Part shown: positions 1-64,000 of the stretch, one piece after another
Numbering within the stretch: position 1 is the first letter of the stretch
Layout of the letters: every line of letters begins with the position of its first letter
DNA from: a virus
Direction: 5' to 3' (one strand)
IMG/VR virus record: IMGVR_UViG_3300025093_000009
Span: 32,001 to 96,000 of that record
DNA length: 64,000 bases
The notes under the pieces: model-generated
Database searches by the model: none
Seen by the model: only the letters and a program-made list of their open reading frames with translations
Told to the model about the DNA's origin: nothing
Program-made: the position numbers and the translations under genes

Positions 1-888
1 ATTGTACCATTTGATGATGATAAAGCACTTGAAGATTATACTGCTAAAGATTGGGAAGAGTTAATTGAAGCTAATCTAGAAGAAAAAGCTAGACAAGTAA
101 GAAGTGAAACTCCAAAACAATTCTTTAATAGTTTACCTCAAGAATTACAGATAGCTGCAAAATATGTAGCTGATGGTGGTAAAGATTTAAAAGGTTTATT
201 TTCTACATTATCTCAAGTAGAAGAAACCAAAACTTTAAATGTTAAAACTGTTGCAGGACAGGAAAAAATTATAACGGAATATTTAAGTGCTACTGGATAC
301 GGTACTGCTGAAGATATCCAAGAAGAAATTGAAATTTGGAAAGACTTAGGTAAGTTAGAAACACAAGCTAATAAGTTTAAACCAAAGTTAGATAAGATGC
401 AAGAAAAAGTTGTTGCACAAAAGCTAAAAGAACAAGAGCTTAAGAAAAAACAACAAGAGCAAGCATCACAACAATATATGAAAAATGTCTATGAGACATT
501 AAAAGAAGGAACATTGGGTGATATTAAAGTAGATAGAAAGACACAAGCCATGTTATATAATGGTTTAGTTCAACCTAATTATCCTTCTGTAAGTGGACGT
601 AACACTAATCTGTTAGGACACTTACTTGAAAAATATCAATTTGTGGAGCCTAATTACCAATTAATCTCTGAAGCTCTGTGGTTATTACAAGACCCAGCAG
701 GTTACAAAGCAAAGATTATGGATAAAGGAGCACAAAAGAGTGTTGAGAAAACGGTTAGAAAATTGAAAAGTGAGCAATCAAATGTAGGAGGATCATCATT
801 AGGTGTAACTAAAGCAGAAGAAGCAAGTGCTAAGAAAAGCTCAAAGAGAAAGATTCAAAGACCAACCAACATATTTAAACGAATTTAA
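1..888 (+). CDS. Putative capsid scaffolding/structural protein upstream of MCP (5'-truncated; frame open from base 1)
   Basis: Frame 1 has no stop from base 1 (IVPFDDDKALEDY...) into the listed 397..888 ORF; acidic/helical with a basic C-terminal tail; lies immediately before MCP as in crAss-like capsid blocks. Confidence 0.65.
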   Translation: MVPFDDDKALEDYTAKDWEELIEANLEEKARQVRSETPKQFFNSLPQELQIAAKYVADGGKDLKGLFSTLSQVEETKTLNVKTVAGQEKIITEYLSATGYGTAEDIQEEIEIWKDLGKLETQANKFKPKLDKMQEKVVAQKLKEQELKKKQQEQASQQYMKNVYETLKEGTLGDIKVDRKTQAMLYNGLVQPNYPSVSGRNTNLLGHLLEKYQFVEPNYQLISEALWLLQDPAGYKAKIMDKGAQKSVEKTVRKLKSEQSNVGGSSLGVTKAEEASAKKSSKRKIQRPTNIFKRI

Positions 889-949
889 TTAAGTAAATTA
901 AATATATAAACTGAAAATTAATTATTAACAATCAAAAACAATCAAAATT

Positions 950-2569
950 ATGGCAACTCCAGTTTTAAATAATGGGATTTTCCTAAGAGATACAAGCTAT
1001 AAAGCAAGTTCTCATGTTGATTCTTATCACCTTACCCAGATGCTTGGTAACCCTGAGCCTATGGATATGGGACCAATTGATTTGTGGGCAATGACTCAAA
1101 AAGTTGAAATGCCTCTTTATCAAATGGCTTCTTTTGGTGGAAAGAATACAATTCTTGTAGACAACGCTAGAGGTGAGTACAAATGGCAAACTCCTATTGC
1201 ACAAGATCTACCGTACATAGTTGCGGACCTTGATCCTGCTAACACTTCAAAAGGTGTTGATGGAACAACGTTTAGGATCAAAATTAACAAGAGAACTTTT
1301 GGACATGGTGATATCATTACTTATGATAAGTACAATGGTTTAGAACTTTACATCACAGCTGATGATATTATCCCAGCAGGTGACGGTTATGTTTACACTG
1401 TTCAATTAGTTAACAACAACAACGCAGCCTCTTTAGATAACAAGTACCTTGCAAAAGGAACTAAGTTCTTCAGAAAAGGTTCTGCACGTGGTGAGTATGG
1501 TGAAAGATTCTCTGACATTGAAACAGGTTCTGGTTTCCGTGAATTCTACAACTTCGTAGGAGGAGCAGAAGCTCACGTACACTATTCAATTTCTTCAAGA
1601 GCAGACTTAATGATCAAAGGCGGATTGAACGCTGATGGTACTGTGCCTGTAACTGAAATTTGGAGAAACTTTGACAATGACCCAAACAACCCATCAGTAC
1701 CTAGTATTGAAGGATTAGTTGCATCTATGGGTAAAGCTGGTGCAAGAGAAGCATTTGAAAATGGTACTCTTACACGTACTTTCATTACAAATATGGAAGC
1801 AGCACACCTTTCTAAAATTGCAACTGACATTGAGACTTACCTCATGTGGGGGAAAGGCGGTAGAATTAAGCAAGACGGACCAGATGATATTAGATTATCT
1901 GTTGGTTTATGGGCACAGTTGGATAACTCATTTAAGAGAGTATACAACAAGTCATCATTTACTCTTGACATGTTTAAGTCTGAGCTTTACAACTTCTACC
2001 AAGGAAAAGTTGAATTTAAAGGACCAGACCCACAAAGATCACTTGTTGTACAAACAGGTATTGGTGGTATGCAGTTAATCAACAAAGCAATTGCTGATGA
2101 AGTGTATGGTTCTGGATTAGTTCAAAATGCATCTGATATCGGAGCTGTAACAGGTAAAGGTATGGATTTAGATTATGGTTTTGCTTACACAAGCTTTACT
2201 ATTCCATTCTTAGCTAACGTTAAGTTTGTATTGAATCCTGCATTTGATAACTTAAACACTAATGACATTGAGAATCCATTAATTGATGGAAGACCTCTAA
2301 GTTCATTTAGCTTTATCATCTTTGATGTAACTGACGAAGGTAATGACAACATTCACTTGTTGAAACTTTCTTGGGATAATCAACTTAAGTGGTTCTACCA
2401 AAATGGTACTATGGACTACATGGGAAGAACCCAAGGATTTGCATCTACTGGACAGTTCAATGGATACAGAGTTTATATGACTCAAACCATGCCAGCTGTA
2501 TGGGTTAAAGATCCGACTAAAGTTCTTAAAATTGTAATGAGAAACCCAGTTACTGGAGGATCATTCTAA
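950..2569 (+). CDS. Major capsid protein, crAss-like
   Basis: 539 aa; follows scaffold-like gene; followed by a strong terminator; codon usage suggests high expression (many AAC/TTC/TAC); size and synteny match crAss-like MCP. Confidence 0.85.
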   Translation: MATPVLNNGIFLRDTSYKASSHVDSYHLTQMLGNPEPMDMGPIDLWAMTQKVEMPLYQMASFGGKNTILVDNARGEYKWQTPIAQDLPYIVADLDPANTSKGVDGTTFRIKINKRTFGHGDIITYDKYNGLELYITADDIIPAGDGYVYTVQLVNNNNAASLDNKYLAKGTKFFRKGSARGEYGERFSDIETGSGFREFYNFVGGAEAHVHYSISSRADLMIKGGLNADGTVPVTEIWRNFDNDPNNPSVPSIEGLVASMGKAGAREAFENGTLTRTFITNMEAAHLSKIATDIETYLMWGKGGRIKQDGPDDIRLSVGLWAQLDNSFKRVYNKSSFTLDMFKSELYNFYQGKVEFKGPDPQRSLVVQTGIGGMQLINKAIADEVYGSGLVQNASDIGAVTGKGMDLDYGFAYTSFTIPFLANVKFVLNPAFDNLNTNDIENPLIDGRPLSSFSFIIFDVTDEGNDNIHLLKLSWDNQLKWFYQNGTMDYMGRTQGFASTGQFNGYRVYMTQTMPAVWVKDPTKVLKIVMRNPVTGGSF

Positions 2570-2583
2570 GAATTGTAATAATA

Positions 2584-2620
2584 AGGGGAGGTGGGTTAAA
2601 CCTCCTCCCTTTTTATTTTT
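2584..2620 (+). terminator. Intrinsic terminator after MCP
   Basis: AGGGGAGG..CCTCCCT stem followed by TTTTATTTTT. Confidence 0.8.
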
Positions 2621-2641
2621 AACCTTTAAATATAACTGATC

Positions 2642-2839
2642 ATGGCACTAGATATTAAAAGACAAAACAAAACATATGAATTTTCAAATTCAAGTGTTTC
2701 TAAAATACTTGCTTCTAAAGCAGTTGGTAAGGATATCTTAGCAAGAGACCATGCAGATGATGCAGCAGCAAAAGCTGCAGGTTTAGCGAAAGGTGATTTA
2801 TATCACACTTCAGGAGCTTTGAAGATAGTTGTTAGTTAA
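2642..2839 (+). CDS. Small virion protein (possible head fibre/decoration)
   Basis: 65 aa; C-terminal ADDAAAKAAGLAKGDLYHTSGALKIV resembles a short module I recall from phage fibre proteins. Confidence 0.5.
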   Translation: MALDIKRQNKTYEFSNSSVSKILASKAVGKDILARDHADDAAAKAAGLAKGDLYHTSGALKIVVS

Positions 2840-2957
2840 AGTCAAAAACTATAGCAAGGGTAAAACCTTGCTTTAGAAATATTAGTAATAATAAGAATGT
2901 GCATTAGTTTGCATTATTTGACTATAGTAATAATTATTAATTTTTAAAAAACCAAAA

Positions 2958-3977
2958 ATGGAAGATTACACAATTGTTGAGAAGTATCAACAGAAAAAGA
3001 AAGGAAGCACTATAGCTATCCGCCCTTATTTTAATCCTAACAAGGAGAATATGGGACTAGAAGCTTATGGCTTAGCTTTACATGATGGAGTATTTCATCA
3101 AGAAAGCTTGGCATGTTTAGAATTGAATGGAGTTAAAAGATATGTAACAGGTCTTAATGAATTTGCTCCTGAAGTTAAAATGTTACCTGCTAAAGAGAAA
3201 AAGGCTAAAATAAAAGAAATTAGACAAGTAGTTTCTGAACTTGAAGCTGAATTAGCAGCTAACCAAGTTGATCCAGAAGACAAAGAGTTTTGGAATAAGT
3301 TAACTATAATGAAGCCTGATAACTCTAAGTTCTGGGATAAAATTCAACTTAGATGTGGTAATGATCCTGTTTATTTAGATATAGAATCAGATCCTTATGA
3401 TAGAATTAAACTTTATGCAATAAAAGCTGGAGGTTTTTCTATTGTTGCTAAATCTTTAAAAGAAGCAAGATCTGCACAGAATAATCCAAAGTTTTACTTG
3501 GATACTGTTGAAGAAACTCTTACAACAAGAACTGAGACAACTAAAATTAAAAATAAAGCATTGGCATCTTTACAAAACTTATATGATTCTAATACAGCTA
3601 AGTTAATGTATGTAGCAAAGGTTTGTGATGCTGATAGTGTTCAATATACTAAGAATACACCAAATGATATTATGTATGAAAATATGGATGCATATATTAA
3701 TGGTTTTGGTGCTGAATCAAATAAAAAGAGAGCTGCTAAACAATTTTTAGAGGTATCTAATTTAGATATGGAAGAATTAAAAATTAGAGCATTAATTAAA
3801 GATGGCCTATACTATAGATTTATTACTACTAAAGCAGGAGGTTGGATTGAACCAATTGATAGTGGTATTAGAATGGGTAAAAGACCAGCTGAATGTTTAG
3901 AATTTTTAATGGATCCTAAAAATGAAGAGCAACTCTTATCATTGATTGATAAAGTAGAACCATATTGGAATTCATAA
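2958..3977 (+). CDS. Conserved crAss-like protein downstream of MCP (gene-75-like by position)
   Basis: 339-aa ORF; call by synteny only. Confidence 0.5.
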   Translation: MEDYTIVEKYQQKKKGSTIAIRPYFNPNKENMGLEAYGLALHDGVFHQESLACLELNGVKRYVTGLNEFAPEVKMLPAKEKKAKIKEIRQVVSELEAELAANQVDPEDKEFWNKLTIMKPDNSKFWDKIQLRCGNDPVYLDIESDPYDRIKLYAIKAGGFSIVAKSLKEARSAQNNPKFYLDTVEETLTTRTETTKIKNKALASLQNLYDSNTAKLMYVAKVCDADSVQYTKNTPNDIMYENMDAYINGFGAESNKKRAAKQFLEVSNLDMEELKIRALIKDGLYYRFITTKAGGWIEPIDSGIRMGKRPAECLEFLMDPKNEEQLLSLIDKVEPYWNS

Positions 3978-3988
3978 AATAATATATA

Positions 3989-4693
3989 ATGGAAAATAGT
4001 ACACTCTTATTAAAACTTAAACAAAGGCTTAACAAGCTAGACAGTCAGGATTATGACAATATTGAATGTTGGCAGTTTGTAGAGGCTTTTAATAAAGCAC
4101 AAATTGAGTGGTGTAGAAGAAATCTCCATGGAGGTAACATGTATAAAGAAGGGGATGAGTTATCTAAAAAAAGAATTGATGACTTGCAACCTTTACTTAG
4201 AGAGTTATCTCTAGTAGGTACGGTTACTGATGAGTATTTTGAATCTACAAATTTTCCAGTTGACACATATTTAGAATACAAAAAGGTCTCTACTCAAGCA
4301 AAGGATGATTGTTGTACTCCAAGATCAATGACTGTATATTTAGCTGAAGAAGCTAATGTAGAGTTGTTACTTAGAGATCCGCTTAAGAATCCAAGCTTTG
4401 AATGGGGTGAAACATTTTGTACAATGTTAAATAACACAATTAGAATTTACAGAAATCCAAATTTTGATATTGTAAATCCTGTTTTGACTTACTATGAAAA
4501 ACCAACACTTATAGAAGTTGAAGGATGTGTTAATCCATATGATGGTACATTAAGTACAACAAATGTAGACTGTGAATTCAAAGATGATCTAGTAGAAGTT
4601 ATGCTAGATGATGCAGCTGCACTAATAGCTGGTGATATTGAAAATCCATATCAACAGCAAAGAGGGCAAGCTGCTGCAGAAAGAAATAATTAA
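3989..4693 (+). CDS. Tail ring/head-tail adaptor protein
   Basis: 234 aa; helical N-terminus (EAFNKAQIEW), YYEKP and CEF..DL..VMLDDAA C-terminal pattern typical of adaptor/ring proteins; synteny. Confidence 0.6.
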   Translation: MENSTLLLKLKQRLNKLDSQDYDNIECWQFVEAFNKAQIEWCRRNLHGGNMYKEGDELSKKRIDDLQPLLRELSLVGTVTDEYFESTNFPVDTYLEYKKVSTQAKDDCCTPRSMTVYLAEEANVELLLRDPLKNPSFEWGETFCTMLNNTIRIYRNPNFDIVNPVLTYYEKPTLIEVEGCVNPYDGTLSTTNVDCEFKDDLVEVMLDDAAALIAGDIENPYQQQRGQAAAERNN

Positions 4694-4716
4694 TTATGCA
4701 TTTAAATAAAAAATGC

Positions 4717-4724
4717 GTATATTA
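4717..4724 (+). promoter_or_regulatory. GTATATTA putative phage promoter motif
   Basis: Same octamer recurs in intergenic regions at 6379, 15644 and 32383. Confidence 0.5.
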
Positions 4725-4815
4725 TTATAGTAACATGTAGTTACGAACAGAGTAAACTGTTAAAATCATTTTTTATAAACCGTGAGAGTAATATCTCACA
4801 CAAATATTTTTAATT

Positions 4816-6297
4816 ATGGCTTATTTTAATCATGCTTTTATCAAGACGTTTGTAGTAGACAGTGTAGATTTATCCGCTGACACTAAAACAAGCGCACTTG
4901 GAGCTGGTCAATTGGCTTTAGTTGCTGGTGGAGATTGGGAATCTGTTGCACTACCTGGTGGTGCTGGAGTTCCAGTATTTGCTAAAGGAGAACTTGGATA
5001 CATTGTAGAAGGTTCTTTTTATTCTAAAGACACAATTGGTAACAATCCAGGACACGGTGGCTATCAAGAGTCTGTAAAATCTAAGGGTATCAACCCAAGA
5101 TATATTACAAGACTTTGGGAAGCTAACTGTTTATCTGCATCTCAAGCTACAGCTAGCCTTGAATTAGGTTCTGACTGTGCTCCATGTGGAAAAACACAAT
5201 TTATGAGAATTGATGTGAAGGGATCTCCTGCACTAAGATTCTTAAATCACAACGCTTATGCTATTGCTGACTCAGCAGGTGTATGTTGTGTAGATGGACA
5301 AGAATTTATTGACCCAGCATTAGTACTTGCTACTATGGCTGACATGGCAATTTCTGATCCTCTAATTAAACCTTTCGTTGCTGAAGCTGATCTAGATGCT
5401 GTTGGTGGAACTACTTTATCTGCTGCAGGTACTGGTTATGCTGTTGCTGATGGTGTTGCAACAACTGGTGGATCTGGTTCAGGTGCTACAATCAACATTT
5501 TATCTGTTGGTGGTGGTGGTGAAATTGCAACTTATTCAATTGCCTCTGTAGGTAGTGGATATGCTGCAGGTGATGTACTATCTGTTTCAGGTGGTGGCGG
5601 AGACGCTGACATCTTAGTTGATGATGTTGTTAGTGGTGGTTTAGTTGTTTCTGTTGTAACAGCAGGACAAACTGTACAATCTGCTTACACATTTGCTCAA
5701 GCTAAAGGTGAAGGAGCTGGTGCTTATGTACCTTCAACTGATCCTAATGGTGCTTCAAAAGTATCTGCAAAAGCTAATTTTGTTGGTGCTTACGTTGACA
5801 CTGAGTTTGGTAACTGTTCTTTTGATACAAGAGATCATTTCAATGCTGAGCCAGTAGAGATTATTGTTTCTGAATTAGATGAAACTGGTAATCCATGTAA
5901 TGACTGTGGCGTAGCTTCTAGAACTCCTGGTCAAATGCAACAAACAAAAGGTGAAGAAGTAATTAGAGAATTAATTATGTCTGAGAGATACCGTCAAAGT
6001 CCTTTCAACCAAGGAAACCCTGACAGTTCAAGAATCAGAGAAATTGAAATGTCTTCTGAACTACTTGCTGCTGTTGATAGAAAAGCTACATATAAAGCTT
6101 TCTATGTACAACACAGTGTGCCTAGATTTAACAACCCAACTGGTGTATTTGATAATGACCAGTATGTTTACAAAATCTACGCTAAGTGTGATGACGCAGA
6201 AGCTATTGCTGGTATTACTAAACTATTAGAAGGTTTAGCAGCATGGGCTGATGATAACGGTAACAAAATTTCCGTTGAAACAAATGCTCACTGGTAA
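4816..6297 (+). CDS. Abundant structural protein, probable auxiliary capsid protein, with Gly-rich GxGY insertion
   Basis: 493 aa; own promoter-like motif and terminator; MCP-like codon bias; synteny with the crAss auxiliary capsid gene. Confidence 0.55.
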   Translation: MAYFNHAFIKTFVVDSVDLSADTKTSALGAGQLALVAGGDWESVALPGGAGVPVFAKGELGYIVEGSFYSKDTIGNNPGHGGYQESVKSKGINPRYITRLWEANCLSASQATASLELGSDCAPCGKTQFMRIDVKGSPALRFLNHNAYAIADSAGVCCVDGQEFIDPALVLATMADMAISDPLIKPFVAEADLDAVGGTTLSAAGTGYAVADGVATTGGSGSGATINILSVGGGGEIATYSIASVGSGYAAGDVLSVSGGGGDADILVDDVVSGGLVVSVVTAGQTVQSAYTFAQAKGEGAGAYVPSTDPNGASKVSAKANFVGAYVDTEFGNCSFDTRDHFNAEPVEIIVSELDETGNPCNDCGVASRTPGQMQQTKGEEVIRELIMSERYRQSPFNQGNPDSSRIREIEMSSELLAAVDRKATYKAFYVQHSVPRFNNPTGVFDNDQYVYKIYAKCDDAEAIAGITKLLEGLAAWADDNGNKISVETNAHW

Positions 6298-6325
6298 GAT
6301 CTAATCAACCATAGTATTTAAAATT

Positions 6326-6359
6326 GAGCAGGGGAGAAATCTCCTGCTCTTTTTATTTT
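6326..6359 (+). terminator. Intrinsic terminator
   Basis: GAGCAGGGGA-GAAA-TCTCCTGCTC followed by T tract. Confidence 0.85.
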
Positions 6360-6378
6360 ATATTCTCTGTAATTTTTT

Positions 6379-6386
6379 GTATATTA
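6379..6386 (+). promoter_or_regulatory. GTATATTA putative phage promoter motif
   Basis: TTTTTTGTATATTA about 30 nt before ATG 6415. Confidence 0.5.
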
Positions 6387-6414
6387 TCTATATAGTGTAA
6401 TAAAGTAGCAAACA

Positions 6415-6990
6415 ATGGCAAGCAAACATATATTAAGTTTAGAGATACCCACAGTATCAAACTGTGATTTATTGTGTATAAAAGATACAAGTCAATACAG
6501 TGATGACCTAGCAGTAGACTGTGAAGAACTATTGATTACACTACCAGGATTCAGTGTTCCTGTACTTATACAAGTAGATAAAGGTTTTGATATGTGTCTT
6601 ACAGCATGTACATTATCTCTTCAAAAAACTGATTGCGGAACAACACAAGAAAAAATTCCTGATGGAATATACATTGTAAAATACAGTGTATCTCCAAACT
6701 CTAAGGTTTATGTAGAATACAACCATTTAAGAGTAACTAGATTACTTACTACTTATTATGAAGTATTATGTGATTTAGAAGTACAGGCTTGCCAACCAAA
6801 CTCTGATAAACAAGCTCTCTTAGCAGAGATGAGTTATATTAAAACATTAATTGATGCAGCGGTAGCCAATGTTGAATATTGTCAATCATCTGCACAAGGA
6901 ATGCAATTGTATGAATATGCAAAACAGAGATTAAATAAAATAGCATGCCCATCAGGAGACTGTGGGTCAAGTAGTATATATGTAATATAA
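6415..6990 (+). CDS. Cys-rich virion protein, putative tail hub/fibre-docking protein
   Basis: 191 aa, IPDGIYIVKY beta motif then helical C-terminus; precedes fibre genes. Confidence 0.5.
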   Translation: MASKHILSLEIPTVSNCDLLCIKDTSQYSDDLAVDCEELLITLPGFSVPVLIQVDKGFDMCLTACTLSLQKTDCGTTQEKIPDGIYIVKYSVSPNSKVYVEYNHLRVTRLLTTYYEVLCDLEVQACQPNSDKQALLAEMSYIKTLIDAAVANVEYCQSSAQGMQLYEYAKQRLNKIACPSGDCGSSSIYVI

Positions 6991-7002
6991 ACCAAAAAAG
7001 AA

Positions 7003-7182
7003 ATGGCAAACTGTGCACACTGTAATAAACAATTTACTTGTGGCTGTCAAAAAGCTAGTTTAGGAAATGGAATAGTAGTATGTAAATCATGTAAAGCAAA
7101 AGCAGAAGCAAAGCTTAACACATCTTCTGACCTGAATAGAGAATTAGCAAGACAACAGATACAAGATTTAAGAAATAGATAG
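7003..7182 (+). CDS. Small Cys-rich (zinc-finger-like) protein, absent from the supplied ORF track
   Basis: MANCAHCNKQFTCGCQKASLGNGIVVCKSCKAK...RNR*, 59 aa; fills the gap between genes, with the next ATG at 7184. Confidence 0.75.
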   Translation: MANCAHCNKQFTCGCQKASLGNGIVVCKSCKAKAEAKLNTSSDLNRELARQQIQDLRNR

Positions 7183-7183
7183 T

Positions 7184-7726
7184 ATGGCATCAACTGTAAG
7201 AAAAGGATCTAATACTGCTCAAAAAGAAGAGCTTGCTTTACTTAAACAAATTAAGGTAGAGCAAAATTTTGCTAAGCAGGTATATGCTAATTTTCAATCA
7301 TTAAAGTTTGGTATTGAGTCATGTTGTTATACAGACTTTGAATCAGCTGTACTAAGAAAAGCATTATGTGACTGGCAGAATTCTGCTAGCAGTAAAGTTG
7401 TGGTTGCAACTGAAACACAAGGTGTATTTGTAGAACCGTTAGCTAAAGTTAATGCTAAAGCTAGTATGAGTTGTCCAGAGACACCTACAAATGTATGTAC
7501 TATAATTGACCTAGAAGATATTATAGCTCATGAAGCAACATTTGTACAGTGTTTTGAAAATGTATCAGATACTTGGACAGTTACACATAATTTAGGGAGG
7601 TTCCCTTCTGTAACGGTAGTAGATAGTGGTAACACTGTTGTAGTAGGTAATGTAGATTACAAGAGCACCCAACAATTAGTAATAACTTTTAACGCACCTT
7701 TTTCAGGATGTGTTTACTTGAATTAG
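7184..7726 (+). CDS. Virion fibre-associated protein
   Basis: C-terminal WTVTHNLGRFPSVTVVD...ITF..PFSG beta domain typical of phage fibre modules. Confidence 0.55.
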   Translation: MASTVRKGSNTAQKEELALLKQIKVEQNFAKQVYANFQSLKFGIESCCYTDFESAVLRKALCDWQNSASSKVVVATETQGVFVEPLAKVNAKASMSCPETPTNVCTIIDLEDIIAHEATFVQCFENVSDTWTVTHNLGRFPSVTVVDSGNTVVVGNVDYKSTQQLVITFNAPFSGCVYLN

Positions 7727-7759
7727 AAATAAAATAAATAACAATTAAAATTAAATAAC

Positions 7760-9922
7760 ATGGCAGTCAATTTTTTAACGGGTTTAGACATACAAGGTAA
7801 TGTCTCCTTAAACAACAACCAGCTGCAAAACTTTGTGGTTCAGCCTCTAGGTTCAAACCCCACAGGAATTGCTGGTAGAGTATATTATAACTCAGCAAAT
7901 AATGTGCTGAGATTATATGATGGATCCAACTGGGTAGATTTATCCACAGGATCTGATGATAACACAACATATGACTTTTCAGTACCTGCAGCAACTACAA
8001 CACTTAGATTAGCAGGTTCAGATGGTACTAATGATGATGTGACTATTTCTGGTAGTGGATTAATCACTGTTACTAGACAAAGTGCTACAGAATTAGCAAT
8101 TGGAACTACAGCAACATCCAATACAGGTACTGTAACTAGCGTAGGTGGTGGTAGTGGTATTACTATTACAGGTAATGCTTCTGTGTCACCAACAGTAAAT
8201 GTTGATTACTTAGGTTCTGATTCTGTTGTATTAGCAGCAGCTGATGGTACTAGTTTAACTGTAGCAACAAATGATAAATTAATTGTATCAGATACATCTG
8301 ACTCAGGAAATGTTAAATATGTAAATATTTCACAGATTACTGCAGCAGTTGGTGGTGGTACTGTTACATCTGTTGAATTAGCAGAAGGTGCACTTATTGA
8401 TTTATCAGGAACAAATCCAATTACAACTTCAGGTACTATTACTATTGGTGTTGACTTAAATGAATTAAGTACAGCTACTGGTGATATGACGAGTAATGAT
8501 TTATTTGCTGTTGTATTAGCAAATGGAAATCAAGCAAAATTTACCCCGGCATTAGTACCTAATGATTTATTCCCTAATGATGCAGGTTATGTAACTTCAT
8601 CTGGTGTAACATCAATTGCGTTAAGTGGTGATAGTGGTTCAACAAGTGCTATTACTTCTACAGGTACCTTTACTATTGCAGGAGGGACAAACGTTACAAC
8701 ATCTGCTTCAGGTACTACAGTAACAATTAATTCTACAGATCAATTCCAGGGTACAGTAACAAGTGTAACTGCTGGAGCTGGTTTAACTCAGACAGGTACA
8801 AGCACTGTTAATCCAACAATATTAGTAGATTATACTAATGCAGGTCTTATTAATGATGCACCTGGTATGACTGGTTTTGCAGAATCAGATGATGAAATTT
8901 TATTAGCTGATGATAGTGCAAGTAAGGCAGTAAGATCAGCAGCTTTAGTTGATATTCCATTAAACGTACTTGGATTACCTAATGCTGATTTAAGTATAAA
9001 TTCTCAAAAACTTACTTCAGTTGCAAATGGTACAGCTGGTACAGATGGTGTTAACTTAGGACAAGTTCAAGCACTTGTTGCTGGAGTTGGTGTATTCCAA
9101 GGAGGATATAATGCAGCTACAAACTCTCCTGCAATAGCAGGTTCAAGCAACATTGCGCTTACTACAGGTGACTTCTTTGTTGTTACTACAGATGGTACTA
9201 TATCTTTTAATGGTAGTACTGTTGATGTTGAGGTTGGTGATATGATTTATGCTAACACAACAATTGCAGCAAATTCTAATCCACCAGCTTCAAGTTATGC
9301 AATTGTAATTCAAGATCAAAACATTGCAGGTACAGGATCTTCAGACGGTGCTACTGAAAAAGGTGTTGCTGGATTTAACAGTGCAACATTTAGTGCTACA
9401 GCAAATGGATGGATTTCTGTTAAAGCAGGTGGTATTAGTGATGCTCAGTTAGCAGAAACATATAACCAGATTATTGGTACTGACTCAGATATTAATACTT
9501 CAGGTGTTGATGTAGTTGATCAGTTAAATATGACTGATGGTGTTATTACTTCACACTCTACAAGAACATTACCTGATTCAACAGAAAGTGCACGTGGTGT
9601 AACTGAAATTGCAACACAAACTGAAGTTGATACAGGAACAGATGACTTTAGATATGTAACTCCAGCTAAATTAAAAGCTCATATTGATAAGCAATCATTT
9701 AGCGGTACATATCCAAGTGCTTCAGCAAGTTCTTGGACAATTACAGCAGCTGTTCATGGATTGGGTGCTACACAAGGTCCTTTCATTATACAAACATTTG
9801 ATAATAAAGGTATTCAGGTGTATATGGATGTAGCTATTGCTGCAAATGGTGATGTTACATTTACAACTACAAACAATCAAGCAACAAATGCTATTACATG
9901 TAATCTAATGAAAGTAAGATAA
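7760..9922 (+). CDS. Tail/head fibre protein
   Basis: 720 aa Gly/Thr/Ser-rich; GTVTSV repeats; FQGGYNAATNSP module; ATQTEV..GTDD..YVTPAKL fibre repeat. Confidence 0.75.
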   Translation: MAVNFLTGLDIQGNVSLNNNQLQNFVVQPLGSNPTGIAGRVYYNSANNVLRLYDGSNWVDLSTGSDDNTTYDFSVPAATTTLRLAGSDGTNDDVTISGSGLITVTRQSATELAIGTTATSNTGTVTSVGGGSGITITGNASVSPTVNVDYLGSDSVVLAAADGTSLTVATNDKLIVSDTSDSGNVKYVNISQITAAVGGGTVTSVELAEGALIDLSGTNPITTSGTITIGVDLNELSTATGDMTSNDLFAVVLANGNQAKFTPALVPNDLFPNDAGYVTSSGVTSIALSGDSGSTSAITSTGTFTIAGGTNVTTSASGTTVTINSTDQFQGTVTSVTAGAGLTQTGTSTVNPTILVDYTNAGLINDAPGMTGFAESDDEILLADDSASKAVRSAALVDIPLNVLGLPNADLSINSQKLTSVANGTAGTDGVNLGQVQALVAGVGVFQGGYNAATNSPAIAGSSNIALTTGDFFVVTTDGTISFNGSTVDVEVGDMIYANTTIAANSNPPASSYAIVIQDQNIAGTGSSDGATEKGVAGFNSATFSATANGWISVKAGGISDAQLAETYNQIIGTDSDINTSGVDVVDQLNMTDGVITSHSTRTLPDSTESARGVTEIATQTEVDTGTDDFRYVTPAKLKAHIDKQSFSGTYPSASASSWTITAAVHGLGATQGPFIIQTFDNKGIQVYMDVAIAANGDVTFTTTNNQATNAITCNLMKVR

Positions 9923-9937
9923 TTACACGTTTAATTT

Positions 9938-9986
9938 AAAGGGGAGACGCTTAAATTATAACATTTAAATGTTTCCCCTTTTTTTT
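9938..9986 (+). terminator. Intrinsic terminator
   Basis: AAAGGGGAGACGCTTAAAT...ATTTAAATGTTTCCCCTTT plus T tract. Confidence 0.75.
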
Positions 9987-10019
9987 AAAATTAGTATATT
10001 GCGAAATAAATAAAAAGAC

Positions 10020-13000
10020 ATGGCTATAAGTTTTTTATCATCTATTCAGGTTACAGGAACAACTAGTGTATCTAGTATATCTAATGATAATAGTACTTAT
10101 ACCGGTATATTAGTATGGGATGGTAGTTTATTAAAATATAGAACTAAATCTCAAATTCTTGGTGATATTGGTGCTGGTACGGGAGACGGTAGTGTAACTT
10201 CTGTTACTGTTACTGGCTCAAGTGGTTTATCTGGCTCAGGTACAGTAACAACTAGCGGTACAATTACTCTTACTAATTCTGATAGAGGATCTTCACAAAA
10301 TATATTTAAGAATGTTGCAGTGTCTGGACAAACAACTGTTGTTGCAGACAATAATAATGATACATTAACATTTGTAGCTCAGGGTGGTATGACTATTACT
10401 ACTAATGCTACTAATGATCAAATTATATTTAACTCATCTGATAATAATGATAATAACTATCTAACATCAGCTTCCTTTAACACGAGCAATGGTGTTTTAA
10501 CTTTGAATAGGTCTGGTTTATCAGCCGTTACTGTTGATCTTGATGGAAGATATGCTACAAGTTCAGGTGTAACATCTATAGCTACTACTAATGGTATTAC
10601 TGGTGGTACAATAACCTCAACAGGAACACTTCAAGTAGATAGTACAGTAGTAAGAACATCAGGTACTCAAACTATAGGAGGAGAAAAAACTTTTACAAAT
10701 CAATTAGCTGTAGATACAGCTGGTGGTAGTGAAAGAATGAGATTATTTAATGAAAATAATACAGCACCTATAGCGGATAGTTTTTCAGGCAATACATCAA
10801 AATCATATATATATTTTGATACAGTATCTGGATCAAATGATCCTGGATACATTATGCATGAAAGTAGTGCAACAGAAACAAATGAAGGTGTATTACATTT
10901 AGTTCCATCAGATGATAATAGTTCAGGTGACTATGTAAGTATACATGGAACAAATGATCCAGATGTTTTAAAGCTACATACAAGTGGTTTAATTGAATCT
11001 GTTAACTTACAATTACAAATTAAATCAGGTAATGGAGCTGTATATGTCAATGATGATTTAATTGTAGAGACTGATTTAACAGTATCAGGTGGAGATATTA
11101 CTTTAGGAGGAACAGGAAGAATACAAGGAGTAGATACAGTATCTGCAAGTACTGATGCTGCTAATAAAGCTTATGTAGATAACAAAAATGTTGGAGTTAC
11201 AAGTGTTGCTACAGGATTAGGACTAACTGGTGGTACAATAACAAGCATTGGAACTATAGAAGTAGATTATAGTGCTAACGGACTTATAGCTGATGCGCCA
11301 GGAGGATCAGGAACTCCTCATGGAGATGATTATATTTTAGTTGGTTTAGATTCTTCAGGTAGTGGTGAAACAGTAAGTTATGCAATTGTTGATTTACCAT
11401 TTACTAATAATAATGGTACTGTATTTTCTGTAGCTACTGGGACTGGTTTAACAGGTGGTACTATTACAGGCTCTGGTACTATATCTTTAGCAACTGCAGG
11501 TGTAGGTGCTGGTACTTATGGTAGTACATCAAACAGTACCAAAATAGATACTATTACAGTAGATGCATATGGTAGAATTACTGCAGTAGCTACCGGAGCT
11601 ACAGGACAAGTAAATAGCGTAACTAGTGGTAATACAAATACAATAACAGTAGGTGGTAGTTCAACAGCACCAACTATATCAGCCAATACAGGTGCTGTAA
11701 GTAGTAGTTCATCAAACTTAGCAACAGGAGCACAAATACAATCAGCTATTGATAGTGCTGTAACAGGAGTGTTAAAATATCAAGGTACATGGAATGCAAA
11801 TACTAATACACCAACGCTTACAAGTGGATCAGGTACACCAGGATATTATTATATTGTTTCTACTAATGGTAGTACAAATTTAGATGGTATTACAGATTGG
11901 AAAGTTGGTGACTGGGCAGTTTTCTCAGATCAAGCAACAGATGCCTGGCAAAAAATAGACAACACTCAAGTTGGTAATGTAACAGGTAGTGGTTCATCTG
12001 GTAGAGTAGCATTTTGGAATAGTTCATCAAACATTACAAGTCATGCTCAAATGACTTACAATAATGTAAGTAATGTATTAACAGTTAATGGGCATACTTC
12101 TGATCAATGGACTAGTGCATATGACAATATGATTACTACAGCTACAGTGACAGGTACTACTACAAAAACTTTAACACTAAATCAACAAGATGGTGGTACA
12201 GTAACAGCATCATGGACAGATAATAATACTAACTATTATTTAAGTTCTGCTTCTTTTAATACAACTAATGGAGTACTTACACTTAATAGAAGTGGATTAT
12301 CTGCAGTAACTGTTGATTTAGATGGTAGATACAATCCTACTATAGGTACAGATACTGATATCAATACATCAGGATATAGTATTATTGATCAGATTAACAT
12401 GACCGATGGGGTCATAACATCTACTGGTGCAAGAAACTTATTAAATGTACATGTAGAGGATACTAGAGCAGCAGAAAAAACACCTAATGATTATCAAGAC
12501 AAAGCATTATCACTTGACTTTACAGATGAATTTGGTACACTAGGATCATGGTGGAGTGGTATTACTATAAAAGGTTGGGCTGATAATTATCAAGCATGGC
12601 AACTTATTAGTGGTTCTGATACAAGTGCTGATAATAAATTATATTTTAGAACAGGTATTGGTACAACCTGGGGTACTATGTATGAAGTATATCATACAGG
12701 AAATTTACCTGCAATACCAACAGTATACAATAATTCAATTACTATAAGTGCAGGAACTAATCTTTCTGGTGGAGGCACTTTTACATTAAATCAAAACTTT
12801 AATGAAACAGTTACCATAAATATGGCAACTGGTGGAGTTGGAGCTGGAACTTATGGTTCTACATCTAACTCAACAAAGATTGATCAAATTACTGTTGATG
12901 CTTACGGTAGAGTTACAGCAGTTACAACAGGAGGCACAGGTGATATAAATGGCGTTACAGCAGGTGCTGGTTTAAGTGGTGGTGGTACATCAGGTACACC

Positions 13001-14216
13001 AACTATAAGTGCTGATTATGCAAGTGGTATTATTAGAGATGCAAACACGGGTGGTGCTATTGATGGAAAAGATGAAATTATATATTATAGTACAGCTAAT
13101 AGCCGAGTTGAATACGCTGCTGTAGCTAATTTACCTTTTACCAATAATGGAAATAACTTTGTAAGTAGTGTTAGTTTTAATACTACTAATGGAATTTTGA
13201 CATTAAACAGATCAGGCTTAACAGCTCTCACTGTAGATTTAGACGGTAGATATTTAACAAGTGCATCTAACTATTATTTAAATGGTATTTCAAAATCAGG
13301 TAATACATTAACATTTAGTGTAAGCGGGGCAACTAACCAAACATATACATTTGGTTCAAATGCATTTAACTCAACAACTATTCCTACCAACAATAATCAG
13401 CTTACAAATGGCGCTGGATATACAACAAACAATGGTACAGTAACTGGTACAGCAACTACAGGTTGGATACCTAAAATGGATAGTTCTAGTGATATAGGTA
13501 CATCAAGTCTAAAACAAAATTCTTCAACAGAAGTATGGGTTGGTAGTAATGGATATTTAAGAATGAATGAGTTTGGTACTATTACAATAGGTAATAACTA
13601 CATGGGCTCAACACCTGCTACAATTTTCCCATACTATACATCCTTGTATATAAATCCAGGAGCAACAAATAGAACTGTATATTTTGGTGCACCCACAAGT
13701 TATGTTACTAATGTTAATGTAATGGGTCAATTAAGTGCTAACGCAATTGATCTTGATGACAATGAGTATTTATATTTTGGTACTAGTAATGATGTTGAGT
13801 TGTTCTGTAATGGTTCACATATGTACATGGACCTTAATTCTGGTATAGGAAACTTCTATATTAGAGATGGTTCTACAACTAGATTTACTTTTAATGATAA
13901 TGGAAACTTTACTGCAACTGGTAATATTACTGCTTATTCAGATGAAAGATTAAAAGAAAATATTGAAACACTTGACGGATCTAAAGTATTAGAGATGAGA
14001 GGTGTATCATATACTAAGGAAGGTAAAGAAAGTTCTGGTGTTATTGCTCAAGAGTTAGAAAAAGTAGCACCTGAATTAGTTGAAACAGCTGATGATGAAA
14101 TGGGTACAAAATCTGTTGCATATGGAAATCTTGTTGGTTATCTAATTGAAGCAGTTAAAGATCAACAAAAACAGATTGATGAACTTAAAGCTAAATTAGA
14201 AAGTTATGGCTCTTAA
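10020..14216 (+). CDS. Long tail fibre with C-terminal peptidase S74 intramolecular chaperone
   Basis: YSDERLKENI...GVIAQELEKVAPELV...VAYGNLVGYLIEAVK coiled-coil end; repetitive G/T/S shaft. Confidence 0.85.
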   Translation: MAISFLSSIQVTGTTSVSSISNDNSTYTGILVWDGSLLKYRTKSQILGDIGAGTGDGSVTSVTVTGSSGLSGSGTVTTSGTITLTNSDRGSSQNIFKNVAVSGQTTVVADNNNDTLTFVAQGGMTITTNATNDQIIFNSSDNNDNNYLTSASFNTSNGVLTLNRSGLSAVTVDLDGRYATSSGVTSIATTNGITGGTITSTGTLQVDSTVVRTSGTQTIGGEKTFTNQLAVDTAGGSERMRLFNENNTAPIADSFSGNTSKSYIYFDTVSGSNDPGYIMHESSATETNEGVLHLVPSDDNSSGDYVSIHGTNDPDVLKLHTSGLIESVNLQLQIKSGNGAVYVNDDLIVETDLTVSGGDITLGGTGRIQGVDTVSASTDAANKAYVDNKNVGVTSVATGLGLTGGTITSIGTIEVDYSANGLIADAPGGSGTPHGDDYILVGLDSSGSGETVSYAIVDLPFTNNNGTVFSVATGTGLTGGTITGSGTISLATAGVGAGTYGSTSNSTKIDTITVDAYGRITAVATGATGQVNSVTSGNTNTITVGGSSTAPTISANTGAVSSSSSNLATGAQIQSAIDSAVTGVLKYQGTWNANTNTPTLTSGSGTPGYYYIVSTNGSTNLDGITDWKVGDWAVFSDQATDAWQKIDNTQVGNVTGSGSSGRVAFWNSSSNITSHAQMTYNNVSNVLTVNGHTSDQWTSAYDNMITTATVTGTTTKTLTLNQQDGGTVTASWTDNNTNYYLSSASFNTTNGVLTLNRSGLSAVTVDLDGRYNPTIGTDTDINTSGYSIIDQINMTDGVITSTGARNLLNVHVEDTRAAEKTPNDYQDKALSLDFTDEFGTLGSWWSGITIKGWADNYQAWQLISGSDTSADNKLYFRTGIGTTWGTMYEVYHTGNLPAIPTVYNNSITISAGTNLSGGGTFTLNQNFNETVTINMATGGVGAGTYGSTSNSTKIDQITVDAYGRVTAVTTGGTGDINGVTAGAGLSGGGTSGTPTISADYASGIIRDANTGGAIDGKDEIIYYSTANSRVEYAAVANLPFTNNGNNFVSSVSFNTTNGILTLNRSGLTALTVDLDGRYLTSASNYYLNGISKSGNTLTFSVSGATNQTYTFGSNAFNSTTIPTNNNQLTNGAGYTTNNGTVTGTATTGWIPKMDSSSDIGTSSLKQNSSTEVWVGSNGYLRMNEFGTITIGNNYMGSTPATIFPYYTSLYINPGATNRTVYFGAPTSYVTNVNVMGQLSANAIDLDDNEYLYFGTSNDVELFCNGSHMYMDLNSGIGNFYIRDGSTTRFTFNDNGNFTATGNITAYSDERLKENIETLDGSKVLEMRGVSYTKEGKESSGVIAQELEKVAPELVETADDEMGTKSVAYGNLVGYLIEAVKDQQKQIDELKAKLESYGS
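10455..13253 (+). repeat. Dispersed internal repeats of the fibre shaft
   Basis: SFNTxNGxLTLNRSGLxAxTVDLDGRY at about 10455-10553, 12231-12332 and 13155-13253; GVGAGTYGSTSNSTKIDxITVDAYGR at about 11490-11600 and 12825-12935. Confidence 0.9.
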
Positions 14217-14775
14217 TAGTTCAGGTCAATTATCTATTGGTGGTTCTACTACTGGTGAGTCAATCAATTTAGAATTAGGTAAAAGTGCTAGTGCAACAAG
14301 TGGTCTTGGAGATACTGATTTAAGATCTTTGGCAGGAGTTAGCAGTGGTCCAATAGTATTACCTGATGATTTTTGGGGTAAATCTGATACTCCGTGTGAT
14401 AGCCATGAGCTTTGTTATGTACAAGTTAGTAAGTCTCCAGCAGAAGAAGTATGTAATTGTACAGGTAAATCTGATATTATATATGTATATGGACCACCAA
14501 TAGAAGTTTGTGAAGATTTATTAGATATGTATCAATCACCAGGATGTAGTATGCCAATGATCTATTTAGATGGTTGGTATGGTTTTTATATAAATAGTGG
14601 TCCAAATCCTCAACGTTGGTGGGCACGTATATTTCAAGGTCAAGTAATTGATTGTAATCCATGTCTATTTTTTCCAGGTGATGATGCTGACCCTGGAGAT
14701 GGTGATCCAACAGGAGATCCAGGTGATGGACCGGATCCAGATGATGGATTTGGTGATGATCCGTTTAAAAGATAA
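14206..14775 (+). CDS. Putative fibre-tip/adhesin protein with Cys-rich domain and acidic GDP-repeat tail
   Basis: N-terminus MALNSSGQLSIGG...INLELG...DFWGK resembles the module often found after S74 fibres; start overlaps fibre stop. Confidence 0.55.
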   Translation: MALNSSGQLSIGGSTTGESINLELGKSASATSGLGDTDLRSLAGVSSGPIVLPDDFWGKSDTPCDSHELCYVQVSKSPAEEVCNCTGKSDIIYVYGPPIEVCEDLLDMYQSPGCSMPMIYLDGWYGFYINSGPNPQRWWARIFQGQVIDCNPCLFFPGDDADPGDGDPTGDPGDGPDPDDGFGDDPFKR

Positions 14776-14796
14776 GAAACCAATAAATTTGTAATT

Positions 14797-15258
14797 ATGA
14801 AAAAGAAAAAAGTAACAAGTAAAAAGTCTACAGTTAAAAAGCCTGCAGTTAAGAAAACTGTTGCTAAAAAAACTGTTGCTAAAAAAACAACAAAAAGAAG
14901 TAGAACAAAAGCTAAAGAAGTTGTTAAAGAAGTTAAAAAGGTAATAGCACCTAAATATAGAATAGAATACATGTATGGTATATCTTCTTTAGTAACTACA
15001 AAGCAGGGTTTAATTAAAGAAATACATTTTGATTATACAGGCACCTTAGAAGGTGTTAGTCATACTGTGTCAGGATCTTTAGCTGTTACAGATATTGAAC
15101 ATCCTGCTATTTCTAAAAGATATGATAAAGTAAAGAAAGAAGATGTAATTGACTACTTACTAAAGTATGTTAGAATAGGTTATAAAGAAGCTATGCAAGA
15201 GATAATTGAAAAGGAACTTTTACCTGAAACTAAAATTATAACAGAGTTACCTTGGTAA
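14797..15258 (+). CDS. Hypothetical protein, possible fibre assembly factor with Lys-rich N-terminus
   Basis: KKTVA repeats (15-bp DNA repeat at 14851-14888); C-terminal ...ELPW. Confidence 0.5.
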   Translation: MKKKKVTSKKSTVKKPAVKKTVAKKTVAKKTTKRSRTKAKEVVKEVKKVIAPKYRIEYMYGISSLVTTKQGLIKEIHFDYTGTLEGVSHTVSGSLAVTDIEHPAISKRYDKVKKEDVIDYLLKYVRIGYKEAMQEIIEKELLPETKIITELPW

Positions 15259-15273
15259 TATCAAAATTATTAG

Positions 15274-15281
15274 TATCTTTG
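15274..15281 (+). promoter_or_regulatory. Bacteroidota sigma70 -7 element (TAnnTTTG)
   Basis: TATCTTTG about 30 nt before ATG 15313. Confidence 0.45.
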
Positions 15282-15312
15282 AATTGTATACAAATTTTTA
15301 AAACCAATTATA

Positions 15313-15570
15313 ATGGCAAAAGCAAAAAAGATTTCTAAAAAGGAATTGGGTGAAGTAAAAGAACTTCAGCAACAAATCAATACATTACTGATGAATATTG
15401 GTAATGCGGAATTAGTTAAGAATCAATTAGTTGAAAAGCACAAAGAGCTTCAAGCAGAATGGAAAGCTTTAAGTAGTGGGCTAGAAGATAAATATGGTTC
15501 TGTAAATATTAGTCTAGAGGACGGAACTATTTCTGAAATTGAAGAAGAAGCTAAACTAGAAAAAGCTTAA
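15313..15570 (+). CDS. Small coiled-coil phage protein
   Basis: 85 aa coiled coil ending LEDKYGSVNISLEDGTI. Confidence 0.65.
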   Translation: MAKAKKISKKELGEVKELQQQINTLLMNIGNAELVKNQLVEKHKELQAEWKALSSGLEDKYGSVNISLEDGTISEIEEEAKLEKA

Positions 15571-15596
15571 TACTCCTCACATAATAAATGTTTATG

Positions 15597-15642
15597 AAAA
15601 TTTTTAAAACCAGACATTAGCTTGTTTGGTTTTAAAAATTTT
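15597..15642. repeat. 20-bp inverted repeat (hairpin/terminator-like)
   Basis: AAAATTTTTAAAACCAGACA-TTAGCT-TGTTTGGTTTTAAAAATTTT; one G.U pair. Confidence 0.8.
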
Positions 15643-15643
15643 T

Positions 15644-15651
15644 GTATATTA
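15644..15651 (+). promoter_or_regulatory. GTATATTA putative phage promoter motif
   Basis: TTTTTGTATATTATAA directly after the inverted repeat. Confidence 0.5.
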
Positions 15652-15701
15652 TAATTGTATAGTTTATATGACAACAGTACATTATAACAAAATAAACATT
15701 T

Positions 15702-17909
15702 ATGATCCCAACAAATTCAAGTGGCACCACAAATGGATGTGACAACATATCTTCTAATTGTGTAATATGGCAGGGTCCTGATATTGCATGTATAGACCTA
15801 TGTGCCGGAGATACAATTAGTGAAGTTACTGCTAAGATAGCACAGAAAGTTTGTGACATTATCACAGATGGAGTTGCAGCTAATCCGGATTTGACTGGAT
15901 TAGATCTAACATGTTTAAATATTAAAGGGGTTACCCCAACAGAATTGGTTCCTGTTTTACAGGCTATGGTAAATCAAATCTGTGCAAATACTGGCGGTAC
16001 TAGAGGTAATGAAGGTGGTAGTTTACCAAATATGACATTACCTGCTTGTATGCAGTATAATGATCCTAGCGGAAACCCAGTAACAGAATTACCACTAGAT
16101 CAGTTTGCTACATTAATTGCAAATCAAGTATGTACGAATTTAGCAAGTATTAATACTATAAATTCTACTTTAACAAGTCTTACTACAAGAGTAGATGTTT
16201 TAGAAGCATGTGTATTACCTTGTTCAGGAGCAGTTGTAGAAGCACAAATTGTTCCAACTTGTGTAAGTAATGTAGGTGTATTAACAGATGTATCTGTAGT
16301 TGTATTAGCACTTGAAAGTGCTTTTTGTGCTTTACAGAATGCAGTTGGATTACCTTCTACAATAGGTAGTGCAATATCTCAAACATTTATATCTGGTTCA
16401 ACAACACAATTATCAGACTCAAGCGCATCATATAGTGGAGTAACAGGATGGAATAACAATCCTTCAACATTAGCACAATCAGTTCAGAATGCGTGGGTTG
16501 TTATTGATGATATGTATAACGCAATATTAGACATACAAACTAACTGTTGTCCAGGAGGATGTGATGGTGTAACATTTGGTTACTCAACAACCAATACTCT
16601 TAATACATCTACGGGTGTAATTACAGATATTGTATTCAACTTTACTCCATCTATAATCCCAAGTACATTTAATGATTCTGCAGGTTATAGTCAAGTAACT
16701 ATTACTGATGCTGACGGAGCAGCAGTTAACACTGTTGTTAGTGTATCAAGTTTACAAAACACTCCTTCCGGTATATCTGTCAATGTATCTTCATTGAATG
16801 TATATAATGATTTAAATGTTAATGTTGACTTTAGAGTAACAGACGGATCAGATACATGTGAAGGAAATCAATCAAGTGTTGTAGCAGGAATTATACCATG
16901 TCCTTCTCCAACATTATCAGCAATAACTCAAGACGGTTTGACAGTTTCATTCTCAAATACATTAGGTACAGCAGCAACTTATATTTTAGATATTCTTGAT
17001 GGATCAAATACAGTGGTAGCTACTACTACAATTAATAATGCTCCTTCACTTATATCACATACATTCACAGGATTAACTGCTAATACAGCATATAGTTTAA
17101 GAGTAACAGTTAAGAGATCTGGTGGAACAAAAGTTTGTCCAGAAATAGGATTTACAACTGAAGAAGGAGCTGCACCATGTTCAAATGGTATGGATGTAGT
17201 ATTTATTGTAGATTATACTTCTTCAATGACAAATACAGTTGATGATATTAAAACAGGAGCTTCAAGTTTAGTTAGCACAATTGATAGTGCAAGTGGAGCT
17301 AATAACTATAGAATTGGATTAGTAACTGCAGATGAAGGAGCTGTTAATCAACCAGCATATAATGCTTGTGCTGATTATACAAGTCTTCCAAGCACTCAAA
17401 GAGTTATTAACTTTGGTGGTGGAACTTATCAGTTCTACACTGCATGGGAAATGATGGCAACAAATAATGGAACAGGATTTACTACACAAGTTCAAAAACT
17501 AAATAAAGGAGTTGATGGCACATGTGTTAATATGGGTCAAGGAGCAGGTGGTCCTGAGCCAATGGATATTGCAATAGAAAATGTAGTTGGTTCATCAGAG
17601 TTTGCCGGTGCATTCAGAAGTAATGTTGCTAAATATATATTAGCATTTACTGATAATTTACCAGGAGGTGATCAAGATCAAATGAATATGACTGTTTGGT
17701 CAAGAATTCAATCTCTTATTACTACTTGTAATAATAATGGTATTAAAGTATTTGTATTAGGTACTGGTACAGCTTTAGACTGGGATAATGGAGGAACTAT
17801 TACACCAATATATCCATGGAGAGAATTAGCAATTCAGACTGGTGGTAATTATACAACTAGCTCAGATGCAACAACAATCTCTAGTGAAATTATAGCAGGT
17901 TGTTCATAA
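15702..17909 (+). CDS. Cys-rich virion fibre/adhesin with coiled coil, FN3 and C-terminal VWA domain
   Basis: FTGLTANTAYSLRVTV (FN3); DVVFIVDYTSSM (MIDAS-type DxTxS), YRIGLV, FTD, IKVFVLG, LAIQTGG (VWA). Confidence 0.75.
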   Translation: MIPTNSSGTTNGCDNISSNCVIWQGPDIACIDLCAGDTISEVTAKIAQKVCDIITDGVAANPDLTGLDLTCLNIKGVTPTELVPVLQAMVNQICANTGGTRGNEGGSLPNMTLPACMQYNDPSGNPVTELPLDQFATLIANQVCTNLASINTINSTLTSLTTRVDVLEACVLPCSGAVVEAQIVPTCVSNVGVLTDVSVVVLALESAFCALQNAVGLPSTIGSAISQTFISGSTTQLSDSSASYSGVTGWNNNPSTLAQSVQNAWVVIDDMYNAILDIQTNCCPGGCDGVTFGYSTTNTLNTSTGVITDIVFNFTPSIIPSTFNDSAGYSQVTITDADGAAVNTVVSVSSLQNTPSGISVNVSSLNVYNDLNVNVDFRVTDGSDTCEGNQSSVVAGIIPCPSPTLSAITQDGLTVSFSNTLGTAATYILDILDGSNTVVATTTINNAPSLISHTFTGLTANTAYSLRVTVKRSGGTKVCPEIGFTTEEGAAPCSNGMDVVFIVDYTSSMTNTVDDIKTGASSLVSTIDSASGANNYRIGLVTADEGAVNQPAYNACADYTSLPSTQRVINFGGGTYQFYTAWEMMATNNGTGFTTQVQKLNKGVDGTCVNMGQGAGGPEPMDIAIENVVGSSEFAGAFRSNVAKYILAFTDNLPGGDQDQMNMTVWSRIQSLITTCNNNGIKVFVLGTGTALDWDNGGTITPIYPWRELAIQTGGNYTTSSDATTISSEIIAGCS

Positions 17910-17926
17910 AATAAAAAAAAAATAAA

Positions 17927-18487
17927 ATGGCATGTAATTGTACAAAATGTAGTGAAAAATGTGGATGCGCTGATACAGCTCTAACTAACCCATGTACTTA
18001 TACTGATTGTAGTGTGGGTAGTGAAAGATGTGAAGACGTTCAGTGTGCAGCATGTGTAAGTTATTGTGGAACATCATTTCAAATTGGTGACACAGGTGCT
18101 CAAATAGTTATAACTTCTGGTGAAAGATTAGATTCTATTATTCAAAAGTTTGCTATGATACTATCAAATGGTTTAGGTGCATGTACATCAAATGACTTAC
18201 AACATGATCCATATAATGTTTATGCAGGTACAGTTACTAGTTCTACTGCAGAAGTCTTATGGAATGGTATATGGAGTAATAGTACAGGTTTAAATATATA
18301 TTATGATACACAAGTTAGTCCATCAGGTTGGACACTTGCTAACTCAACTCCTATAGTAACTACTGTAAGTAACTATAAGATTGAGAACTTAGTAGCCAGC
18401 ACAGCTTATAAAGTTAAAGTTGTTGACGCTGGAAACTCTGCTGCTTGCAAACCAATAGAAATATTATTTTCTACTCTAGCAGCATAA
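17927..18487 (+). CDS. Cys-rich protein with FN3 domain
   Basis: Many N-terminal Cys; YKIENLVASTAYKVKVV FN3 signature; N-terminal module resembles that of 15702..17909. Confidence 0.65.
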   Translation: MACNCTKCSEKCGCADTALTNPCTYTDCSVGSERCEDVQCAACVSYCGTSFQIGDTGAQIVITSGERLDSIIQKFAMILSNGLGACTSNDLQHDPYNVYAGTVTSSTAEVLWNGIWSNSTGLNIYYDTQVSPSGWTLANSTPIVTTVSNYKIENLVASTAYKVKVVDAGNSAACKPIEILFSTLAA

Positions 18488-18536
18488 CAAAATACAACTG
18501 TGGTGGTTTGTTGGTTTTCTACTACAAACGTTGGAA

Positions 18537-18569
18537 GGGGCCGGGTTTTATCCCGGTCTCTTTTTTTTT
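18537..18569 (+). terminator. Intrinsic terminator
   Basis: GGGGCCGGG-TTTTAT-CCCGGTCTC plus T9. Confidence 0.85.
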
Positions 18570-18600
18570 GCTATCTTTACAATAAATATATATACTAATT

Positions 18601-19818
18601 ATGGATAATTTAAAACAACAAGTATTGCATTCTTTGAAGTGGAAAAAGACTGCTGAATATGCAGCAGAAAAGATTGGTATCACTGTACAAGAATACAAAA
18701 AAATCAAAAAACAAATTCTTTCAGAGAGAAAAAAACAAAAGAAAATTACATCATTTTTTAACAAGGCTGCTGACAAAGCACAACTTGTAGAGTCAATAGA
18801 CTTAGATAAAGGAGAAGGAAAGATCTCAGGTACGTTTGATTATGAACCAAAAAGTGCAGAAGAGATAATTCAATTACTTAAAATTGATACTAACAAATGG
18901 AGATTATCTCAATATTGGAACAAACAAATGGGAAATCATTGGAGAGTCTCAGCATTAGTAACACAAATAAAAAACCCAGAAGAAAATTTATTTAAAAATT
19001 TACTAGAGAACTGGAAACCTAAGAAACATAAAATACCAAGACTTGAGCGTGTTAAATCAGATAATCCTGTTTGTGCTGTTATGTCATTACAAGATATACA
19101 TTTTGGTAAAGAAGGTAATGACACTATAGACAAAGACTTTGAAGATACTATAAAAAACCTAATGGGTAGAGCAGCTCCAGTAAATAATATTGAGAGAATG
19201 TATTTTGTTGTAGGAGGAGATCTAATCAACATGGATACGTTTGAGGGTACAACTACAAGCGGAACTGCTTTAGATAACTGTATGACAGCTACAGACGCTT
19301 ATATACAAGCTTTTGATGCTATGCATTGGGCTATAAACTATTTAAAGGCTTTTTGTAATGAGCTAGTTGTTGTTTATGTACCAGGTAATCATGATAGATT
19401 ATCATCTTTTCATTTAGTACATGCTTTATCTATGTCTATAGATAGTGAAGATATTACTTGGGATATTACTTATGAAGAAAGAAAAGTGCACGTTTGGTAT
19501 AATAACTTCAATGCTTTTGAGCATGGAGATAAACGTAGCAAAAATAATCCTTTAATATATGCCTCAGAATATCCAAAAGAGTGGGGTGCAACAACTAATA
19601 GAACATTATTTAAAGGTCATATACATACAGATAGAAAAGTAGAATACATGACATCTAATGAGACAGCAGGTTTTATTGAGAAAACATTACCTAGTCTAGG
19701 TAAAACAGATTATTACCATTACAGTAATAAATATGTATGTAATAGAAGATCTGGTAAACTAGAGATTCAACATCCAACAATGGGTAATATATGTGAATTA
19801 ACCTATCAAGCATTGTAA
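18601..19818 (+). CDS. Calcineurin-like metallophosphoesterase with N-terminal HTH-like segment
   Basis: All five motifs: DIHFG, GGDLINMD, GNHD, HGD, GHIH. Confidence 0.85.
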   Translation: MDNLKQQVLHSLKWKKTAEYAAEKIGITVQEYKKIKKQILSERKKQKKITSFFNKAADKAQLVESIDLDKGEGKISGTFDYEPKSAEEIIQLLKIDTNKWRLSQYWNKQMGNHWRVSALVTQIKNPEENLFKNLLENWKPKKHKIPRLERVKSDNPVCAVMSLQDIHFGKEGNDTIDKDFEDTIKNLMGRAAPVNNIERMYFVVGGDLINMDTFEGTTTSGTALDNCMTATDAYIQAFDAMHWAINYLKAFCNELVVVYVPGNHDRLSSFHLVHALSMSIDSEDITWDITYEERKVHVWYNNFNAFEHGDKRSKNNPLIYASEYPKEWGATTNRTLFKGHIHTDRKVEYMTSNETAGFIEKTLPSLGKTDYYHYSNKYVCNRRSGKLEIQHPTMGNICELTYQAL

Positions 19819-19820
19819 AG

Positions 19821-19856
19821 ACCTTACTTTTAATTTCATAAAGTGGGGTTTTTTTT
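19821..19856 (+). terminator. Probable intrinsic terminator
   Basis: ACCTTACTTT...AAAGTGGGGT followed by T tract. Confidence 0.6.
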
Positions 19857-19877
19857 GTAAATTATAAATATAACTGT

Positions 19878-20444
19878 ATGATCAATAATTTTAAAAAACC
19901 CAATTTAAATGCTCCTAGATACAGAGAGAAAAGACTTGGGTTATTAAATGAGCAAACAATTAAGGAGTTCAAAGACAAAAAACCTTTGTATTCTGATATA
20001 GATAATGTTAAACTAAAAAAGATAATAAAGATATATAATGTAAAACTTTGGAATGCAGTAGTAGATAACAGAGATGGTGTTGAATTACCAGATTCATTAG
20101 GTTATTTATTTATAGGGACTTGTCCCTCTTCTAAATCAGTTAACACTAATTATGCGTTATCAAAAGAGTATGGTAAAGTTTTACAAAATAAAAACTGGGA
20201 AACAGATGGAAATTTAGGAAAGATATTTTATACAAACTACTCAACTAAATATAGATTTAAAAATAGAGAGTTGTGGAGGTTTGTAGCATGTAGGGATTTT
20301 AAAAGAACTGTTGCAAAAAAATATCCTGTTAATTGGACAAAGTACCTAGTTATGAAGAATAAATACAAGGTTGCTCATCTATATGACGAGAATCCTGAAG
20401 AAACCAGCAAAGCATTAGATAAATATAATGAATTTGAAAAATAA
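19878..20444 (+). CDS. IHF/HU-like DNA-binding protein of crAss-like phages
   Basis: Helical N-terminus then GVELPDSLGYLFI (cf. HU V.L.GFG.F) and WRFVACRDFKR; position before tail tubular genes. Confidence 0.65.
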   Translation: MINNFKKPNLNAPRYREKRLGLLNEQTIKEFKDKKPLYSDIDNVKLKKIIKIYNVKLWNAVVDNRDGVELPDSLGYLFIGTCPSSKSVNTNYALSKEYGKVLQNKNWETDGNLGKIFYTNYSTKYRFKNRELWRFVACRDFKRTVAKKYPVNWTKYLVMKNKYKVAHLYDENPEETSKALDKYNEFEK

Positions 20445-20449
20445 AAAAC

Positions 20450-21124
20450 ATGGCAACAATAGCACAAGTAATATCTAGAATAAGAGGTCAAGTAAAAGCT
20501 GAAGTTCAAGATGCTTTTGTGACTGATAGATATATCTATAGCTTGATAGAGAAACATGCCCAGTTTTTAATGAGAAGACAAGACTATGCAAACAAACTAT
20601 TAAAATTTAATTCAGTATGGAAAACACTTCCTTATGTAGAATTAGTTGAGGTAGATAAAGTTGAAGCTCATTGCGCTGGTATACAAAGTGGTTGTACAAT
20701 AAAACGTACAAAGTTAAAGTTACCTTCTATGTTTGAAGGATATTGGGGACCACTTATCCGTACTATTAGTTCAATAGACGGATCTCAAGAATTACAAGCT
20801 ACACAACCCGGTACTTATACATCTATGACAAAAACTACATCATTTAAATATAATAAGACATTATATTTTTGGTGGTTAGATGGTTATATATATTGTCCAA
20901 ATATACAATGGGATGCAATAAAAGTAGAAGGTGTATTTGATTCTGATATTACTAAATGGGACTGTGATACAGAAAATGATTGTACTCCTAGATATGAACA
21001 ACAAATGTATATACCTGAAGCATTATTTGCTGAGATTGAAAGTCAAGTTGTTGCAACAATGATGGGTACATTAAAAATACCATCTGAAGATTCAGATAAC
21101 AAACGTAACCTAGCAAGAACTTAA
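20450..21124 (+). CDS. Tail ring protein
   Basis: 224 aa; between the IHF-like and tail tubular genes. Confidence 0.55.
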   Translation: MATIAQVISRIRGQVKAEVQDAFVTDRYIYSLIEKHAQFLMRRQDYANKLLKFNSVWKTLPYVELVEVDKVEAHCAGIQSGCTIKRTKLKLPSMFEGYWGPLIRTISSIDGSQELQATQPGTYTSMTKTTSFKYNKTLYFWWLDGYIYCPNIQWDAIKVEGVFDSDITKWDCDTENDCTPRYEQQMYIPEALFAEIESQVVATMMGTLKIPSEDSDNKRNLART

Positions 21125-21135
21125 AATAAAAGATA

Positions 21136-22101
21136 ATGGGAGTATCACAAAAATATAGAACTTTTAATCAATTAATGGAAGATGTATCTATTGATTTTTC
21201 TACGTATGCCCTAGAGGGAATGATAGAACCTGCACAACTTATTAAAGTTGCTCTCAGAGTTAATTATGATTTGGGTTTACGCATACATAGAACAAAAGAA
21301 GTAGTTATAGATATAGAACATGGAAGGGGTCAATTACCTATGGATTTTCAATATCTAAATTATGCATTTAGATGTGGTGAGTATACTATAAATAATACAA
21401 TGCCTTCAGGTACACATATAGAAACTTTTAATGATGTACCATATGTTCCTGCACCAGCAGATGCAGAACCTTGTAAAGATGGAGAAGCATGTAAAGATGT
21501 ATGTGTTATAAAAACTTGCAATGATAAAAATGAATATCAATTAGTACAAAGAGTTGGCCCAAGTCAGTTTAGATCTTTTACTACATGGACTGAATTAAGA
21601 ATAAAAGATGTGAATGATAAAGTTTGCTATTGCCCAAGTTTAGGTGCGCAAGCATTAGATATAGCAGAAATTAAAGATGGCTTCTTAGTTACAACATTTA
21701 GAACAGGAAAAGTATATTTAAGTTATCAAGGAGCAATGGAAAATGCACAGGGAGATTTGTTAGTATTAGATCACCCATACTGTAATGAATATTATGAATA
21801 TGCCATAAAACAAAGAATACTTGAAAATATGATTTGGAATGGTGAGAATGTATCACAACAATTAAATCTAATAGAAGCAAGGTTAAGAGCTTCAAGAAAT
21901 AATGCATTAGGTTTTGTGAATACACCAAACTTCCAAGAGATGAGAAAAGTATGGAACATGAACCGAAGAGCACAGTATCATAATTATTATAATATGTTCT
22001 TGAGTTATGCACCAGCTAATCCAACTCTTGCAGTTGCACCTCCTATTGCACAATCTCATCAAGGATCAACAACAGGCAGTAGTTCATGTCCAACTTGTTA
22101 A
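21136..22101 (+). CDS. Tail tubular/ring protein
   Basis: 321 aa; IDIEHGRGQLPMDF and GKVYLSY...YYEYAIK adaptor-like motifs; directly before the muzzle gene. Confidence 0.6.
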   Translation: MGVSQKYRTFNQLMEDVSIDFSTYALEGMIEPAQLIKVALRVNYDLGLRIHRTKEVVIDIEHGRGQLPMDFQYLNYAFRCGEYTINNTMPSGTHIETFNDVPYVPAPADAEPCKDGEACKDVCVIKTCNDKNEYQLVQRVGPSQFRSFTTWTELRIKDVNDKVCYCPSLGAQALDIAEIKDGFLVTTFRTGKVYLSYQGAMENAQGDLLVLDHPYCNEYYEYAIKQRILENMIWNGENVSQQLNLIEARLRASRNNALGFVNTPNFQEMRKVWNMNRRAQYHNYYNMFLSYAPANPTLAVAPPIAQSHQGSTTGSSSCPTC

Positions 22102-22114
22102 CAAGTAATATATT

Positions 22115-25100
22115 ATGGCAAAAAAGAAGAATACTACACCACAACCAAGGGGACAGGGGAGTTCATCAGTAAATACTAATTCATTTACTAAAGGGATGAA
22201 CAAGGATGTAGCACCATCCTTTGAGCAACCAAATGCATGGTGGCATGCAAGAAATGCTGTAAATAATTCAGAAGATGGAGATGTAGGTTTAATTGGTAAT
22301 GAACCATCTAATTTATCTTGTGGTGTAATTCCTTACACTGTAATTGGTGCTATACATAGATATGGAGATGAATGGGTTGTTTTCTCTACAGATGATATTA
22401 ACTCTGAGATAGGGCGTTTTGATGATAGTGAGTGTACATATGAAACACTTGTTAATGACCCTTGTTTAAATTTTAAAAAGAAATATTTAATTACAGGTGC
22501 TGCAAAAGAAAATTTTGATTGTACTTGGGAAGTATACTGGGATGATGCAAACAATCCATCCCGTGCTATGAATATAGATGATATTCCTTGGAAAAAGGTT
22601 AAAATATCAGGGCCGGATGTTAATGGTGATCCTTGTGTTGAATATCAAATTATTGAACCTAAACAATTAGACTGTGAACAAATAAGACTAGCACCACTAC
22701 TTGATACACCTTGTGTAAAATTAAGTAAGGCAACTGATGGTGGTATGATACGCAATGGTACATATCAAGCTTTTGTTGCATATGTAGAAAATGAACAACG
22801 TGTTACAGATTATATAGGTATATCTAATTTGCAGACAATATTTAGTCATGAAGGTGGTAATGGTTCTTTAGATATATCTATAACTAATTTAGATCAAGAT
22901 TACTTTTACTATGAATTAGTTATACTTAGAAGAAACCAAGGTCAAACTTCTGCTAAGAGAATAGGTTTATATAGTACTGAGCAAAGTGATATTAATATTG
23001 ATTTTATAGATGAAGCACTAATACCTATTGATTTAAAGCAAATTCCATTACGTAGCCCAGCATATGAAAAGTCTGAGTCTATGTTTGTAGTTAATGATTG
23101 GTTGATAAGACAAGGACCAACTGAGCAATTTGATTTTAATTATCAACCTATAGCAAATCAAATACAAACTAATTGGGTAGTAAATCAGCTTAGTGCAAAG
23201 TATTATACTTTGGGTGGTAATAAGCTTGGGTTTATGCGTGATGAACAATATGCATTTTTTATTAGATGGATATACAATACGGGTGAAAGATCATCTTCAT
23301 ATCACATTCCTGGTAGAGCTCCTGAGTCATATACATTACCAAATGGAGTATCATATCAAGAAAATGAAATTATAAATGGTGCTAATGTAATAAACACAGA
23401 TGAAGGTGAACCTTTATTTAAAGTTTATAACACTGCTTCATTTACACAAACAAATATAAATGAACCTCAAGAAGATAACTCTTTAGTTATTGCAAGAGGA
23501 AAGATGGGATATTGGGAGTCTACAGAGTTATACCCAAGTAATAGACCAGATATATGGGGAGATTTATGTGGTAAACCAATTAGACATCATAAAATGCCAG
23601 ATGAGTCATTGGGCGGTGCAGATTCTCCATTACATATAAGTACAACAAATGGTGACAATATTAATATTGTTGGGGTTGAGTTTACAAATATTGGTAGACC
23701 AACCAATAATGATGGTACATTCATTGAGAATATTGTTGGTTATGAAATATTAAGAGGTTCTAGACAAGGGGCTAGATCTATACTTGCAAAAGGTATGTTT
23801 AAAAATATGCGTAAGTATAGAATTCCTGACTCTGAAAATATATTGGGAGAATCACAAGGTCTATATCCTAACTATCCATACAACTCATTAGAAGATGATA
23901 TTTTCTTTTTTGACGCAGGTCCAGATCCAAATTCTGAAGATACAAGAACAGGTGGTTGTGATAACTTTACTCAGTCTTTAGATAAGTATCCTCCTTTAAG
24001 TGGTTATACTAAGGATGTATTTACTTTTAGTGCTCCAGACTTAATGTTTACAAAACCATTTTTAAATGCTTATGAAACTAAAATATATGGTAGTATAAAC
24101 GGTAAATCTCAAGGAACGTTTATACCATCTGAGGATCACCCACAATTTAAATTACTAAGACCAGTAGCGGCTAACTTAGCAGCTATTATAGGTTTGGGAT
24201 ATGCTTTGAATGCAGTACAAGGTACTGAGTCAGTAAACACCAAAGCTTTACAAATTAACAACCAAGCATATGCACCATTTATTGGGGTAAGTAGTTCTAC
24301 AGGTTATCCTACTTTTGCAACTGCTGGTGGTGTTAGTTTATCATTATTTGGTTTAATAGAGGGTTTTTTAATAAATAGTTTATTAGATGGTATTACAGAT
24401 GTAGCTGATTTATATAGTGGTGGTGTAGCATCACAAATTAAAAAAGAAGCTATAAATACATCTAACATGATAAAAGCATCAGCAATTCCTGGTGCTTATG
24501 GTGGTGGTAGAGATATGACTTCTACATTTGATAAACCAGAAGGTGCTTTACCTACAGCATTAAAAGTTATTATAAGTATATCTATGGCGCAGAAAAATAT
24601 AGCTATAGGTGCTGGTGAAATAATTGATTTATTTTACAATTTAGTTAGTGAGCATGATTTTGTTTATAAGTATAACTCTACAGGATTTTATAACTCATTT
24701 ACTAAAGTAAATCCAAATAATATTTTTAGAACTAAGAATAATGATTCAAATTATATAGGTTCTTCTTTTCAAACTTTTGATGGGATTAAATATAAAATTA
24801 ATAATTTATTTAGACCATCTACTATTGCTGTATCAACAGCAAATGAACTTGATGATCCAGCAGGACCAAAAGATAATTCTAGATTTAGTCTAGGTGGTAC
24901 AGTAGTTAATGGAGGTACAGTAGACTTTCTTAACTCTTATATGTTAAATCCTAGGTCTGCAGATAGACTTCAAAGAAATATATCTGCATTGTATGGAGCA
25001 TTGAAATTTAATTTTGATAATCAATATGGTCAACTAGATGGTGTAAAGCAAATTATGATGAGGGGTTGTGTGGAACTTATTGATCCAGATAAACCAGAAA

Positions 25101-28100
25101 CTTTTAAGTATTCAACTAGCCCAATATTTAGTGGTGATGTTTCTATTAATAGATATACTGAAAAGTGTATTATGCCAATCTTTACAAGATTTTTACAAGG
25201 TCAACCAAATGGTTATTCTTTTGATTACAGCTTATATGTTAACATACCTTACCCAAGATTTTGGCTTAATTCAACTAAGTTTGATATAAGTGGTATTGCA
25301 CGTGAGATAGCTACATTAGGTTTAGATCCAGGAAGTTATGCACAAGAACTTCCTACTAATAAATATTATTTAGATAGAGGTTATGATAACTGTCAAGATA
25401 CAAGTTTATTTGGTAGTTTCTTTGGTGGTGGAAATGATTTAAATCCTGCATGGAATATGGAGTATGCTTATATGTATACACATATTAATGGTGTTAATGA
25501 GTTTTTTGTAGAATCAGAAATTAATCTGGCATATAGAGATTGGGAAGATATGCCAAGTAAAAGGTTTTATGATCCTTATGAGTTTAATGACTTAGGTGTA
25601 TTATTTCATCCTGACCAAATTAAAGATGACAACTTTTATAAGTATGATGATTCATTATCTGCTTCTAAGTTCCCAACTCAATTGGGATCATTCGGTCAAG
25701 TACAAGCAAGAGACTATGATCCACTAGTTGCAGAGACGTGTTACACTTCATATCCTAAAAGACTAGTATACTCATTACAAGCACAAGAAGAATCAAAAAG
25801 AGATTATTGGAGAGTATTCTTAAACAATAATTATAAAGACTTTAAGAATGAAGTAAGTGTTATTAAGCCTATTAATAAAAGTGGTGCATTAATATTTTTC
25901 CCATACTTATCACCTCAAATGTTCCAAGGTCTAGATACTTTGAAAACACAATTAGATACTAAATTAACTATAGGTGATGGTGGTTTATTTAGTCAACCAT
26001 TTCAAAATGTAGCAAATGCAGATGTATCTAATGAGTATGGATCTTGTGAAAGTTTAAGAGGTGTTACAAATACTCCATTTGGTTTATTCTTTATTTCACA
26101 ACAACAAGGTAAAATATTTAATTATGCTGGTAAGGGATTAACACCAATATCTAATGCAGGTATGAAATGGTGGTTTAATAAATACTTACCATCTAGATTT
26201 ATAAAACAATTCCCTGAATCTGAAAACACTCATTGGGTAGATAACCCAGTAGCTGGTGTAGGTTGTCAAGTAATATGTGATGTAGTTGATGATATAGTCT
26301 ACTTTATGAAAAAAGACTACCAACTTAAGCCAGAATATGTTGCAGGTGCTGAGTTTAATAACTATGATGCAAAGCCTGTAGGAATTGATGTACCATGGCA
26401 AAATAAAAAGCTATTAGTAGATATAGGTGATCCATTATACTTTGATGATTGTTCTTGGACTATTAGTTATGATCCTAAAGCAAAGGCTTGGATATCATTT
26501 CATGATTGGCATCCTGAATTAGCTTTACCTAGTATAAATCATTTCTTTACTACTAAGACAACAACTACAACTGTTCCTCAGTGTCCACCGGGTTATAACT
26601 TTAATCCTACAACTAATATGTGTGAGATAGGTGTTAATGAAAGTTCACCTGCTCAAGTTATAATAGATAATATAGCAGCTACTGTTAGTGGTGGTCCTGT
26701 TGCTTGTTTAGTTGATGTTGTAATTTCAATGGATGTATCAGGTAGTACACTTAATAGTGGTAGACAAGCGGCTCAACAAACTTGGATGACTGCATTTTTA
26801 ACAGATCCACAGATAGTCACTTTAATGAACAATAGCCAAATGCAAATTGGATTTGTTGCTTGGGATGATAATAGTAATATTATGAGTATGCCTGATGGTA
26901 GTGGAGGTACTGTTACAATGAGTCATACTGTAACTGAGCCACAAGCTACAACCTTTTTTACCAATAACTGGTCTGCTGGTGGTACTAACGTAGGAATGGG
27001 ATTAAATGTAGGTAATTCAGTACTCACTAATCCAGCTAATTCTACATTGGGCGATAGAACAGCAAATCCTAACTATAGAGCTATTCAAATCCTTGTTACA
27101 GATACTACTACAGCACCAGGAAATAATGTAGGTGCTCCTTACACTTCTGTAGGCGCTGGTACTGCACCTGCGTATCAATTTGTTTATGCAATGTTTTGTG
27201 GAGCTAATAGCTCTGCTCCACCAAACCCTAATGTATTAGATGATATATCTATGTCAGCTGGTCCTGTAAATGTTGATCCATTCCAATATGGTATAAACGC
27301 ATCAGATCCAACAACGTTCCAAGCTGTAGCAACAGCTATTGCAGGAGCCGTATGTGGTACAGATTATGAATGTGAATGTCCTGCAGGTTATACATTAGTT
27401 TATCCTGATTCTAATGGTCTATTTACTCAATCAAGTGGAACATGTACTGATGTACCAGGAGAAGCGCCTATTTGTAGAAAAGTAGAATGTGAGTGTCCAA
27501 CAAGTACAGTTCCTGGCTCAACTACAACAACATCAGGTACATGTCCAGATAGTGCTCCTGAATTATTTTTAATAGGTGATCCAGCATGGATTGATCCATC
27601 ACCATTAATATGTAACTATTTTTATTTTGATAGTACTACACCTAATTATCAAGTAGGTGGTTTTTGGAGACATAATCATAGGTGTGATTCATTTGCTAAT
27701 TTTTATAATGTAGATTATCCGTGGGAGATTGATTTAATATCTAACACAGGACAAGCTGTAAACACTATAAGAAGTTTTGAGTATCAACTAGAAACCTATG
27801 TATATAAAGGAGATCCTCAATATAATATGTGTGGTGGTGATAAATGGGAAGATCTTACATTTAATTTTGATGCTGCTATTATTTATAATAATGATCAAAC
27901 ATCAGGATTACTGGTACTTAATGAGCAACCTGTAAATAGTCCATGGGCTAACTTAGACTATCCTATTGTAACACCAAACAATATAGAGATACTTGTATCT
28001 AAAGTTGAACATAAGTTTAGGTTTAATCAGTTCTGGGATGTTACAAATGACAGAGGTGAATTTACAAATGCAGAACAACCAATATTTAATACGGATTGTA

Positions 28101-28273
28101 ATGGATATGTTAGACCATTAAATACAACTAATCTTAATTACTTCAAACCTCAAACAGAGCGTAAGAAATTTAGACATTATTCTAATCATGTTTTATTACG
28201 TAGAAATAATTCTGGCAATAGAAAAATGATGTTAAGATTAAATAATACTAAACTATTACTATCTAAAAGATAA
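22115..28273 (+). CDS. Tail stabilisation (muzzle) protein with inserted Cys-rich/VWA module
   Basis: NSFTKGMNKD N-terminus, GFMRDEQYAFFIRW and WTISY..WISFHDW motifs typical of crAss tail-stabilisation proteins; VDVVISMDVSGS MIDAS. Confidence 0.75.
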   Translation: MAKKKNTTPQPRGQGSSSVNTNSFTKGMNKDVAPSFEQPNAWWHARNAVNNSEDGDVGLIGNEPSNLSCGVIPYTVIGAIHRYGDEWVVFSTDDINSEIGRFDDSECTYETLVNDPCLNFKKKYLITGAAKENFDCTWEVYWDDANNPSRAMNIDDIPWKKVKISGPDVNGDPCVEYQIIEPKQLDCEQIRLAPLLDTPCVKLSKATDGGMIRNGTYQAFVAYVENEQRVTDYIGISNLQTIFSHEGGNGSLDISITNLDQDYFYYELVILRRNQGQTSAKRIGLYSTEQSDINIDFIDEALIPIDLKQIPLRSPAYEKSESMFVVNDWLIRQGPTEQFDFNYQPIANQIQTNWVVNQLSAKYYTLGGNKLGFMRDEQYAFFIRWIYNTGERSSSYHIPGRAPESYTLPNGVSYQENEIINGANVINTDEGEPLFKVYNTASFTQTNINEPQEDNSLVIARGKMGYWESTELYPSNRPDIWGDLCGKPIRHHKMPDESLGGADSPLHISTTNGDNINIVGVEFTNIGRPTNNDGTFIENIVGYEILRGSRQGARSILAKGMFKNMRKYRIPDSENILGESQGLYPNYPYNSLEDDIFFFDAGPDPNSEDTRTGGCDNFTQSLDKYPPLSGYTKDVFTFSAPDLMFTKPFLNAYETKIYGSINGKSQGTFIPSEDHPQFKLLRPVAANLAAIIGLGYALNAVQGTESVNTKALQINNQAYAPFIGVSSSTGYPTFATAGGVSLSLFGLIEGFLINSLLDGITDVADLYSGGVASQIKKEAINTSNMIKASAIPGAYGGGRDMTSTFDKPEGALPTALKVIISISMAQKNIAIGAGEIIDLFYNLVSEHDFVYKYNSTGFYNSFTKVNPNNIFRTKNNDSNYIGSSFQTFDGIKYKINNLFRPSTIAVSTANELDDPAGPKDNSRFSLGGTVVNGGTVDFLNSYMLNPRSADRLQRNISALYGALKFNFDNQYGQLDGVKQIMMRGCVELIDPDKPETFKYSTSPIFSGDVSINRYTEKCIMPIFTRFLQGQPNGYSFDYSLYVNIPYPRFWLNSTKFDISGIAREIATLGLDPGSYAQELPTNKYYLDRGYDNCQDTSLFGSFFGGGNDLNPAWNMEYAYMYTHINGVNEFFVESEINLAYRDWEDMPSKRFYDPYEFNDLGVLFHPDQIKDDNFYKYDDSLSASKFPTQLGSFGQVQARDYDPLVAETCYTSYPKRLVYSLQAQEESKRDYWRVFLNNNYKDFKNEVSVIKPINKSGALIFFPYLSPQMFQGLDTLKTQLDTKLTIGDGGLFSQPFQNVANADVSNEYGSCESLRGVTNTPFGLFFISQQQGKIFNYAGKGLTPISNAGMKWWFNKYLPSRFIKQFPESENTHWVDNPVAGVGCQVICDVVDDIVYFMKKDYQLKPEYVAGAEFNNYDAKPVGIDVPWQNKKLLVDIGDPLYFDDCSWTISYDPKAKAWISFHDWHPELALPSINHFFTTKTTTTTVPQCPPGYNFNPTTNMCEIGVNESSPAQVIIDNIAATVSGGPVACLVDVVISMDVSGSTLNSGRQAAQQTWMTAFLTDPQIVTLMNNSQMQIGFVAWDDNSNIMSMPDGSGGTVTMSHTVTEPQATTFFTNNWSAGGTNVGMGLNVGNSVLTNPANSTLGDRTANPNYRAIQILVTDTTTAPGNNVGAPYTSVGAGTAPAYQFVYAMFCGANSSAPPNPNVLDDISMSAGPVNVDPFQYGINASDPTTFQAVATAIAGAVCGTDYECECPAGYTLVYPDSNGLFTQSSGTCTDVPGEAPICRKVECECPTSTVPGSTTTTSGTCPDSAPELFLIGDPAWIDPSPLICNYFYFDSTTPNYQVGGFWRHNHRCDSFANFYNVDYPWEIDLISNTGQAVNTIRSFEYQLETYVYKGDPQYNMCGGDKWEDLTFNFDAAIIYNNDQTSGLLVLNEQPVNSPWANLDYPIVTPNNIEILVSKVEHKFRFNQFWDVTNDRGEFTNAEQPIFNTDCNGYVRPLNTTNLNYFKPQTERKKFRHYSNHVLLRRNNSGNRKMMLRLNNTKLLLSKR

Positions 28274-31200
28274 TGAAGAAGAAATTTACACATACAGAGA
28301 GAAGAGGATTACCTGGAGGACCTAATGAATACATTACTCATGTTAGTGGTTTATTCAGTGTTGAAGGTTATAAATCAGATAGCCCTGATAAAAACAATCC
28401 GTTTAATCTTATTGACTCAGGAAATATCACAATGGAAGGTGTTGAATTTCCAGTTATGGGTATAGATAATCTTGGTAATGCAGAAATGATGCTGCCTCAA
28501 AACAATTATGAATTTCCTGGTGATATGGTTTTAGAAATACCTATGGCACAGGATGGTGATGAAACTCCAATGGCAACTCAAATGTTAGATGAGGTTGTAG
28601 TTACAGCACCTAAGAAAAAACAAAGTTTATTTAGTAAAGTGGGTCACGGTGTTTTAGATGGGCTTGGTTTAATTCCTGGACTTGGTGAAATAGCAGATGG
28701 CGCTAATGCACTTTGGTATCTTGCTGAAGGTGATAAGATGAATGCGGGCTTATCTGCCGCTGCAATGATTCCATTTATAGGCTGGGGTGCAACAGCTGGT
28801 AAACTTGGTTTAAAAGGAAAGAAAGCTTTAGATGCTGCTAATACAGCAAGACAATTATCAAAGGCAGATTTAAATTATGCTAAAAGTTTAGGTTTAGATG
28901 TAAAAGATTATAATAACCTTGTTGATCAATATAATGCTTCTAATAAAACATATAGATCAGTGAGTCCTCAAGCTGATGTATTAAATGATATAAATTTTAG
29001 AAAGGCTGCAGAAAAAGCTGGTATTGATTTTAGCAAAACTGCAACAGATAATACAGATCTTCTTAAATATATGAGTACATCCATACCATATAAGAAATTA
29101 GGTAATGTATATACAGATGCTGCAGTTAAAGGTACTAATGATGCAAGATCATTTTTATTTACTTCACCCAATAAACAATTTACATCTTTTTATGCACCTG
29201 ATGGGTACATGGCTAAGATGCCTTTATTTACTGATGATATAAATAAATTAAGCATACCAGAAATAACAAACAGAATTAAGTTTGGATCTAGAGCAAGTGA
29301 GTATCCATTTGATGCATTGTTGGATAATCCATATATGCAGAATACTCTTAAATCAGGAACAAGAGTTTCTATGCCTCCAGCAAGTAAATTGGGTGTGCAA
29401 GAAAATACTGTTCAATTTATAGGTGATAGAGGACAAAGGCTTTTTGATCCTAACACGGTTGAAATATTACCAGTTGGAGAAGCACTTAAAAATCCAAATT
29501 TCCAAAAAGGTAAAGAGGTTCCACCAGAAAAATGGCAGGATACAATTAATTATATTGATGAAAATAAATTAAAAAGAGCAATTGCTGAAGCAGAAAGTTT
29601 AAATGGGCAGTTAATGAAAAACCCATACTCTACGGCATCTGGATTATACGGTCAACGTTTTTCAGAACTAGAGAAAGGAAAATTATATGATGGTACAAGA
29701 GATCAGTTTATAAAAGATTTAGATGCACAAAATAGAATATTTGATATGAGATTAAATGAAGGTGTTAAAGTAAATAAAACAACACCTTTACTAAAGGATG
29801 CATATGATCTTATGAATGAATACAAACCTCAAATAAAAGATTTTGATTTTGATTACTATGATATAATCTCATTATCAAACTTTTTAGGTAGACAAGGTAC
29901 CAGAGAATTTTTTGGAAATGTAATCAGGGATGGTAAAGATTTATCAGAGGTATTTCCTAATTTATATGGACCTAATGTTAAACAACCAAACAAAACACCT
30001 CAAGAATATTTAGGTATTACAAGAAAGTATTACAGACAATATGCTGGTGAAATTCCTGTTATTGCTCAAGATAACACAAGAGTTAATATGCCAACAATAC
30101 CTATCATTGATAAAAAGCCTGCACCTACCTCACGTTATTCTGATTTACTATTTACAGAAAATGATTTTGATATTATAGGTGATGATAAGGATGAATTCAA
30201 TCCTTTTGATACTATACCAATTGATACATTAGAAATACAAAGAGATAACACAAATGTTGTTGACACAAATATATTACCAGAGTATTTGCAAAAATATGAA
30301 AAGATAAAAGGACCTAATTTTTCAGATGAAGAATTTAAAAATATACTATTTGATGTTTCACAAGAGTCTGAGTTTAATGAATATCAAGATCCAGTACTAA
30401 TAGCTGATTTTATTAAAAAGTCTAATTTTTATGCAGAAGGGTGGAAAGATATGACTAGTGCTGCTCCTAATGAGGTAAAGGATTTACAAGATGTATTAGT
30501 TAGAAAAGGTTATGACATAGGCCCAACAGGTGTAGATGGAAAATATGGTCCAAAAACATATGCTGCACATAGAGCAATGGTTGATGATATTAATTTAAAT
30601 CCAAATGCTATATCAAGATATTATAAAAAATATGGTGCAAACAATTCATCTGAAGTAAGAGGTATTCAAGAGAAATTAGTTAAGCTTGGTTATATGTCTG
30701 AAACATTACCTAATAAAAATACTACTAGTATTGATGGTAAGTTTGGTGATCAGACTAGAGAAGCACTAGAAAGATATAACACAGAAAATGCAAAAGATGA
30801 TCCTAAAGCTACAGTCTTTAATGATATACCAAATCTATTAGAAGAAGATAGATGTGCTGCAGGTATGTGTGTAATACTTGAGAGAAATAATGTTCTTACA
30901 GAAGCTATAGGTGTTAAGTACAAAGATGCATGGGATTTATATGAATCTATGGAAAACGCAGATAATAGTGAAATGGTCTATAATATATATGATGATCCAA
31001 GATTTAACAGAATCAATGAAGAAACAGATATAAATGATCTAAGAAAGATTACTAAAAATGTAAAAAAAGAATCACAAACAAAAGCTAGTGATTATGCTAT
31101 AGGAGATATTGTAGGTTTATTTTGGGATGGTTCATCACATCATGCAGAAACATTAAAATCAAAAACTTATAATACACACAGTGGATTTGTTTCTGATATA

Positions 31201-32349
31201 GTAGATGGTGTTCCTATTATAACACATAATGTAAATGGTAGAGTATTACAACAACCATATGATCAACTTACTACTGCTTGGATTAGAAGACCAAATGAAG
31301 ATGTAGAAGTAAGATCTAAATATAATGAAACTGCTGTAACAGAAGCAGATGGTGAAGTACCTAATTATAATGCTATTAATAATCTTCAATTAAGATATAA
31401 TACTCAGTTTGAGGGAGAACGTTTAAATGAAGTTGAAACTATATTTAAGAGAGCAAAATATAATTCTCATAAGATACCAGAAATTTTAAATTCTGATGTT
31501 GATCAAGACTGGCTTGAGTCAGCAACAGTTGCTATAACAGGTGTTGAGTCAGGTATAGGTTTAAATGCACCAAGAACTGTAGAAGAAGCTAGAGATGATT
31601 ATTTTGGTTTGAAAGGTGTTGCATATGATATTAAAGATAAAACAGAAGCAGATATATCATTAGGTGTAGGAAAAACTAAATTTGCTTCTTTAGATAAATT
31701 TGCTAGAGAATATTTTGATATAAATAGTCCAAAAGATTTAGCTAATGATACAAAAGCAGTTGATGCTATAAGCTATACTCTTACTAAAAATTATGAGTTA
31801 TTTAAAGATTATGCAGAACAGTATCCAACTTTAGGTTTAACTGAAGAAGATATTAGAAACATGGCTGTATTAGCATATAACCAAGGAACAAATAAACTTA
31901 TTAATACAGGAAGAGTTGATGATACAAGAACACCTGAAGAAGAAGTAGAAGAACTTAGAAAACTATATAATGCTACCCTAGCGGATAGAAGTTCTACTAA
32001 CTATAGATTTTTACCTGAAATTGTATATGATGTTGCTTTAGCTACTGGTATAGAAGAAAAGTCACCAAGTTATATTAATAAGGTTAATACATATATAAAT
32101 GATTTATATCCTTCACAAGTAGCTGATGCTGGTGCTAATTTAAATAATCAAACTCCTAGAATTTTAGCAAAAGGTGGAGAGTACGGTATATATAAAAATT
32201 ACATTGAAGGGTTATATGATGATACTGACAAAATACAATTTGCAGAACATATATATGATAAACTAAATAGGAGACACTATAAACAAGCAAAAAATGCAGC
32301 AATGGCTGCTCCAAACTTTATAATGACAAACATAATTAGGAATTCTTAA
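28273..32349 (+). CDS. Multidomain virion cargo: PT-TG-like + putative toxin + two lysozyme/SLT-like + two PG-binding + CHAP/NlpC-like domains
   Basis: LDGLGLIPGLGEIADGANALWY..GD...AGLSAAAMIP; AEAES..NPYSTASGLYG; LQDVL..GY...DGKYGPKT and IQEKL..GY...DGKFGDQT; RCAAG..DAW..GDIV..HSG..HN; GVESG..AYNQG. Confidence 0.7.
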   Translation: MKKKFTHTERRGLPGGPNEYITHVSGLFSVEGYKSDSPDKNNPFNLIDSGNITMEGVEFPVMGIDNLGNAEMMLPQNNYEFPGDMVLEIPMAQDGDETPMATQMLDEVVVTAPKKKQSLFSKVGHGVLDGLGLIPGLGEIADGANALWYLAEGDKMNAGLSAAAMIPFIGWGATAGKLGLKGKKALDAANTARQLSKADLNYAKSLGLDVKDYNNLVDQYNASNKTYRSVSPQADVLNDINFRKAAEKAGIDFSKTATDNTDLLKYMSTSIPYKKLGNVYTDAAVKGTNDARSFLFTSPNKQFTSFYAPDGYMAKMPLFTDDINKLSIPEITNRIKFGSRASEYPFDALLDNPYMQNTLKSGTRVSMPPASKLGVQENTVQFIGDRGQRLFDPNTVEILPVGEALKNPNFQKGKEVPPEKWQDTINYIDENKLKRAIAEAESLNGQLMKNPYSTASGLYGQRFSELEKGKLYDGTRDQFIKDLDAQNRIFDMRLNEGVKVNKTTPLLKDAYDLMNEYKPQIKDFDFDYYDIISLSNFLGRQGTREFFGNVIRDGKDLSEVFPNLYGPNVKQPNKTPQEYLGITRKYYRQYAGEIPVIAQDNTRVNMPTIPIIDKKPAPTSRYSDLLFTENDFDIIGDDKDEFNPFDTIPIDTLEIQRDNTNVVDTNILPEYLQKYEKIKGPNFSDEEFKNILFDVSQESEFNEYQDPVLIADFIKKSNFYAEGWKDMTSAAPNEVKDLQDVLVRKGYDIGPTGVDGKYGPKTYAAHRAMVDDINLNPNAISRYYKKYGANNSSEVRGIQEKLVKLGYMSETLPNKNTTSIDGKFGDQTREALERYNTENAKDDPKATVFNDIPNLLEEDRCAAGMCVILERNNVLTEAIGVKYKDAWDLYESMENADNSEMVYNIYDDPRFNRINEETDINDLRKITKNVKKESQTKASDYAIGDIVGLFWDGSSHHAETLKSKTYNTHSGFVSDIVDGVPIITHNVNGRVLQQPYDQLTTAWIRRPNEDVEVRSKYNETAVTEADGEVPNYNAINNLQLRYNTQFEGERLNEVETIFKRAKYNSHKIPEILNSDVDQDWLESATVAITGVESGIGLNAPRTVEEARDDYFGLKGVAYDIKDKTEADISLGVGKTKFASLDKFAREYFDINSPKDLANDTKAVDAISYTLTKNYELFKDYAEQYPTLGLTEEDIRNMAVLAYNQGTNKLINTGRVDDTRTPEEEVEELRKLYNATLADRSSTNYRFLPEIVYDVALATGIEEKSPSYINKVNTYINDLYPSQVADAGANLNNQTPRILAKGGEYGIYKNYIEGLYDDTDKIQFAEHIYDKLNRRHYKQAKNAAMAAPNFIMTNIIRNS

Positions 32350-32382
32350 ACCATAAAGATTAGCGAATCTCCTTAATTATTT

Positions 32383-32390
32383 GTATATTA
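32383..32390 (+). promoter_or_regulatory. GTATATTA putative phage promoter motif
   Basis: TTTGTATATTA 10 nt before ATG 32401. Confidence 0.45.
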
Positions 32391-32400
32391 ATAATATAAT

Positions 32401-35124
32401 ATGATGAACGTGGATTTAAACAAAAAAAGTGTAAAACAGCAGGGTGGTCAGCAAATGATTCCTAATGAACCTGGTATGCAACAGCAACCGCAGGTTGATC
32501 CACAGGTTATGCAAATAGCTGAAATGTTCAACCAATCAATAGAATCTGGCCAAAAACCAGAAGAAGTTGTTGTTATGCTTATGGAACAAGGGGCTGATCA
32601 AAATATTATAGGTCAAGCACTTATGCAAGTAGGTATGGCTCAAGAAGATGTGGTTGTTATTTTTGAAAACGTACAAAAAATGCAACAACCTAAAGCACCT
32701 ACAGCTGAACAAATTACAAATAATCCACAACAACTGGCTAGAGAAGAAGAGATACAAGAGGATGCACCTAATATGGATATACCTATTGATCCTATAGAGA
32801 TGGCTAAATCAGGTATTGAAATTAAGCCTGAGAATAAAGGTAAGTTTACTAGATGGGCTAAAGCACGTGGTATGTCAGTTGCTCAAGCATATAAAAAAGT
32901 ATTAGCTAATAAAGAAAAGTATCCTCCTTCTGTAGTTAAGATGGCAAACTTTGCACGTAATGCAGCTGGTTGGAAAAAAGGACAAGAAGGTGTTGAAATG
33001 CCAAGTGAAGGTTTACCTGTACAAGATCCATCTGTTTTGCAAAGAATGCAAATTAAACTTCGTGACTTAATAAAAAGTAATGAAGTAAGCCAGGCTCCAT
33101 ATGATATACAAGGTATGATTCCTCCAGGTTACGTACCAAATCCAATGCAAACATTTGAATTTAGAGATGCAAATCAAAATGGTATTGAAGATAGGGATGA
33201 AGGTATTTATAAACAAAGAGATTTAATACGTGAAGAAGATTTACCTAAAGGAAAGGCAATAGGAAGAACTTTTTGGGGAAAAAGCAGTGGTGTACCTTGG
33301 CCTACTATGGATATTCCGGGCAAATATGCTCAACCTAAATTACAAGGTGGGGGTGATAATTATGATGCTGTAAAAGCTGCAATGCTTCAGGGAGACAAAG
33401 TAGGAACAGACATGCAAAATCAATTGGCATCTTTTATGAACCAAGTTAATTTTGTTGATACAAGTAAACCTAAAGAAAAAGACAATAGAAACTTTATTGA
33501 CAAAGGACAAGATGAAGGCGTATTAAATCCAGGACCATTATATGTAAATCCAGCTATATATAATAATAACAAATTTAATCTAGGTAAAGCAGCAAATGTT
33601 TTATTAGAGGGTTATGAAAATATGTTTAGCGGTAAGGATAAAGATGGTGATGGTGTCAAAGATGGAAGCTTTAGAGATTGGAGAGGTAAGGCTATAAAGA
33701 ATAAGTTGGATAAATATAGAAATGCAACTTATACTATAAACTATGATGGTAGTGCGGAGAACATTCAAGCTATGAAAGATTTCCAAACTCAATTTATGAA
33801 AGAAAATCAAGATTCAACACCAGAAGAATTAATTGAAAATACAGCAAAATATACAGAACAAGGTTTTCTTGATGGTATAGAGAATTTAAATTTAGATCCT
33901 AAAATAAAAACTTTTTTAACTAAAAGTACAGAGGGAATGTCTGATGCTGCAATACAGGCATATCAAGATCTTAGAGCTAAGATATTAAAAGACCGTGGTA
34001 TAGAAATAGAAGAAGATACTTCAGTAGAAGTAGAAGATACTACAGTAGAAGATACTAAAGTAAATGAAACTGATCCTAATTTTATAGGACCACCAGAAGC
34101 TCCTACTGATGAAGATATAGATGAAGATATAGTAATTAAATATGGTGCTGAAGTATTACCTAAAGCATTATTTGGTTTTGGTAAAAGAGCAAGACAAGCT
34201 AAACAAAAGATAAAAGAAGATCCAATATCATTTGCAAGACTAATGGCAGGAGATGTAACAGCTGCAACTGCATTTATGCAAACAGGTGGTGCGCCATTTG
34301 CAGATCAAACACTTACTTTTCAAGAATGGTTTATGCAAGATCCTATAACTAGAAGTGGACCAAACGCTCAGCAAGAATATGAAGCCTATGTTCAACAACA
34401 AGAAGGTCCACAATTAGGTCCTGTACAAACAGATACACCTTCATTAGAGGATGCAAATACTGGTACTTATTCACCAATGGTAGATAAAGATAAAGATGGT
34501 ATTCCTGATTATATAGATATTGATGGTGGTGATGGATCAGGGAAAGGTGCTCCAGGTACTGTAGATCCATCCCCTTCTGCGGAAGAACTCTATGCAAAAA
34601 TTAAGAAACCTGAAGTAGATGTAAATACAGGAGGTTTAAAAGGATTTTTAGATAGAGTTAAGAACAGCACTGTTGCTACAGCATTTGGTGATGTTTCTGA
34701 TTTTGCTGTTAAAGCTGCAGATGTAGCTAATGATTACTTTGCTCAAAAAGAGCAAGAAGAGGCAATGGATGATTTGAGAGTAAGTTTATCTGCAGATAAT
34801 ATATATGGTACAAAAACAGATGCCTTTAATAAAAGAGGAACGTTTGATGTAAACACAGGTATAATGGGTAGTGAAGGTGACGCAACTACTGGATTATATC
34901 TTACAAAAAAAGGTGGAGAGTTTAAACCACATATGATGTATGATCCTAAAAATGGTAAAGGGTATATGGCTAATAAGATGGAGGATCATTTAAGAATGAA
35001 AGAAATGGGTTACCTACATAAAGAAGAGTTAGGCAAAGCTAAACAAGGTGGAGAAACAGTTAGTGTTGATTCAGCAATGTTAGCAAAACTAATTGCAGCG
35101 GGAGCTGACATAGAAATGTTATAA
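32401..35124 (+). CDS. Low-complexity modular virion cargo protein
   Basis: Q/P-rich and acidic stretches, DxDxDG motifs, small basic modules bounded by KxGG-type motifs. Confidence 0.6.
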   Translation: MMNVDLNKKSVKQQGGQQMIPNEPGMQQQPQVDPQVMQIAEMFNQSIESGQKPEEVVVMLMEQGADQNIIGQALMQVGMAQEDVVVIFENVQKMQQPKAPTAEQITNNPQQLAREEEIQEDAPNMDIPIDPIEMAKSGIEIKPENKGKFTRWAKARGMSVAQAYKKVLANKEKYPPSVVKMANFARNAAGWKKGQEGVEMPSEGLPVQDPSVLQRMQIKLRDLIKSNEVSQAPYDIQGMIPPGYVPNPMQTFEFRDANQNGIEDRDEGIYKQRDLIREEDLPKGKAIGRTFWGKSSGVPWPTMDIPGKYAQPKLQGGGDNYDAVKAAMLQGDKVGTDMQNQLASFMNQVNFVDTSKPKEKDNRNFIDKGQDEGVLNPGPLYVNPAIYNNNKFNLGKAANVLLEGYENMFSGKDKDGDGVKDGSFRDWRGKAIKNKLDKYRNATYTINYDGSAENIQAMKDFQTQFMKENQDSTPEELIENTAKYTEQGFLDGIENLNLDPKIKTFLTKSTEGMSDAAIQAYQDLRAKILKDRGIEIEEDTSVEVEDTTVEDTKVNETDPNFIGPPEAPTDEDIDEDIVIKYGAEVLPKALFGFGKRARQAKQKIKEDPISFARLMAGDVTAATAFMQTGGAPFADQTLTFQEWFMQDPITRSGPNAQQEYEAYVQQQEGPQLGPVQTDTPSLEDANTGTYSPMVDKDKDGIPDYIDIDGGDGSGKGAPGTVDPSPSAEELYAKIKKPEVDVNTGGLKGFLDRVKNSTVATAFGDVSDFAVKAADVANDYFAQKEQEEAMDDLRVSLSADNIYGTKTDAFNKRGTFDVNTGIMGSEGDATTGLYLTKKGGEFKPHMMYDPKNGKGYMANKMEDHLRMKEMGYLHKEELGKAKQGGETVSVDSAMLAKLIAAGADIEML

Positions 35125-35126
35125 TT

Positions 35127-38060
35127 ATGGCAAAAATTAAAATAAATAAATTACCAAAAGGATTTAAGTTAGTTGACGGCAAAGTAGTTGAAGACAAACT
35201 TATGCAACGTGGTGGTGGGCTTACATCTGGTGATCAAGCTGATTATGGTTTGGTTACAACTCCAGAACAATATTATGGTCTTACAAATTTTAATAATACA
35301 CAAGATGAGACTGTAAGATATTCTTTAGGTGCTGTACCTAGAGATGAAGCTAATTTAGAAGCTGAGGGTGGAGAAACTGTATTAACAGATTTAAATAATG
35401 ATGGTATGTTTGGTCTTTACAATATTACAGGACCAAGACATAACAGAGGTGGAGTACCAATGTTTTTACCAGAACAGTCTTTTGTTTTTTCTGATACAAG
35501 AGCTTTAAGAATGAGCCCTGATGAAATGCAAGAGTTTGGTATAGGTGGTAGTAGAAAAACGCCAGCTGTACTTTCTAGACGTTTTGGATTACAAGATTAT
35601 TATGCTGAATTAGACTCACAGTATGCTGATGATATTTCTGCTAGAAGTGCAGAGCTTATGTTGCAAAAAAATATGGGAGATTTATCTAAGCTTGCCTTTA
35701 TACAAGAAGCAAAAAAAGATTTCCAAGACGGTGTACCATTAGCATCATACCCATACTTAGCATCTATAGGAGAAGACCCTATAGCATTTACAGCTAAGAT
35801 GGAAGAGATATCAGAACAAAAAGCTCAAGAAAGAGCATTCCAAGCTTTACCACCTGAGCAACAACAACAGATATTAATGTTGCAAGAGTTTATGGCACAA
35901 CAGCAAATGTCACAAGAAGGCATGCCTCCACAAGGTATGGAACAACAAATGCAACCACAACAACCAACAGCTCAACAACAAGAGTTGGGTATGGCAATAG
36001 CTAATAATGATATGCTAATGACTGCTCAGTTTGGTACTGAAATGGGTGATTTCTTAGGTAAAGCTGGTTTAACTAAATATCAAAAGAAAGGTGAGACAGC
36101 TTCTCAATATGCTAAAAGAAAAGGACAAAGTTGGCCAGAAGGTGCAAAAGATCCTACATTTGATGGCAAAGTATGGCAGTTTCCAGATGGAACACCACCA
36201 TTAGACAAACAAGCTGCAAGAACTTTAGCTATAGCAGTTGCAACTGGTAGTCCAATACCACCTCAGTATATGAAAGATACTAATGCTTCTGATAATACTG
36301 AATCATCTACACAAGATGAAGAAGTAACTATTAATGAAAATGAAGAACTTAATACTGAAGATCAAACTGTAGAGGTTAAAGAAACTAAAGTAGTATCTGA
36401 AAACCAGGTTGATAAAGTTGAGTCAGGTAACAATCCGTTTAAAGAAGGTTCAGCTAATTATAAAAAGCATAATGAATATGTAAATGGTGGATATACACCT
36501 ACTATCATAACAGAAAATGGTAAGAAAAGAGTTAAATATGTTAGACCTGCAACAGAGTTTGATTATAGTCAATATGCAGACAGGCTTAAAAATGTAACAA
36601 AGACTGAAGTTAAAGGATCAGATGGTAAAACATATTCTGTTTATTCTGATGATGTAACTGGTCAGCAGCAAATAACCAATGAGTCTGGTGCTGCCATATT
36701 TATACCAGGATTATATTCTGCATCTGATTCACCTGTTACACAATACAGTAATAGATACGGATTTGGTTCTGATGAATTTTTTGAAGATAAATCAAAAGAA
36801 GATTTTTATTTTAGAAATAAAGCAATCATTGATAAAATTCCTGACTTTCAATTTAAGATGGAAAGAGATGCTGATGGGGATAAAAAGACTGATCAAGCAT
36901 ATATTGATAACTGGCTTAAGTTTCAAAACGCATATGAGGATGAGCGTAAGAAATACATGGAAGCTCAAGGCCTTACTTACATTCCTTACTTTATTTCTGA
37001 TGAAGAGTTTAAAGCTCATCCAGAAAAATATGACAAAGATGGAGATGGTAAGATAGATGATGACTTTAAGAAAAGAAGACTAGATGGTAAAGCAGGTGTA
37101 TTTACTATAAATGCTCCTGGTTTTGATATAGGTTATGAACCTGGAGATACACAGTATTTAGATGTACCAGATGATCCAAAAACACCACCTATACCAAAAG
37201 ATACACCACTTCCTCCAAGAGAATGGTGGCAGCAGGACATTAATAATTTATTGACTCTTAATGCAATAGAGGATGAGTTGTTTTTACCGTGGGCTCCTGA
37301 GTTAGAAGATCAAAAGATAGATTATGTATTAGATGACTATACAGGAAGAGTAAATGCTAATCTAGCAGCTCAGAATGTAATGGCTAATGCATTAGGTGCT
37401 TATGGTCCACAAGCTATTGCTAGAAGTGATATACAAGGTAAAACTTTAGATGCAAATGCTAAAGCTATAAACCAAGTAAATCAGAATAATGTTAGAACAA
37501 TGAACCGTGTTGCAGCTTTACAACCTCAGCTTGATATGAAAGTTGATATACAAAATGCTAAAACACAAAAAGGTTTATATGATGATACTGTAACTGCATT
37601 ACAACAAGCTCAGAATTTTGATAATTGGAAAACTGCTAAGTATAATGAATTGTATAATACAGGATTGACTAATGCAGCTAATACTTACAACCTCAATACT
37701 TTATATGATACTTATAATGTAGATCCAAGGTCTGGTGGTTATGTAGAGTTTACTCCTGATGGTAGAATGTTATATAAAGATAGTTCAGCTGATCAAGAAC
37801 AAATTAGAATTGAAAGACTACAAAAGCTTCAAGAATTATTTCCAGGTAAAGCTCATGAAAATTATCCTATAGTATATGGTGATAATGTAAATGCTACAGA
37901 AGGTATGACAAATGCTCAAGTTGAGGCACAACGAAGAGGTGGTTTTCCATCTTATAGTCCAACAGGTAATGTTAATGTAAACCAAGGTAAAAAAGGAACA
38001 GAAGTAAAAAAGAAATATAGAAAAGCATTCCCGTTTTCAGTGGGACAGATGGGTTATTAA
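35127..38060 (+). CDS. Virion cargo (ejection) protein
   Basis: ANLEAEGGETV...GPRHNRGGVP module, Q-rich linker, C-terminal N/Q/A-rich helical region; lies between muzzle and vRNAP. Confidence 0.6.
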   Translation: MAKIKINKLPKGFKLVDGKVVEDKLMQRGGGLTSGDQADYGLVTTPEQYYGLTNFNNTQDETVRYSLGAVPRDEANLEAEGGETVLTDLNNDGMFGLYNITGPRHNRGGVPMFLPEQSFVFSDTRALRMSPDEMQEFGIGGSRKTPAVLSRRFGLQDYYAELDSQYADDISARSAELMLQKNMGDLSKLAFIQEAKKDFQDGVPLASYPYLASIGEDPIAFTAKMEEISEQKAQERAFQALPPEQQQQILMLQEFMAQQQMSQEGMPPQGMEQQMQPQQPTAQQQELGMAIANNDMLMTAQFGTEMGDFLGKAGLTKYQKKGETASQYAKRKGQSWPEGAKDPTFDGKVWQFPDGTPPLDKQAARTLAIAVATGSPIPPQYMKDTNASDNTESSTQDEEVTINENEELNTEDQTVEVKETKVVSENQVDKVESGNNPFKEGSANYKKHNEYVNGGYTPTIITENGKKRVKYVRPATEFDYSQYADRLKNVTKTEVKGSDGKTYSVYSDDVTGQQQITNESGAAIFIPGLYSASDSPVTQYSNRYGFGSDEFFEDKSKEDFYFRNKAIIDKIPDFQFKMERDADGDKKTDQAYIDNWLKFQNAYEDERKKYMEAQGLTYIPYFISDEEFKAHPEKYDKDGDGKIDDDFKKRRLDGKAGVFTINAPGFDIGYEPGDTQYLDVPDDPKTPPIPKDTPLPPREWWQQDINNLLTLNAIEDELFLPWAPELEDQKIDYVLDDYTGRVNANLAAQNVMANALGAYGPQAIARSDIQGKTLDANAKAINQVNQNNVRTMNRVAALQPQLDMKVDIQNAKTQKGLYDDTVTALQQAQNFDNWKTAKYNELYNTGLTNAANTYNLNTLYDTYNVDPRSGGYVEFTPDGRMLYKDSSADQEQIRIERLQKLQELFPGKAHENYPIVYGDNVNATEGMTNAQVEAQRRGGFPSYSPTGNVNVNQGKKGTEVKKKYRKAFPFSVGQMGY

Positions 38061-38107
38061 ACTTAAAGAGTTTACCGTCAATGCTTTGTAAACTTATTAA
38101 ATAATAT

Positions 38108-38115
38108 TAATTTTG
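38108..38115 (+). promoter_or_regulatory. Possible Bacteroidota -7 element TAATTTTG
   Basis: Matches TAnnTTTG but lies only 4 nt from ATG 38120. Confidence 0.25.
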
Positions 38116-38119
38116 AATT

Positions 38120-41100
38120 ATGAGTACATACATCAAAGGAGCAGATACTTATTTACCAGAAATTAAACCGTTTACACCGGATTATAAATTTCTGTCTGCC
38201 GTGCTTGATACAAGGCAGGATAAGTATGATACTAATTTTAAAGCAACAAATGATTTATATAATAAAGTTGTGTATGCAGATCTATCTAGACAAGATACTA
38301 GAGATAGAAGAGATCAGTATGCAGAACAGATAGCACCTCATATTGAAAAGATTTCTGGAATGGATTTATCTATTGCAGCTAATGTAGAAGCTGCTAAAGG
38401 TGTTTTTGCTCCTTTCTATGAAGATGATCTTACTGTAAAAGATGTGATGTTTACAGCAGCATATAGAGATCAAATGCAACGTGCTGATAATCTTAAGAAC
38501 TCACCTAATGTAGATGTTGCAGATAAATGGTGGGATGTTGGTGTTAGAGCTATGCAATATCAAATGGATGAGTTTATGAATTCATCTGCTGATGATGCGT
38601 TAAGACAAGGGTTACCTGAGTATGTACCTGATGCTGATTTATTTAAGATGAGTCAAAAGATTTTAGAAGAGATGGATCCTCCTCTAAAAATGAAGATGGA
38701 TAGGTTTGCTTTAGTAGATAACCCAAAGTTTAATCCTAATAAACCAGAAGGTCCTGGTAATTTAAGAAAGATAAATAATACTGACTGGATTATAACTGAA
38801 CAAAATGGAACATTAGTTACAGGAGCTGCATTACAACAAATTAGAAATAGGTTGATGAATCATCCTAATGTACAAAGAGCATATCAAACAAAAGCTTATG
38901 TTATGGGTATGGACTTTGCTACAGATGCAGTAAAAAATGGAGCTGCTTCAAGTTTAAAAGCAGGTCAAGAGATGTGGGCTAATGAAACTATTAGAAGAAT
39001 TACCGCTATAAATGATAAGAGATTACCACAAGCATTACAAGATTTAGCAGCTGCAGAACGTGCTGCCGTAACTTGGGATAGTTACAAATTAACTAATGGT
39101 TTGGTAGAGGGATCTGAAATAGATCAACTTCATAATGAAGAACTTTCTGATATTGAAGCTTATAAGCGTGATATAGAAAATATGAAAAAGATTCAGGATG
39201 AAGGAAACTTGCCTGCGTCAGATAGTTTAGCCGGTACTCTTAACAGAGCTTATAGTATGCTTATGCAACATGATATTATGAATGATATGATGGAGTCAGC
39301 TCAAGCATTTAGTGCAAGAGACTATGAGTATACAATGCGTGAAAACCAATATGCTGTAGATGAAAAAAGGCATTTGTATGACATGGCAGAAATTAAAGCT
39401 AGAGCTATAAATGCAATGAATCTTGAGAAGTTTAAGCAAGATAGAGAAGACGCTAGAATGCGTGAAAAAATTGCAAGAGAAAATGCAGCATTAAATAATC
39501 CTTTAAATGCAGCCCTGCAAGGTAATAATGTTACTATTGGTGATGCACAAAGTATTGATGTTGCAACTAAAGATGGTGAGGCAACACAAAATGTTGATAT
39601 GATTCAGCGTAGTAATTCTCAATATATAGAAGCAGATCAAAAACTAGCAACAACACAGGTTGATGATATTTTGAATATGATGCAGCTAATGAATCCTAAA
39701 GGGGATAATAGCTCACAAGATCAAACTTTTGGTATTATGTTACCTGGAGATGAACCAGGTACTGTTGAAGAGTATAGAGGTACAATAGAAAACATAAAGA
39801 GAAAACTTCTTACACGTAATACAACTACAGTTGATGGTAAAGAAGTACCAGGAGATTTCAAATACCGTAATGTCATTAATGATATCTTTACAGAAAAGAA
39901 TAACGTTTTTGTAGATACTAGACTGCAAACAAAGAACAACCCTAATTTAACTTTAGGTCCTGAAGGTCAAACAATGTATGATGACTTATACAATAAAATG
40001 AATGGTCCAGGTGGTACTCTTACACAAATGAAAGGTGTTGATGCCTTTATTACAGATACCTATGAGAAGTATGAAAAAGTATATAATGATGAGATAGTAC
40101 AACTAGTACAAACTGAAGATAGACATGTTAAAAATCTTATGCAAAATGGTAACATGCCAGGTTTATTTTTAAACGGTGTACCATTTGCAAGCAAAGAAGA
40201 ATATATTAAGTATGTTGTACAAGGTGTTGAAAAAGGTGAAATATTAAATGTTGATTTAGATTGGAAGTGGGATACAGGAACAAGTAATACTGATTATAAA
40301 ATCCCTGCAACTCAAACAAGATATACTGAGTATGGTACACAGTCATTCCCTGTTTACAATGAAGACGGCTCCCGTAAGTATGAAATAGATATGAGTGCTG
40401 TAGAGTCTGAAGCAGGTATGGTTTATGATGCTTTAAAAACTAAACTAAACGCTAAATTAACAGGACAGCTAGGAGACAATTTTGTTGGTGGTGATTTTAA
40501 TTCTGCTAGATATGGCTTTGGTGGTGCATACAGTGATGTTGTAAGTAGCCCAACATATAACTACTCTCTTAATCCTTTAACAAGTAATCCAGGTGCTGAA
40601 GCAGAGATGATTAATTTAGTTAATCAGTTGAATTATCTTGAGAAAGATAATAAAGCATATGGTCTTGGATATGGTAAATTAAATAAAGAAAAAGAGCTTT
40701 TAGAAAAAAATGCATTGGCTGTTAAAGTTTGGAGTTTATATAAAGAAGATCTACAAACTTGGTATGGTAATCCTAAAAGATCTAATACTGATGCTATAGC
40801 TCCTGTTGCAACATTAAGATACAAACCTGTATTTGATATAGCAAGTAAAGCAGATAAGACACATGCTGGTTATGAGATTGTGTTTTCTCCTGAGTGGTTA
40901 GCATCAAAAGTAAGTGGACCAGCTAGTGATCAGTATGGTGCATTAACATCAAATGAAGTAAAATTATTGCAGGGTGTTGGTGATGATAATGAAGGTGCAG
41001 GTATCTTTATGGTTTATGATCAGAACTTTGATCAAAACATGAAGAGTAATAATACATCTTTTTATTCTCCTACAGAAATAGATATTGTATCAGGTACCAA

Positions 41101-41407
41101 TGGTTATGCTGATTATACAATACCAAATGATAATGGTATTACCCCAACAGTACAATATAGAGTTATTAAGAATGGTACTAATGACTATGTATTAAATGCT
41201 GATGTAAATATGTATATACCTTATGAAGAAGGTGTTGAACGCCAGGGTGATTACCGTACACAATCTATAACTTATAATTTTGATATGAGTCAAGGTTTGC
41301 GTGGTTTAGAAGAACAAATGGCAAATCAAAGAGCATATTTTGATCAGGTTAGATTACAAAACCAATTGCAACGTAAAAGAGATGAAGCTCAATACGGCAA
41401 CAAATAA
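38120..41407 (+). CDS. Large virion cargo/ejection protein
   Basis: 1095 aa, helical N-half; directly upstream of vRNAP. Confidence 0.6.
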   Translation: MSTYIKGADTYLPEIKPFTPDYKFLSAVLDTRQDKYDTNFKATNDLYNKVVYADLSRQDTRDRRDQYAEQIAPHIEKISGMDLSIAANVEAAKGVFAPFYEDDLTVKDVMFTAAYRDQMQRADNLKNSPNVDVADKWWDVGVRAMQYQMDEFMNSSADDALRQGLPEYVPDADLFKMSQKILEEMDPPLKMKMDRFALVDNPKFNPNKPEGPGNLRKINNTDWIITEQNGTLVTGAALQQIRNRLMNHPNVQRAYQTKAYVMGMDFATDAVKNGAASSLKAGQEMWANETIRRITAINDKRLPQALQDLAAAERAAVTWDSYKLTNGLVEGSEIDQLHNEELSDIEAYKRDIENMKKIQDEGNLPASDSLAGTLNRAYSMLMQHDIMNDMMESAQAFSARDYEYTMRENQYAVDEKRHLYDMAEIKARAINAMNLEKFKQDREDARMREKIARENAALNNPLNAALQGNNVTIGDAQSIDVATKDGEATQNVDMIQRSNSQYIEADQKLATTQVDDILNMMQLMNPKGDNSSQDQTFGIMLPGDEPGTVEEYRGTIENIKRKLLTRNTTTVDGKEVPGDFKYRNVINDIFTEKNNVFVDTRLQTKNNPNLTLGPEGQTMYDDLYNKMNGPGGTLTQMKGVDAFITDTYEKYEKVYNDEIVQLVQTEDRHVKNLMQNGNMPGLFLNGVPFASKEEYIKYVVQGVEKGEILNVDLDWKWDTGTSNTDYKIPATQTRYTEYGTQSFPVYNEDGSRKYEIDMSAVESEAGMVYDALKTKLNAKLTGQLGDNFVGGDFNSARYGFGGAYSDVVSSPTYNYSLNPLTSNPGAEAEMINLVNQLNYLEKDNKAYGLGYGKLNKEKELLEKNALAVKVWSLYKEDLQTWYGNPKRSNTDAIAPVATLRYKPVFDIASKADKTHAGYEIVFSPEWLASKVSGPASDQYGALTSNEVKLLQGVGDDNEGAGIFMVYDQNFDQNMKSNNTSFYSPTEIDIVSGTNGYADYTIPNDNGITPTVQYRVIKNGTNDYVLNADVNMYIPYEEGVERQGDYRTQSITYNFDMSQGLRGLEEQMANQRAYFDQVRLQNQLQRKRDEAQYGNK

Positions 41408-41418
41408 ATAAGAGACAG

Positions 41419-44400
41419 ATGGAGAATCAATCTAAAACGCCATTAAATAGCGCTATTGAACAATCTCAGAGACCTGCCCCACAGAGTATTATACCTGAAG
41501 GGCAGTTCAAGTTTACCCCTATTGAGGAAATGTTTGAAACCCCAGAGGAGATAAACACTAAGAATGTTCTAGCAGATCCAGACTTTTATGCTGGTTTAAA
41601 TGCTGCTAAGCCAATGATTGATAAGTATGGCATTAATGCTATGGCTAGTTTAGGTGTTGCTCCAAGCTATTCTTCAGATACATTTAATCCAACAGACCAA
41701 GAGAAACCATTAGATATTTATGATGTTGCAGGAAACATGAAAGCTGCAATGACTTTAACTCCAAAGTCTCAGGCTGAAGTTCCTGTTTCTCCTACCTTTT
41801 CTGGTGCAAGGCAAACTCAATTTATGAGATACTATGAGCATCCAGAGTTTGATGATTTAGGATATTCTCCTACTTCAAGTATGGAAAACTACTATAACGC
41901 AAACTCAACTATTTGGGATGACTTTACTAGAATGCGTAGTCAATGGTGGAGTGTTGCAGCAGGTGGTTTTGCAAGTGTATATAACTCATATGGTAGCTTA
42001 TTTAGTGGAAATTATTTAGAGCCAGATTTAGATGGTGCTAGTGATTACGCTGATGCTATGGGTATTATGTCTAGTTCAAGAGATGGGGCATTAGCATTTA
42101 CAAATAATTTATTTGCTAACTCTGCATACACTATGGGTATTATTGGATCTGTAGCATTTGAAGAACTTTTATTAGCAGGAGCCACATATCTTTCTGGTGG
42201 TTCTGCTGCACCTGTAGCTGTTGCTAGAACAGGTTTTAATATTGCAAAATTAGGTAAAGCAATATATAGAATAAAAGATATAGGTAAATATTCAAGAACT
42301 ATTTTACAACAAGCAAGAAATCTAGATACTGCAAGAGATTTTTGGACTGCTGCTAAAAGTGGTGGTAAAGTAGTAGCTAATGGATTAGGTAATGCATTTA
42401 CTCCAAATAGTGTAGCAGCAATTAAATCTTTAAAGACAGCAAAGAATACAGGTCAAAACTTATCTAATATGGCCAAAGCATCTGTTGCTTTTGGTGGATT
42501 TTATAGAGATATCCAAATGGTAAACCTTGCAATGGCAGAAGCTAAGCTAGAGTCAGGTATGGTATACAATGATGTAATGGCTCAAGGTATGAATGACTTG
42601 AGTGCACAAAAAGGTGGTAAAGCATTAACTGAAGAAGAAGTAGCAAGAATACAACGTAGTGCAGATAAGGCACAATTTTACACCTTAATGGCAAATGCCC
42701 CATTAATTTATGCAAGTAACTGGTTTGTGTTAGGTACTGCATTTCGTGGATTCAAAGGTGCCATTGCTAAATCATTAGGTAACACTTTTGCCAGTGGTGT
42801 ACAAAAAGGTATAGTTAATACTGCTGGTAAAAAAGCAGTAGATAGTGCTGGTAAAAAGATTTTAAGTCCTTTTAAAAATGCTGGCCGAGGTTGGAAAGGT
42901 TTTACAGCAAAAGTAAAAGCAGGTGGTTGGAGAGGTTTAGTTGGCTCAGGTGCATTAGCAAGTTTAGATTATTTTGCTGCGAATATTGCAGAAGGTGTTC
43001 AAGAGGTTGGTCAAGAAGCTATAGCAGCAGCAACTAAAGGTTATTATGGAGAAGTAATAAAAGATCCTACTGCAGGTGGTGAGGCACTACAAAAAGAAAT
43101 GATGTTGTCTGCAATGGGTAGTCAATTTTCAGAAGAAGGTTTAGAAGTATTTATGTCTGGTTTTCTAATGGGTGGGTTAGTTAGTCTGCCCCAGAAAGCA
43201 TTTTTCCAGGGTGTACCTTCAATTTATAACTATGGTTTATTTGGTATGGGTACCAAAGCACAAAAAGAAGCCTATGCTGAGCATAAAGCCAATAGAGAAG
43301 AATTTATAAATAACCTTGTTGAAGTATACAATAAAGCATGGGATAATCAAGCAATTGATCCAACAGAGATGCTTGATCCAAATAAAATGAACTTTAATAT
43401 ACAAAAACAAGTTGCTGAAAACATGAAGCAAAATGTATATTCTAAAGATTTATTTGGTTTTATTGATCAAAAAGATTTTGCTAAGTTTCAACAATACTAT
43501 ACAATATTTGCGGGTGGTAAGGCTAGTGCGTTTAGAAATCAAATAGAAGCATTCCAAAAATTATCTGATGAAGAATTATCAGAAGCATTTCCTGAGTTAA
43601 CCAAGGATGAAATCAAAAGTGGTAAAGCACGTGAGCGTATGCAAGACACTCTTGACCGTATGGATAAAGCAGAGAAAATGTTTTTTGAGGTTGAAGAAAA
43701 GTTTCCTAATCCTTTTGATAAAAAGAAGTTCAATAGAAAAACTCAACCACGTGAGTATGAACAAGAAGCATATAGACAGGCTGCTTATGAGCATGCTAAG
43801 TATTTATATATGTTTACTAATAGCACGTTTGTTAGAGCAACAGAAAGAGCAAATGATTTATTTAGTAGACTAGAAAGTGAGCCTTTGTTTGATGGAATGG
43901 CTGCTAAAGATTTAACTGTGCTATTAGATGTTGACTCTATTGATAGAGAAATAACATTGTTAACAGCAGAGATTGCTGCTACAAAAGGGGCTGATCAAGG
44001 TATTGGAGAAACAAATAAAGTAAAAGCTGAAAAAATTAAAAGACTTCAAGCTTTTAAAAAGTTTGTTAGTGATCCTAAGTTTACAAAGAAAGATGGTTCT
44101 TTTGATAGAAGAAGAATGAATGCTTTGAGAAGAGAGTTTAGAAACTATGTTAGATACATGGCTTCTACTTCTGGTGCTTTTGTAAGTGAAGATGCTATGA
44201 ATGAAGCTCTTGATATGATAGTAGATTATGGTGCCTTAAAAGGTAGACAGAAGACCTATTATAAAGCATTGGAGTATTTGGGTAACCCAGAAAGAATAGC
44301 AGAAATATCTGATAGACAATATCAAGTAAACAAAGAGTTAGGTGATAGACGTGCTGAGTTAGTTAGAGAAGCAGCAGAACAATATACAGATATTATTGAG

Positions 44401-47400
44401 GCAAATGAATTAGTAAACCAACTTGGAAAACTTGGTATATATCCTGATTTAGTACAGGTAAGTGCATTTCTTAAAACTGGAAATGCAGATTACTTAACAG
44501 ACTTTTATGATGATTATGGTTATGTAGATCCAAAAAATAATAAAGCAAGGTATGATCAAATAGAAAGACTTTTAAATGCTTACAAAGAAACAAGAAGAGA
44601 AAAACAAACAGAACAAGCAGAAAAAACTGAAGAGGATATTGCGTCAGAAGCAGCGGAAGAAACGAGAACAGCTTTAGATCAAATTCTTGATGATGCTGGT
44701 TTACCTCCTATAGATATTGATAGTAGTAGGATAACACCTATGTTAGATGAGATCCTAAGAAATCAGTATAGAAAATATGCAGCTCAACAGGCATTGCTAG
44801 ATGGTGAACCTCTTAGTCCAGAAGAATGGAATAACAGTAAGCAAGCTAAAAATATTAAAGCAACATTTATTGCAATGAAAAAAGTTTGGGCAGCTGGACC
44901 AATGACAGCTGATCCAAATGGCAATGTTATGTATAATAAGCCTGTAGAAAAACAGTTCTTAGAAACTGATGAGGGTTTTGCAGAGTTTTTATCTTCTCCT
45001 GATAGATTGGCACAAACACCAATTTTAACAACTGTATTAAATCAATCTGACTTAACGTTAAATGATTTTGTAGAACTAGAGGATATAGATGTTACAGAAG
45101 GTGAGGCTTTCCAGGGTAATCAAGCACAAACTGTATATAAAGAAGGACAAACTGCTAATGTTATTGAGTATACTATCATAGATCCTCAAACAGATGCAGT
45201 AACTAAACAATACCGTATACTAGATAAAAAAGGTAATGAACTATCTAAGGAACAAATAGAATTCTTAGATAGTAATTATGGATCTGTATTTGGAACATTC
45301 TTAGATGCGTCAAGAGCAAAAGAAGCATTAGTAATGGGCTTAGATGCAAATGTACCTGATTCAGCACCATTTGCTTTTGATGGTGTTACTGACTTACATC
45401 AAGGTATGCAGGTGATGAAAGATGGTATTAAATATATTATCTTAAGTACTCCAAAGCAAGCAGCAAAAGGTGTATTAAGAATTATTGATGTAACCAAGAA
45501 AAACGGAACTAAAAAAGAAAAAGATAAAGCTACTGTAAAAGTATATCCTGGACAGTTTAATGGATCATACATACCTATTGTTGCTGATTTTAGTTTATTA
45601 TCAGACAACGTTAGTAGAATCAAAAGTCAAGATTTATTTACTATGTATCCTCACGTCACTTATGGTGGGGTAACTGATTTGGATGAGCGTAGAGCTATTT
45701 TAGCACAAGCTAAAGAAAGCTTTAATTATATTATGACACAACTATCTCCAAAACAAATGGAAAGTTTAGAGTTAGTTGTTATGCTAGATCCAAAAGGCGG
45801 TACATTAACACAAGATCAATTAGCTGTTGAAGACATTGCTGGTAATAAATACGGTGAATCAAATCCTTTAATTAAAAGATATAGAAGTAAATATTACATA
45901 GGAATTAGATTGGGTAGTGAAGATCTAAGACAAGAGCTTCTTAACAATTGGCCTGAAGATATAACACCAAGTATTAGCTCTGATGGTATCTTTGGTTATA
46001 TAAATACAGATGCATACTCAATATTTGATCAAGAAACAAGACAAGAAATTGATCCTAGAAACATGAATTCTAGACAAGCTTCTAATACTGTTTTACCTAT
46101 TAAATCTAATGAGTTAACTAAAGATGAAAAGCTAGAGGCTGTTAGAAAAGCCTTTACATTAAATGCTTTAATTAGTCAGACATTTGACTCATATGATTTT
46201 ACTGATGGCCCATTATATTTTCAAAACGGTACACTACCATTTACAATTTCACTAGATGTAAAAGGTGGAAGAGTTGTTTTTGATAAAAAAGATAAAAAGC
46301 TAGATGCACTTGCTTATAACACAGCAGATGATGCAGGTAATATTTTTGTTTTTAACTTAAGAGCTAATCCTGAAGTAGCTGGTACTAGAACTTTAGATTA
46401 TAATACAACAGCACAAGGAGATGAAAGGGTAAAATTATTTGATGATATTATAGCTGGTTTAGATCTGCAAAATCAAGCAAATATATTAAGCGGACCTGAT
46501 AGATATGTTGCTATTGTAAAATTACCAAATGGTAAGTATGCTAAAGTAAATCTTAAACCTACTAGTTTAACAGAGGAGGAAAGAAATGCTTTATTTGTTA
46601 AAGTTGTAGATAAAGCAATAACAGTAGGTAAGATTACTGATGAAGCTAAAGCAACAGAAGAAGCATATGATTTTAATAATAAAATAGATCTTGAAGATCT
46701 GTTTATTAGTTCTGTACCAGGAAATCACATTGAGTTAAAAGTTGGAAAAGATGGTAGTATATTTTTCTCATTAGACAATAAACAACTTGAAGAGACTATA
46801 AACATAGGTCTTACACCTGAAGAAGTAAATTCAACTGATACACAGCAAGAAAAGTTAGAAACTCTTATTAGTAAATTTAATGAGGATGCCCGTGTTAAAG
46901 CTGCAAAAGCGGTCCTTAAACCAAAGAACTTTAGAAGAACATTTAGCAATGAAGCTAAGGTTGAAACTATAGTAGAAAACTCTACAACACAAGTTGATCC
47001 AAAAGTTATAACAGGACAAACTATTATTGTTGGTGCTAGCTCAGAAGCATTACAAAGTGCTGGTAATGTACCTTTTATTCCTAGATCTAAAAGACAGAAG
47101 GTAGAAAGTCAAGAGGAAGTAGAAAATAGTAAGAGACCAGAAACTGCAGAAGAAGCAGAAGAAAGTGTATTAGATCAATCTGATGCAGAGTTTAATGACA
47201 ACTTATCAAATGATTTTGCAGATAATCAAGAAAGTATTGATCATTTAATAAATAAAATTTTAAGAGGTGAAGAACTTTCTCCACGTGAAGAAGAGATGAT
47301 GAACAACTCTGTTATTGCAAACAGTGTTAATTTTAAAGTTGCAACATTGGGTGGTCCTGGTTCTATGAGTACTTCAACTGAAACTCCAAAGAAAGAAACA

Positions 47401-50400
47401 AAATTAGATGAAGTAAAAAGAGATATAGAAAACTTAGAAAGAGAACTTACAGAAGGTTTATCTGGAAAAGAAAAGTATAAAGCTTTAGATGAAAGTAAAG
47501 AATATCAAAGACTTCTTAAACTACGTAAGTCACTAGAGAGTGGTGCTAATAAACTTGTTGGTGCTACTACAGAAGTGCAAAGAGTAGAAGATTACAATGA
47601 ATTCTTAGATTGGGCAAGTGCAAACTTACCTGATAACTTCTCTATAGAAGATCTTACTACTATAGCGGATAATGGTGTAAACGCAGGTTACCAAAGAGTT
47701 GGTGCTTTTGTTTTAAATCTTAACCGTATAGCAGGAGGGATTACAGTGGATGGTGTAATCTACACTAGTGCAACAAGTCCATTTAAATATCATGAGGCTT
47801 TTCATGGTGTATTTAGAATGTTACTATCACAAGAAGACATAAATAAATACAGAAGGATTGCTAAAAGAGAAGTAAAAGCTAAATACGGCAATAAATACAA
47901 AGAGACTCTAGAAAGATTTAGAAACAGCGCTGAGAAGTATCAGGGTATGACTCAAGAACAATTAGAAAATGAGTTTGCTGAAGAGTACATGGCAGATGAG
48001 TTTGAAAAGTTCAAGATGAATCCTAAGTCTAGTAAGACAGATGCAGATGTAAAGAATCTATTTACTAGAATTATTGAGTTTATAAAAGCAGTATTCTCTA
48101 GATATACTACTAATGAATTACAAACACTATTTGAAAATATAGATTCAGGTAAGTATAGAGATGCTAATCCACAGACAAATGAGTTTACAACGTTAGATGA
48201 TAGTCTAAGTGGTAATATGAGTATTGCCAATGCATTAATTAGATATGATTCTAAACAAGAGACTAGAACCGGTAATGATGTAGGATATTTATATTTAGAT
48301 ACAGATATAGCAGATACTATTGTCAGATCTATGGCAGCTATGTTTGTAAAGCAAGTACAAGATTTAAAATTATTAGGAGAAGACCAATTTAGTCCACAAT
48401 CAATGATGGATGATCTTTTACTAGAATTCAGATTATTATATGATACATCTAGTATACACAATGCTGGTATACAAGGACCAAAAAGAGAAGTACTCCAAAC
48501 AATTGAAGATGCTTTCAAAACATATCCAGAAGACATTAAAAAAGAAGTATTAGCATTAGTTAACATTATTGCAGACATGCCTGCAAATAAAGAACTAAGA
48601 ATAGATGAAACTGAAGACACATTAGGATTAAGATCTGTTAGTGAGTTTGATAAAGAGGCTTCTATGATAGGTGGGTTTAACTCTTTAAGTTTTAAACTGC
48701 GTTCATATATTGCTACTACAACTATGGCTGAGACAGACTACTTTGGTAATAAGACATTAGCAAATGGTCAAGAGTTAATTGTTCCAGTTAAATTTAATGA
48801 AGTCTATAATGGTTTACTAAAAGCTGTAAAAAATACAGAGAGCCATGTAGATATGTTGAAAAGAGCATATTCTTTTTCTAGATTAAATCCTCAGATGAAG
48901 GCTGTTGTTGACAGACTTCTAAATGATGTTGGTGTAACACCAGAAGAATTGAGTTCTGATGCTCCATTAGCTAATGTAAAAGACGGTGCTTTATTGCAGT
49001 CAATATTAAAAGGTTTCCAAAATAGTAGACTAGATTACATATTTGTTGAAAGAGACAGCAGTGGTGGTATACTTATTTATAAAGCTACAGATAGAGATAA
49101 TGTTAATTCTCAATTAGACCAGTGGTCTCAAGCTTATATTAATAGAAGGAAGTTATATACTAGTGATCCAAATAGAAAGATACGTTTAGTTGATCTTGTA
49201 AAATCCATACAAGAAGATATGGACTCTGACACAGGAAGCTTTGTGGATATGCAAGCAAAATCTAAAAACTATACAGAAAGACTTTTTGACTTAACAGGTT
49301 TAAGAATTAGTCCTCTATATATGTTATACACTTTAGGTCAGACTATACCAGCAGCAAATAGAGATCCTCAAACACAAATTCTTATTGATGGTTTTTCTGA
49401 ACAGTCACCAATGTCATATACATTACTGACTGAATTAAATCAGGCTTTCCAACAAAATAGAAATATATTTTCTAAAAGCCAAGCGGGTTTATCTTCTAGA
49501 CTTGCAACACTAGCTGTTCAAAACGCAGCATTTGATGAGTCAGTTGGTGCCACATCTTTTGTTAATCCAAACAATGATTTGGTTTTTGCTCATCAACTAC
49601 CAACGTTGCATACTAGAGCAATACAAAGTTTGAATAATGAGGAAACAATAAAGAATCTAGAGGCTGATGACTTCTTAAAAAACAATTACTTATTAAATAA
49701 TGAAGCATTTAGAAATCTTTCTAAAGAACAAAAGCTTCAAGTAATAAGACTTGCAGGTAGTAAAATTAAAGATAAGATTTTAGAAGATGGTTCTGAAACA
49801 AATGAGGATCTGTTAAATTCATCTTTAAAACCTAATAAAGCTACACAGGCTTTTGGTGAGTTCACTCCACAAGAGTTTGCTTTAGAGTTAATCAATTTAT
49901 ATACTGCTGAATTTAATACTAGAAGTGGTGTTGTATCTTCTGTAGAAGGTTTGGGTAAAACTCAAGTTGGTTTGTCTCCTACTTTTATTAGAGTTATGGA
50001 GGCTTCAAACACTGGTGATTTGGTAACACTACCTATAATTAAGGCTGTTACAATGAAAGGTGACAAGGTAGAACTTACTCCTCAACTTATCAATGTGTTT
50101 TATTCTAGTATAGAAAATGAATACTTAAGAATAGCAAGAGAAGCAAGAAGGTTATCAGTATTTGAAAATACAGGAGTTGATCCCGAAGGATTATCAAACA
50201 TCCAAGGTTATAATGACAGTAGAGAAGGTAGAGCGTTTAGTTTCTTTAACAATGGTAATGTATTTGATGGGGCAACTCAAGATGCTTTAGTTGAAGAAGC
50301 TTTTAGATCTGTTGAGTCAGATAACCCAGCTTTAACTCTTAATCAAGCACTTAAGGGGGCTGGTAAAACACCAGCTTCTGTAAGAGCAGATATTAAAAGA

Positions 50401-53400
50401 AATTTAAAACAAGCATTCAAAGATTTTGATGCTATGCTTAATGAAATGCAAATTAAAGATTTGTTATCTGAGCAAGTAAAATCTGGTTTAACAATAGCAC
50501 AAGGAGTTCAAAGATCTGAAGTAACTATTTCAGAAGCAAGATTAAATCTGAATAGTAATATGAATCATAACTTGCAACAGATATTTTTTAATAACTGGGT
50601 AAACTCAAGATCTATCAATGAATTAATACTAGGTGATCAGGCTGTTTCTTTAAAGGGTATGGTTGATAAAGTTAAAAGAGCAAAGCTTAATAATGCTGCA
50701 TACTATAGTGCTTACTCAGAAGTTACAGATAACAATCTAGGTATATTCCATCCAAGCAAATCATTTAATATGTTTGCTTTTTCTGAGCCACAAGCATCAT
50801 CAACTATTACAGGAAACTCAATTGATAGAGCAGATGCACAAGCTTATATTACGGCTAAAGGATCAAGATATACTATGTTTGGTTTTGGTAGGTTAAGTCC
50901 TGCTATGGCAGAAATGTATGATACAATAGATGTTGGTAATGAAGTTACAGGTGATAGAATATTTGGTCAAAACACTGAATCATATAGTTTGGCTAAGAAT
51001 CAAGACTTAATTAACTCTAAGAAGTATGTATATATGGATGGTCAGACAGCAGTTAAAATGTCTGTTACTGTATTAACAAAAGAATATACTTCAACGCAAC
51101 AAGATGGTGTTTGGGTTCCTAAACCTAATATGGAAGAGTTACATTACTTGAGAGAGCAAATGGAACAAGCTGAGGCTGATAGTGAAACTTTTAGCATGGC
51201 AGCTCCTGAGTCCGCTTTAAAAATGATGAAGCAAAATGTAAATACTCTAACACCAGAAAGTACATTTGATACAAATAGTGATTTAGAGTATACTACTTTA
51301 AATACTCAATTCTTAGGATTACAAGTTATTAATCCAAGTAACAAGTTAGTAATTACTGATCCTTCACAGATTAAATCATTAATTACATCAGAGCATTTGC
51401 TTAAAGATGAAAATGGTAAAGATATTAAGGTTACCATATTTGGTCAAAGCTTACCAATATCTAAAGTTATTGATGCTTATAATACAGCTGTCTCAGAAAG
51501 GGTAATGTTGAATTATAAGAACAAAAGAAATTTAGTCTTTACTTTTGATGCTGCTCAAGATGAGTTTAGTTTATCAAAAGCCAAAGGTTCAATAACACCA
51601 AACTTAGCAGCATTTTTAGATTATGCAGTTGCAGGTTTAAAGGCTAGTGGTGCTAGCTCAAACCTATTAGAGTTTTTCTCAACTGAGGATGGTCAGCAAA
51701 AGTATAATCTTAATAATCCAATTACTGCTGCAAAGTTTCAGCAATTGTTTTTAACATACTTTAGTAGAGGTGTATTTAAAGAATCATCTCCTGGTTTGTC
51801 ATTATCCCTTGTTTCTGACTTTGGACATAAGATATATAGAAGAGTATATGAAGTAGAAATAGTAGATGGTGTAACTATACCAGTAAGATCTGAAGTAATT
51901 AGAGAAAGAAATTGGAAAGGAACAAAAGATGACTTGACAGATTTACAAGAGCTTACATCAAACAATATACCTAGTGAGGGTATAGTTGTACTAGATGATC
52001 TTAGAGTAGGTGTTATGGAATACACTGATCCTAAAGACCCAAGTACTGCAACAGGTCAGAGATATTCTGAATCAATTACATCACCACATAACTCTGAAGT
52101 ATTAGAATTAATTGCTAATAGTGATAGAGCTATTCCAGATGTTGTTGCAAAAATGTTTGCTGTACGTATTCCTTCACAAGATAAGCACTCAGCAATGGCA
52201 ACAAGGATTGTAGACTTTTTACCTGCATACTATGGATCCTCTGCAATGTTCCCTAAAGAATTAGTAGAAATATCTGGTGCTGACTTTGATATAGATAAAG
52301 TATATACTGTAACAAAAGAGTATTATGTCAAAGATGGTGAGTTTATTGAGTACACTGACAGTTATGAAGATTATGTTAGATATGTAAACAATAAGGTTAA
52401 TGAAACTGGTACTACTCTTTCTGAAGCTGCAAGACTATATAAAGATGATGTCTTAGCTGCAAAATTAGATAATAGTATTACTGAAACAGAGCTTAACATT
52501 GTAACAGATAAAGAAGCAGGAGATAAAAGAATTAGTGAAGATGGTTGGAAAGCAATGTTAACTTTAGGCTTACCAATAACAGAAGCACAATACAATGATT
52601 ATGTAAAAAATAATGGAGTTCCTTTTGAAGCTCCGTTAAATAATAGAGTTGTTGATACTAGATATGCTTTAGTGTCTCATCCTGGTATGACTGAATTAGT
52701 TAAAGACAAGAATGCTAACGATAAAAGAAATACACCAATTGCTTATCAAGCAGCTGATTTAGAAGTTCTTGAAACTGCATTATCTGAATTAGTTGAGATG
52801 GAAGGTGTTCAGCTATTTAAAGATAGAGTAAATGAGGGACAGCAAGATGTAGATAATTTTACAGGAATGGTTAGGTCTTTTGAAGCTAACAAAGGTGCTG
52901 CAATTGGTCCTATTGTAAAGATTAATCAAAATTTAAATCTACTTACAGAATATAAAATATCTCTTAATAGACCTATATCTATAGATGGAAAACCATATCA
53001 AAGTTATAGTGTAGATTATATTGGTAATGATAGAAAACAAGATATAGTTTCTGCATTAATTACTGCTATGACAGATAATGCAAAAGAAAGATTAGCAAGA
53101 AAGCTTGGTTTAAATCCAAGTAGTATTGGTGCTGTAGGTAATATGATTGCACTTGGTATCCCTCTTGAAACTTCTTTAATGCTTATTAACCAAGCAGAAA
53201 TAAGAGATATATATACTCAAGCTTTTAACAAAAAAGATAAGTTTGAACCAGGTGTAAAGAAACTTTTAAATATAAAGATTGCAAAATTATTAAATAGCTT
53301 AGAAGAATCTGAAAAGAAAAAGCCTGTAAGATTAACAAGAGAATTGTTTGCAAAAGGTATTGACTCAGTAGATAACCAAACAGATAGAGAAAAATTACAA

Positions 53401-55122
53401 GTACTATCTTTATTCAAAAGAATAAATGATATAAGTTCATTTACAAATAATCTTACAAAGGTTACTTCTTTAACTCAAGGAATGCCTAATTCAGTTCCAG
53501 ATTTAAGACAGTCAAGAGTACAGTTACAAGATCTATTTAGTCCAAATGCACCTATGGATCTTACACCTTTATTGAAAAAAGGAAATAGTTTCTTTAAAAC
53601 ATATTTACAGATATACACACAAATATCAGATGATTTATTACCTGCTACTTTATTAACGGTTAGCCCAGGTTTTAATAGTATAATCAATAATGTATACGAG
53701 CAGTTAGACACAGATCAAGCTAGTTTTGATTTTGAAACAATGTCTAATGTAGAGATGGACGTGTTATCTTATTTAACTATAAAAGCATATCAGAAGTATC
53801 ATACTGAAAGTTCTTCTTTAGCAGCGCCTTTGACAAATGATTTAATTTATCCAGGTCCTGCAGATCAATCTGATTTATCAATTGTAAAAATCATTAATGA
53901 TTTAAGAAATCAAGTACAAGAAGAAAACTTCTTCCTTGATTCTTTTGTAGGTGTTCAATCAGCTTTTGAAGAAGGAAATAATACTAAGTTAAACTTAGCT
54001 TTAGCAGATACATGGAGAAGATTAAATGCTTCATCTAAGATAGACTTACAAACGTCTTTTGCTAAGCTTTATGGTAATTTAGATACTAGAGCGGGTGCAC
54101 TATCTATTATACACTACATGATGGTAAAAGATGGTTTACAACTTAAATATGCTTCTTTACTACAAGCGGTGTCTCCTTTTGTAATAAACAGATATCTAAA
54201 TGTTATAAATAATGTAGAAGATACACTTAGAAAAGACTCAGGTTTTGAGACCACATTTGGTATGACTAAAGATGAGTTAATTGATGAATTGGTAGAGGGT
54301 TATTCTACATCTAATGTTAATGGTCCTAAGCTTAATACATTTGAAATAGATGCTGGTTTACCAGAAGGAATGAAATATAGTAGAATAAATAAAGAAGTAA
54401 CTATAGATCCTGAAATACTAGACATTGAACAAGACTATATCAGAATAGGTGAAACACAAGGTACTAGAAAGTTCTATAGAATATTTAAGAAAGGTGAGGA
54501 TAATGTCTATAGTGAGGTTCCAAGTATGGGTGCAAACCAACAGTATGGTGGTGGATTTGCTTTTGGTCCTCGTTTGGAATATGAGCAACTAAGAAATCTA
54601 AAAATGACTGCTGATGAAGTAGCAGATCAACCAGTTCCTAATCAAACACCAGAGCAAACAAATATGACAGAGGCTATGAGATCTCCTGGTGCTATAATTA
54701 CAGCTACTGAAAAGTCAGTTGAAGTTCAAAATAATATTGAAGACTCCCCTGTTCCAATAGGTGATACAGAAAAGATGCTAGCTGACTTGTCTGCTAATCA
54801 GATTAGTATTAAATTTGATGAGACAGAGAATGCTGTTATGGAAGACGTTGATATGGCTATGCCAGAGCAAACAGAAGAACAGCAAATTGAATCTGATAAT
54901 CTTAAGAAAGATTTAGATGAGTCTCAAACTATAGCTGAGACACCTGAATTAGATGTATGGTGGGATGCTAATGTAGAGAATAACTCAGAAGCAAAAGCTA
55001 AGCTAGCCAAAGAAGGAATTAGAAGTTTAGATGATGCTAGAAACTTTTTAGAAACTGATTTATTTAGTGGTACTCAAGAAGGAGAAAGAAATTTAATTGA
55101 AAGACTTAAGTGTCTCATATAA
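41419..55122 (+). CDS. Giant virion-packaged RNA polymerase (crAss-type, double-psi barrel) with zincin motif and hydrophobic N-terminal region
   Basis: RIPSQ (52165) and GADFDIDK (52276-52299) catalytic motifs; DRADAQ and TDNAKE motifs; HEAFH (47791-47805) with downstream EEYMADEF. Confidence 0.9.
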   Translation: MENQSKTPLNSAIEQSQRPAPQSIIPEGQFKFTPIEEMFETPEEINTKNVLADPDFYAGLNAAKPMIDKYGINAMASLGVAPSYSSDTFNPTDQEKPLDIYDVAGNMKAAMTLTPKSQAEVPVSPTFSGARQTQFMRYYEHPEFDDLGYSPTSSMENYYNANSTIWDDFTRMRSQWWSVAAGGFASVYNSYGSLFSGNYLEPDLDGASDYADAMGIMSSSRDGALAFTNNLFANSAYTMGIIGSVAFEELLLAGATYLSGGSAAPVAVARTGFNIAKLGKAIYRIKDIGKYSRTILQQARNLDTARDFWTAAKSGGKVVANGLGNAFTPNSVAAIKSLKTAKNTGQNLSNMAKASVAFGGFYRDIQMVNLAMAEAKLESGMVYNDVMAQGMNDLSAQKGGKALTEEEVARIQRSADKAQFYTLMANAPLIYASNWFVLGTAFRGFKGAIAKSLGNTFASGVQKGIVNTAGKKAVDSAGKKILSPFKNAGRGWKGFTAKVKAGGWRGLVGSGALASLDYFAANIAEGVQEVGQEAIAAATKGYYGEVIKDPTAGGEALQKEMMLSAMGSQFSEEGLEVFMSGFLMGGLVSLPQKAFFQGVPSIYNYGLFGMGTKAQKEAYAEHKANREEFINNLVEVYNKAWDNQAIDPTEMLDPNKMNFNIQKQVAENMKQNVYSKDLFGFIDQKDFAKFQQYYTIFAGGKASAFRNQIEAFQKLSDEELSEAFPELTKDEIKSGKARERMQDTLDRMDKAEKMFFEVEEKFPNPFDKKKFNRKTQPREYEQEAYRQAAYEHAKYLYMFTNSTFVRATERANDLFSRLESEPLFDGMAAKDLTVLLDVDSIDREITLLTAEIAATKGADQGIGETNKVKAEKIKRLQAFKKFVSDPKFTKKDGSFDRRRMNALRREFRNYVRYMASTSGAFVSEDAMNEALDMIVDYGALKGRQKTYYKALEYLGNPERIAEISDRQYQVNKELGDRRAELVREAAEQYTDIIEANELVNQLGKLGIYPDLVQVSAFLKTGNADYLTDFYDDYGYVDPKNNKARYDQIERLLNAYKETRREKQTEQAEKTEEDIASEAAEETRTALDQILDDAGLPPIDIDSSRITPMLDEILRNQYRKYAAQQALLDGEPLSPEEWNNSKQAKNIKATFIAMKKVWAAGPMTADPNGNVMYNKPVEKQFLETDEGFAEFLSSPDRLAQTPILTTVLNQSDLTLNDFVELEDIDVTEGEAFQGNQAQTVYKEGQTANVIEYTIIDPQTDAVTKQYRILDKKGNELSKEQIEFLDSNYGSVFGTFLDASRAKEALVMGLDANVPDSAPFAFDGVTDLHQGMQVMKDGIKYIILSTPKQAAKGVLRIIDVTKKNGTKKEKDKATVKVYPGQFNGSYIPIVADFSLLSDNVSRIKSQDLFTMYPHVTYGGVTDLDERRAILAQAKESFNYIMTQLSPKQMESLELVVMLDPKGGTLTQDQLAVEDIAGNKYGESNPLIKRYRSKYYIGIRLGSEDLRQELLNNWPEDITPSISSDGIFGYINTDAYSIFDQETRQEIDPRNMNSRQASNTVLPIKSNELTKDEKLEAVRKAFTLNALISQTFDSYDFTDGPLYFQNGTLPFTISLDVKGGRVVFDKKDKKLDALAYNTADDAGNIFVFNLRANPEVAGTRTLDYNTTAQGDERVKLFDDIIAGLDLQNQANILSGPDRYVAIVKLPNGKYAKVNLKPTSLTEEERNALFVKVVDKAITVGKITDEAKATEEAYDFNNKIDLEDLFISSVPGNHIELKVGKDGSIFFSLDNKQLEETINIGLTPEEVNSTDTQQEKLETLISKFNEDARVKAAKAVLKPKNFRRTFSNEAKVETIVENSTTQVDPKVITGQTIIVGASSEALQSAGNVPFIPRSKRQKVESQEEVENSKRPETAEEAEESVLDQSDAEFNDNLSNDFADNQESIDHLINKILRGEELSPREEEMMNNSVIANSVNFKVATLGGPGSMSTSTETPKKETKLDEVKRDIENLERELTEGLSGKEKYKALDESKEYQRLLKLRKSLESGANKLVGATTEVQRVEDYNEFLDWASANLPDNFSIEDLTTIADNGVNAGYQRVGAFVLNLNRIAGGITVDGVIYTSATSPFKYHEAFHGVFRMLLSQEDINKYRRIAKREVKAKYGNKYKETLERFRNSAEKYQGMTQEQLENEFAEEYMADEFEKFKMNPKSSKTDADVKNLFTRIIEFIKAVFSRYTTNELQTLFENIDSGKYRDANPQTNEFTTLDDSLSGNMSIANALIRYDSKQETRTGNDVGYLYLDTDIADTIVRSMAAMFVKQVQDLKLLGEDQFSPQSMMDDLLLEFRLLYDTSSIHNAGIQGPKREVLQTIEDAFKTYPEDIKKEVLALVNIIADMPANKELRIDETEDTLGLRSVSEFDKEASMIGGFNSLSFKLRSYIATTTMAETDYFGNKTLANGQELIVPVKFNEVYNGLLKAVKNTESHVDMLKRAYSFSRLNPQMKAVVDRLLNDVGVTPEELSSDAPLANVKDGALLQSILKGFQNSRLDYIFVERDSSGGILIYKATDRDNVNSQLDQWSQAYINRRKLYTSDPNRKIRLVDLVKSIQEDMDSDTGSFVDMQAKSKNYTERLFDLTGLRISPLYMLYTLGQTIPAANRDPQTQILIDGFSEQSPMSYTLLTELNQAFQQNRNIFSKSQAGLSSRLATLAVQNAAFDESVGATSFVNPNNDLVFAHQLPTLHTRAIQSLNNEETIKNLEADDFLKNNYLLNNEAFRNLSKEQKLQVIRLAGSKIKDKILEDGSETNEDLLNSSLKPNKATQAFGEFTPQEFALELINLYTAEFNTRSGVVSSVEGLGKTQVGLSPTFIRVMEASNTGDLVTLPIIKAVTMKGDKVELTPQLINVFYSSIENEYLRIAREARRLSVFENTGVDPEGLSNIQGYNDSREGRAFSFFNNGNVFDGATQDALVEEAFRSVESDNPALTLNQALKGAGKTPASVRADIKRNLKQAFKDFDAMLNEMQIKDLLSEQVKSGLTIAQGVQRSEVTISEARLNLNSNMNHNLQQIFFNNWVNSRSINELILGDQAVSLKGMVDKVKRAKLNNAAYYSAYSEVTDNNLGIFHPSKSFNMFAFSEPQASSTITGNSIDRADAQAYITAKGSRYTMFGFGRLSPAMAEMYDTIDVGNEVTGDRIFGQNTESYSLAKNQDLINSKKYVYMDGQTAVKMSVTVLTKEYTSTQQDGVWVPKPNMEELHYLREQMEQAEADSETFSMAAPESALKMMKQNVNTLTPESTFDTNSDLEYTTLNTQFLGLQVINPSNKLVITDPSQIKSLITSEHLLKDENGKDIKVTIFGQSLPISKVIDAYNTAVSERVMLNYKNKRNLVFTFDAAQDEFSLSKAKGSITPNLAAFLDYAVAGLKASGASSNLLEFFSTEDGQQKYNLNNPITAAKFQQLFLTYFSRGVFKESSPGLSLSLVSDFGHKIYRRVYEVEIVDGVTIPVRSEVIRERNWKGTKDDLTDLQELTSNNIPSEGIVVLDDLRVGVMEYTDPKDPSTATGQRYSESITSPHNSEVLELIANSDRAIPDVVAKMFAVRIPSQDKHSAMATRIVDFLPAYYGSSAMFPKELVEISGADFDIDKVYTVTKEYYVKDGEFIEYTDSYEDYVRYVNNKVNETGTTLSEAARLYKDDVLAAKLDNSITETELNIVTDKEAGDKRISEDGWKAMLTLGLPITEAQYNDYVKNNGVPFEAPLNNRVVDTRYALVSHPGMTELVKDKNANDKRNTPIAYQAADLEVLETALSELVEMEGVQLFKDRVNEGQQDVDNFTGMVRSFEANKGAAIGPIVKINQNLNLLTEYKISLNRPISIDGKPYQSYSVDYIGNDRKQDIVSALITAMTDNAKERLARKLGLNPSSIGAVGNMIALGIPLETSLMLINQAEIRDIYTQAFNKKDKFEPGVKKLLNIKIAKLLNSLEESEKKKPVRLTRELFAKGIDSVDNQTDREKLQVLSLFKRINDISSFTNNLTKVTSLTQGMPNSVPDLRQSRVQLQDLFSPNAPMDLTPLLKKGNSFFKTYLQIYTQISDDLLPATLLTVSPGFNSIINNVYEQLDTDQASFDFETMSNVEMDVLSYLTIKAYQKYHTESSSLAAPLTNDLIYPGPADQSDLSIVKIINDLRNQVQEENFFLDSFVGVQSAFEEGNNTKLNLALADTWRRLNASSKIDLQTSFAKLYGNLDTRAGALSIIHYMMVKDGLQLKYASLLQAVSPFVINRYLNVINNVEDTLRKDSGFETTFGMTKDELIDELVEGYSTSNVNGPKLNTFEIDAGLPEGMKYSRINKEVTIDPEILDIEQDYIRIGETQGTRKFYRIFKKGEDNVYSEVPSMGANQQYGGGFAFGPRLEYEQLRNLKMTADEVADQPVPNQTPEQTNMTEAMRSPGAIITATEKSVEVQNNIEDSPVPIGDTEKMLADLSANQISIKFDETENAVMEDVDMAMPEQTEEQQIESDNLKKDLDESQTIAETPELDVWWDANVENNSEAKAKLAKEGIRSLDDARNFLETDLFSGTQEGERNLIERLKCLI

Positions 55123-55133
55123 AAGAATAAAAT

Positions 55134-58100
55134 ATGGCAACTTGTTATAACGTAAATGATCCAGCATATATAGCACTAAAAGAGTTTTATGGTACAGACC
55201 TTAAGACTTCTGTTGTTATAGATAGATGGCAGCGTGCAAATAATTCAGATGCTTTTCCTAGTCTTGTCTCAGCAAAAGAAATGACTAGACAAGAAGAGAT
55301 TAGATTTAATTTAAAGCAAAAAGAATTTGGTGAGGCAACGTTAGATAACATTAGAGACAAAAGAATAGGTAGCCGTATTGGTGGTCAGTTTTATATTAAT
55401 AACTCTAACCCACAAACCATGGCTTATCAGGAAAGCTTTTTAGAGAATAATTTAAAAAGATTTTACAGGTACCTAGAGATAAATAATATACCACAAGATG
55501 CATTTACTGTAACAAGAACACCAAAGTCATACAGGGTGGATGTTAACCCAGGTATGTTTACAGCAACAGATATTATAGAAAAATCTAGATCATGGGATAT
55601 GCCTAGATCCAGACAGGTTGTTATGCACCTTAAAAGGTTATTTCCACAGATTAATGTGAAGCTACTATCTGTAACAGAAGCACGTGCTCTTTATGCACAA
55701 ATACCAAACTGGAGAAAGACTGATGTACCTTTTACTGAGGTGAATTCTTTTTACTATAATGGTGTTGCCTATCTTATAAAAGGTAGAGTTACAGATGAAA
55801 TTGCTATTGAAGAAATGTTGCATCCGTTTATTGATGCAATAAAAGTAGAAAACGAAGAGCTGTTTAATAATTTATTAGATGAAGCAAAAAAGAATTTTCC
55901 TGAGTTAACTCAGCAAATTGAGCAAGCATATAATAAAAAGAGAAGCTTTAGTGAAACTGCAAGGGATCTTGAAATTGTAACACAAGCATTAACAAGACAC
56001 TTCAAAAAAGAGTATGAAACACAACCAACCAAATCATTTTTAGATGTCATTAAAAAGGCACTTGAATGGTTTATGGGTATTATAGATAACTTTAATAAAT
56101 ATCTTACAGGAAGACCATTAGAGGTTAGTGACATCAAAGCGGATACAAACTTCTCTGACATAGCTAAATTACTAAACACAGAGGGTATTCAATTTAAATT
56201 AAATAAAAGAGTTGACGGTGCCGTTAGATATAACCTTACACCAAAGAAAGCAAAACAAGTTAAAGATGCAATAGCAAGAGCACCAAAGGGTTCAAAGCAA
56301 AGAGCCACTATAGAATCTATGTTTAATGTTGCACAAGAAACAACAGATGAAGTAGATTCATTATCTGCAAGTGCTAAAGAAGGTGGTAGTATTGTTGTGT
56401 TAGATGAGAAGACACACACTTATCAAAATATCACTGATAAAAAAACATATGCGTCTGTTACTACTGTAATCAAAGGGACAATGAGCCCTGAAAGACAAAA
56501 AGAAGTAGCAATAAATTTAGAGATAGGTAATGCAGTTGATCAATTATTAGATAGTGAAATTGCAGGTTTAACATTTGAAGAAGCTTATGAAGCACTTGAC
56601 ACAGACCTTATAAGCAAAGAGGTTGCTGAAAAAGTGTATAATGATCTTTCTAGTACAATGGAGAACATGAGAAGAAAGGATAGTATTATTCTTTCTCAGG
56701 TAGTTTTATTTGATGAGAAATCTGGTATTGCAGGTACTGCAGATATTGTAATTGTTGACCGCCATGGTGTGATTAAAATTATGGATCTTAAGACTACTAA
56801 GAACTCTTTAAGTAAAATGGTAAAGAGTCAAGATGGTAGAGGTCTAGTTAGACAATATGATGTAGCATATCCACTTGCAGATGACAGCGTTTTAAAACAA
56901 AAAGGTTTAAGAACAGAGCTTTCTACAGCAGGACAACATAATCTACAGGTCAACCTTTATAGAAGGATGGCAGAAAATATGGGTTATGAAGTAGACTACT
57001 ATGATGAATGGGGTGCTGCCACAATACACTATAATGTTGGAATAGAAGGAAAAGGTGTTGATCAAACTTTCAATGGAGAAATTGCTTTTGATAGATTTGT
57101 ACCACATCCACCCAGCATGTTTCAGGATATTATAGATGAACTTATTCCACCTAATAGAAATTCTGCAAATAGAAGAAGATTAGATGAGGAGTCTAAAGAT
57201 GATCCTAATGCTGTTTGGAATGGTAAAGATTATCAAGACACTACAACTGAATCTGATAAAGAAGACGCTAAAGATTATACAGAATATAATATAGCTGCGG
57301 GTATGCTTAATGATTATCAGAGAGCATTAATTAGTAGAAGAGAAGCAATTGAAACTCTTAAGAAGCCTGTGTTTTCTTTATTAAGTAAGGATAAAGAAAT
57401 AGAGCAAATATCTAAAACAATAGCATATATAAGTATTGCTATGAGTCAAGGGCCACAAGGTCAAAGTGTAGCTTTAGCAGAATTGTTACAGGATGCACTT
57501 AAACAAATAAGGCAGTTTAAAGAATATATAGAAGATCCTAAAAATGTTGATGATCCTAACTATATAACATATTTGTTAGGTTTTGATAGGTTTAAAACAA
57601 CGTTTGAAGGATTGCATAGTCTTAAATCTTTTGAAGGATTAAACAGTACACAAGTAAGTTTAATTGCTACTATTCAAGCTAACTTAAATCAACTTGGTGG
57701 TACAAAAAGTTCACCAGGTATAGTAGATCAGCAGATTGATTACTTTGTAATGGAAATGATTAAAAAGTATTCTAAAAATGATTTTGGTGGAGAAGGTAGT
57801 TATTTTACTGAGCAAGATCTAAAAGACATTATGAAAAGGGTGCCTGATATTTCTGATACAGAATATCAAACAAAAGATATGGCAACGTCTCCAGATCTTT
57901 TACTTGCAACAATGGATAAGATACGTAAATATCAAAAGCAGGTTTTATTAGATAAGATTGCTGATAGAGAAAGAATGATTAGAACAACAGCTCAAAGGCT
58001 GTTAAAACTTGATCCTGGTACAAAAAAGGAAGATCTATTTAATTTTATGTTGACTTTTGATGAAGACGGTCAATTTTCAGGCAACTATGTTAAGAAGATA

Positions 58101-60911
58101 GGTAAACAATATTGGGATAAGCAATTTGAATTACGTGCTGTATTGTATGATAATGAAGGAAACCCTTATGAATATAGAGAAGTATTTGATGAAGCAACTG
58201 CATCTGCAGAAGACTTAGCTTATAATCAAGATCTTGCAAATAAAAGAAGAGCATATAGCAACTTCTTTAGAGCTGAGACAAAGGATGAAAACGGTAAACT
58301 TGTTGATGGTGAATATCATAGGTATACTGAAGATTTTAAAAGAGCTAGGGAAAAGTTTGAATTTTGGTCACCAGGCTCTGAAGCAAATGAGCATGGTTAT
58401 TGGCAAGTAAAACCAGGAGTTTCACCTGCTGCTTATGCTGCTTATGAAGCTAAATATTATGACCGCATAAATTATACTAAAGCTATAAGAGTTGGTGGTC
58501 AACCAACAGGTGCAATTGAAAAAGATTCAAACTTTATGGCTGTGAAGCCTGAATATAGACAGACTAGAGAGATGTCATCTAAAGGAGAAGACATGACAAG
58601 CGAACAGTATAGAGCTATAATGAATGATACATCTGCTTTAGGTGTAGCAAGAAAAGACTTCTATGAAATGTTTGTTGACATGTATGAGAATGACCTACTC
58701 AAGAAACTACCTATTGGCGTTTCAGCACAAATGACAGGTAGAGTTCCATTAGTTAGAGCTAAATTCTTAAATGAGCTACAAAAGAAAGATGGTGTTTGGA
58801 ATAAACTATATGGTAGTATAGCTAGTAGTAGGGCTATGAATACATTTAAGAAAACATCTACAGTAAAGAATGTTCTATTAGATGAACAAGGATACATTGT
58901 TGACCAAATGCCTGTGTTCTATACAGGGTCTCCAAGAGCAGATGGTCAGATGGCCGAACTACAAAAAGAAATAGATTATGTAAAGTCTCAATGGAAGAAA
59001 GGTGCAATTAAAACAAAAGAGGAGTATGACACAAAGATAAAAGATCTAAACGGAAGAATGCTACGTTTAGAGTCATCACCTACAAGAGGAGAGATTAGTA
59101 AAGATATGGCTAGTAGTCTTCTTAAGTTTAGTGCTATGGCAGAAAACTATGAGACAATGGGTGCTGTAGATGATACATTGGAAGCCTTTGTTAAAGTTAT
59201 AGAAAATAGAACATATGATCCACCGGTAGGTACAGGTTTAAGTCTTATGGGTAAGATCAAAGATGGAGTTAGACGAAAGGTTGGTAGAAAAGGAAACAAA
59301 TCTACTCAAGATGCTAATGTTGTAAGAAGAGCTAAAAAGTTTATGTCTATGATTCATTATGATAATGAACTAGTGACTAAAGGAGCTATGGATAAAATAG
59401 CAGATGGTCTTATACAATTGTCTTCTTTATCATATGTAGCATTTAACCCATTTGGTAACTTTAATAACTACTTGATTGGTAGACTTAATAATAATATTGA
59501 AGCTATTGGTGGTAGATTTTATACGCAAAAGAGTTTCAGAAGAGCTACATGGGAGTTTAATAAAAGAGCAATACCTTCTTTAGTAGAGAGAACATCTTAT
59601 GGAGGAGCAGAAGACTTACTTGATGTTGCAACCTTTGGTGTAATCCCTGGTCTAGGTAAATCTGATTATGATCCTAAAAAACCTAATAACAAATATGAAG
59701 CTTTTGTAGATGGTTTAAGAATGATGGACCCAATGACTGACATCCGTGAACAATCATCAGCTACTTCTGATGGTAAAAGTTGGTTTGCTAGAGCATCTGA
59801 ATGGGGTTATGTTATGCAGGATGCTGCGGAATACAACTCACAAACTAAAGTTGGTACGGCCATTTTAATAGATACTATGATTATTAATGAAGAGACTGGT
59901 GAAACAATATCTTACTATGATGCATTTCAATATGATGCTGCTACTCATTCAAATAAATTAAGACCAGACTTTAGTCAAGAAACATATGGTGATAAGATTA
60001 AGATTAAGTATTTCAGAGGTAGAACAGAAACTTATTCAAGAAAAGCTGATTATGAGTTAAGACAAACAATCCGTGAAGTCAACAAACAAATTCATGGTAA
60101 CTATGCTAAAGAAGATAGAGTTGTATTACAGAGTCATACTCTTGGTAATCTAGCAATACAATTTAAGAAGTGGGTTGCTCCAGCAATTAGAGCAAGATAT
60201 CAAAGAGAATACTTTGACCAAAACCTTGGTTGGATGGAAGGTAGATATAGATCTGCCCTAAGCTTTTTGAACTATGCCAAAAGAGAATTGATGAGAGGTA
60301 ACATGGCGTTTAGAGAGTACGGTAAAGGATTCTTAGATGCTCAAGTTAATGCCTATAGTATGGAGAAGTTTGGTACATCAAGAAGTTTTGGAGAAGGAGG
60401 TAATATGGATCAACGAGCAGAAAATAAACTGTTTGGTTTCTATAGAACCATGGGAGACTTAACTATTATGTTTAGTACATTGTTTACTACAATGCTATTT
60501 GATATGATTATTACTGATGATGATGATGATAGTGACTTTGAGAAGAGAATGAAAAACTTTACAAGATATACTGCTCAGAGAGCTTATAAAGAAATTGTAG
60601 TATTCATGCCTTCACCTGAAGGGTTTAATCAAGTTGATCAAATGTTAAACTCTCCAATTGCAGCAATGAGATCTGTAACTGAAATGGCAGAGTTCTTAGA
60701 AATGTTTATTATAGGTAATTTAAGATATACATATTCTAAGGTAAGTGGTAATGAAGAAAAATTCTTAGCAAACTCAGATTATGTTTATCAAAGAGGTGAT
60801 AAAAAAGGTGAGTTTAAAGTTTGGAAGAACTTCAAAGATGTATTCCCTATAGTTTATTCAATTCAAAAGTGGAATTCTTACTTAGAAAATGATGACTTCT
60901 ATATTAAATAA
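55134..60911 (+). CDS. Large virion protein with degenerate zincin-like and PD-(D/E)xK nuclease domains
   Basis: EEMLHPF (55809-55829); THTY..SVTTVI, GIAGTADIV..IMDLKT and QHNLQVNLY. Confidence 0.75.
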   Translation: MATCYNVNDPAYIALKEFYGTDLKTSVVIDRWQRANNSDAFPSLVSAKEMTRQEEIRFNLKQKEFGEATLDNIRDKRIGSRIGGQFYINNSNPQTMAYQESFLENNLKRFYRYLEINNIPQDAFTVTRTPKSYRVDVNPGMFTATDIIEKSRSWDMPRSRQVVMHLKRLFPQINVKLLSVTEARALYAQIPNWRKTDVPFTEVNSFYYNGVAYLIKGRVTDEIAIEEMLHPFIDAIKVENEELFNNLLDEAKKNFPELTQQIEQAYNKKRSFSETARDLEIVTQALTRHFKKEYETQPTKSFLDVIKKALEWFMGIIDNFNKYLTGRPLEVSDIKADTNFSDIAKLLNTEGIQFKLNKRVDGAVRYNLTPKKAKQVKDAIARAPKGSKQRATIESMFNVAQETTDEVDSLSASAKEGGSIVVLDEKTHTYQNITDKKTYASVTTVIKGTMSPERQKEVAINLEIGNAVDQLLDSEIAGLTFEEAYEALDTDLISKEVAEKVYNDLSSTMENMRRKDSIILSQVVLFDEKSGIAGTADIVIVDRHGVIKIMDLKTTKNSLSKMVKSQDGRGLVRQYDVAYPLADDSVLKQKGLRTELSTAGQHNLQVNLYRRMAENMGYEVDYYDEWGAATIHYNVGIEGKGVDQTFNGEIAFDRFVPHPPSMFQDIIDELIPPNRNSANRRRLDEESKDDPNAVWNGKDYQDTTTESDKEDAKDYTEYNIAAGMLNDYQRALISRREAIETLKKPVFSLLSKDKEIEQISKTIAYISIAMSQGPQGQSVALAELLQDALKQIRQFKEYIEDPKNVDDPNYITYLLGFDRFKTTFEGLHSLKSFEGLNSTQVSLIATIQANLNQLGGTKSSPGIVDQQIDYFVMEMIKKYSKNDFGGEGSYFTEQDLKDIMKRVPDISDTEYQTKDMATSPDLLLATMDKIRKYQKQVLLDKIADRERMIRTTAQRLLKLDPGTKKEDLFNFMLTFDEDGQFSGNYVKKIGKQYWDKQFELRAVLYDNEGNPYEYREVFDEATASAEDLAYNQDLANKRRAYSNFFRAETKDENGKLVDGEYHRYTEDFKRAREKFEFWSPGSEANEHGYWQVKPGVSPAAYAAYEAKYYDRINYTKAIRVGGQPTGAIEKDSNFMAVKPEYRQTREMSSKGEDMTSEQYRAIMNDTSALGVARKDFYEMFVDMYENDLLKKLPIGVSAQMTGRVPLVRAKFLNELQKKDGVWNKLYGSIASSRAMNTFKKTSTVKNVLLDEQGYIVDQMPVFYTGSPRADGQMAELQKEIDYVKSQWKKGAIKTKEEYDTKIKDLNGRMLRLESSPTRGEISKDMASSLLKFSAMAENYETMGAVDDTLEAFVKVIENRTYDPPVGTGLSLMGKIKDGVRRKVGRKGNKSTQDANVVRRAKKFMSMIHYDNELVTKGAMDKIADGLIQLSSLSYVAFNPFGNFNNYLIGRLNNNIEAIGGRFYTQKSFRRATWEFNKRAIPSLVERTSYGGAEDLLDVATFGVIPGLGKSDYDPKKPNNKYEAFVDGLRMMDPMTDIREQSSATSDGKSWFARASEWGYVMQDAAEYNSQTKVGTAILIDTMIINEETGETISYYDAFQYDAATHSNKLRPDFSQETYGDKIKIKYFRGRTETYSRKADYELRQTIREVNKQIHGNYAKEDRVVLQSHTLGNLAIQFKKWVAPAIRARYQREYFDQNLGWMEGRYRSALSFLNYAKRELMRGNMAFREYGKGFLDAQVNAYSMEKFGTSRSFGEGGNMDQRAENKLFGFYRTMGDLTIMFSTLFTTMLFDMIITDDDDDSDFEKRMKNFTRYTAQRAYKEIVVFMPSPEGFNQVDQMLNSPIAAMRSVTEMAEFLEMFIIGNLRYTYSKVSGNEEKFLANSDYVYQRGDKKGEFKVWKNFKDVFPIVYSIQKWNSYLENDDFYIK

Positions 60912-61006
60912 GACAAATTTACAGGTGTAATTCTTTTCTGTTTAAATAAGAATAGTTATATTATAGTATAAACCAACAGTAATAGACTATAACTTAAAAT
61001 TTAAAT

Positions 61007-62188
61007 ATGAAAAGATATTTAATTCTGTTGGTTCTTTTCCTGTCATCATATGCTGTAAATGCCCAAGGTTTCTTTGACTCTCTTTACAAAGATTTCTTAA
61101 AATTTGGGACTGTATATGGTGCTGGTGATATTAGTAACTCAATAGAAGCATCTGAGCCAACTTATTTTGTTAGAACCAATCCCAATGGTAGTATATATGA
61201 TATACCCGTTGTAGAAGATAATACACCTCAATACCCATTTGATTATAGATTAGGCTTTGGTATACGTAAACTAGCTAGGTTTAATTATGAAAGAAAACCT
61301 AGAAACTTTTATGATGGTACTGAGACACAACTTGCTTTTACAGCACCAACTTCAGCATTTCAAGGATTAGAATATCAACTACACTATGAGAAAGAAAGGT
61401 GGAGAGGGGAGCACTTTGATAATAATAGATACTTTGTAAAACACACAGGTAAGTATCATATAGTTAAAGCTGAGTCAAGAGAAGTAGGTAAGATCAACTT
61501 AAAGTATCAATCAGCAGAAGCAAGACTAAGGTTGCCTATAGGTAAGAAGTTTAGTATATCTGGCGGTGCAATCTACCGTACTCATGACCGTGCTTATGGA
61601 TATAATCCAATTGAGATCTGGTTAAATGAAACTGATGAGGATGGGTTTGCAGTAAACCCTTGGTACACTTTAGGTTTTATATATGGGTATGATGATATAT
61701 TCTATACTGAAGAAGATGAAAATGGTAATGAAGTAAATGATTGGTATTGGATAGATCCAGATGGAAACAGAGTTGCAGATACAGATTTAGAATTTAGAGA
61801 AACAATCTTTAGAGATTTAATGAATAGATATAATAGAGAAGCATGGTCAACTCTAGATAGATTTGGTGAGATTGCTCCTATAGTAGGATTTGATTATTAT
61901 CATTATAAAAACAATTTCTGGTTGCATGCCTATGCTAACTGGATTCTTCCTTATCATAAGTATATACAGGGGGATGAGCAGTGTTCTTATTTAAATAGAA
62001 ACAATTGGGGTAAAGGAGGTTTAATTGAAGACTCACAATTTGAACAGTGGTCTGATTATTCTTTTGGTGCAAACTTGGGATGGAAGGTAGGAAAACACCT
62101 TGGTGTGTTTATAGAGGGAGAATATGCAAAGATGTGGGATAGTGAACTATTCAATACATCTTTTGGACTTAATTATACATTTAGATAA
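61007..62188 (+). CDS. Predicted outer-membrane beta-barrel protein
   Basis: Sec signal (…YAVNA|Q); alternating amphipathic strands rich in Y/F/W/G; C-terminal FGLNYTFR beta-signal-like end. Confidence 0.7.
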   Translation: MKRYLILLVLFLSSYAVNAQGFFDSLYKDFLKFGTVYGAGDISNSIEASEPTYFVRTNPNGSIYDIPVVEDNTPQYPFDYRLGFGIRKLARFNYERKPRNFYDGTETQLAFTAPTSAFQGLEYQLHYEKERWRGEHFDNNRYFVKHTGKYHIVKAESREVGKINLKYQSAEARLRLPIGKKFSISGGAIYRTHDRAYGYNPIEIWLNETDEDGFAVNPWYTLGFIYGYDDIFYTEEDENGNEVNDWYWIDPDGNRVADTDLEFRETIFRDLMNRYNREAWSTLDRFGEIAPIVGFDYYHYKNNFWLHAYANWILPYHKYIQGDEQCSYLNRNNWGKGGLIEDSQFEQWSDYSFGANLGWKVGKHLGVFIEGEYAKMWDSELFNTSFGLNYTFR

Positions 62189-62189
62189 A

Positions 62190-62594
62190 ATGAAACAGAA
62201 AACAAACGAAGAGATATTAGCTAAAATAGAAATAGATAAAATTGAGGCTAAGAGCACAGCAAAAGAAATAGCATCAAAGCATTTAGGCAAGCATGCTATA
62301 AATTATATAACAGTATTAGTTGTAATAGGTGTAATAAGTTCTACAGCTTTAGAAGGTGGGGCACTAACAGCAGTTATTGGTTTAGTATCTACAGCAGCAA
62401 TGGCACTGATAGGTATATTACAACATATAGTAGGTGCAAAAGAAAAAGAAGAAAAGCCTGAATTAGAAATAATTAAAAGCTTAATTAGAGAGTTATCTGA
62501 TAAAGAAGATGATCCAATGCAGGTAGAAGTAACTGACTCAGATGTAACAGTTACAAAAGGTGAAAGCAAAGTAACAGCAAGTAAAAAGAAATAA
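62190..62594 (+). CDS. Two-TM inner-membrane protein
   Basis: Start reassigned to ATG 62190, just after the upstream stop; TMs YITVLVVIGVISS and LTAVIGLVSTAAMALIGIL. Confidence 0.65.
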   Translation: MKQKTNEEILAKIEIDKIEAKSTAKEIASKHLGKHAINYITVLVVIGVISSTALEGGALTAVIGLVSTAAMALIGILQHIVGAKEKEEKPELEIIKSLIRELSDKEDDPMQVEVTDSDVTVTKGESKVTASKKK

Positions 62595-62595
62595 G

Positions 62596-62886
62596 ATGGC
62601 ACAGACACCCCCACAGATAGGAGAGCAAACAAAAGTAACTTTAGATCTAAAAACTATAGGTATGATTGTGGGCTTTGTAATTTCATTATCAACTATGTGG
62701 TTTACACTTAAAGCTGATATTGCATTAGCTATGGAGAGACCAGAACCTGTTATTGAAAGAGTAGAATATGATTTAAAAGACGAATTAGTAAGAGAAACAA
62801 TAATGACCACCCAACAAGATGTTGAAGAGATTAAAGCAACGCTAGCCAAAATGGAGGAGCGTTTATATGAACTTAGCAAAAAGTAG
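62596..62886 (+). CDS. Single-TM protein with C-terminal coiled coil
   Basis: IGMIVGFVISLSTMWF TM; QQDVEEIKATLAKMEERLYEL heptads. Confidence 0.7.
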   Translation: MAQTPPQIGEQTKVTLDLKTIGMIVGFVISLSTMWFTLKADIALAMERPEPVIERVEYDLKDELVRETIMTTQQDVEEIKATLAKMEERLYELSKK

Positions 62887-62888
62887 TC

Positions 62889-63290
62889 ATGAAAACATTC
62901 CTACTCACACTGATAACTCTACTAGTAACAACGGCTTTACATGGTCAATCTTGGGTTACAGATGAGACAATAAATGATGCAATTTCTAGTCATTCTGGTT
63001 TTGATGATCATGATGAAATTGTAATTATAGAGTTCTATGCAGAATTCAATAAAGATAACGCATTTAAAGACAGAGAAAAACTATCCGGTGTAACATATTA
63101 TATGTGTGATGTAGCACAGGCACCACAATCTAAAAAACAATATAAAATAAGAATGGCACCAACCATTCTTGTATTTTTAGACGGGTCTGTTGTATTGCAA
63201 TACAAAGCAGGACTAGACTTACAGTGTCCAGTTACTTTAGCTGAGCTAGAAAAAAGCATTGCTGAGGTACAAAAAGAATCTCAATTCTAA
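62889..63290 (+). CDS. Exported thioredoxin-fold protein lacking CxxC
   Basis: Signal (…ALHG|Q); IVIIEFYAEFN in place of V.DF.A.WCxxC; YKIRMAPTILVFLDG cis-Pro strand. Confidence 0.7.
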   Translation: MKTFLLTLITLLVTTALHGQSWVTDETINDAISSHSGFDDHDEIVIIEFYAEFNKDNAFKDREKLSGVTYYMCDVAQAPQSKKQYKIRMAPTILVFLDGSVVLQYKAGLDLQCPVTLAELEKSIAEVQKESQF

Positions 63291-63306
63291 AAACAATCAA
63301 TAATAA

Positions 63307-63933
63307 ATGCAAAACATACTTTTCACCCTGGCATTCCTGCTTCCGGTATGCCTCTCCTCTTCACAAATATCAACTTGTGATGTAGAACTTCTCAACCTTG
63401 ATTGGGATGCAAAACAAATAACCTTAACTCTTAATGATAATAATTGTATAAGTACTCCTGACTGGGTGCCTACAAATGATTCAGTTTATGCAATACAAAT
63501 GTTCTTTTCATTTGATGGTTATAACTGTAGTATAGCATCTAACAACAATAATTTTTTACCAAACCTTGGTCTAAATGATACCACCACCTATTCTATATCA
63601 GAGTGGGCTGATGCATTTAATTGTTTTGACTCAGCATTTGAACACTATATTGAAACGTGTGAAGCTGTAGTTGGTGTAACTGGTGCAAATAATACAATCA
63701 ACATAGACGCAAATGGCAGTAATAACTACATAGGTTATAATCCTATATGGGATAACTGCTATGAAACTGTGTCTGTAGTTGAGGTAAATAAGAAAACCCT
63801 GCATACCATATATGATAGACAGGGTAATCTTATACTAGAAACTTATGATATTCCTTGGTCAGAGATGCAAGGTTTATACTTGATCAAGCAAGATAATATC
63901 ATTTCTAAACACTTTGTTTCTGAAAGAAATTAA
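63307..63933 (+). CDS. Secreted protein with T9SS (Por) C-terminal sorting domain-like tail
   Basis: Signal (…LSSS|Q); C-terminus SVVE...IYDRQGNLI...GLYLIK...SKHFV. Confidence 0.55.
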   Translation: MQNILFTLAFLLPVCLSSSQISTCDVELLNLDWDAKQITLTLNDNNCISTPDWVPTNDSVYAIQMFFSFDGYNCSIASNNNNFLPNLGLNDTTTYSISEWADAFNCFDSAFEHYIETCEAVVGVTGANNTINIDANGSNNYIGYNPIWDNCYETVSVVEVNKKTLHTIYDRQGNLILETYDIPWSEMQGLYLIKQDNIISKHFVSERN

Positions 63934-63948
63934 TTCCCCTCTGGATTT

Positions 63949-64000
63949 TTATTTCTTGAAGCTACAAGCTCCTGATAGTGGTCCTTGGAAATAGTAGTTC
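63949..64000 (-). CDS. 3' end of a possible convergent gene entering from the right
   Basis: Minus strand reads ...NYYFQGPLSGACSFKK* ending at 63949; too short to confirm. Confidence 0.35.
   Translation of the reverse strand, partial: NYYFQGPLSGACSFKK

Follow-up and report, generated by a model that had tools for sequence, protein, structure and literature searches.

In the human gut, crassviruses belong to the most abundant phages, and they are also common in the sea. The virion polyproteins of adenovirus and ASFV are matured at Gly-Gly sites. In T4 and phiKZ, head proteases trim internal proteins, a process that involves capsid targeting sequences and x-x-Glu sites; the consensus of the phiKZ enzyme is S/A/G-x-E. 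For crAss001, structural work yielded density for residues 425-552 of gp45 (cargo protein C1; PDB 7QOG, 7QOI, 7QOJ, 7QOL, 8CKB), with the resolved gp45 pieces attached, in 12 copies, to the tail barrel and the portal (Bayfield et al., 2023; PMC10172136). Embedded zincin-like peptidases were proposed to process polyvalent phage proteins (Iyer et al., 2017; PMC5512222). The virion polymerase of N4 has an HExxH domain (PMC13434306), yet it is packaged unprocessed (PMC5512222).

The locus described here encodes three large, probable cargo proteins, A, B and C, in which small swappable modules are joined by a junction peptide denoted as the seam, i.e. a bulky residue followed by [K/Q]-x-G-G-(E). 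This motif is real and apparently undescribed before: in the literature, no description of it, nor of cargo proteolysis in crassviruses, was found, and the crAss001 structure paper (PMC10172136) does not mention it.

Genomic context of the cargo genes

The window, i.e. the whole stretch of 64,000 nucleotides that was analysed, comes from an environmental crAss-like phage and represents its virion block; the source genome comprises 116 kb at a completeness of 100% (CheckV). A crassvirus marker, CrAss_Ring_2 (tail ring protein 2), is matched at 20450-21121 (E 1e-17), and further virion context is provided by PHROG matches to the major head protein and to a virion structural protein. The upstream neighbour of the cargo block, a protein of 2052 aa, also matches virion structural protein PHROGs. 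Near-identical DNA was not found among GenBank phages. The cargo genes are the following:

28273-32349, + strand: cargo gene A (P0001), ORF of 1358 aa
32401-35124, + strand: cargo gene B (P0002), ORF of 907 aa
35127-38060, + strand: cargo gene C (P0003), ORF of 977 aa

They are placed between the gene for the muzzle ('stabilization') protein and the polymerase genes, like gp45/gp46 of crAss001, and this gene order is common to cr128_1, cr108_1, crAss001 and 80 related loci. Judged from this position in crassviruses, P0001, P0002 and P0003 are most likely packed in the particle and injected.

In P0001, the N-terminal domain and the C-terminal module are conserved, and the protein further comprises variable cassettes and two peptidoglycan-binding repeats (PG_binding_1, E 4.8e-11, with endolysin PHROG matches as well); its amidase-like and SLT-like regions are sub-threshold (Amidase_6 and SLT, E ~0.05) and represent leads only. 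Orthologues vary widely in length, from 406 to 2276 aa for A and from 518 to 1307 aa for B. P0002 alternates small folded islands with disordered linkers, and P0003 carries a variable middle between conserved N- and C-terminal domains. In one P0003 orthologue (L008), this middle harbors a PHMMY module with seams on its flanks. P0003 gave no tblastn match among GenBank phages.

Definition and specificity of the seam motif

The original prediction had named 16 peptide strings in this block as copies of a recurrent motif, several of them loose; all 16 are present at the positions given below, in three adjacent ORFs on the + strand. Graded by alignment, about nine are conserved seams at module/cassette junctions (28543, 29500, 32164, 32434, 32800, 34903, 35038, 35202, and 37986), six are looser variants, and one (RQYAGE) is weak.

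28543-28557, + strand: MAQDG in A, where the conserved N-terminal domain ends; PMAQ[DE]G kept in orthologues
29500-29520, + strand: FQKGKEV, seam in A; empty cassette site
30034-30051, + strand: RQYAGE in A, a weak, loose match; one orthologue (L006) keeps only AG; no module border
32164-32181, + strand: LAKGGE, ahead of the C-terminal module of A (32182-32346); K1300, G1301, G1302, and E1303 invariant
32434-32448, + strand: KQQGG, 15 residues into B, ahead of the first folded island; kept in orthologues
32800-32814, + strand: MAKSG, ahead of the KGKFT module of B (32815-32979); AKSG conserved in the clade
32980-32991, + strand: GQEG, seam variant after the KGKFT module of B
33340-33354, + strand: LQGGG in B; G317 invariant in a 4-way alignment; disordered segment
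34135-34152, + strand: IKYGAE, seam variant in B, followed by an LPKA motif; Y581, P587, and K588 invariant
34276-34290, + strand: MQTGG in B; pLDDT<50 break (627-635) between two helices; close relatives only
34903-34920, + strand: TKKGGE in B, ahead of the PHMMY mini-module (34918-35019)
35038-35055, + strand: AKQGGE, ahead of the invariant C-terminal helix of B (35056-35121); G883 nearly invariant
35202-35216, + strand: MQRGG, residues 26-30 of C; G30 and G31 invariant
36024-36041, + strand: AQFGTE, variant where the variable middle of C begins; aligned with MAQEGGE of an orthologue (L007)
36078-36095, + strand: YQKKGE, variant in the variable middle of C; kept in a close relative only
37986-38003, + strand: GKKGTE, variant ahead of the short basic C-terminal tail of C; K955 and G957 invariant

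Each of A, B and C shows a seam about 15-31 residues from the N terminus and another one ahead of a short C-terminal tail. At the MAKSG position, the gut crassviruses cr128_1, cr108_1, and crAss001 carry GG, and the equivalent of GQEG in relatives reads WKKEEGGE, followed by a PHMMY or YLANRD module.

In the window alone, enrichment is modest. The pattern [QK].G[GE] occurs 10 times in the three ORFs compared with 5.0 times in shuffled sequences (~2x, p ~0.02), corresponding to densities of 3.1 per 1000 aa in cargo ORFs and 1.1 in the other window ORFs. The strict core [AKQR][KQR]GGE is found 3 times (0.1 expected) and 0 times elsewhere in the window; plain GG is not enriched in the cargo ORFs of the window. 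A strong and specific signal emerges from 28 dereplicated syntenic relatives, with expectations taken from shuffled sequences: [KQ].GGE was counted 44 times vs 1.8 in the P0002-like protein (B), 19 vs 1.4 in the P0001-like protein (A), and 4 vs 1.7 in the P0003-like protein (C), i.e. 13-24x over composition in A and B and confined to these two, for a refined motif that was chosen post hoc from the same data and relatives that share ancestry and thus are not independent samples. In the same genomes, protein D, encoded next after C (1 vs 1.1), the giant polymerase-associated protein E (4 vs 2.7), and the muzzle protein M (0 vs 0.4) are at background. For GGE, the giant protein E shows a slight deficit (12 vs 21.9 expected). 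Among the ORFs of 60 aa or more examined here, no tiny basic protein carries the motif.

K or Q precedes GG by two residues in 49 of 68 non-redundant sites. A related motif, PKAQxG, was found 26 times in A and B (~0 expected), and MAQ is the top over-represented tripeptide of A proteins (16 vs 1.5). Seam codons follow background usage and synonymous changes occur freely, so that selection acts at the level of the peptide rather than of the DNA; a fixed DNA-level recombination site at the seams is excluded by the same two observations.

Modules, cassettes and disorder

As had been proposed, the cargo proteins are built as mosaics: their modules are exchangeable, and the motif marks the borders between them. 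A GG pair lies at most 12 residues upstream of six unrelated module families in 96-100% of cases, compared with ~10% at random anchors. This applies to the PHMMY module (18/18 cargo proteins), the YLANRD module (13/13), the C-terminal module of A (16/16 relatives), the GFKALP module (16/16), the zinc ribbon (4/4), and the C-terminal module of B (26 of 27 relatives, within 10 aa). In non-crassvirus contigs, the PHMMY module is preceded by acidic residues and not by GG. The very distant gut crassviruses retain GG at equivalent module borders. The modules comprise ~20-130 residues and are common to many unrelated marine phages. Pfam names were not found for the PHMMY and KGKFT modules, the FPTLF cassette, and the C-terminal modules, and the source records of the mini-module homologues give no functional name.

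Alignments reveal that orthologues exchange module positions at seams. The original prediction expected breakpoints of domain gain and loss to fall at the motif, and one pair of A orthologues with 95% identity displays such an event: the counterpart of P0001 (L004) differs from it by one cassette of 92 aa, inserted exactly at FQKGKE and ending in MQKGQET. QKGxE repeats occur on both flanks of this cassette, and the DNA contains the direct repeat CAAAAAGGTnnnGAGnnnCCA. Global pairwise indels point in the same direction (120 vs 48 breakpoints near [KQ].GG), as supportive evidence only, since alignments are noisy at 45-60% identity and the pairs are not independent.

In the AF2 model of P0002 (mean pLDDT 51), all eight seams are placed in linkers with pLDDT<50 beside folded islands; because ~54% of its residues fall below this value, such a placement would arise by chance in ~0.7% of cases. 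The KQQGG seam, for instance, is predicted to lie within residues 1-29 (pLDDT<50), with an island following at 30-100.

Uncut junctions or cleavage sites

The interpretation preferred here, to which an even chance is given, holds that the seam stays uncut and serves as a hinge or a docking junction in packaged proteins. The cargo proteins resemble beads on a string, with modules drawn from a pool shared with many other marine phages, low-complexity linkers between them, and seams directly in front of almost all modules, close to every N terminus, and ahead of the short C-terminal tails. An uncut, flexible seam, perhaps serving as a docking handle too, would let long proteins be stowed, and the stowed cargo may be threaded through the portal and the tail channel, module after module. 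Short repeats derived from the seams could double as recombination sites for the gain and loss of cassettes.

The density of gp45 at 425-552 includes the seam A-F-G-G-W (residues 425-429), located inside the resolved portal-bound piece; this seam is therefore intact in the mature crAss001 virion. The two resolved pieces of gp45, 214-245 and 425-552, are framed by its GG pairs at 209-210, 427-428, and 562-563, and each begins at most five residues from such a pair; further seams of gp45 are located at 263-264, 332-333, and 373-374. Some observations speak against an uncut hinge. With 5-6 residues, a position-specific K/Q, and a near-fixed Glu, the motif is more specific than a plain flexible linker would require and resembles a recognition site, and the seams near the N terminus and ahead of the C-terminal tail in A, B, and C are reminiscent of leader/tail trimming. 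Moreover, the AF2 model of P0002 is of low confidence, and the MS peptides quoted for crAss001 (PMC10172136) include none with a gp45 GG pair.

Cleavage is the strongest competitor of the uncut junction, if clearly the less probable of the two. A phage or host protease would act within the capsid or post-ejection and cut at GG or after GGE, thereby trimming leaders/tails and freeing mini-effectors. Motif information spanning P5 to P1', seams in linkers predicted to be exposed and disordered, leader-like N-terminal seams in A, B, and C only, and the depletion of GGE in the giant protein would all suit such a process, and GGE is compatible with the S/A/G-x-E consensus of phiKZ. Within the cargo block, only one motif qualifies as a peptidase candidate, and it is located in the giant neighbour:

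47791-47805, + strand: HEAFH (HExxH), residue 2125 of the neighbouring giant protein of 4567 aa

It is kept in 20 of 27 relatives within the part of the sequence that was retrieved (251 homologues found), and 6 of 22 A orthologues contain HExxH cassettes; both findings count for cleavage and against the uncut hinge. The zincin-like processing proposed for polyvalent proteins (PMC5512222) is a further point for cleavage. On the other hand, the HExxH region has no zincin match by sequence or fold. Sequence searches against Pfam and PDB returned nothing relevant, Foldseek with an AF2 model (mean pLDDT 68) gave no match at E<=0.001, and VIA-align gave helical-hairpin matches only (Z<=7.3), results that speak neither for nor against a zincin fold. 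The N4 virion polymerase, which is unprocessed despite its HExxH domain, counts against cleavage.

In the complete 116-kb genome, Peptidase_S77 and S78 had no match at E<=1; the same holds for Peptidase_C5 (adenain) and C48 (Ulp1-like), of which a very divergent enzyme could escape. C39 and MPTase-PolyVal (PF18818) were not detected there, nor was a homologue of the crAss001 aspartyl protease gp66. With no known maturation or GG-specific protease family in this genome and the gp45 seam at 427-428 uncut in the crAss001 virion, the proteolysis suggested originally is not supported. Of the cassette-polyprotein idea as a whole, the module mosaic, its delimitation by the motif, the cassette indel at the motif, and the cargo-gene position stand, whereas cutting at the seams is unsupported.

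A more far-reaching variant of cleavage, somewhat more doubtful again, would have the seams recognised by a protease, either from the host or carried in the virion (where the giant protein's HExxH domain may be the enzyme), and the cargo diced at them into dozens of small peptides/enzymes, inside the capsid or in the infected cell. If true, a few polyproteins would encode a library of mini-effectors that is programmable and recombining, and crassviruses would inject it.

It is improbable that the seam acts primarily as a loading or docking tag, the copies of which would bind a symmetric virion component such as the portal wing or the tail-barrel lumen, or a packaging factor, bring the cargo in, and set the order of exit. 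The resolved gp45 pieces near GG pairs, bound to the tail barrel and the portal, and the restriction of the motif to A, B, and C with structural proteins lacking it are consistent with such a tag. However, the polymerase-associated proteins are expected cargo too and lack the motif, hence the seam is not a general loading signal, and the seams per protein outnumber the known binding sites. Least probable of all is a seam without dedicated function, i.e. a generic helix-stop/start signature or a passenger of module duplication/recombination inflated by ancestry. In favour of this reading are the weak enrichment in the window alone, the inheritance of several seams at fixed positions (e.g. at C-terminal modules), and the short repeats that recombination would leave at a cassette border regardless of role; against it stand the motif's presence at six unrelated module families, the PHMMY module without GG outside crassviruses, the strong enrichment in A/B next to background levels in D/E of the same genomes, and the GG kept at equivalent borders by distant gut crassviruses.

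The seam offers a concrete handle on how several megadaltons of protein enter and leave the crassvirus particle. In proteins otherwise beyond annotation, it predicts the borders between modules; it also marks points of cassette exchange and pinpoints the residues at which mutation or mass spectra could decide between threading whole and cutting.

Comparison with known systems

The seams share with the sites of adenovirus and ASFV a Gly-Gly core after a bulky residue, in proteins bound for the virion. The adenovirus consensus differs, as the seam would have a bulky residue at P5 and K/Q at P4 if cut after GG; furthermore, no clan CE protease was found here, and an equivalent seam of crAss001 is uncut. 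The probable packaging and injection, the short N-terminal leaders and a GGE compatible with a small-residue-x-Glu site recall T4 and phiKZ, but no S77/S78 gene was found in the genome, the seams of gut crassviruses have no Glu, and no report of processing in crassviruses was found in the literature.

Like the polyvalent proteins (Iyer et al., 2017; PMC5512222), the cargo proteins are large, multi-modular, of mosaic evolution, and, by their most likely fate, delivered with DNA. For polyvalent proteins, no junction motif was defined; here, PF18818 was not detected, and most modules are tiny and without catalytic signature.

The nearest counterpart is gp45 of crAss001, which resembles P0001-P0003 in its genomic position and its GG-bracketed modules, although overall sequence similarity is absent and three cargo genes are present here compared with two in crAss001. 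The profile crAss_CARG1 (PF25725), matched by gp45 itself at E 2e-66, has no match in P0001, P0002, or P0003. Homology of the P0001/P0003 N-terminal domains to CARG1 of gp45, suggested by eye, was dropped at an hhalign probability of ~1%, a value obtained with shallow profiles that leave room for distant kinship. The seams differ in composition: K/Q and a following Glu are typical here, gp45 mostly has aromatic-x-GG, and gut crassvirus seams lack the Glu. Residues 114-205 of P0002 match the syntenic cr128_1 and cr108_1 proteins with 38-51% identity, the KGKFT mini-module is common to P0002 and gp45, and gp45-type proteins end in KGG and a short basic tail, comparable with the seam variant GKKGTE and the basic tail of P0003.

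Genome Setting and Putative Cargo Genes

The source virus record is a single one of 116,157 bp, rated 100% complete. The window is AT-rich, has almost every large gene on the + strand, and is placed among crAss-like phages by family matches to PHROGs for the major head protein, a virion structural protein, and a tail fibre; Pfam CrAss_Ring_2 is matched at 20450-21121. A gene resembling DNA repair exonucleases (18601-19815; phrog_704, E 1.5e-42) also lies within the virion block, flanked by the fibre genes and the tail ring gene, and the fibre region encodes a 735-aa protein (15702-17906) that contains a fibronectin type III domain and the beginning of a von Willebrand A domain. Three ORFs come after a 2052-aa protein with matches to virion structural PHROGs:

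28273-32349, +, P0001 (A protein), ORF after the 2052-aa protein
32401-35124, +, P0002 (B protein), ORF after P0001
35127-38060, +, P0003 (C protein), ORF after P0002

Proteins of 1095 (D), 4567 (the giant, E), and 1925 aa lie downstream. P0001-P0003 occupy the slot held by gp45 and gp46 in crAss001, cr128_1, and cr108_1, flanked by the genes for the 'stabilization' (muzzle) protein and for polymerase subunits. Both gp45 and gp46 were found in crAss001 virions (Bayfield et al., PMC10172136). The label of putative cargo proteins for P0001-P0003 is thus based on gene position and one shared module, rather than on proteomics.

At 30460-30792 and 30820-32142, P0001 shows a pair of PG_binding_1 repeats that pass the threshold, plus Amidase_6-like and SLT-like regions that fall below it (E about 0.05), which suggests a virion-borne, cell-wall-degrading cargo. 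Its variable N-terminal cassette (window 28570-29532, residues 100-420) is a candidate PT-TG-like plus ADP-ribosyltransferase-like region; a Pfam search with it was empty, and a protein atlas gave weak leads only (scores 0.75-0.84; ART-PolyVal in 12% of one cluster; a diphtheria-toxin cluster).

Enrichment of the Seam Motif

The original prediction listed 16 motif strings in these genes. All 16 were confirmed at their positions and represent a mixture of good and loose matches to a junction peptide, here denoted the seam (bulky residue-[K/Q]-x-G-G-(E)), for which no published description was found in the literature searched. The window-only signal is modest: [QK].G[GE] occurs 10 times in the three ORFs (seven in P0002) vs 5.0 after shuffling (p about 0.02), at 3.1 per 1000 aa vs 1.1 elsewhere in the window. 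The strict form [AKQR][KQR]GGE occurs three times vs 0.1 shuffled and nowhere else in the window, and GG alone is not enriched in the three ORFs.

A viral-contig scan with P0002 yielded four full-length relatives, along with dozens of unrelated contigs matching residues 840-873 only. When the P0003 alignment was used next as query, 80 syntenic loci were retrieved, in which the genes run muzzle, A, B, C, D, giant; 28 dereplicated loci were retained for clade statistics. Lengths are highly variable for A (406-2276 aa) and B (518-1307 aa) and stable for C, D, and the giant protein. GGE ranks fourth among the over-represented tripeptides of B proteins (66 vs 13.3 expected), and clade-level shuffles bear out the proposal that the motif exceeds compositional expectation, with enrichment in A and B.

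Occurrence of [KQ].GGE across the clade (observed; shuffled)
B: 44; 1.8
A: 19; 1.4
C: 4; 1.7
D: 1; 1.1
Giant (E): 4; 2.7
Muzzle: 0; 0.4

Among 68 non-redundant sites, K/Q stands two positions ahead of GG in 49, preceded mainly by M, K, A, Y, or L, and the outer flanks are nearly uninformative. A companion motif, PKAQxG, is present in 26 copies in A and B, with about zero expected.

Seams at Module Borders

When all GGE in A and B were listed, unrelated short modules stood directly downstream, i.e. PHMMY and YLANRDRVIK (mini-modules named by their sequence), LysM domains, the invariant C-terminal helix of B, and the C-terminal module of A. Nine module types were defined by regular expressions, and GG was scored within 8-12 residues upstream.

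Modules preceded by GG
PHMMY: 18/18
YLANRD: 13/13
B C-terminal module: 26/27
A C-terminal module: 16/16
GFKALP: 16/16
Zinc ribbon: 4/4
LysM: 6/13
Random anchors: about 10%

The KGKFT module follows AKSG in this clade and GG in gut crassviruses; the only FPTLF-type cassette matched in the set lacks GG upstream. The zinc ribbon (CxxCGWxW...CHKCG after KRGGG) is a seam-flanked mini-module of A orthologues (L093, L089, others) and is missing from the window. The 34-residue PHMMY mini-module (EFKPHMMYDPKTGKGY...H.RMKK.GY.H; window 34918-35019, P0002 residues 840-873; loci L008-L082) is shared, at 60-79% identity, by dozens of unrelated contigs of marine viruses, where the proteins carrying it differ greatly in length and architecture; no Pfam family covers it, and the source records give it no name.

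Module Exchange at Seams

The expectation that seams coincide with indels in homologues held. The cleanest case of module movement is the comparison of P0001 with its 95%-identical orthologue in locus L004, where the sole difference is one 92-residue insert that starts exactly after FQKG[KR]EV, a listed string, and ends in MQKGQET, with a direct DNA repeat (CAAAAAGGTnnnGAGnnnCCA) at the cassette. The FPTLF cassette, a seam-flanked mini-module of A orthologues that the window lacks, fills the window's empty site at 29520. After the KGKFT module, nothing is present in the window, PHMMY in L006, and YLANRD in L007; close to the B C terminus, PHMMY is found in the window and L007, and two YLANRD copies in L006. 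L008 carries PHMMY in the variable middle of its C protein, between GGE and KAQFG. A noisy all-pairs indel analysis agrees (120 breakpoints near [KQ].GG vs 48 expected). The P0002 orthologue of L004 (8001-10657, 84% identical) has a frameshift near residue 183, with the remainder read from an internal TTG, which could mean that the assembly is in error or that the gene is broken.

Possible Roles of the Seams

The reading favored over three rivals, given about an even chance, is that seams would act as uncut hinges or docking points in string-of-beads ejection proteins. P0002 was modelled with AF2 from 36 orthologues; the model, of poor quality as a whole (mean pLDDT 51), shows folded islands at about 30-100, 141-190, 390-480, 600-670, and 720-795, and in it all eight listed P0002 sites lie in segments of pLDDT <50 adjoining these islands.

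Proteolytic processing at the seams, as originally proposed, is the strongest rival and is considered rather unlikely. The single peptidase candidate is a conserved YHEAFH (HExxH) at residue 2125 of the giant ORF (41419-55122; window 47791-47805), kept in 20/27 relatives and shared by a 251-member family of giant proteins, in which a nearly invariant EE..AD..F follows about 60 residues later. HExxH cassettes also occur in 6/22 A orthologues and are absent from the window's P0001. Sequence searches with the HExxH region gave no matches, and fold searches with its AF2 model (pLDDT 68) found generic helices, with no clear match to a zincin fold; the part downstream gave a weak match (Z 6.5) to the N-terminal region of the virion RNA polymerase of phi14:2 (6vr4_B). 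In the complete genome, searches for peptidase families linked to head maturation or to Gly-Gly processing (S77, S78, C5, C48, C39, and MPTase-PolyVal) were negative, as was one for homologues of gp66, the aspartyl protease of crAss001. The N4 virion polymerase also carries an HExxH domain (PMC13434306) and is packaged unprocessed (PMC5512222).

PHMMY copies in non-crassvirus contigs are preceded by acidic residues and lack GG, so the seam is a property of cargo context, not of the module. Seam codons show background usage and synonymous variation, hence constraint acts on the peptide. A role as pure loading tag is considered less likely than processing, and seams devoid of function are the least credible alternative.

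Comparison with crAss001 gp45

Under the favored hinge or docking role, seams would remain uncut in the virion. No proteolysis, scaffold, or protease is reported for crAss001 in an analysis that has no chain-integrity test of gp45 (PMC10172136). GG pairs of gp45 (209-210, 263-264, 332-333, 373-374, 427-428, 562-563) bracket both resolved parts, a helix in the tail barrel (214-245) and a domain bound to the portal (425-552). The latter starts at A425 (PMC10172136) and thus includes the seam A-F-G-G-W, which argues that this seam is intact in the crAss001 virion.

What the first reader, a model, noticed from the sequence alone, without database searches (positions are those of the whole stretch)
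61007..63933. Phage-encoded five-gene cell-envelope module: OM beta-barrel, two IM proteins, redox-dead thioredoxin and T9SS-type cargo
Seen: a tight operon (gaps of 1-16 nt) after a promoter-like TATATTA at 60957. It encodes a predicted OM barrel with a long acidic loop (DEDG...EEDENG...DPDG), a 2-TM protein, a 1-TM coiled-coil protein, an exported Trx fold without CxxC, and a secreted Cys-containing protein. All three signal peptides appear to end before Gln, which fits the Bacteroidota Q-rule. These are not virion or classical lysis genes (no lipobox, no endolysin). Inference: a trans-envelope complex built in the infected cell for superinfection exclusion, nutrient/metal uptake, surface remodelling, or a non-canonical spanin function. 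I know of no characterised system with this make-up.
Basis: partly seen in the sequence, partly recalled or inferred. Interest (0 to 1): 0.8.

Follow-up and report, generated by a model that had tools for sequence, protein, structure and literature searches.

The report
Outer-membrane barrel trio in phage lysis cassettes
An uncultured marine phage that probably infects Flavobacteria carries three always-linked genes (an outer-membrane barrel, an inner-membrane coiled-coil protein and a cysteine-free exported thioredoxin) that in most relatives sit beside the cell-wall-cutting enzyme, so they may be an undescribed way of breaking the host's outer membrane, though nothing has been tested.

Summary
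The five ORFs exist as described, with gaps of 1, 1, 2 and 16 nt. g1 is a roughly 12-stranded outer-membrane beta-barrel. g4 has a classical thioredoxin fold without CxxC.

The conserved unit is three genes, not five. g1, g3 and g4 are linked in all 66 related loci with enough DNA, including relatives only about 31% identical in g1. g2 (two TM segments, holin-like) and g5 are variable add-ons. The T9SS claim for g5 got no HMM support.

Relatives say otherwise: in 44 of 60 loci one of three unrelated endolysin types lies within 2.5 kb downstream on the same strand, or within 1 kb upstream, and recognisable holins are sometimes present.

In this genome the trio is detached. The only stand-alone endolysin-type gene lies 70 kb away.

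Best reading (about 0.4): an envelope-spanning device that breaches the outer membrane at lysis. A barrel would replace the usual o-spanin lipoprotein, as Kongari et al. speculated in 2018. This is inferred from context only.

No homologue was found in 50,697 GenBank phages, and no Pfam, PHROG or NCBIfam family matched g1.

This scan has already flagged and followed up the same trio on other DNA, with the same reading. Those notes are not independent evidence.

The parts
60912..61006 (+). 95-nt intergenic region before g1.
   Evidence: Sequence. The sigma-70-type scan found no promoter-like site on the + strand in this gap. AAACAAGT[AG]AT lies 25-35 nt before the g1 ATG in at least 18 of 71 non-redundant loci, but the degenerate box is not enriched genome-wide. 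Promoter status is open.
61007..62188 (+). g1: exported 393-aa outer-membrane beta-barrel with about 12 strands. It has a short N-terminal helix, one long conserved basic turn predicted to face the periplasm (residues 84-104) and a 92-aa acidic loop predicted to face outward (194-285).
   Evidence: ORF. AF2 model with pLDDT 78 and pTM 0.67. All top PDB matches are outer-membrane barrels, for example EstA Z 10.7, TamA, PgaA, KdgM, OmpG, LpxR and OMPLA. More than 2,500 homologue clusters, all unnamed. No Pfam, PHROG or NCBIfam family. Conservation map.
62190..62594 (+). g2: 134-aa protein with two TM segments and a long charged C-terminal tail. Its layout is holin-like. It is a variable insert in the g1|g3 slot.
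   Evidence: Hydropathy. The only homologue among the related loci is in L042 (92% identity, same slot). Family matches are weak only.
62596..62886 (+). g3: 96-aa single-pass inner-membrane protein, probably N-in/C-out, with a very conserved acidic helical C-terminal domain of about 55 aa.
   Evidence: ORF and alignment A3. K+R in the N-flank exceeds the C-flank in 45 of 56 distinct homologues and is never lower; the C-domain net charge averages -7. It follows g1 in 64 of 66 loci. It has only weak PHROG matches of unknown function.
62889..63290 (+). g4: exported 133-aa thioredoxin-fold protein without CxxC. E-F-N-x-x-N, RMAPT (the cis-Pro loop) and KAGLDL are invariant.
   Evidence: Pfam PF00085 at E 3.6e-5. 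Alignment A2. AF2 pLDDT 86.5. Foldseek top hits are classical thioredoxins, TM 0.72-0.77 normalised to the target.
63307..63933 (+). g5: exported 208-aa protein with six invariant Cys. It is a small mobile family and not part of the conserved unit. Its C-terminal 50 aa only loosely resemble the end of a T9SS sorting domain.
   Evidence: About 20 homologue clusters, none annotated. Alignment A4. No Por_Secre_tail hit in 13 members. Absent next to the trio in 80 loci. The L081 homologue sits in another context. The nearest ESM cluster scores 0.83, which is a lead only.

Best explanation
g1, g3 and g4 are a conserved three-gene unit of the lysis region of a large group of uncultured marine phages. 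The hosts are probably Flavobacteriia or other Bacteroidota.

Shown: the three products are addressed to the outer membrane (g1, a roughly 12-stranded barrel), the inner membrane (g3, one TM segment) and the periplasm (g4, a thioredoxin fold without redox cysteines). They are always linked, usually 1-5 nt apart. In most relatives they lie directly beside the endolysin gene.

Inferred: they form a bridge across the periplasm. g3 would be anchored N-in/C-out in the inner membrane. Its acidic helical domain, alone or through the acidic g4 adaptor, would reach the conserved basic periplasmic turn of g1. Once holin and endolysin have removed the cell wall, this bridge would destroy or fuse the outer membrane. 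That is the job spanins do in other phages, with a barrel in place of the o-spanin lipoprotein.

In this genome, g2 is a holin-like insert and g5 is an unrelated secreted add-on. The trio has been separated from the endolysin gene.
For: Linkage:
- 147 of 148 IMG/VR candidate stretches encode g1 relatives.
- g3 and g4 follow g1 in 64 of 66 loci with at least 2.5 kb after g1. The other two loci also hold both genes within 4 kb.
- The trio persists in relatives only 31-33% identical in g1 (L087, L088, L090).

Lysis context:
- Peptidase_M15_3 (Pfam E 8e-14; phrog_894 endolysin, E 2e-29) occurs in 36 loci.
- A phrog_33083 endolysin-type protein occurs in 5 loci.
- PG_binding_1+Amidase_2 occurs in 3 loci.
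- All of these lie within 2.5 kb downstream or 1 kb upstream, on the same strand, in 44 of 60 loci.
- Phage_holin_4_1 (above Pfam's cut-off) and a borderline GTA_holin_3TM match lie nearby in some loci.
- M15_3 distances track g1 distances (r 0.74 over 42 loci).

Compartments:
- g1 barrel.
- g3 topology by the positive-inside rule.
- g4 thioredoxin fold with a signal peptide.

Possible interface:
- The most conserved 12-mer of g1 is residues 84-95 (net charge +4 over residues 85-104). It lies at the only long predicted periplasmic turn.
- The g3 C-domain has net charge -5 to -9.

No ordinary spanin pair:
- In the 116-kb genome, g3 is the only protein with an N-terminal TM segment followed by a soluble domain. 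No adjacent lipoprotein partner exists.

Literature:
- Kongari et al. 2018 list Bacteroides and Croceibacter phages as spanin-less and state that 'an OMP could act as an o-spanin' (PMC6139136).
- Flavobacterial phages mostly lack recognised spanins (PMC8776804).
Against: - No function, interaction or expression timing has been measured. The role rests on gene neighbourhood.
- In this genome the only stand-alone endolysin-type gene (G000 22170-23093; Pfam) lies 70 kb away. 16 of 60 related loci also have no endolysin within 2.5 kb.
- The periplasmic part of g3 is only about 55 aa. Even with g4 it is short for spanning a periplasm.
- g3 has no cysteine. Most two-component spanins rely on periplasmic disulfides (PMC6139136).
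- A barrel cannot easily be drawn into a fusion pore the way a lipid anchor can.
- Some cassettes also hold lipoproteins, including 61- and 72-aa proteins with a lipobox plus a C-terminal TM segment. These could be the real outer-membrane-breaching factors.
- In L016, L044 and L051, g3 is the only membrane protein near the endolysin, which fits a holin role for g3 equally well.
- The loci are related, so the counts are not independent events.
Confidence: 0.4

Rival explanations
1. g3 is the holin or an antiholin or other timing factor of these phages. g1 and g4 are accessory regulators or unrelated passengers.
For: In L016, L044 and L051 the M15_3 endolysin has no signal or TM segment, and g3 is the only inner-membrane protein within about 3.5 kb. 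g3 is small, has one TM segment and has a charged tail, as some holins do.
Against: Many cassettes carry separate holin-type genes: Phage_holin_4_1, a borderline GTA_holin_3TM match, small proteins with two TM segments, and g2 in this window. In g3 the soluble domain is the best conserved part and the TM segment is the most variable, which is the reverse of what pore formation would need. This reading does not explain the strict linkage to an exported barrel and an exported thioredoxin.
Confidence: 0.15
2. The trio remodels the surface of the infected cell. It could exclude superinfecting phages, mask the receptor, or stop progeny from sticking to debris (like T5 Llp or lambda Lom/Bor). It would sit near the lysis genes only because late accessory genes collect there.
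For: Phage-encoded outer-membrane proteins of known role are mostly of this kind (established knowledge for lambda Lom/Bor and T5 Llp). The neighbourhood is a hot spot for variable exported proteins and lipoproteins. In this genome the trio is not next to the endolysin.
Against: The trio is a universal, slowly evolving core of a very large phage group. More than 2,500 g1 clusters exist, and the trio is kept down to 31% identity. That is unlike patchy moron genes. This reading gives no role to an inner-membrane coiled-coil protein and a thioredoxin-like partner. The trio is co-inherited with the endolysin.
Confidence: 0.15
3. g1 acts on its own as an outer-membrane enzyme or pore. It could be a lipid-cleaving barrel like OMPLA, LpxR or PagL, or a channel opened at lysis. 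g4 would be its periplasmic chaperone and g3 a membrane tether or regulator.
For: The 12-stranded barrel enzymes LpxR (Z 9.3) and OMPLA (Z 9.1) are among the structural matches. g1 keeps nearly invariant polar residues, including E122, H193, H307, D350 and E370. Redox-dead thioredoxin folds often serve as binding modules (general knowledge).
Against: The matches are at fold-class level only. Dozens of unrelated barrels score alike. No catalytic motif of OMPLA, LpxR or PagL was identified.
Confidence: 0.15
4. One reading: all five genes build one complex, including a cargo protein exported by the host type IX secretion system.
For: The five genes are tightly packed on one strand. The g5 C-terminus shows a loose [IV]YD..G / G.Y.I / K.F pattern. 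The nearest ESM cluster carries Por_Secre_tail, with a score of 0.83.
Against: g2 occurs in 1 and g5 in 0 of 80 related loci. The g5 homologue in L081 stands in an unrelated context. There is no Por_Secre_tail or TIGR04183 hit in g5 or in 12 homologues at E up to 10. An ESM score of 0.83 is reached by a third of shuffled proteins.
Confidence: 0.05

Closest known systems
Two-component spanins (lambda Rz/Rz1, T4 PseT.3/PseT.2, T7 gp18.5/18.7; Kongari et al. 2018, PMC6139136)
   Same: An inner-membrane protein with an N-terminal TM segment and a helical periplasmic domain is encoded next to an outer-membrane partner, within or beside the holin-endolysin cassette. The products together cover both membranes.
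   Different: The outer-membrane partner is a 393-aa beta-barrel, not a small lipoprotein. A third, periplasmic thioredoxin-fold subunit is always present. g3 is short (94-97 aa) and has no cysteine. There is no sequence similarity to any spanin family. Function is untested.
Unimolecular spanin (T1 gp11 type)
   Same: It is an alternative, non-Rz solution to outer-membrane disruption encoded in lysis cassettes. Small proteins with a lipobox plus a C-terminal TM segment do occur in or near these cassettes (L006-L009; G000 20262-20480).
   Different: The trio is three separate proteins and none is lipidated. The small lipobox-plus-TM proteins have only 24-33 aa between their anchors and occur in few loci.
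Disruptin (phage phiKT gp28, bioRxiv 10.1101/515445)
   Same: It is another route to outer-membrane disruption in spanin-less phages and is encoded in the lysis region.
   Different: gp28 is a small cationic amphipathic peptide. Nothing like it is in the trio.
Classical thioredoxin (TrxA; Pfam PF00085)
   Same: g4 shares the fold (TM 0.72-0.77 to solved thioredoxins) and keeps the cis-proline loop.
   Different: g4 has no CxxC (an invariant E-F-N-x-x-N stands in its place). It has a signal peptide, so it is exported. It is phage-specific and always linked to g1 and g3.
12-stranded outer-membrane barrels (autotransporter beta-domains EstA/NalP, NanC/KdgM porins, OMPLA, LpxR)
   Same: The fold class and approximate strand number match. 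g1 also has an N-terminal helix before strand 1, as in autotransporter barrels.
   Different: g1 has no passenger domain, no family-level sequence match and no identified catalytic motif. It has a 92-aa acidic loop with Dx[DN]xNG-type turns and a long conserved periplasmic turn.

Membership tests
Two-component spanin | i-spanin: inner-membrane protein with an N-terminal TM segment, N-in/C-out, and a helical or coiled-coil periplasmic domain | tested here: met
   g3 has one N-terminal hydrophobic segment. K+R in the N-flank exceeds the C-flank in 45 of 56 homologues and is never lower. The helical heptad-like C-domain was judged by inspection of A3. Topology is predicted, not measured.
Two-component spanin | o-spanin: small outer-membrane lipoprotein with a lipobox Cys | tested here: not met
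   g1 and g4 have type I signal peptides that end before Gln and have no lipobox. g1 is a 393-aa barrel.
Two-component spanin | The two genes are adjacent, overlapping or embedded and lie in the lysis cassette | tested here: inconclusive
   g1 and g3 are adjacent in most loci. An endolysin lies within 2.5 kb in 44 of 60 relatives. In this genome the endolysin-type gene is 70 kb away.
Two-component spanin | Periplasmic cysteines that form intermolecular disulfides (absent in about 4% of known spanins) | tested here: not met
   g3 has no Cys. The g4 cysteines are not conserved.
Two-component spanin | Required for outer-membrane disruption; loss gives spherical unlysed cells | not testable with these tools
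   No cultured member: g1, g3 and g4 have no hit in 50,697 GenBank phage records.
Outer-membrane beta-barrel protein | Sec signal peptide, closed antiparallel barrel, C-terminal beta-signal ending in an aromatic residue | tested here: met
   The signal peptide is conserved. There are about 12 long strands. All 50 best PDB matches are outer-membrane-type barrels. The C-terminus is G-[LI]-N-Y-x-[FL] followed by K or R.
Thioredoxin (PF00085) | Thioredoxin fold with a cis-Pro loop | tested here: met
   Pfam score of 24.1 bits against a cut-off of 23.5. AF2 and Foldseek results. RMAPT is invariant.
Thioredoxin (PF00085) | Redox-active CxxC motif | tested here: not met
   It is replaced by an invariant E-F-N-x-x-N in 28 aligned sequences.
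T9SS cargo (type A C-terminal domain, PF18962 / TIGR04183) | C-terminal sorting domain of 70-100 aa recognised by the family models | tested here: inconclusive
   There is no hit at E up to 10 for g5, its C-terminal fragment or 12 homologues. A loose motif resemblance and an ESM lead at 0.83 remain. HMMER's filters drop weak matches.
Holin (two-TM type), for g2 | Small protein with two TM segments and a charged cytoplasmic C-tail, encoded in the lysis cassette and lethal on induction | tested here: inconclusive
   g2 has two hydrophobic segments and a Lys/Glu-rich tail. There is no holin family hit. Function was not tested.

The most novel reading that the evidence does not exclude
g1-g3-g4 is a new class of phage device for disrupting the outer membrane. 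It would be a three-part, barrel-anchored functional equivalent of spanins, used by a very abundant group of marine Bacteroidota phages. That would explain how spanin-less phages of this phylum complete lysis.
Probability: 0.35. Interest if true: 0.85.

Novelty: new variant of a known kind. Interest (0 to 1): 0.7.

Why it matters
How phages without recognisable spanins get through the outer membrane is an open question. About 13% of the surveyed phages of Gram-negative hosts have none, including Bacteroides and Croceibacter phages (PMC6139136). Only one alternative, the phiKT disruptin, has been shown.

This trio is a concrete and widespread candidate. It has more than 2,500 protein clusters, found in ocean viromes on contigs up to about 125 kb, and its architecture matches what was only speculated in 2018.

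If it works as proposed, three things would follow. It would add a new mechanism to the lysis pathway. It would give an annotation to thousands of 'hypothetical' marine virus genes. It would show a new use of a redox-dead thioredoxin fold.

If it does something else, it is still a conserved, phage-specific trans-envelope unit of unknown role.

Tried and rejected
- Similarity of the 3.1-kb region by DNA, and of g1, g3 and g4 by protein, to 50,697 GenBank phages: no match.
- Pfam, PHROGs and NCBIfam on the five proteins: only the thioredoxin hit is meaningful.
I read the neighbourhoods of distant homologues from related-loci loci instead.
- Cellular homologues of g1: the scan of 185,579 species genomes gave 12 hits. 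All are on contigs of metagenome bins with mutually inconsistent taxonomy, so they are most likely phage contigs. The scan used only one peptide pattern, so its sensitivity is limited.
- Specific barrel family for g1: Foldseek and VIA-align give fold-class matches only.
- A catalytic reading of g1 could not be checked because model coordinates are not exposed to scripts.
- A shared promoter box: AAACAAGT[AG]AT recurs before g1 in one sub-clade but is not enriched genome-wide. The sigma-70 scan is at background level.
- Mirror-tree test for special co-evolution within the trio: the correlations (0.67-0.73) are no higher than those with the endolysin (0.55-0.74). This shows co-inheritance of the cassette, not a specific interaction.
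- T9SS sorting domain in g5: negative by HMM in 13 family members.
- The GTA_holin_3TM-like protein of this genome (window 69482-69943) is 44% identical to a borderline Pfam match in L091, but it gave no Pfam hit itself.
Full report
**What is there**

The window is bases 32001-96000 of a single 116,157-bp contig with about 33% G+C. The contig is a phage genome. It encodes distant major-head, tail-fibre and virion-protein matches and giant proteins of 1,925, 2,052 and 4,567 aa on one long + strand operon. Its capsid-like protein is only 23-28% identical to proteins of Leptolyngbya, Cellulophaga and a crAss-type gut phage.

The five ORFs of the finding close this operon, and the strand switches after them:

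| Gene | Coordinates | Length |
|---|---|---|
| g1 | 61007-62188 | 393 aa |
| g2 | 62190-62594 | 134 aa |
| g3 | 62596-62886 | 96 aa |
| g4 | 62889-63290 | 133 aa |
| g5 | 63307-63933 | 208 aa |

The gaps are 1, 1, 2 and 16 nt. For g2, the start at 62190 matches its homologue in L042.

**The proteins**

*g1*
- It has a signal peptide.
- Folded with a 34-sequence alignment that reaches down to 25% identity, it gives a model with pLDDT 78. The model has about 12 long strands, an N-terminal helix and one large loop (residues 194-285) that carries the acidic D/E/N-G motifs.
- All top PDB matches by Foldseek and by the independent VIA-align search are outer-membrane barrels. Examples are EstA (Z 10.7), BamA/TamA, PgaA, KdgM, OmpG, NanC, LpxR and OMPLA. 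No particular family stands out.
- No Pfam, PHROG or NCBIfam model matches.

*g4*
- It matches Pfam Thioredoxin just above the cut-off.
- It folds with pLDDT 86.5 into a classical thioredoxin.
- In 28 aligned sequences the CxxC is replaced by an invariant E-F-N-x-x-N. The cis-Pro loop (RMAPT) and a KAGLDL motif are invariant. The cysteines are not conserved.

*g3*
- It has one N-terminal hydrophobic segment.
- Its C-terminal domain of about 55 aa is the best conserved part of the protein. The domain is helical and acidic.
- Positive charges favour an N-in/C-out topology: the N-flank has more K+R than the C-flank in 45 of 56 distinct homologues and never fewer.

*g2*
- It has two hydrophobic segments and a long Lys/Glu-rich tail, a holin-like layout.

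*g5*
- It is an exported protein with six invariant cysteines.

*Host inference*
- A small residue followed by Gln lies at the expected end of the signal peptide in 65 of 67 g1 and 57 of 57 g4 homologues.
- This fits the Bacteroidetes Q-rule (PMC5837995, PMC10653852) and so a Bacteroidota host.
- The few metagenome bins with plausible labels are Flavobacteriaceae, Flavobacteriales or Bacteroidetes.

**The conserved unit is three genes**

g1 has at least 147 relatives in IMG/VR and more than 2,500 clusters in the large protein collection. All are unnamed, and the contigs reach about 125 kb.
- Among loci with at least 2.5 kb after g1, 64 of 66 have g3 and then g4 directly downstream, mostly 1-5 nt apart.
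- In the other two, L032 simply overlaps, and L091 has g3 and g4 within 4 kb upstream.
- The trio persists in lineages where g1 is only 31-33% identical (L087, L088, L090).
- g2 occurs in one locus (L042) and g5 in none.
- The only IMG/VR relative of g5 stands in an unrelated neighbourhood.

The space between g1 and g3 is a variable slot. Depending on the locus, it holds one of the following:
- g2;
- a g3 paralogue;
- a lipoprotein of about 185 aa;
- a 61-aa protein with a lipobox and a C-terminal TM segment;
- small basic proteins.

**Context in relatives: a lysis cassette**

I clustered the neighbours of the trio across the loci and scanned representatives.

| Neighbour | Family evidence | Loci |
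|---|---|---|
| 153-aa Peptidase_M15_3 | Pfam E 8e-14; phrog_894 'endolysin' E 2e-29 | 36 |
| 201-aa protein | phrog_33083 'endolysin' and phrog_3000 | 5 |
| PG_binding_1+Amidase_2 enzyme | Pfam | 3 |

- Together, 44 of 60 loci with enough DNA have a cell-wall hydrolase within 2.5 kb downstream or 1 kb upstream, on the same strand. In L084 the hydrolase is immediately upstream.
- Phage_holin_4_1 (above Pfam's cut-off), a borderline GTA_holin_3TM match and small proteins with two TM segments occur nearby.
- In L015 the order is: small two-TM protein, g1, g3, g4, amidase, holin-family protein.
- Three non-homologous endolysin types in the same slot is the usual mosaic pattern of lysis cassettes.
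- Among 42 loci, distances of the M15_3 enzyme track those of g1 (r 0.74). The enzyme is as conserved as the trio, so the high conservation of the trio is not unusual for this cassette.

**This genome differs**

- The only stand-alone endolysin-type gene (PG_binding_1+Amidase_2) lies at G000 22170-23093, 70 kb upstream.
- A protein 44% identical to the borderline GTA_holin_3TM match of L091 lies 6 kb downstream, outside the window. It has no Pfam hit of its own.
- The closest relatives (L003, L023, L043) share this detached layout.
- For this window, therefore, the lysis assignment rests on homology and on synteny elsewhere.

**How it most likely works**

*Shown.* Three products are addressed to three envelope compartments. 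They are strictly co-inherited and tightly spaced. Most relatives place them beside endolysin and holin genes.

*Inferred.* The three products form a periplasm-spanning complex that breaches the outer membrane after the wall is degraded. That makes the complex a functional equivalent of spanins.

Supporting details:
- The most conserved stretch of g1 (residues 84-95, basic) sits at the end of strand 2 and the start of the only long turn that the strand order places in the periplasm. The C-domain of g3 and mature g4 are acidic.
- In the complete genome, g3 is the only protein with an N-terminal TM segment followed by a soluble domain. No lipoprotein gene lies next to it.
- Kongari et al. 2018 found no spanins in 91 of 677 phages, among them Bacteroides and Croceibacter phages. 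They wrote that 'an OMP could act as an o-spanin' (PMC6139136).
- A survey of flavobacterial phages reports few spanins (PMC8776804).
- My literature searches found no description of a barrel in this role.

*Weak points*
- Nothing has been measured.
- The periplasmic part of g3 is short.
- g3 has no cysteine.
- A barrel is an awkward fusion anchor.
- Lipoproteins occur in some cassettes and could be the real outer-membrane factors. They include a 72-aa protein with a lipobox plus a C-terminal TM segment near this genome's amidase.
- In L016, L044 and L051, g3 is the only membrane protein near the endolysin, so a holin role for g3 cannot be excluded.
- The loci are related, so the counts are not independent events.

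I put the lysis-region membership of the trio at about 0.85 and the spanin-like mechanism at about 0.4.

**Rivals**

- g3 as holin or antiholin (0.15).
- Surface remodelling, exclusion or protection of progeny (0.15).
- g1 as an outer-membrane enzyme or pore with g4 as its chaperone (0.15). LpxR and OMPLA are among the fold matches, but only at fold-class level.
- The original five-gene complex with a T9SS cargo (0.05).

On the T9SS point, neither g5, its C-terminal fragment nor 12 homologues hit Por_Secre_tail or TIGR04183 at E up to 10. A loose motif resemblance and an ESM neighbour at 0.83, a score that a third of shuffled proteins reach, leave it a weak lead.

**Comparison with known systems and novelty**

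- The trio works most like a two-component spanin but fails defining features of that family. It has no lipoprotein and no periplasmic cysteines, and it has a third subunit. It should not be filed as a spanin.
- g4 has the thioredoxin fold but lacks the defining CxxC.
- g1 is an outer-membrane barrel of no known family. One predicted viral structure (BFVD A0A516LKJ4, 23% identity, E 2.5e-28) is a structural twin without a name.
- I rate the trio a new variant of a known kind: a lysis-cassette component for the outer-membrane step.

**Earlier notes of this scan**

After I had reached this reading, the scan's index showed that the same trio had been flagged by first readers on at least seven other genomes. 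It had been followed up on three (e1-5743116, e1-5992573, e1-3290243) with the same conclusion. These are AI notes on related DNA and are not independent evidence. They show that the scan has found this before.

Noticed in passing
window 63930-64133 (- strand): A 67-aa ORF with a lipoprotein signal (lipobox ...LTFAS|C). It converges on g5 and overlaps the g5 stop codon by 4 nt. No homologue search was done.
   Followed up: no
G000 20262-20480 (11.7 kb before the window start); L006-L009 in the g1|g3 slot: Proteins of 72 aa and 61 aa with an N-terminal lipobox and a C-terminal TM segment, a layout like a unimolecular spanin. Only 24-33 residues separate the two anchors. The 72-aa gene lies 1.7 kb upstream of this genome's PG_binding_1+Amidase_2 gene.
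   Followed up: partly
L022, L026, L031, L033, L034, L035, L043, between g1 and g3: A lipoprotein of about 185 aa whose lipidated Cys is followed by D/S/E-K-D/E/N-D/E. This resembles the Bacteroidota signal for surface export of lipoproteins. It has no Pfam or PHROG family.
   Followed up: partly
L064, L075 and 10 other loci directly after the M15_3 endolysin; L036 overlapping the start of g3: A lipoprotein of about 142 aa with a proline-rich C-terminus. It is often translationally coupled to the endolysin gene. In L036 it overlaps g3 by 32 nt, so it is a possible conventional o-spanin-like partner in a subset of cassettes.
   Followed up: partly
window about 60974-60985; upstream of g1 in L002, L010, L011, L016, L017, L052-L057, L060-L062, L065, L072-L077, L087: The box AAACAAGT[AG]AT lies 25-35 nt before the g1 start codon in at least 18 of 71 non-redundant loci. 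This genome has the variant CAACAGTAATAG. The degenerate box is not enriched genome-wide.
   Followed up: partly
window 63147-63172, inside g4: A 10-bp inverted repeat followed by a T-run scores as terminator-like on both strands. It lies within the codons of the conserved RMAPT loop.
   Followed up: no
L001, L004, L005: Three IMG/VR contigs from different samples all end at the same point inside g1 (residue 319). This suggests a recurrent assembly break or a genome end there.
   Followed up: no
window 55134-60911: The 1,925-aa protein just upstream of g1 has an exonuclease-type (phrog_298) segment at residues 418-632. It is replaced by unrelated large proteins in most related loci.
   Followed up: no
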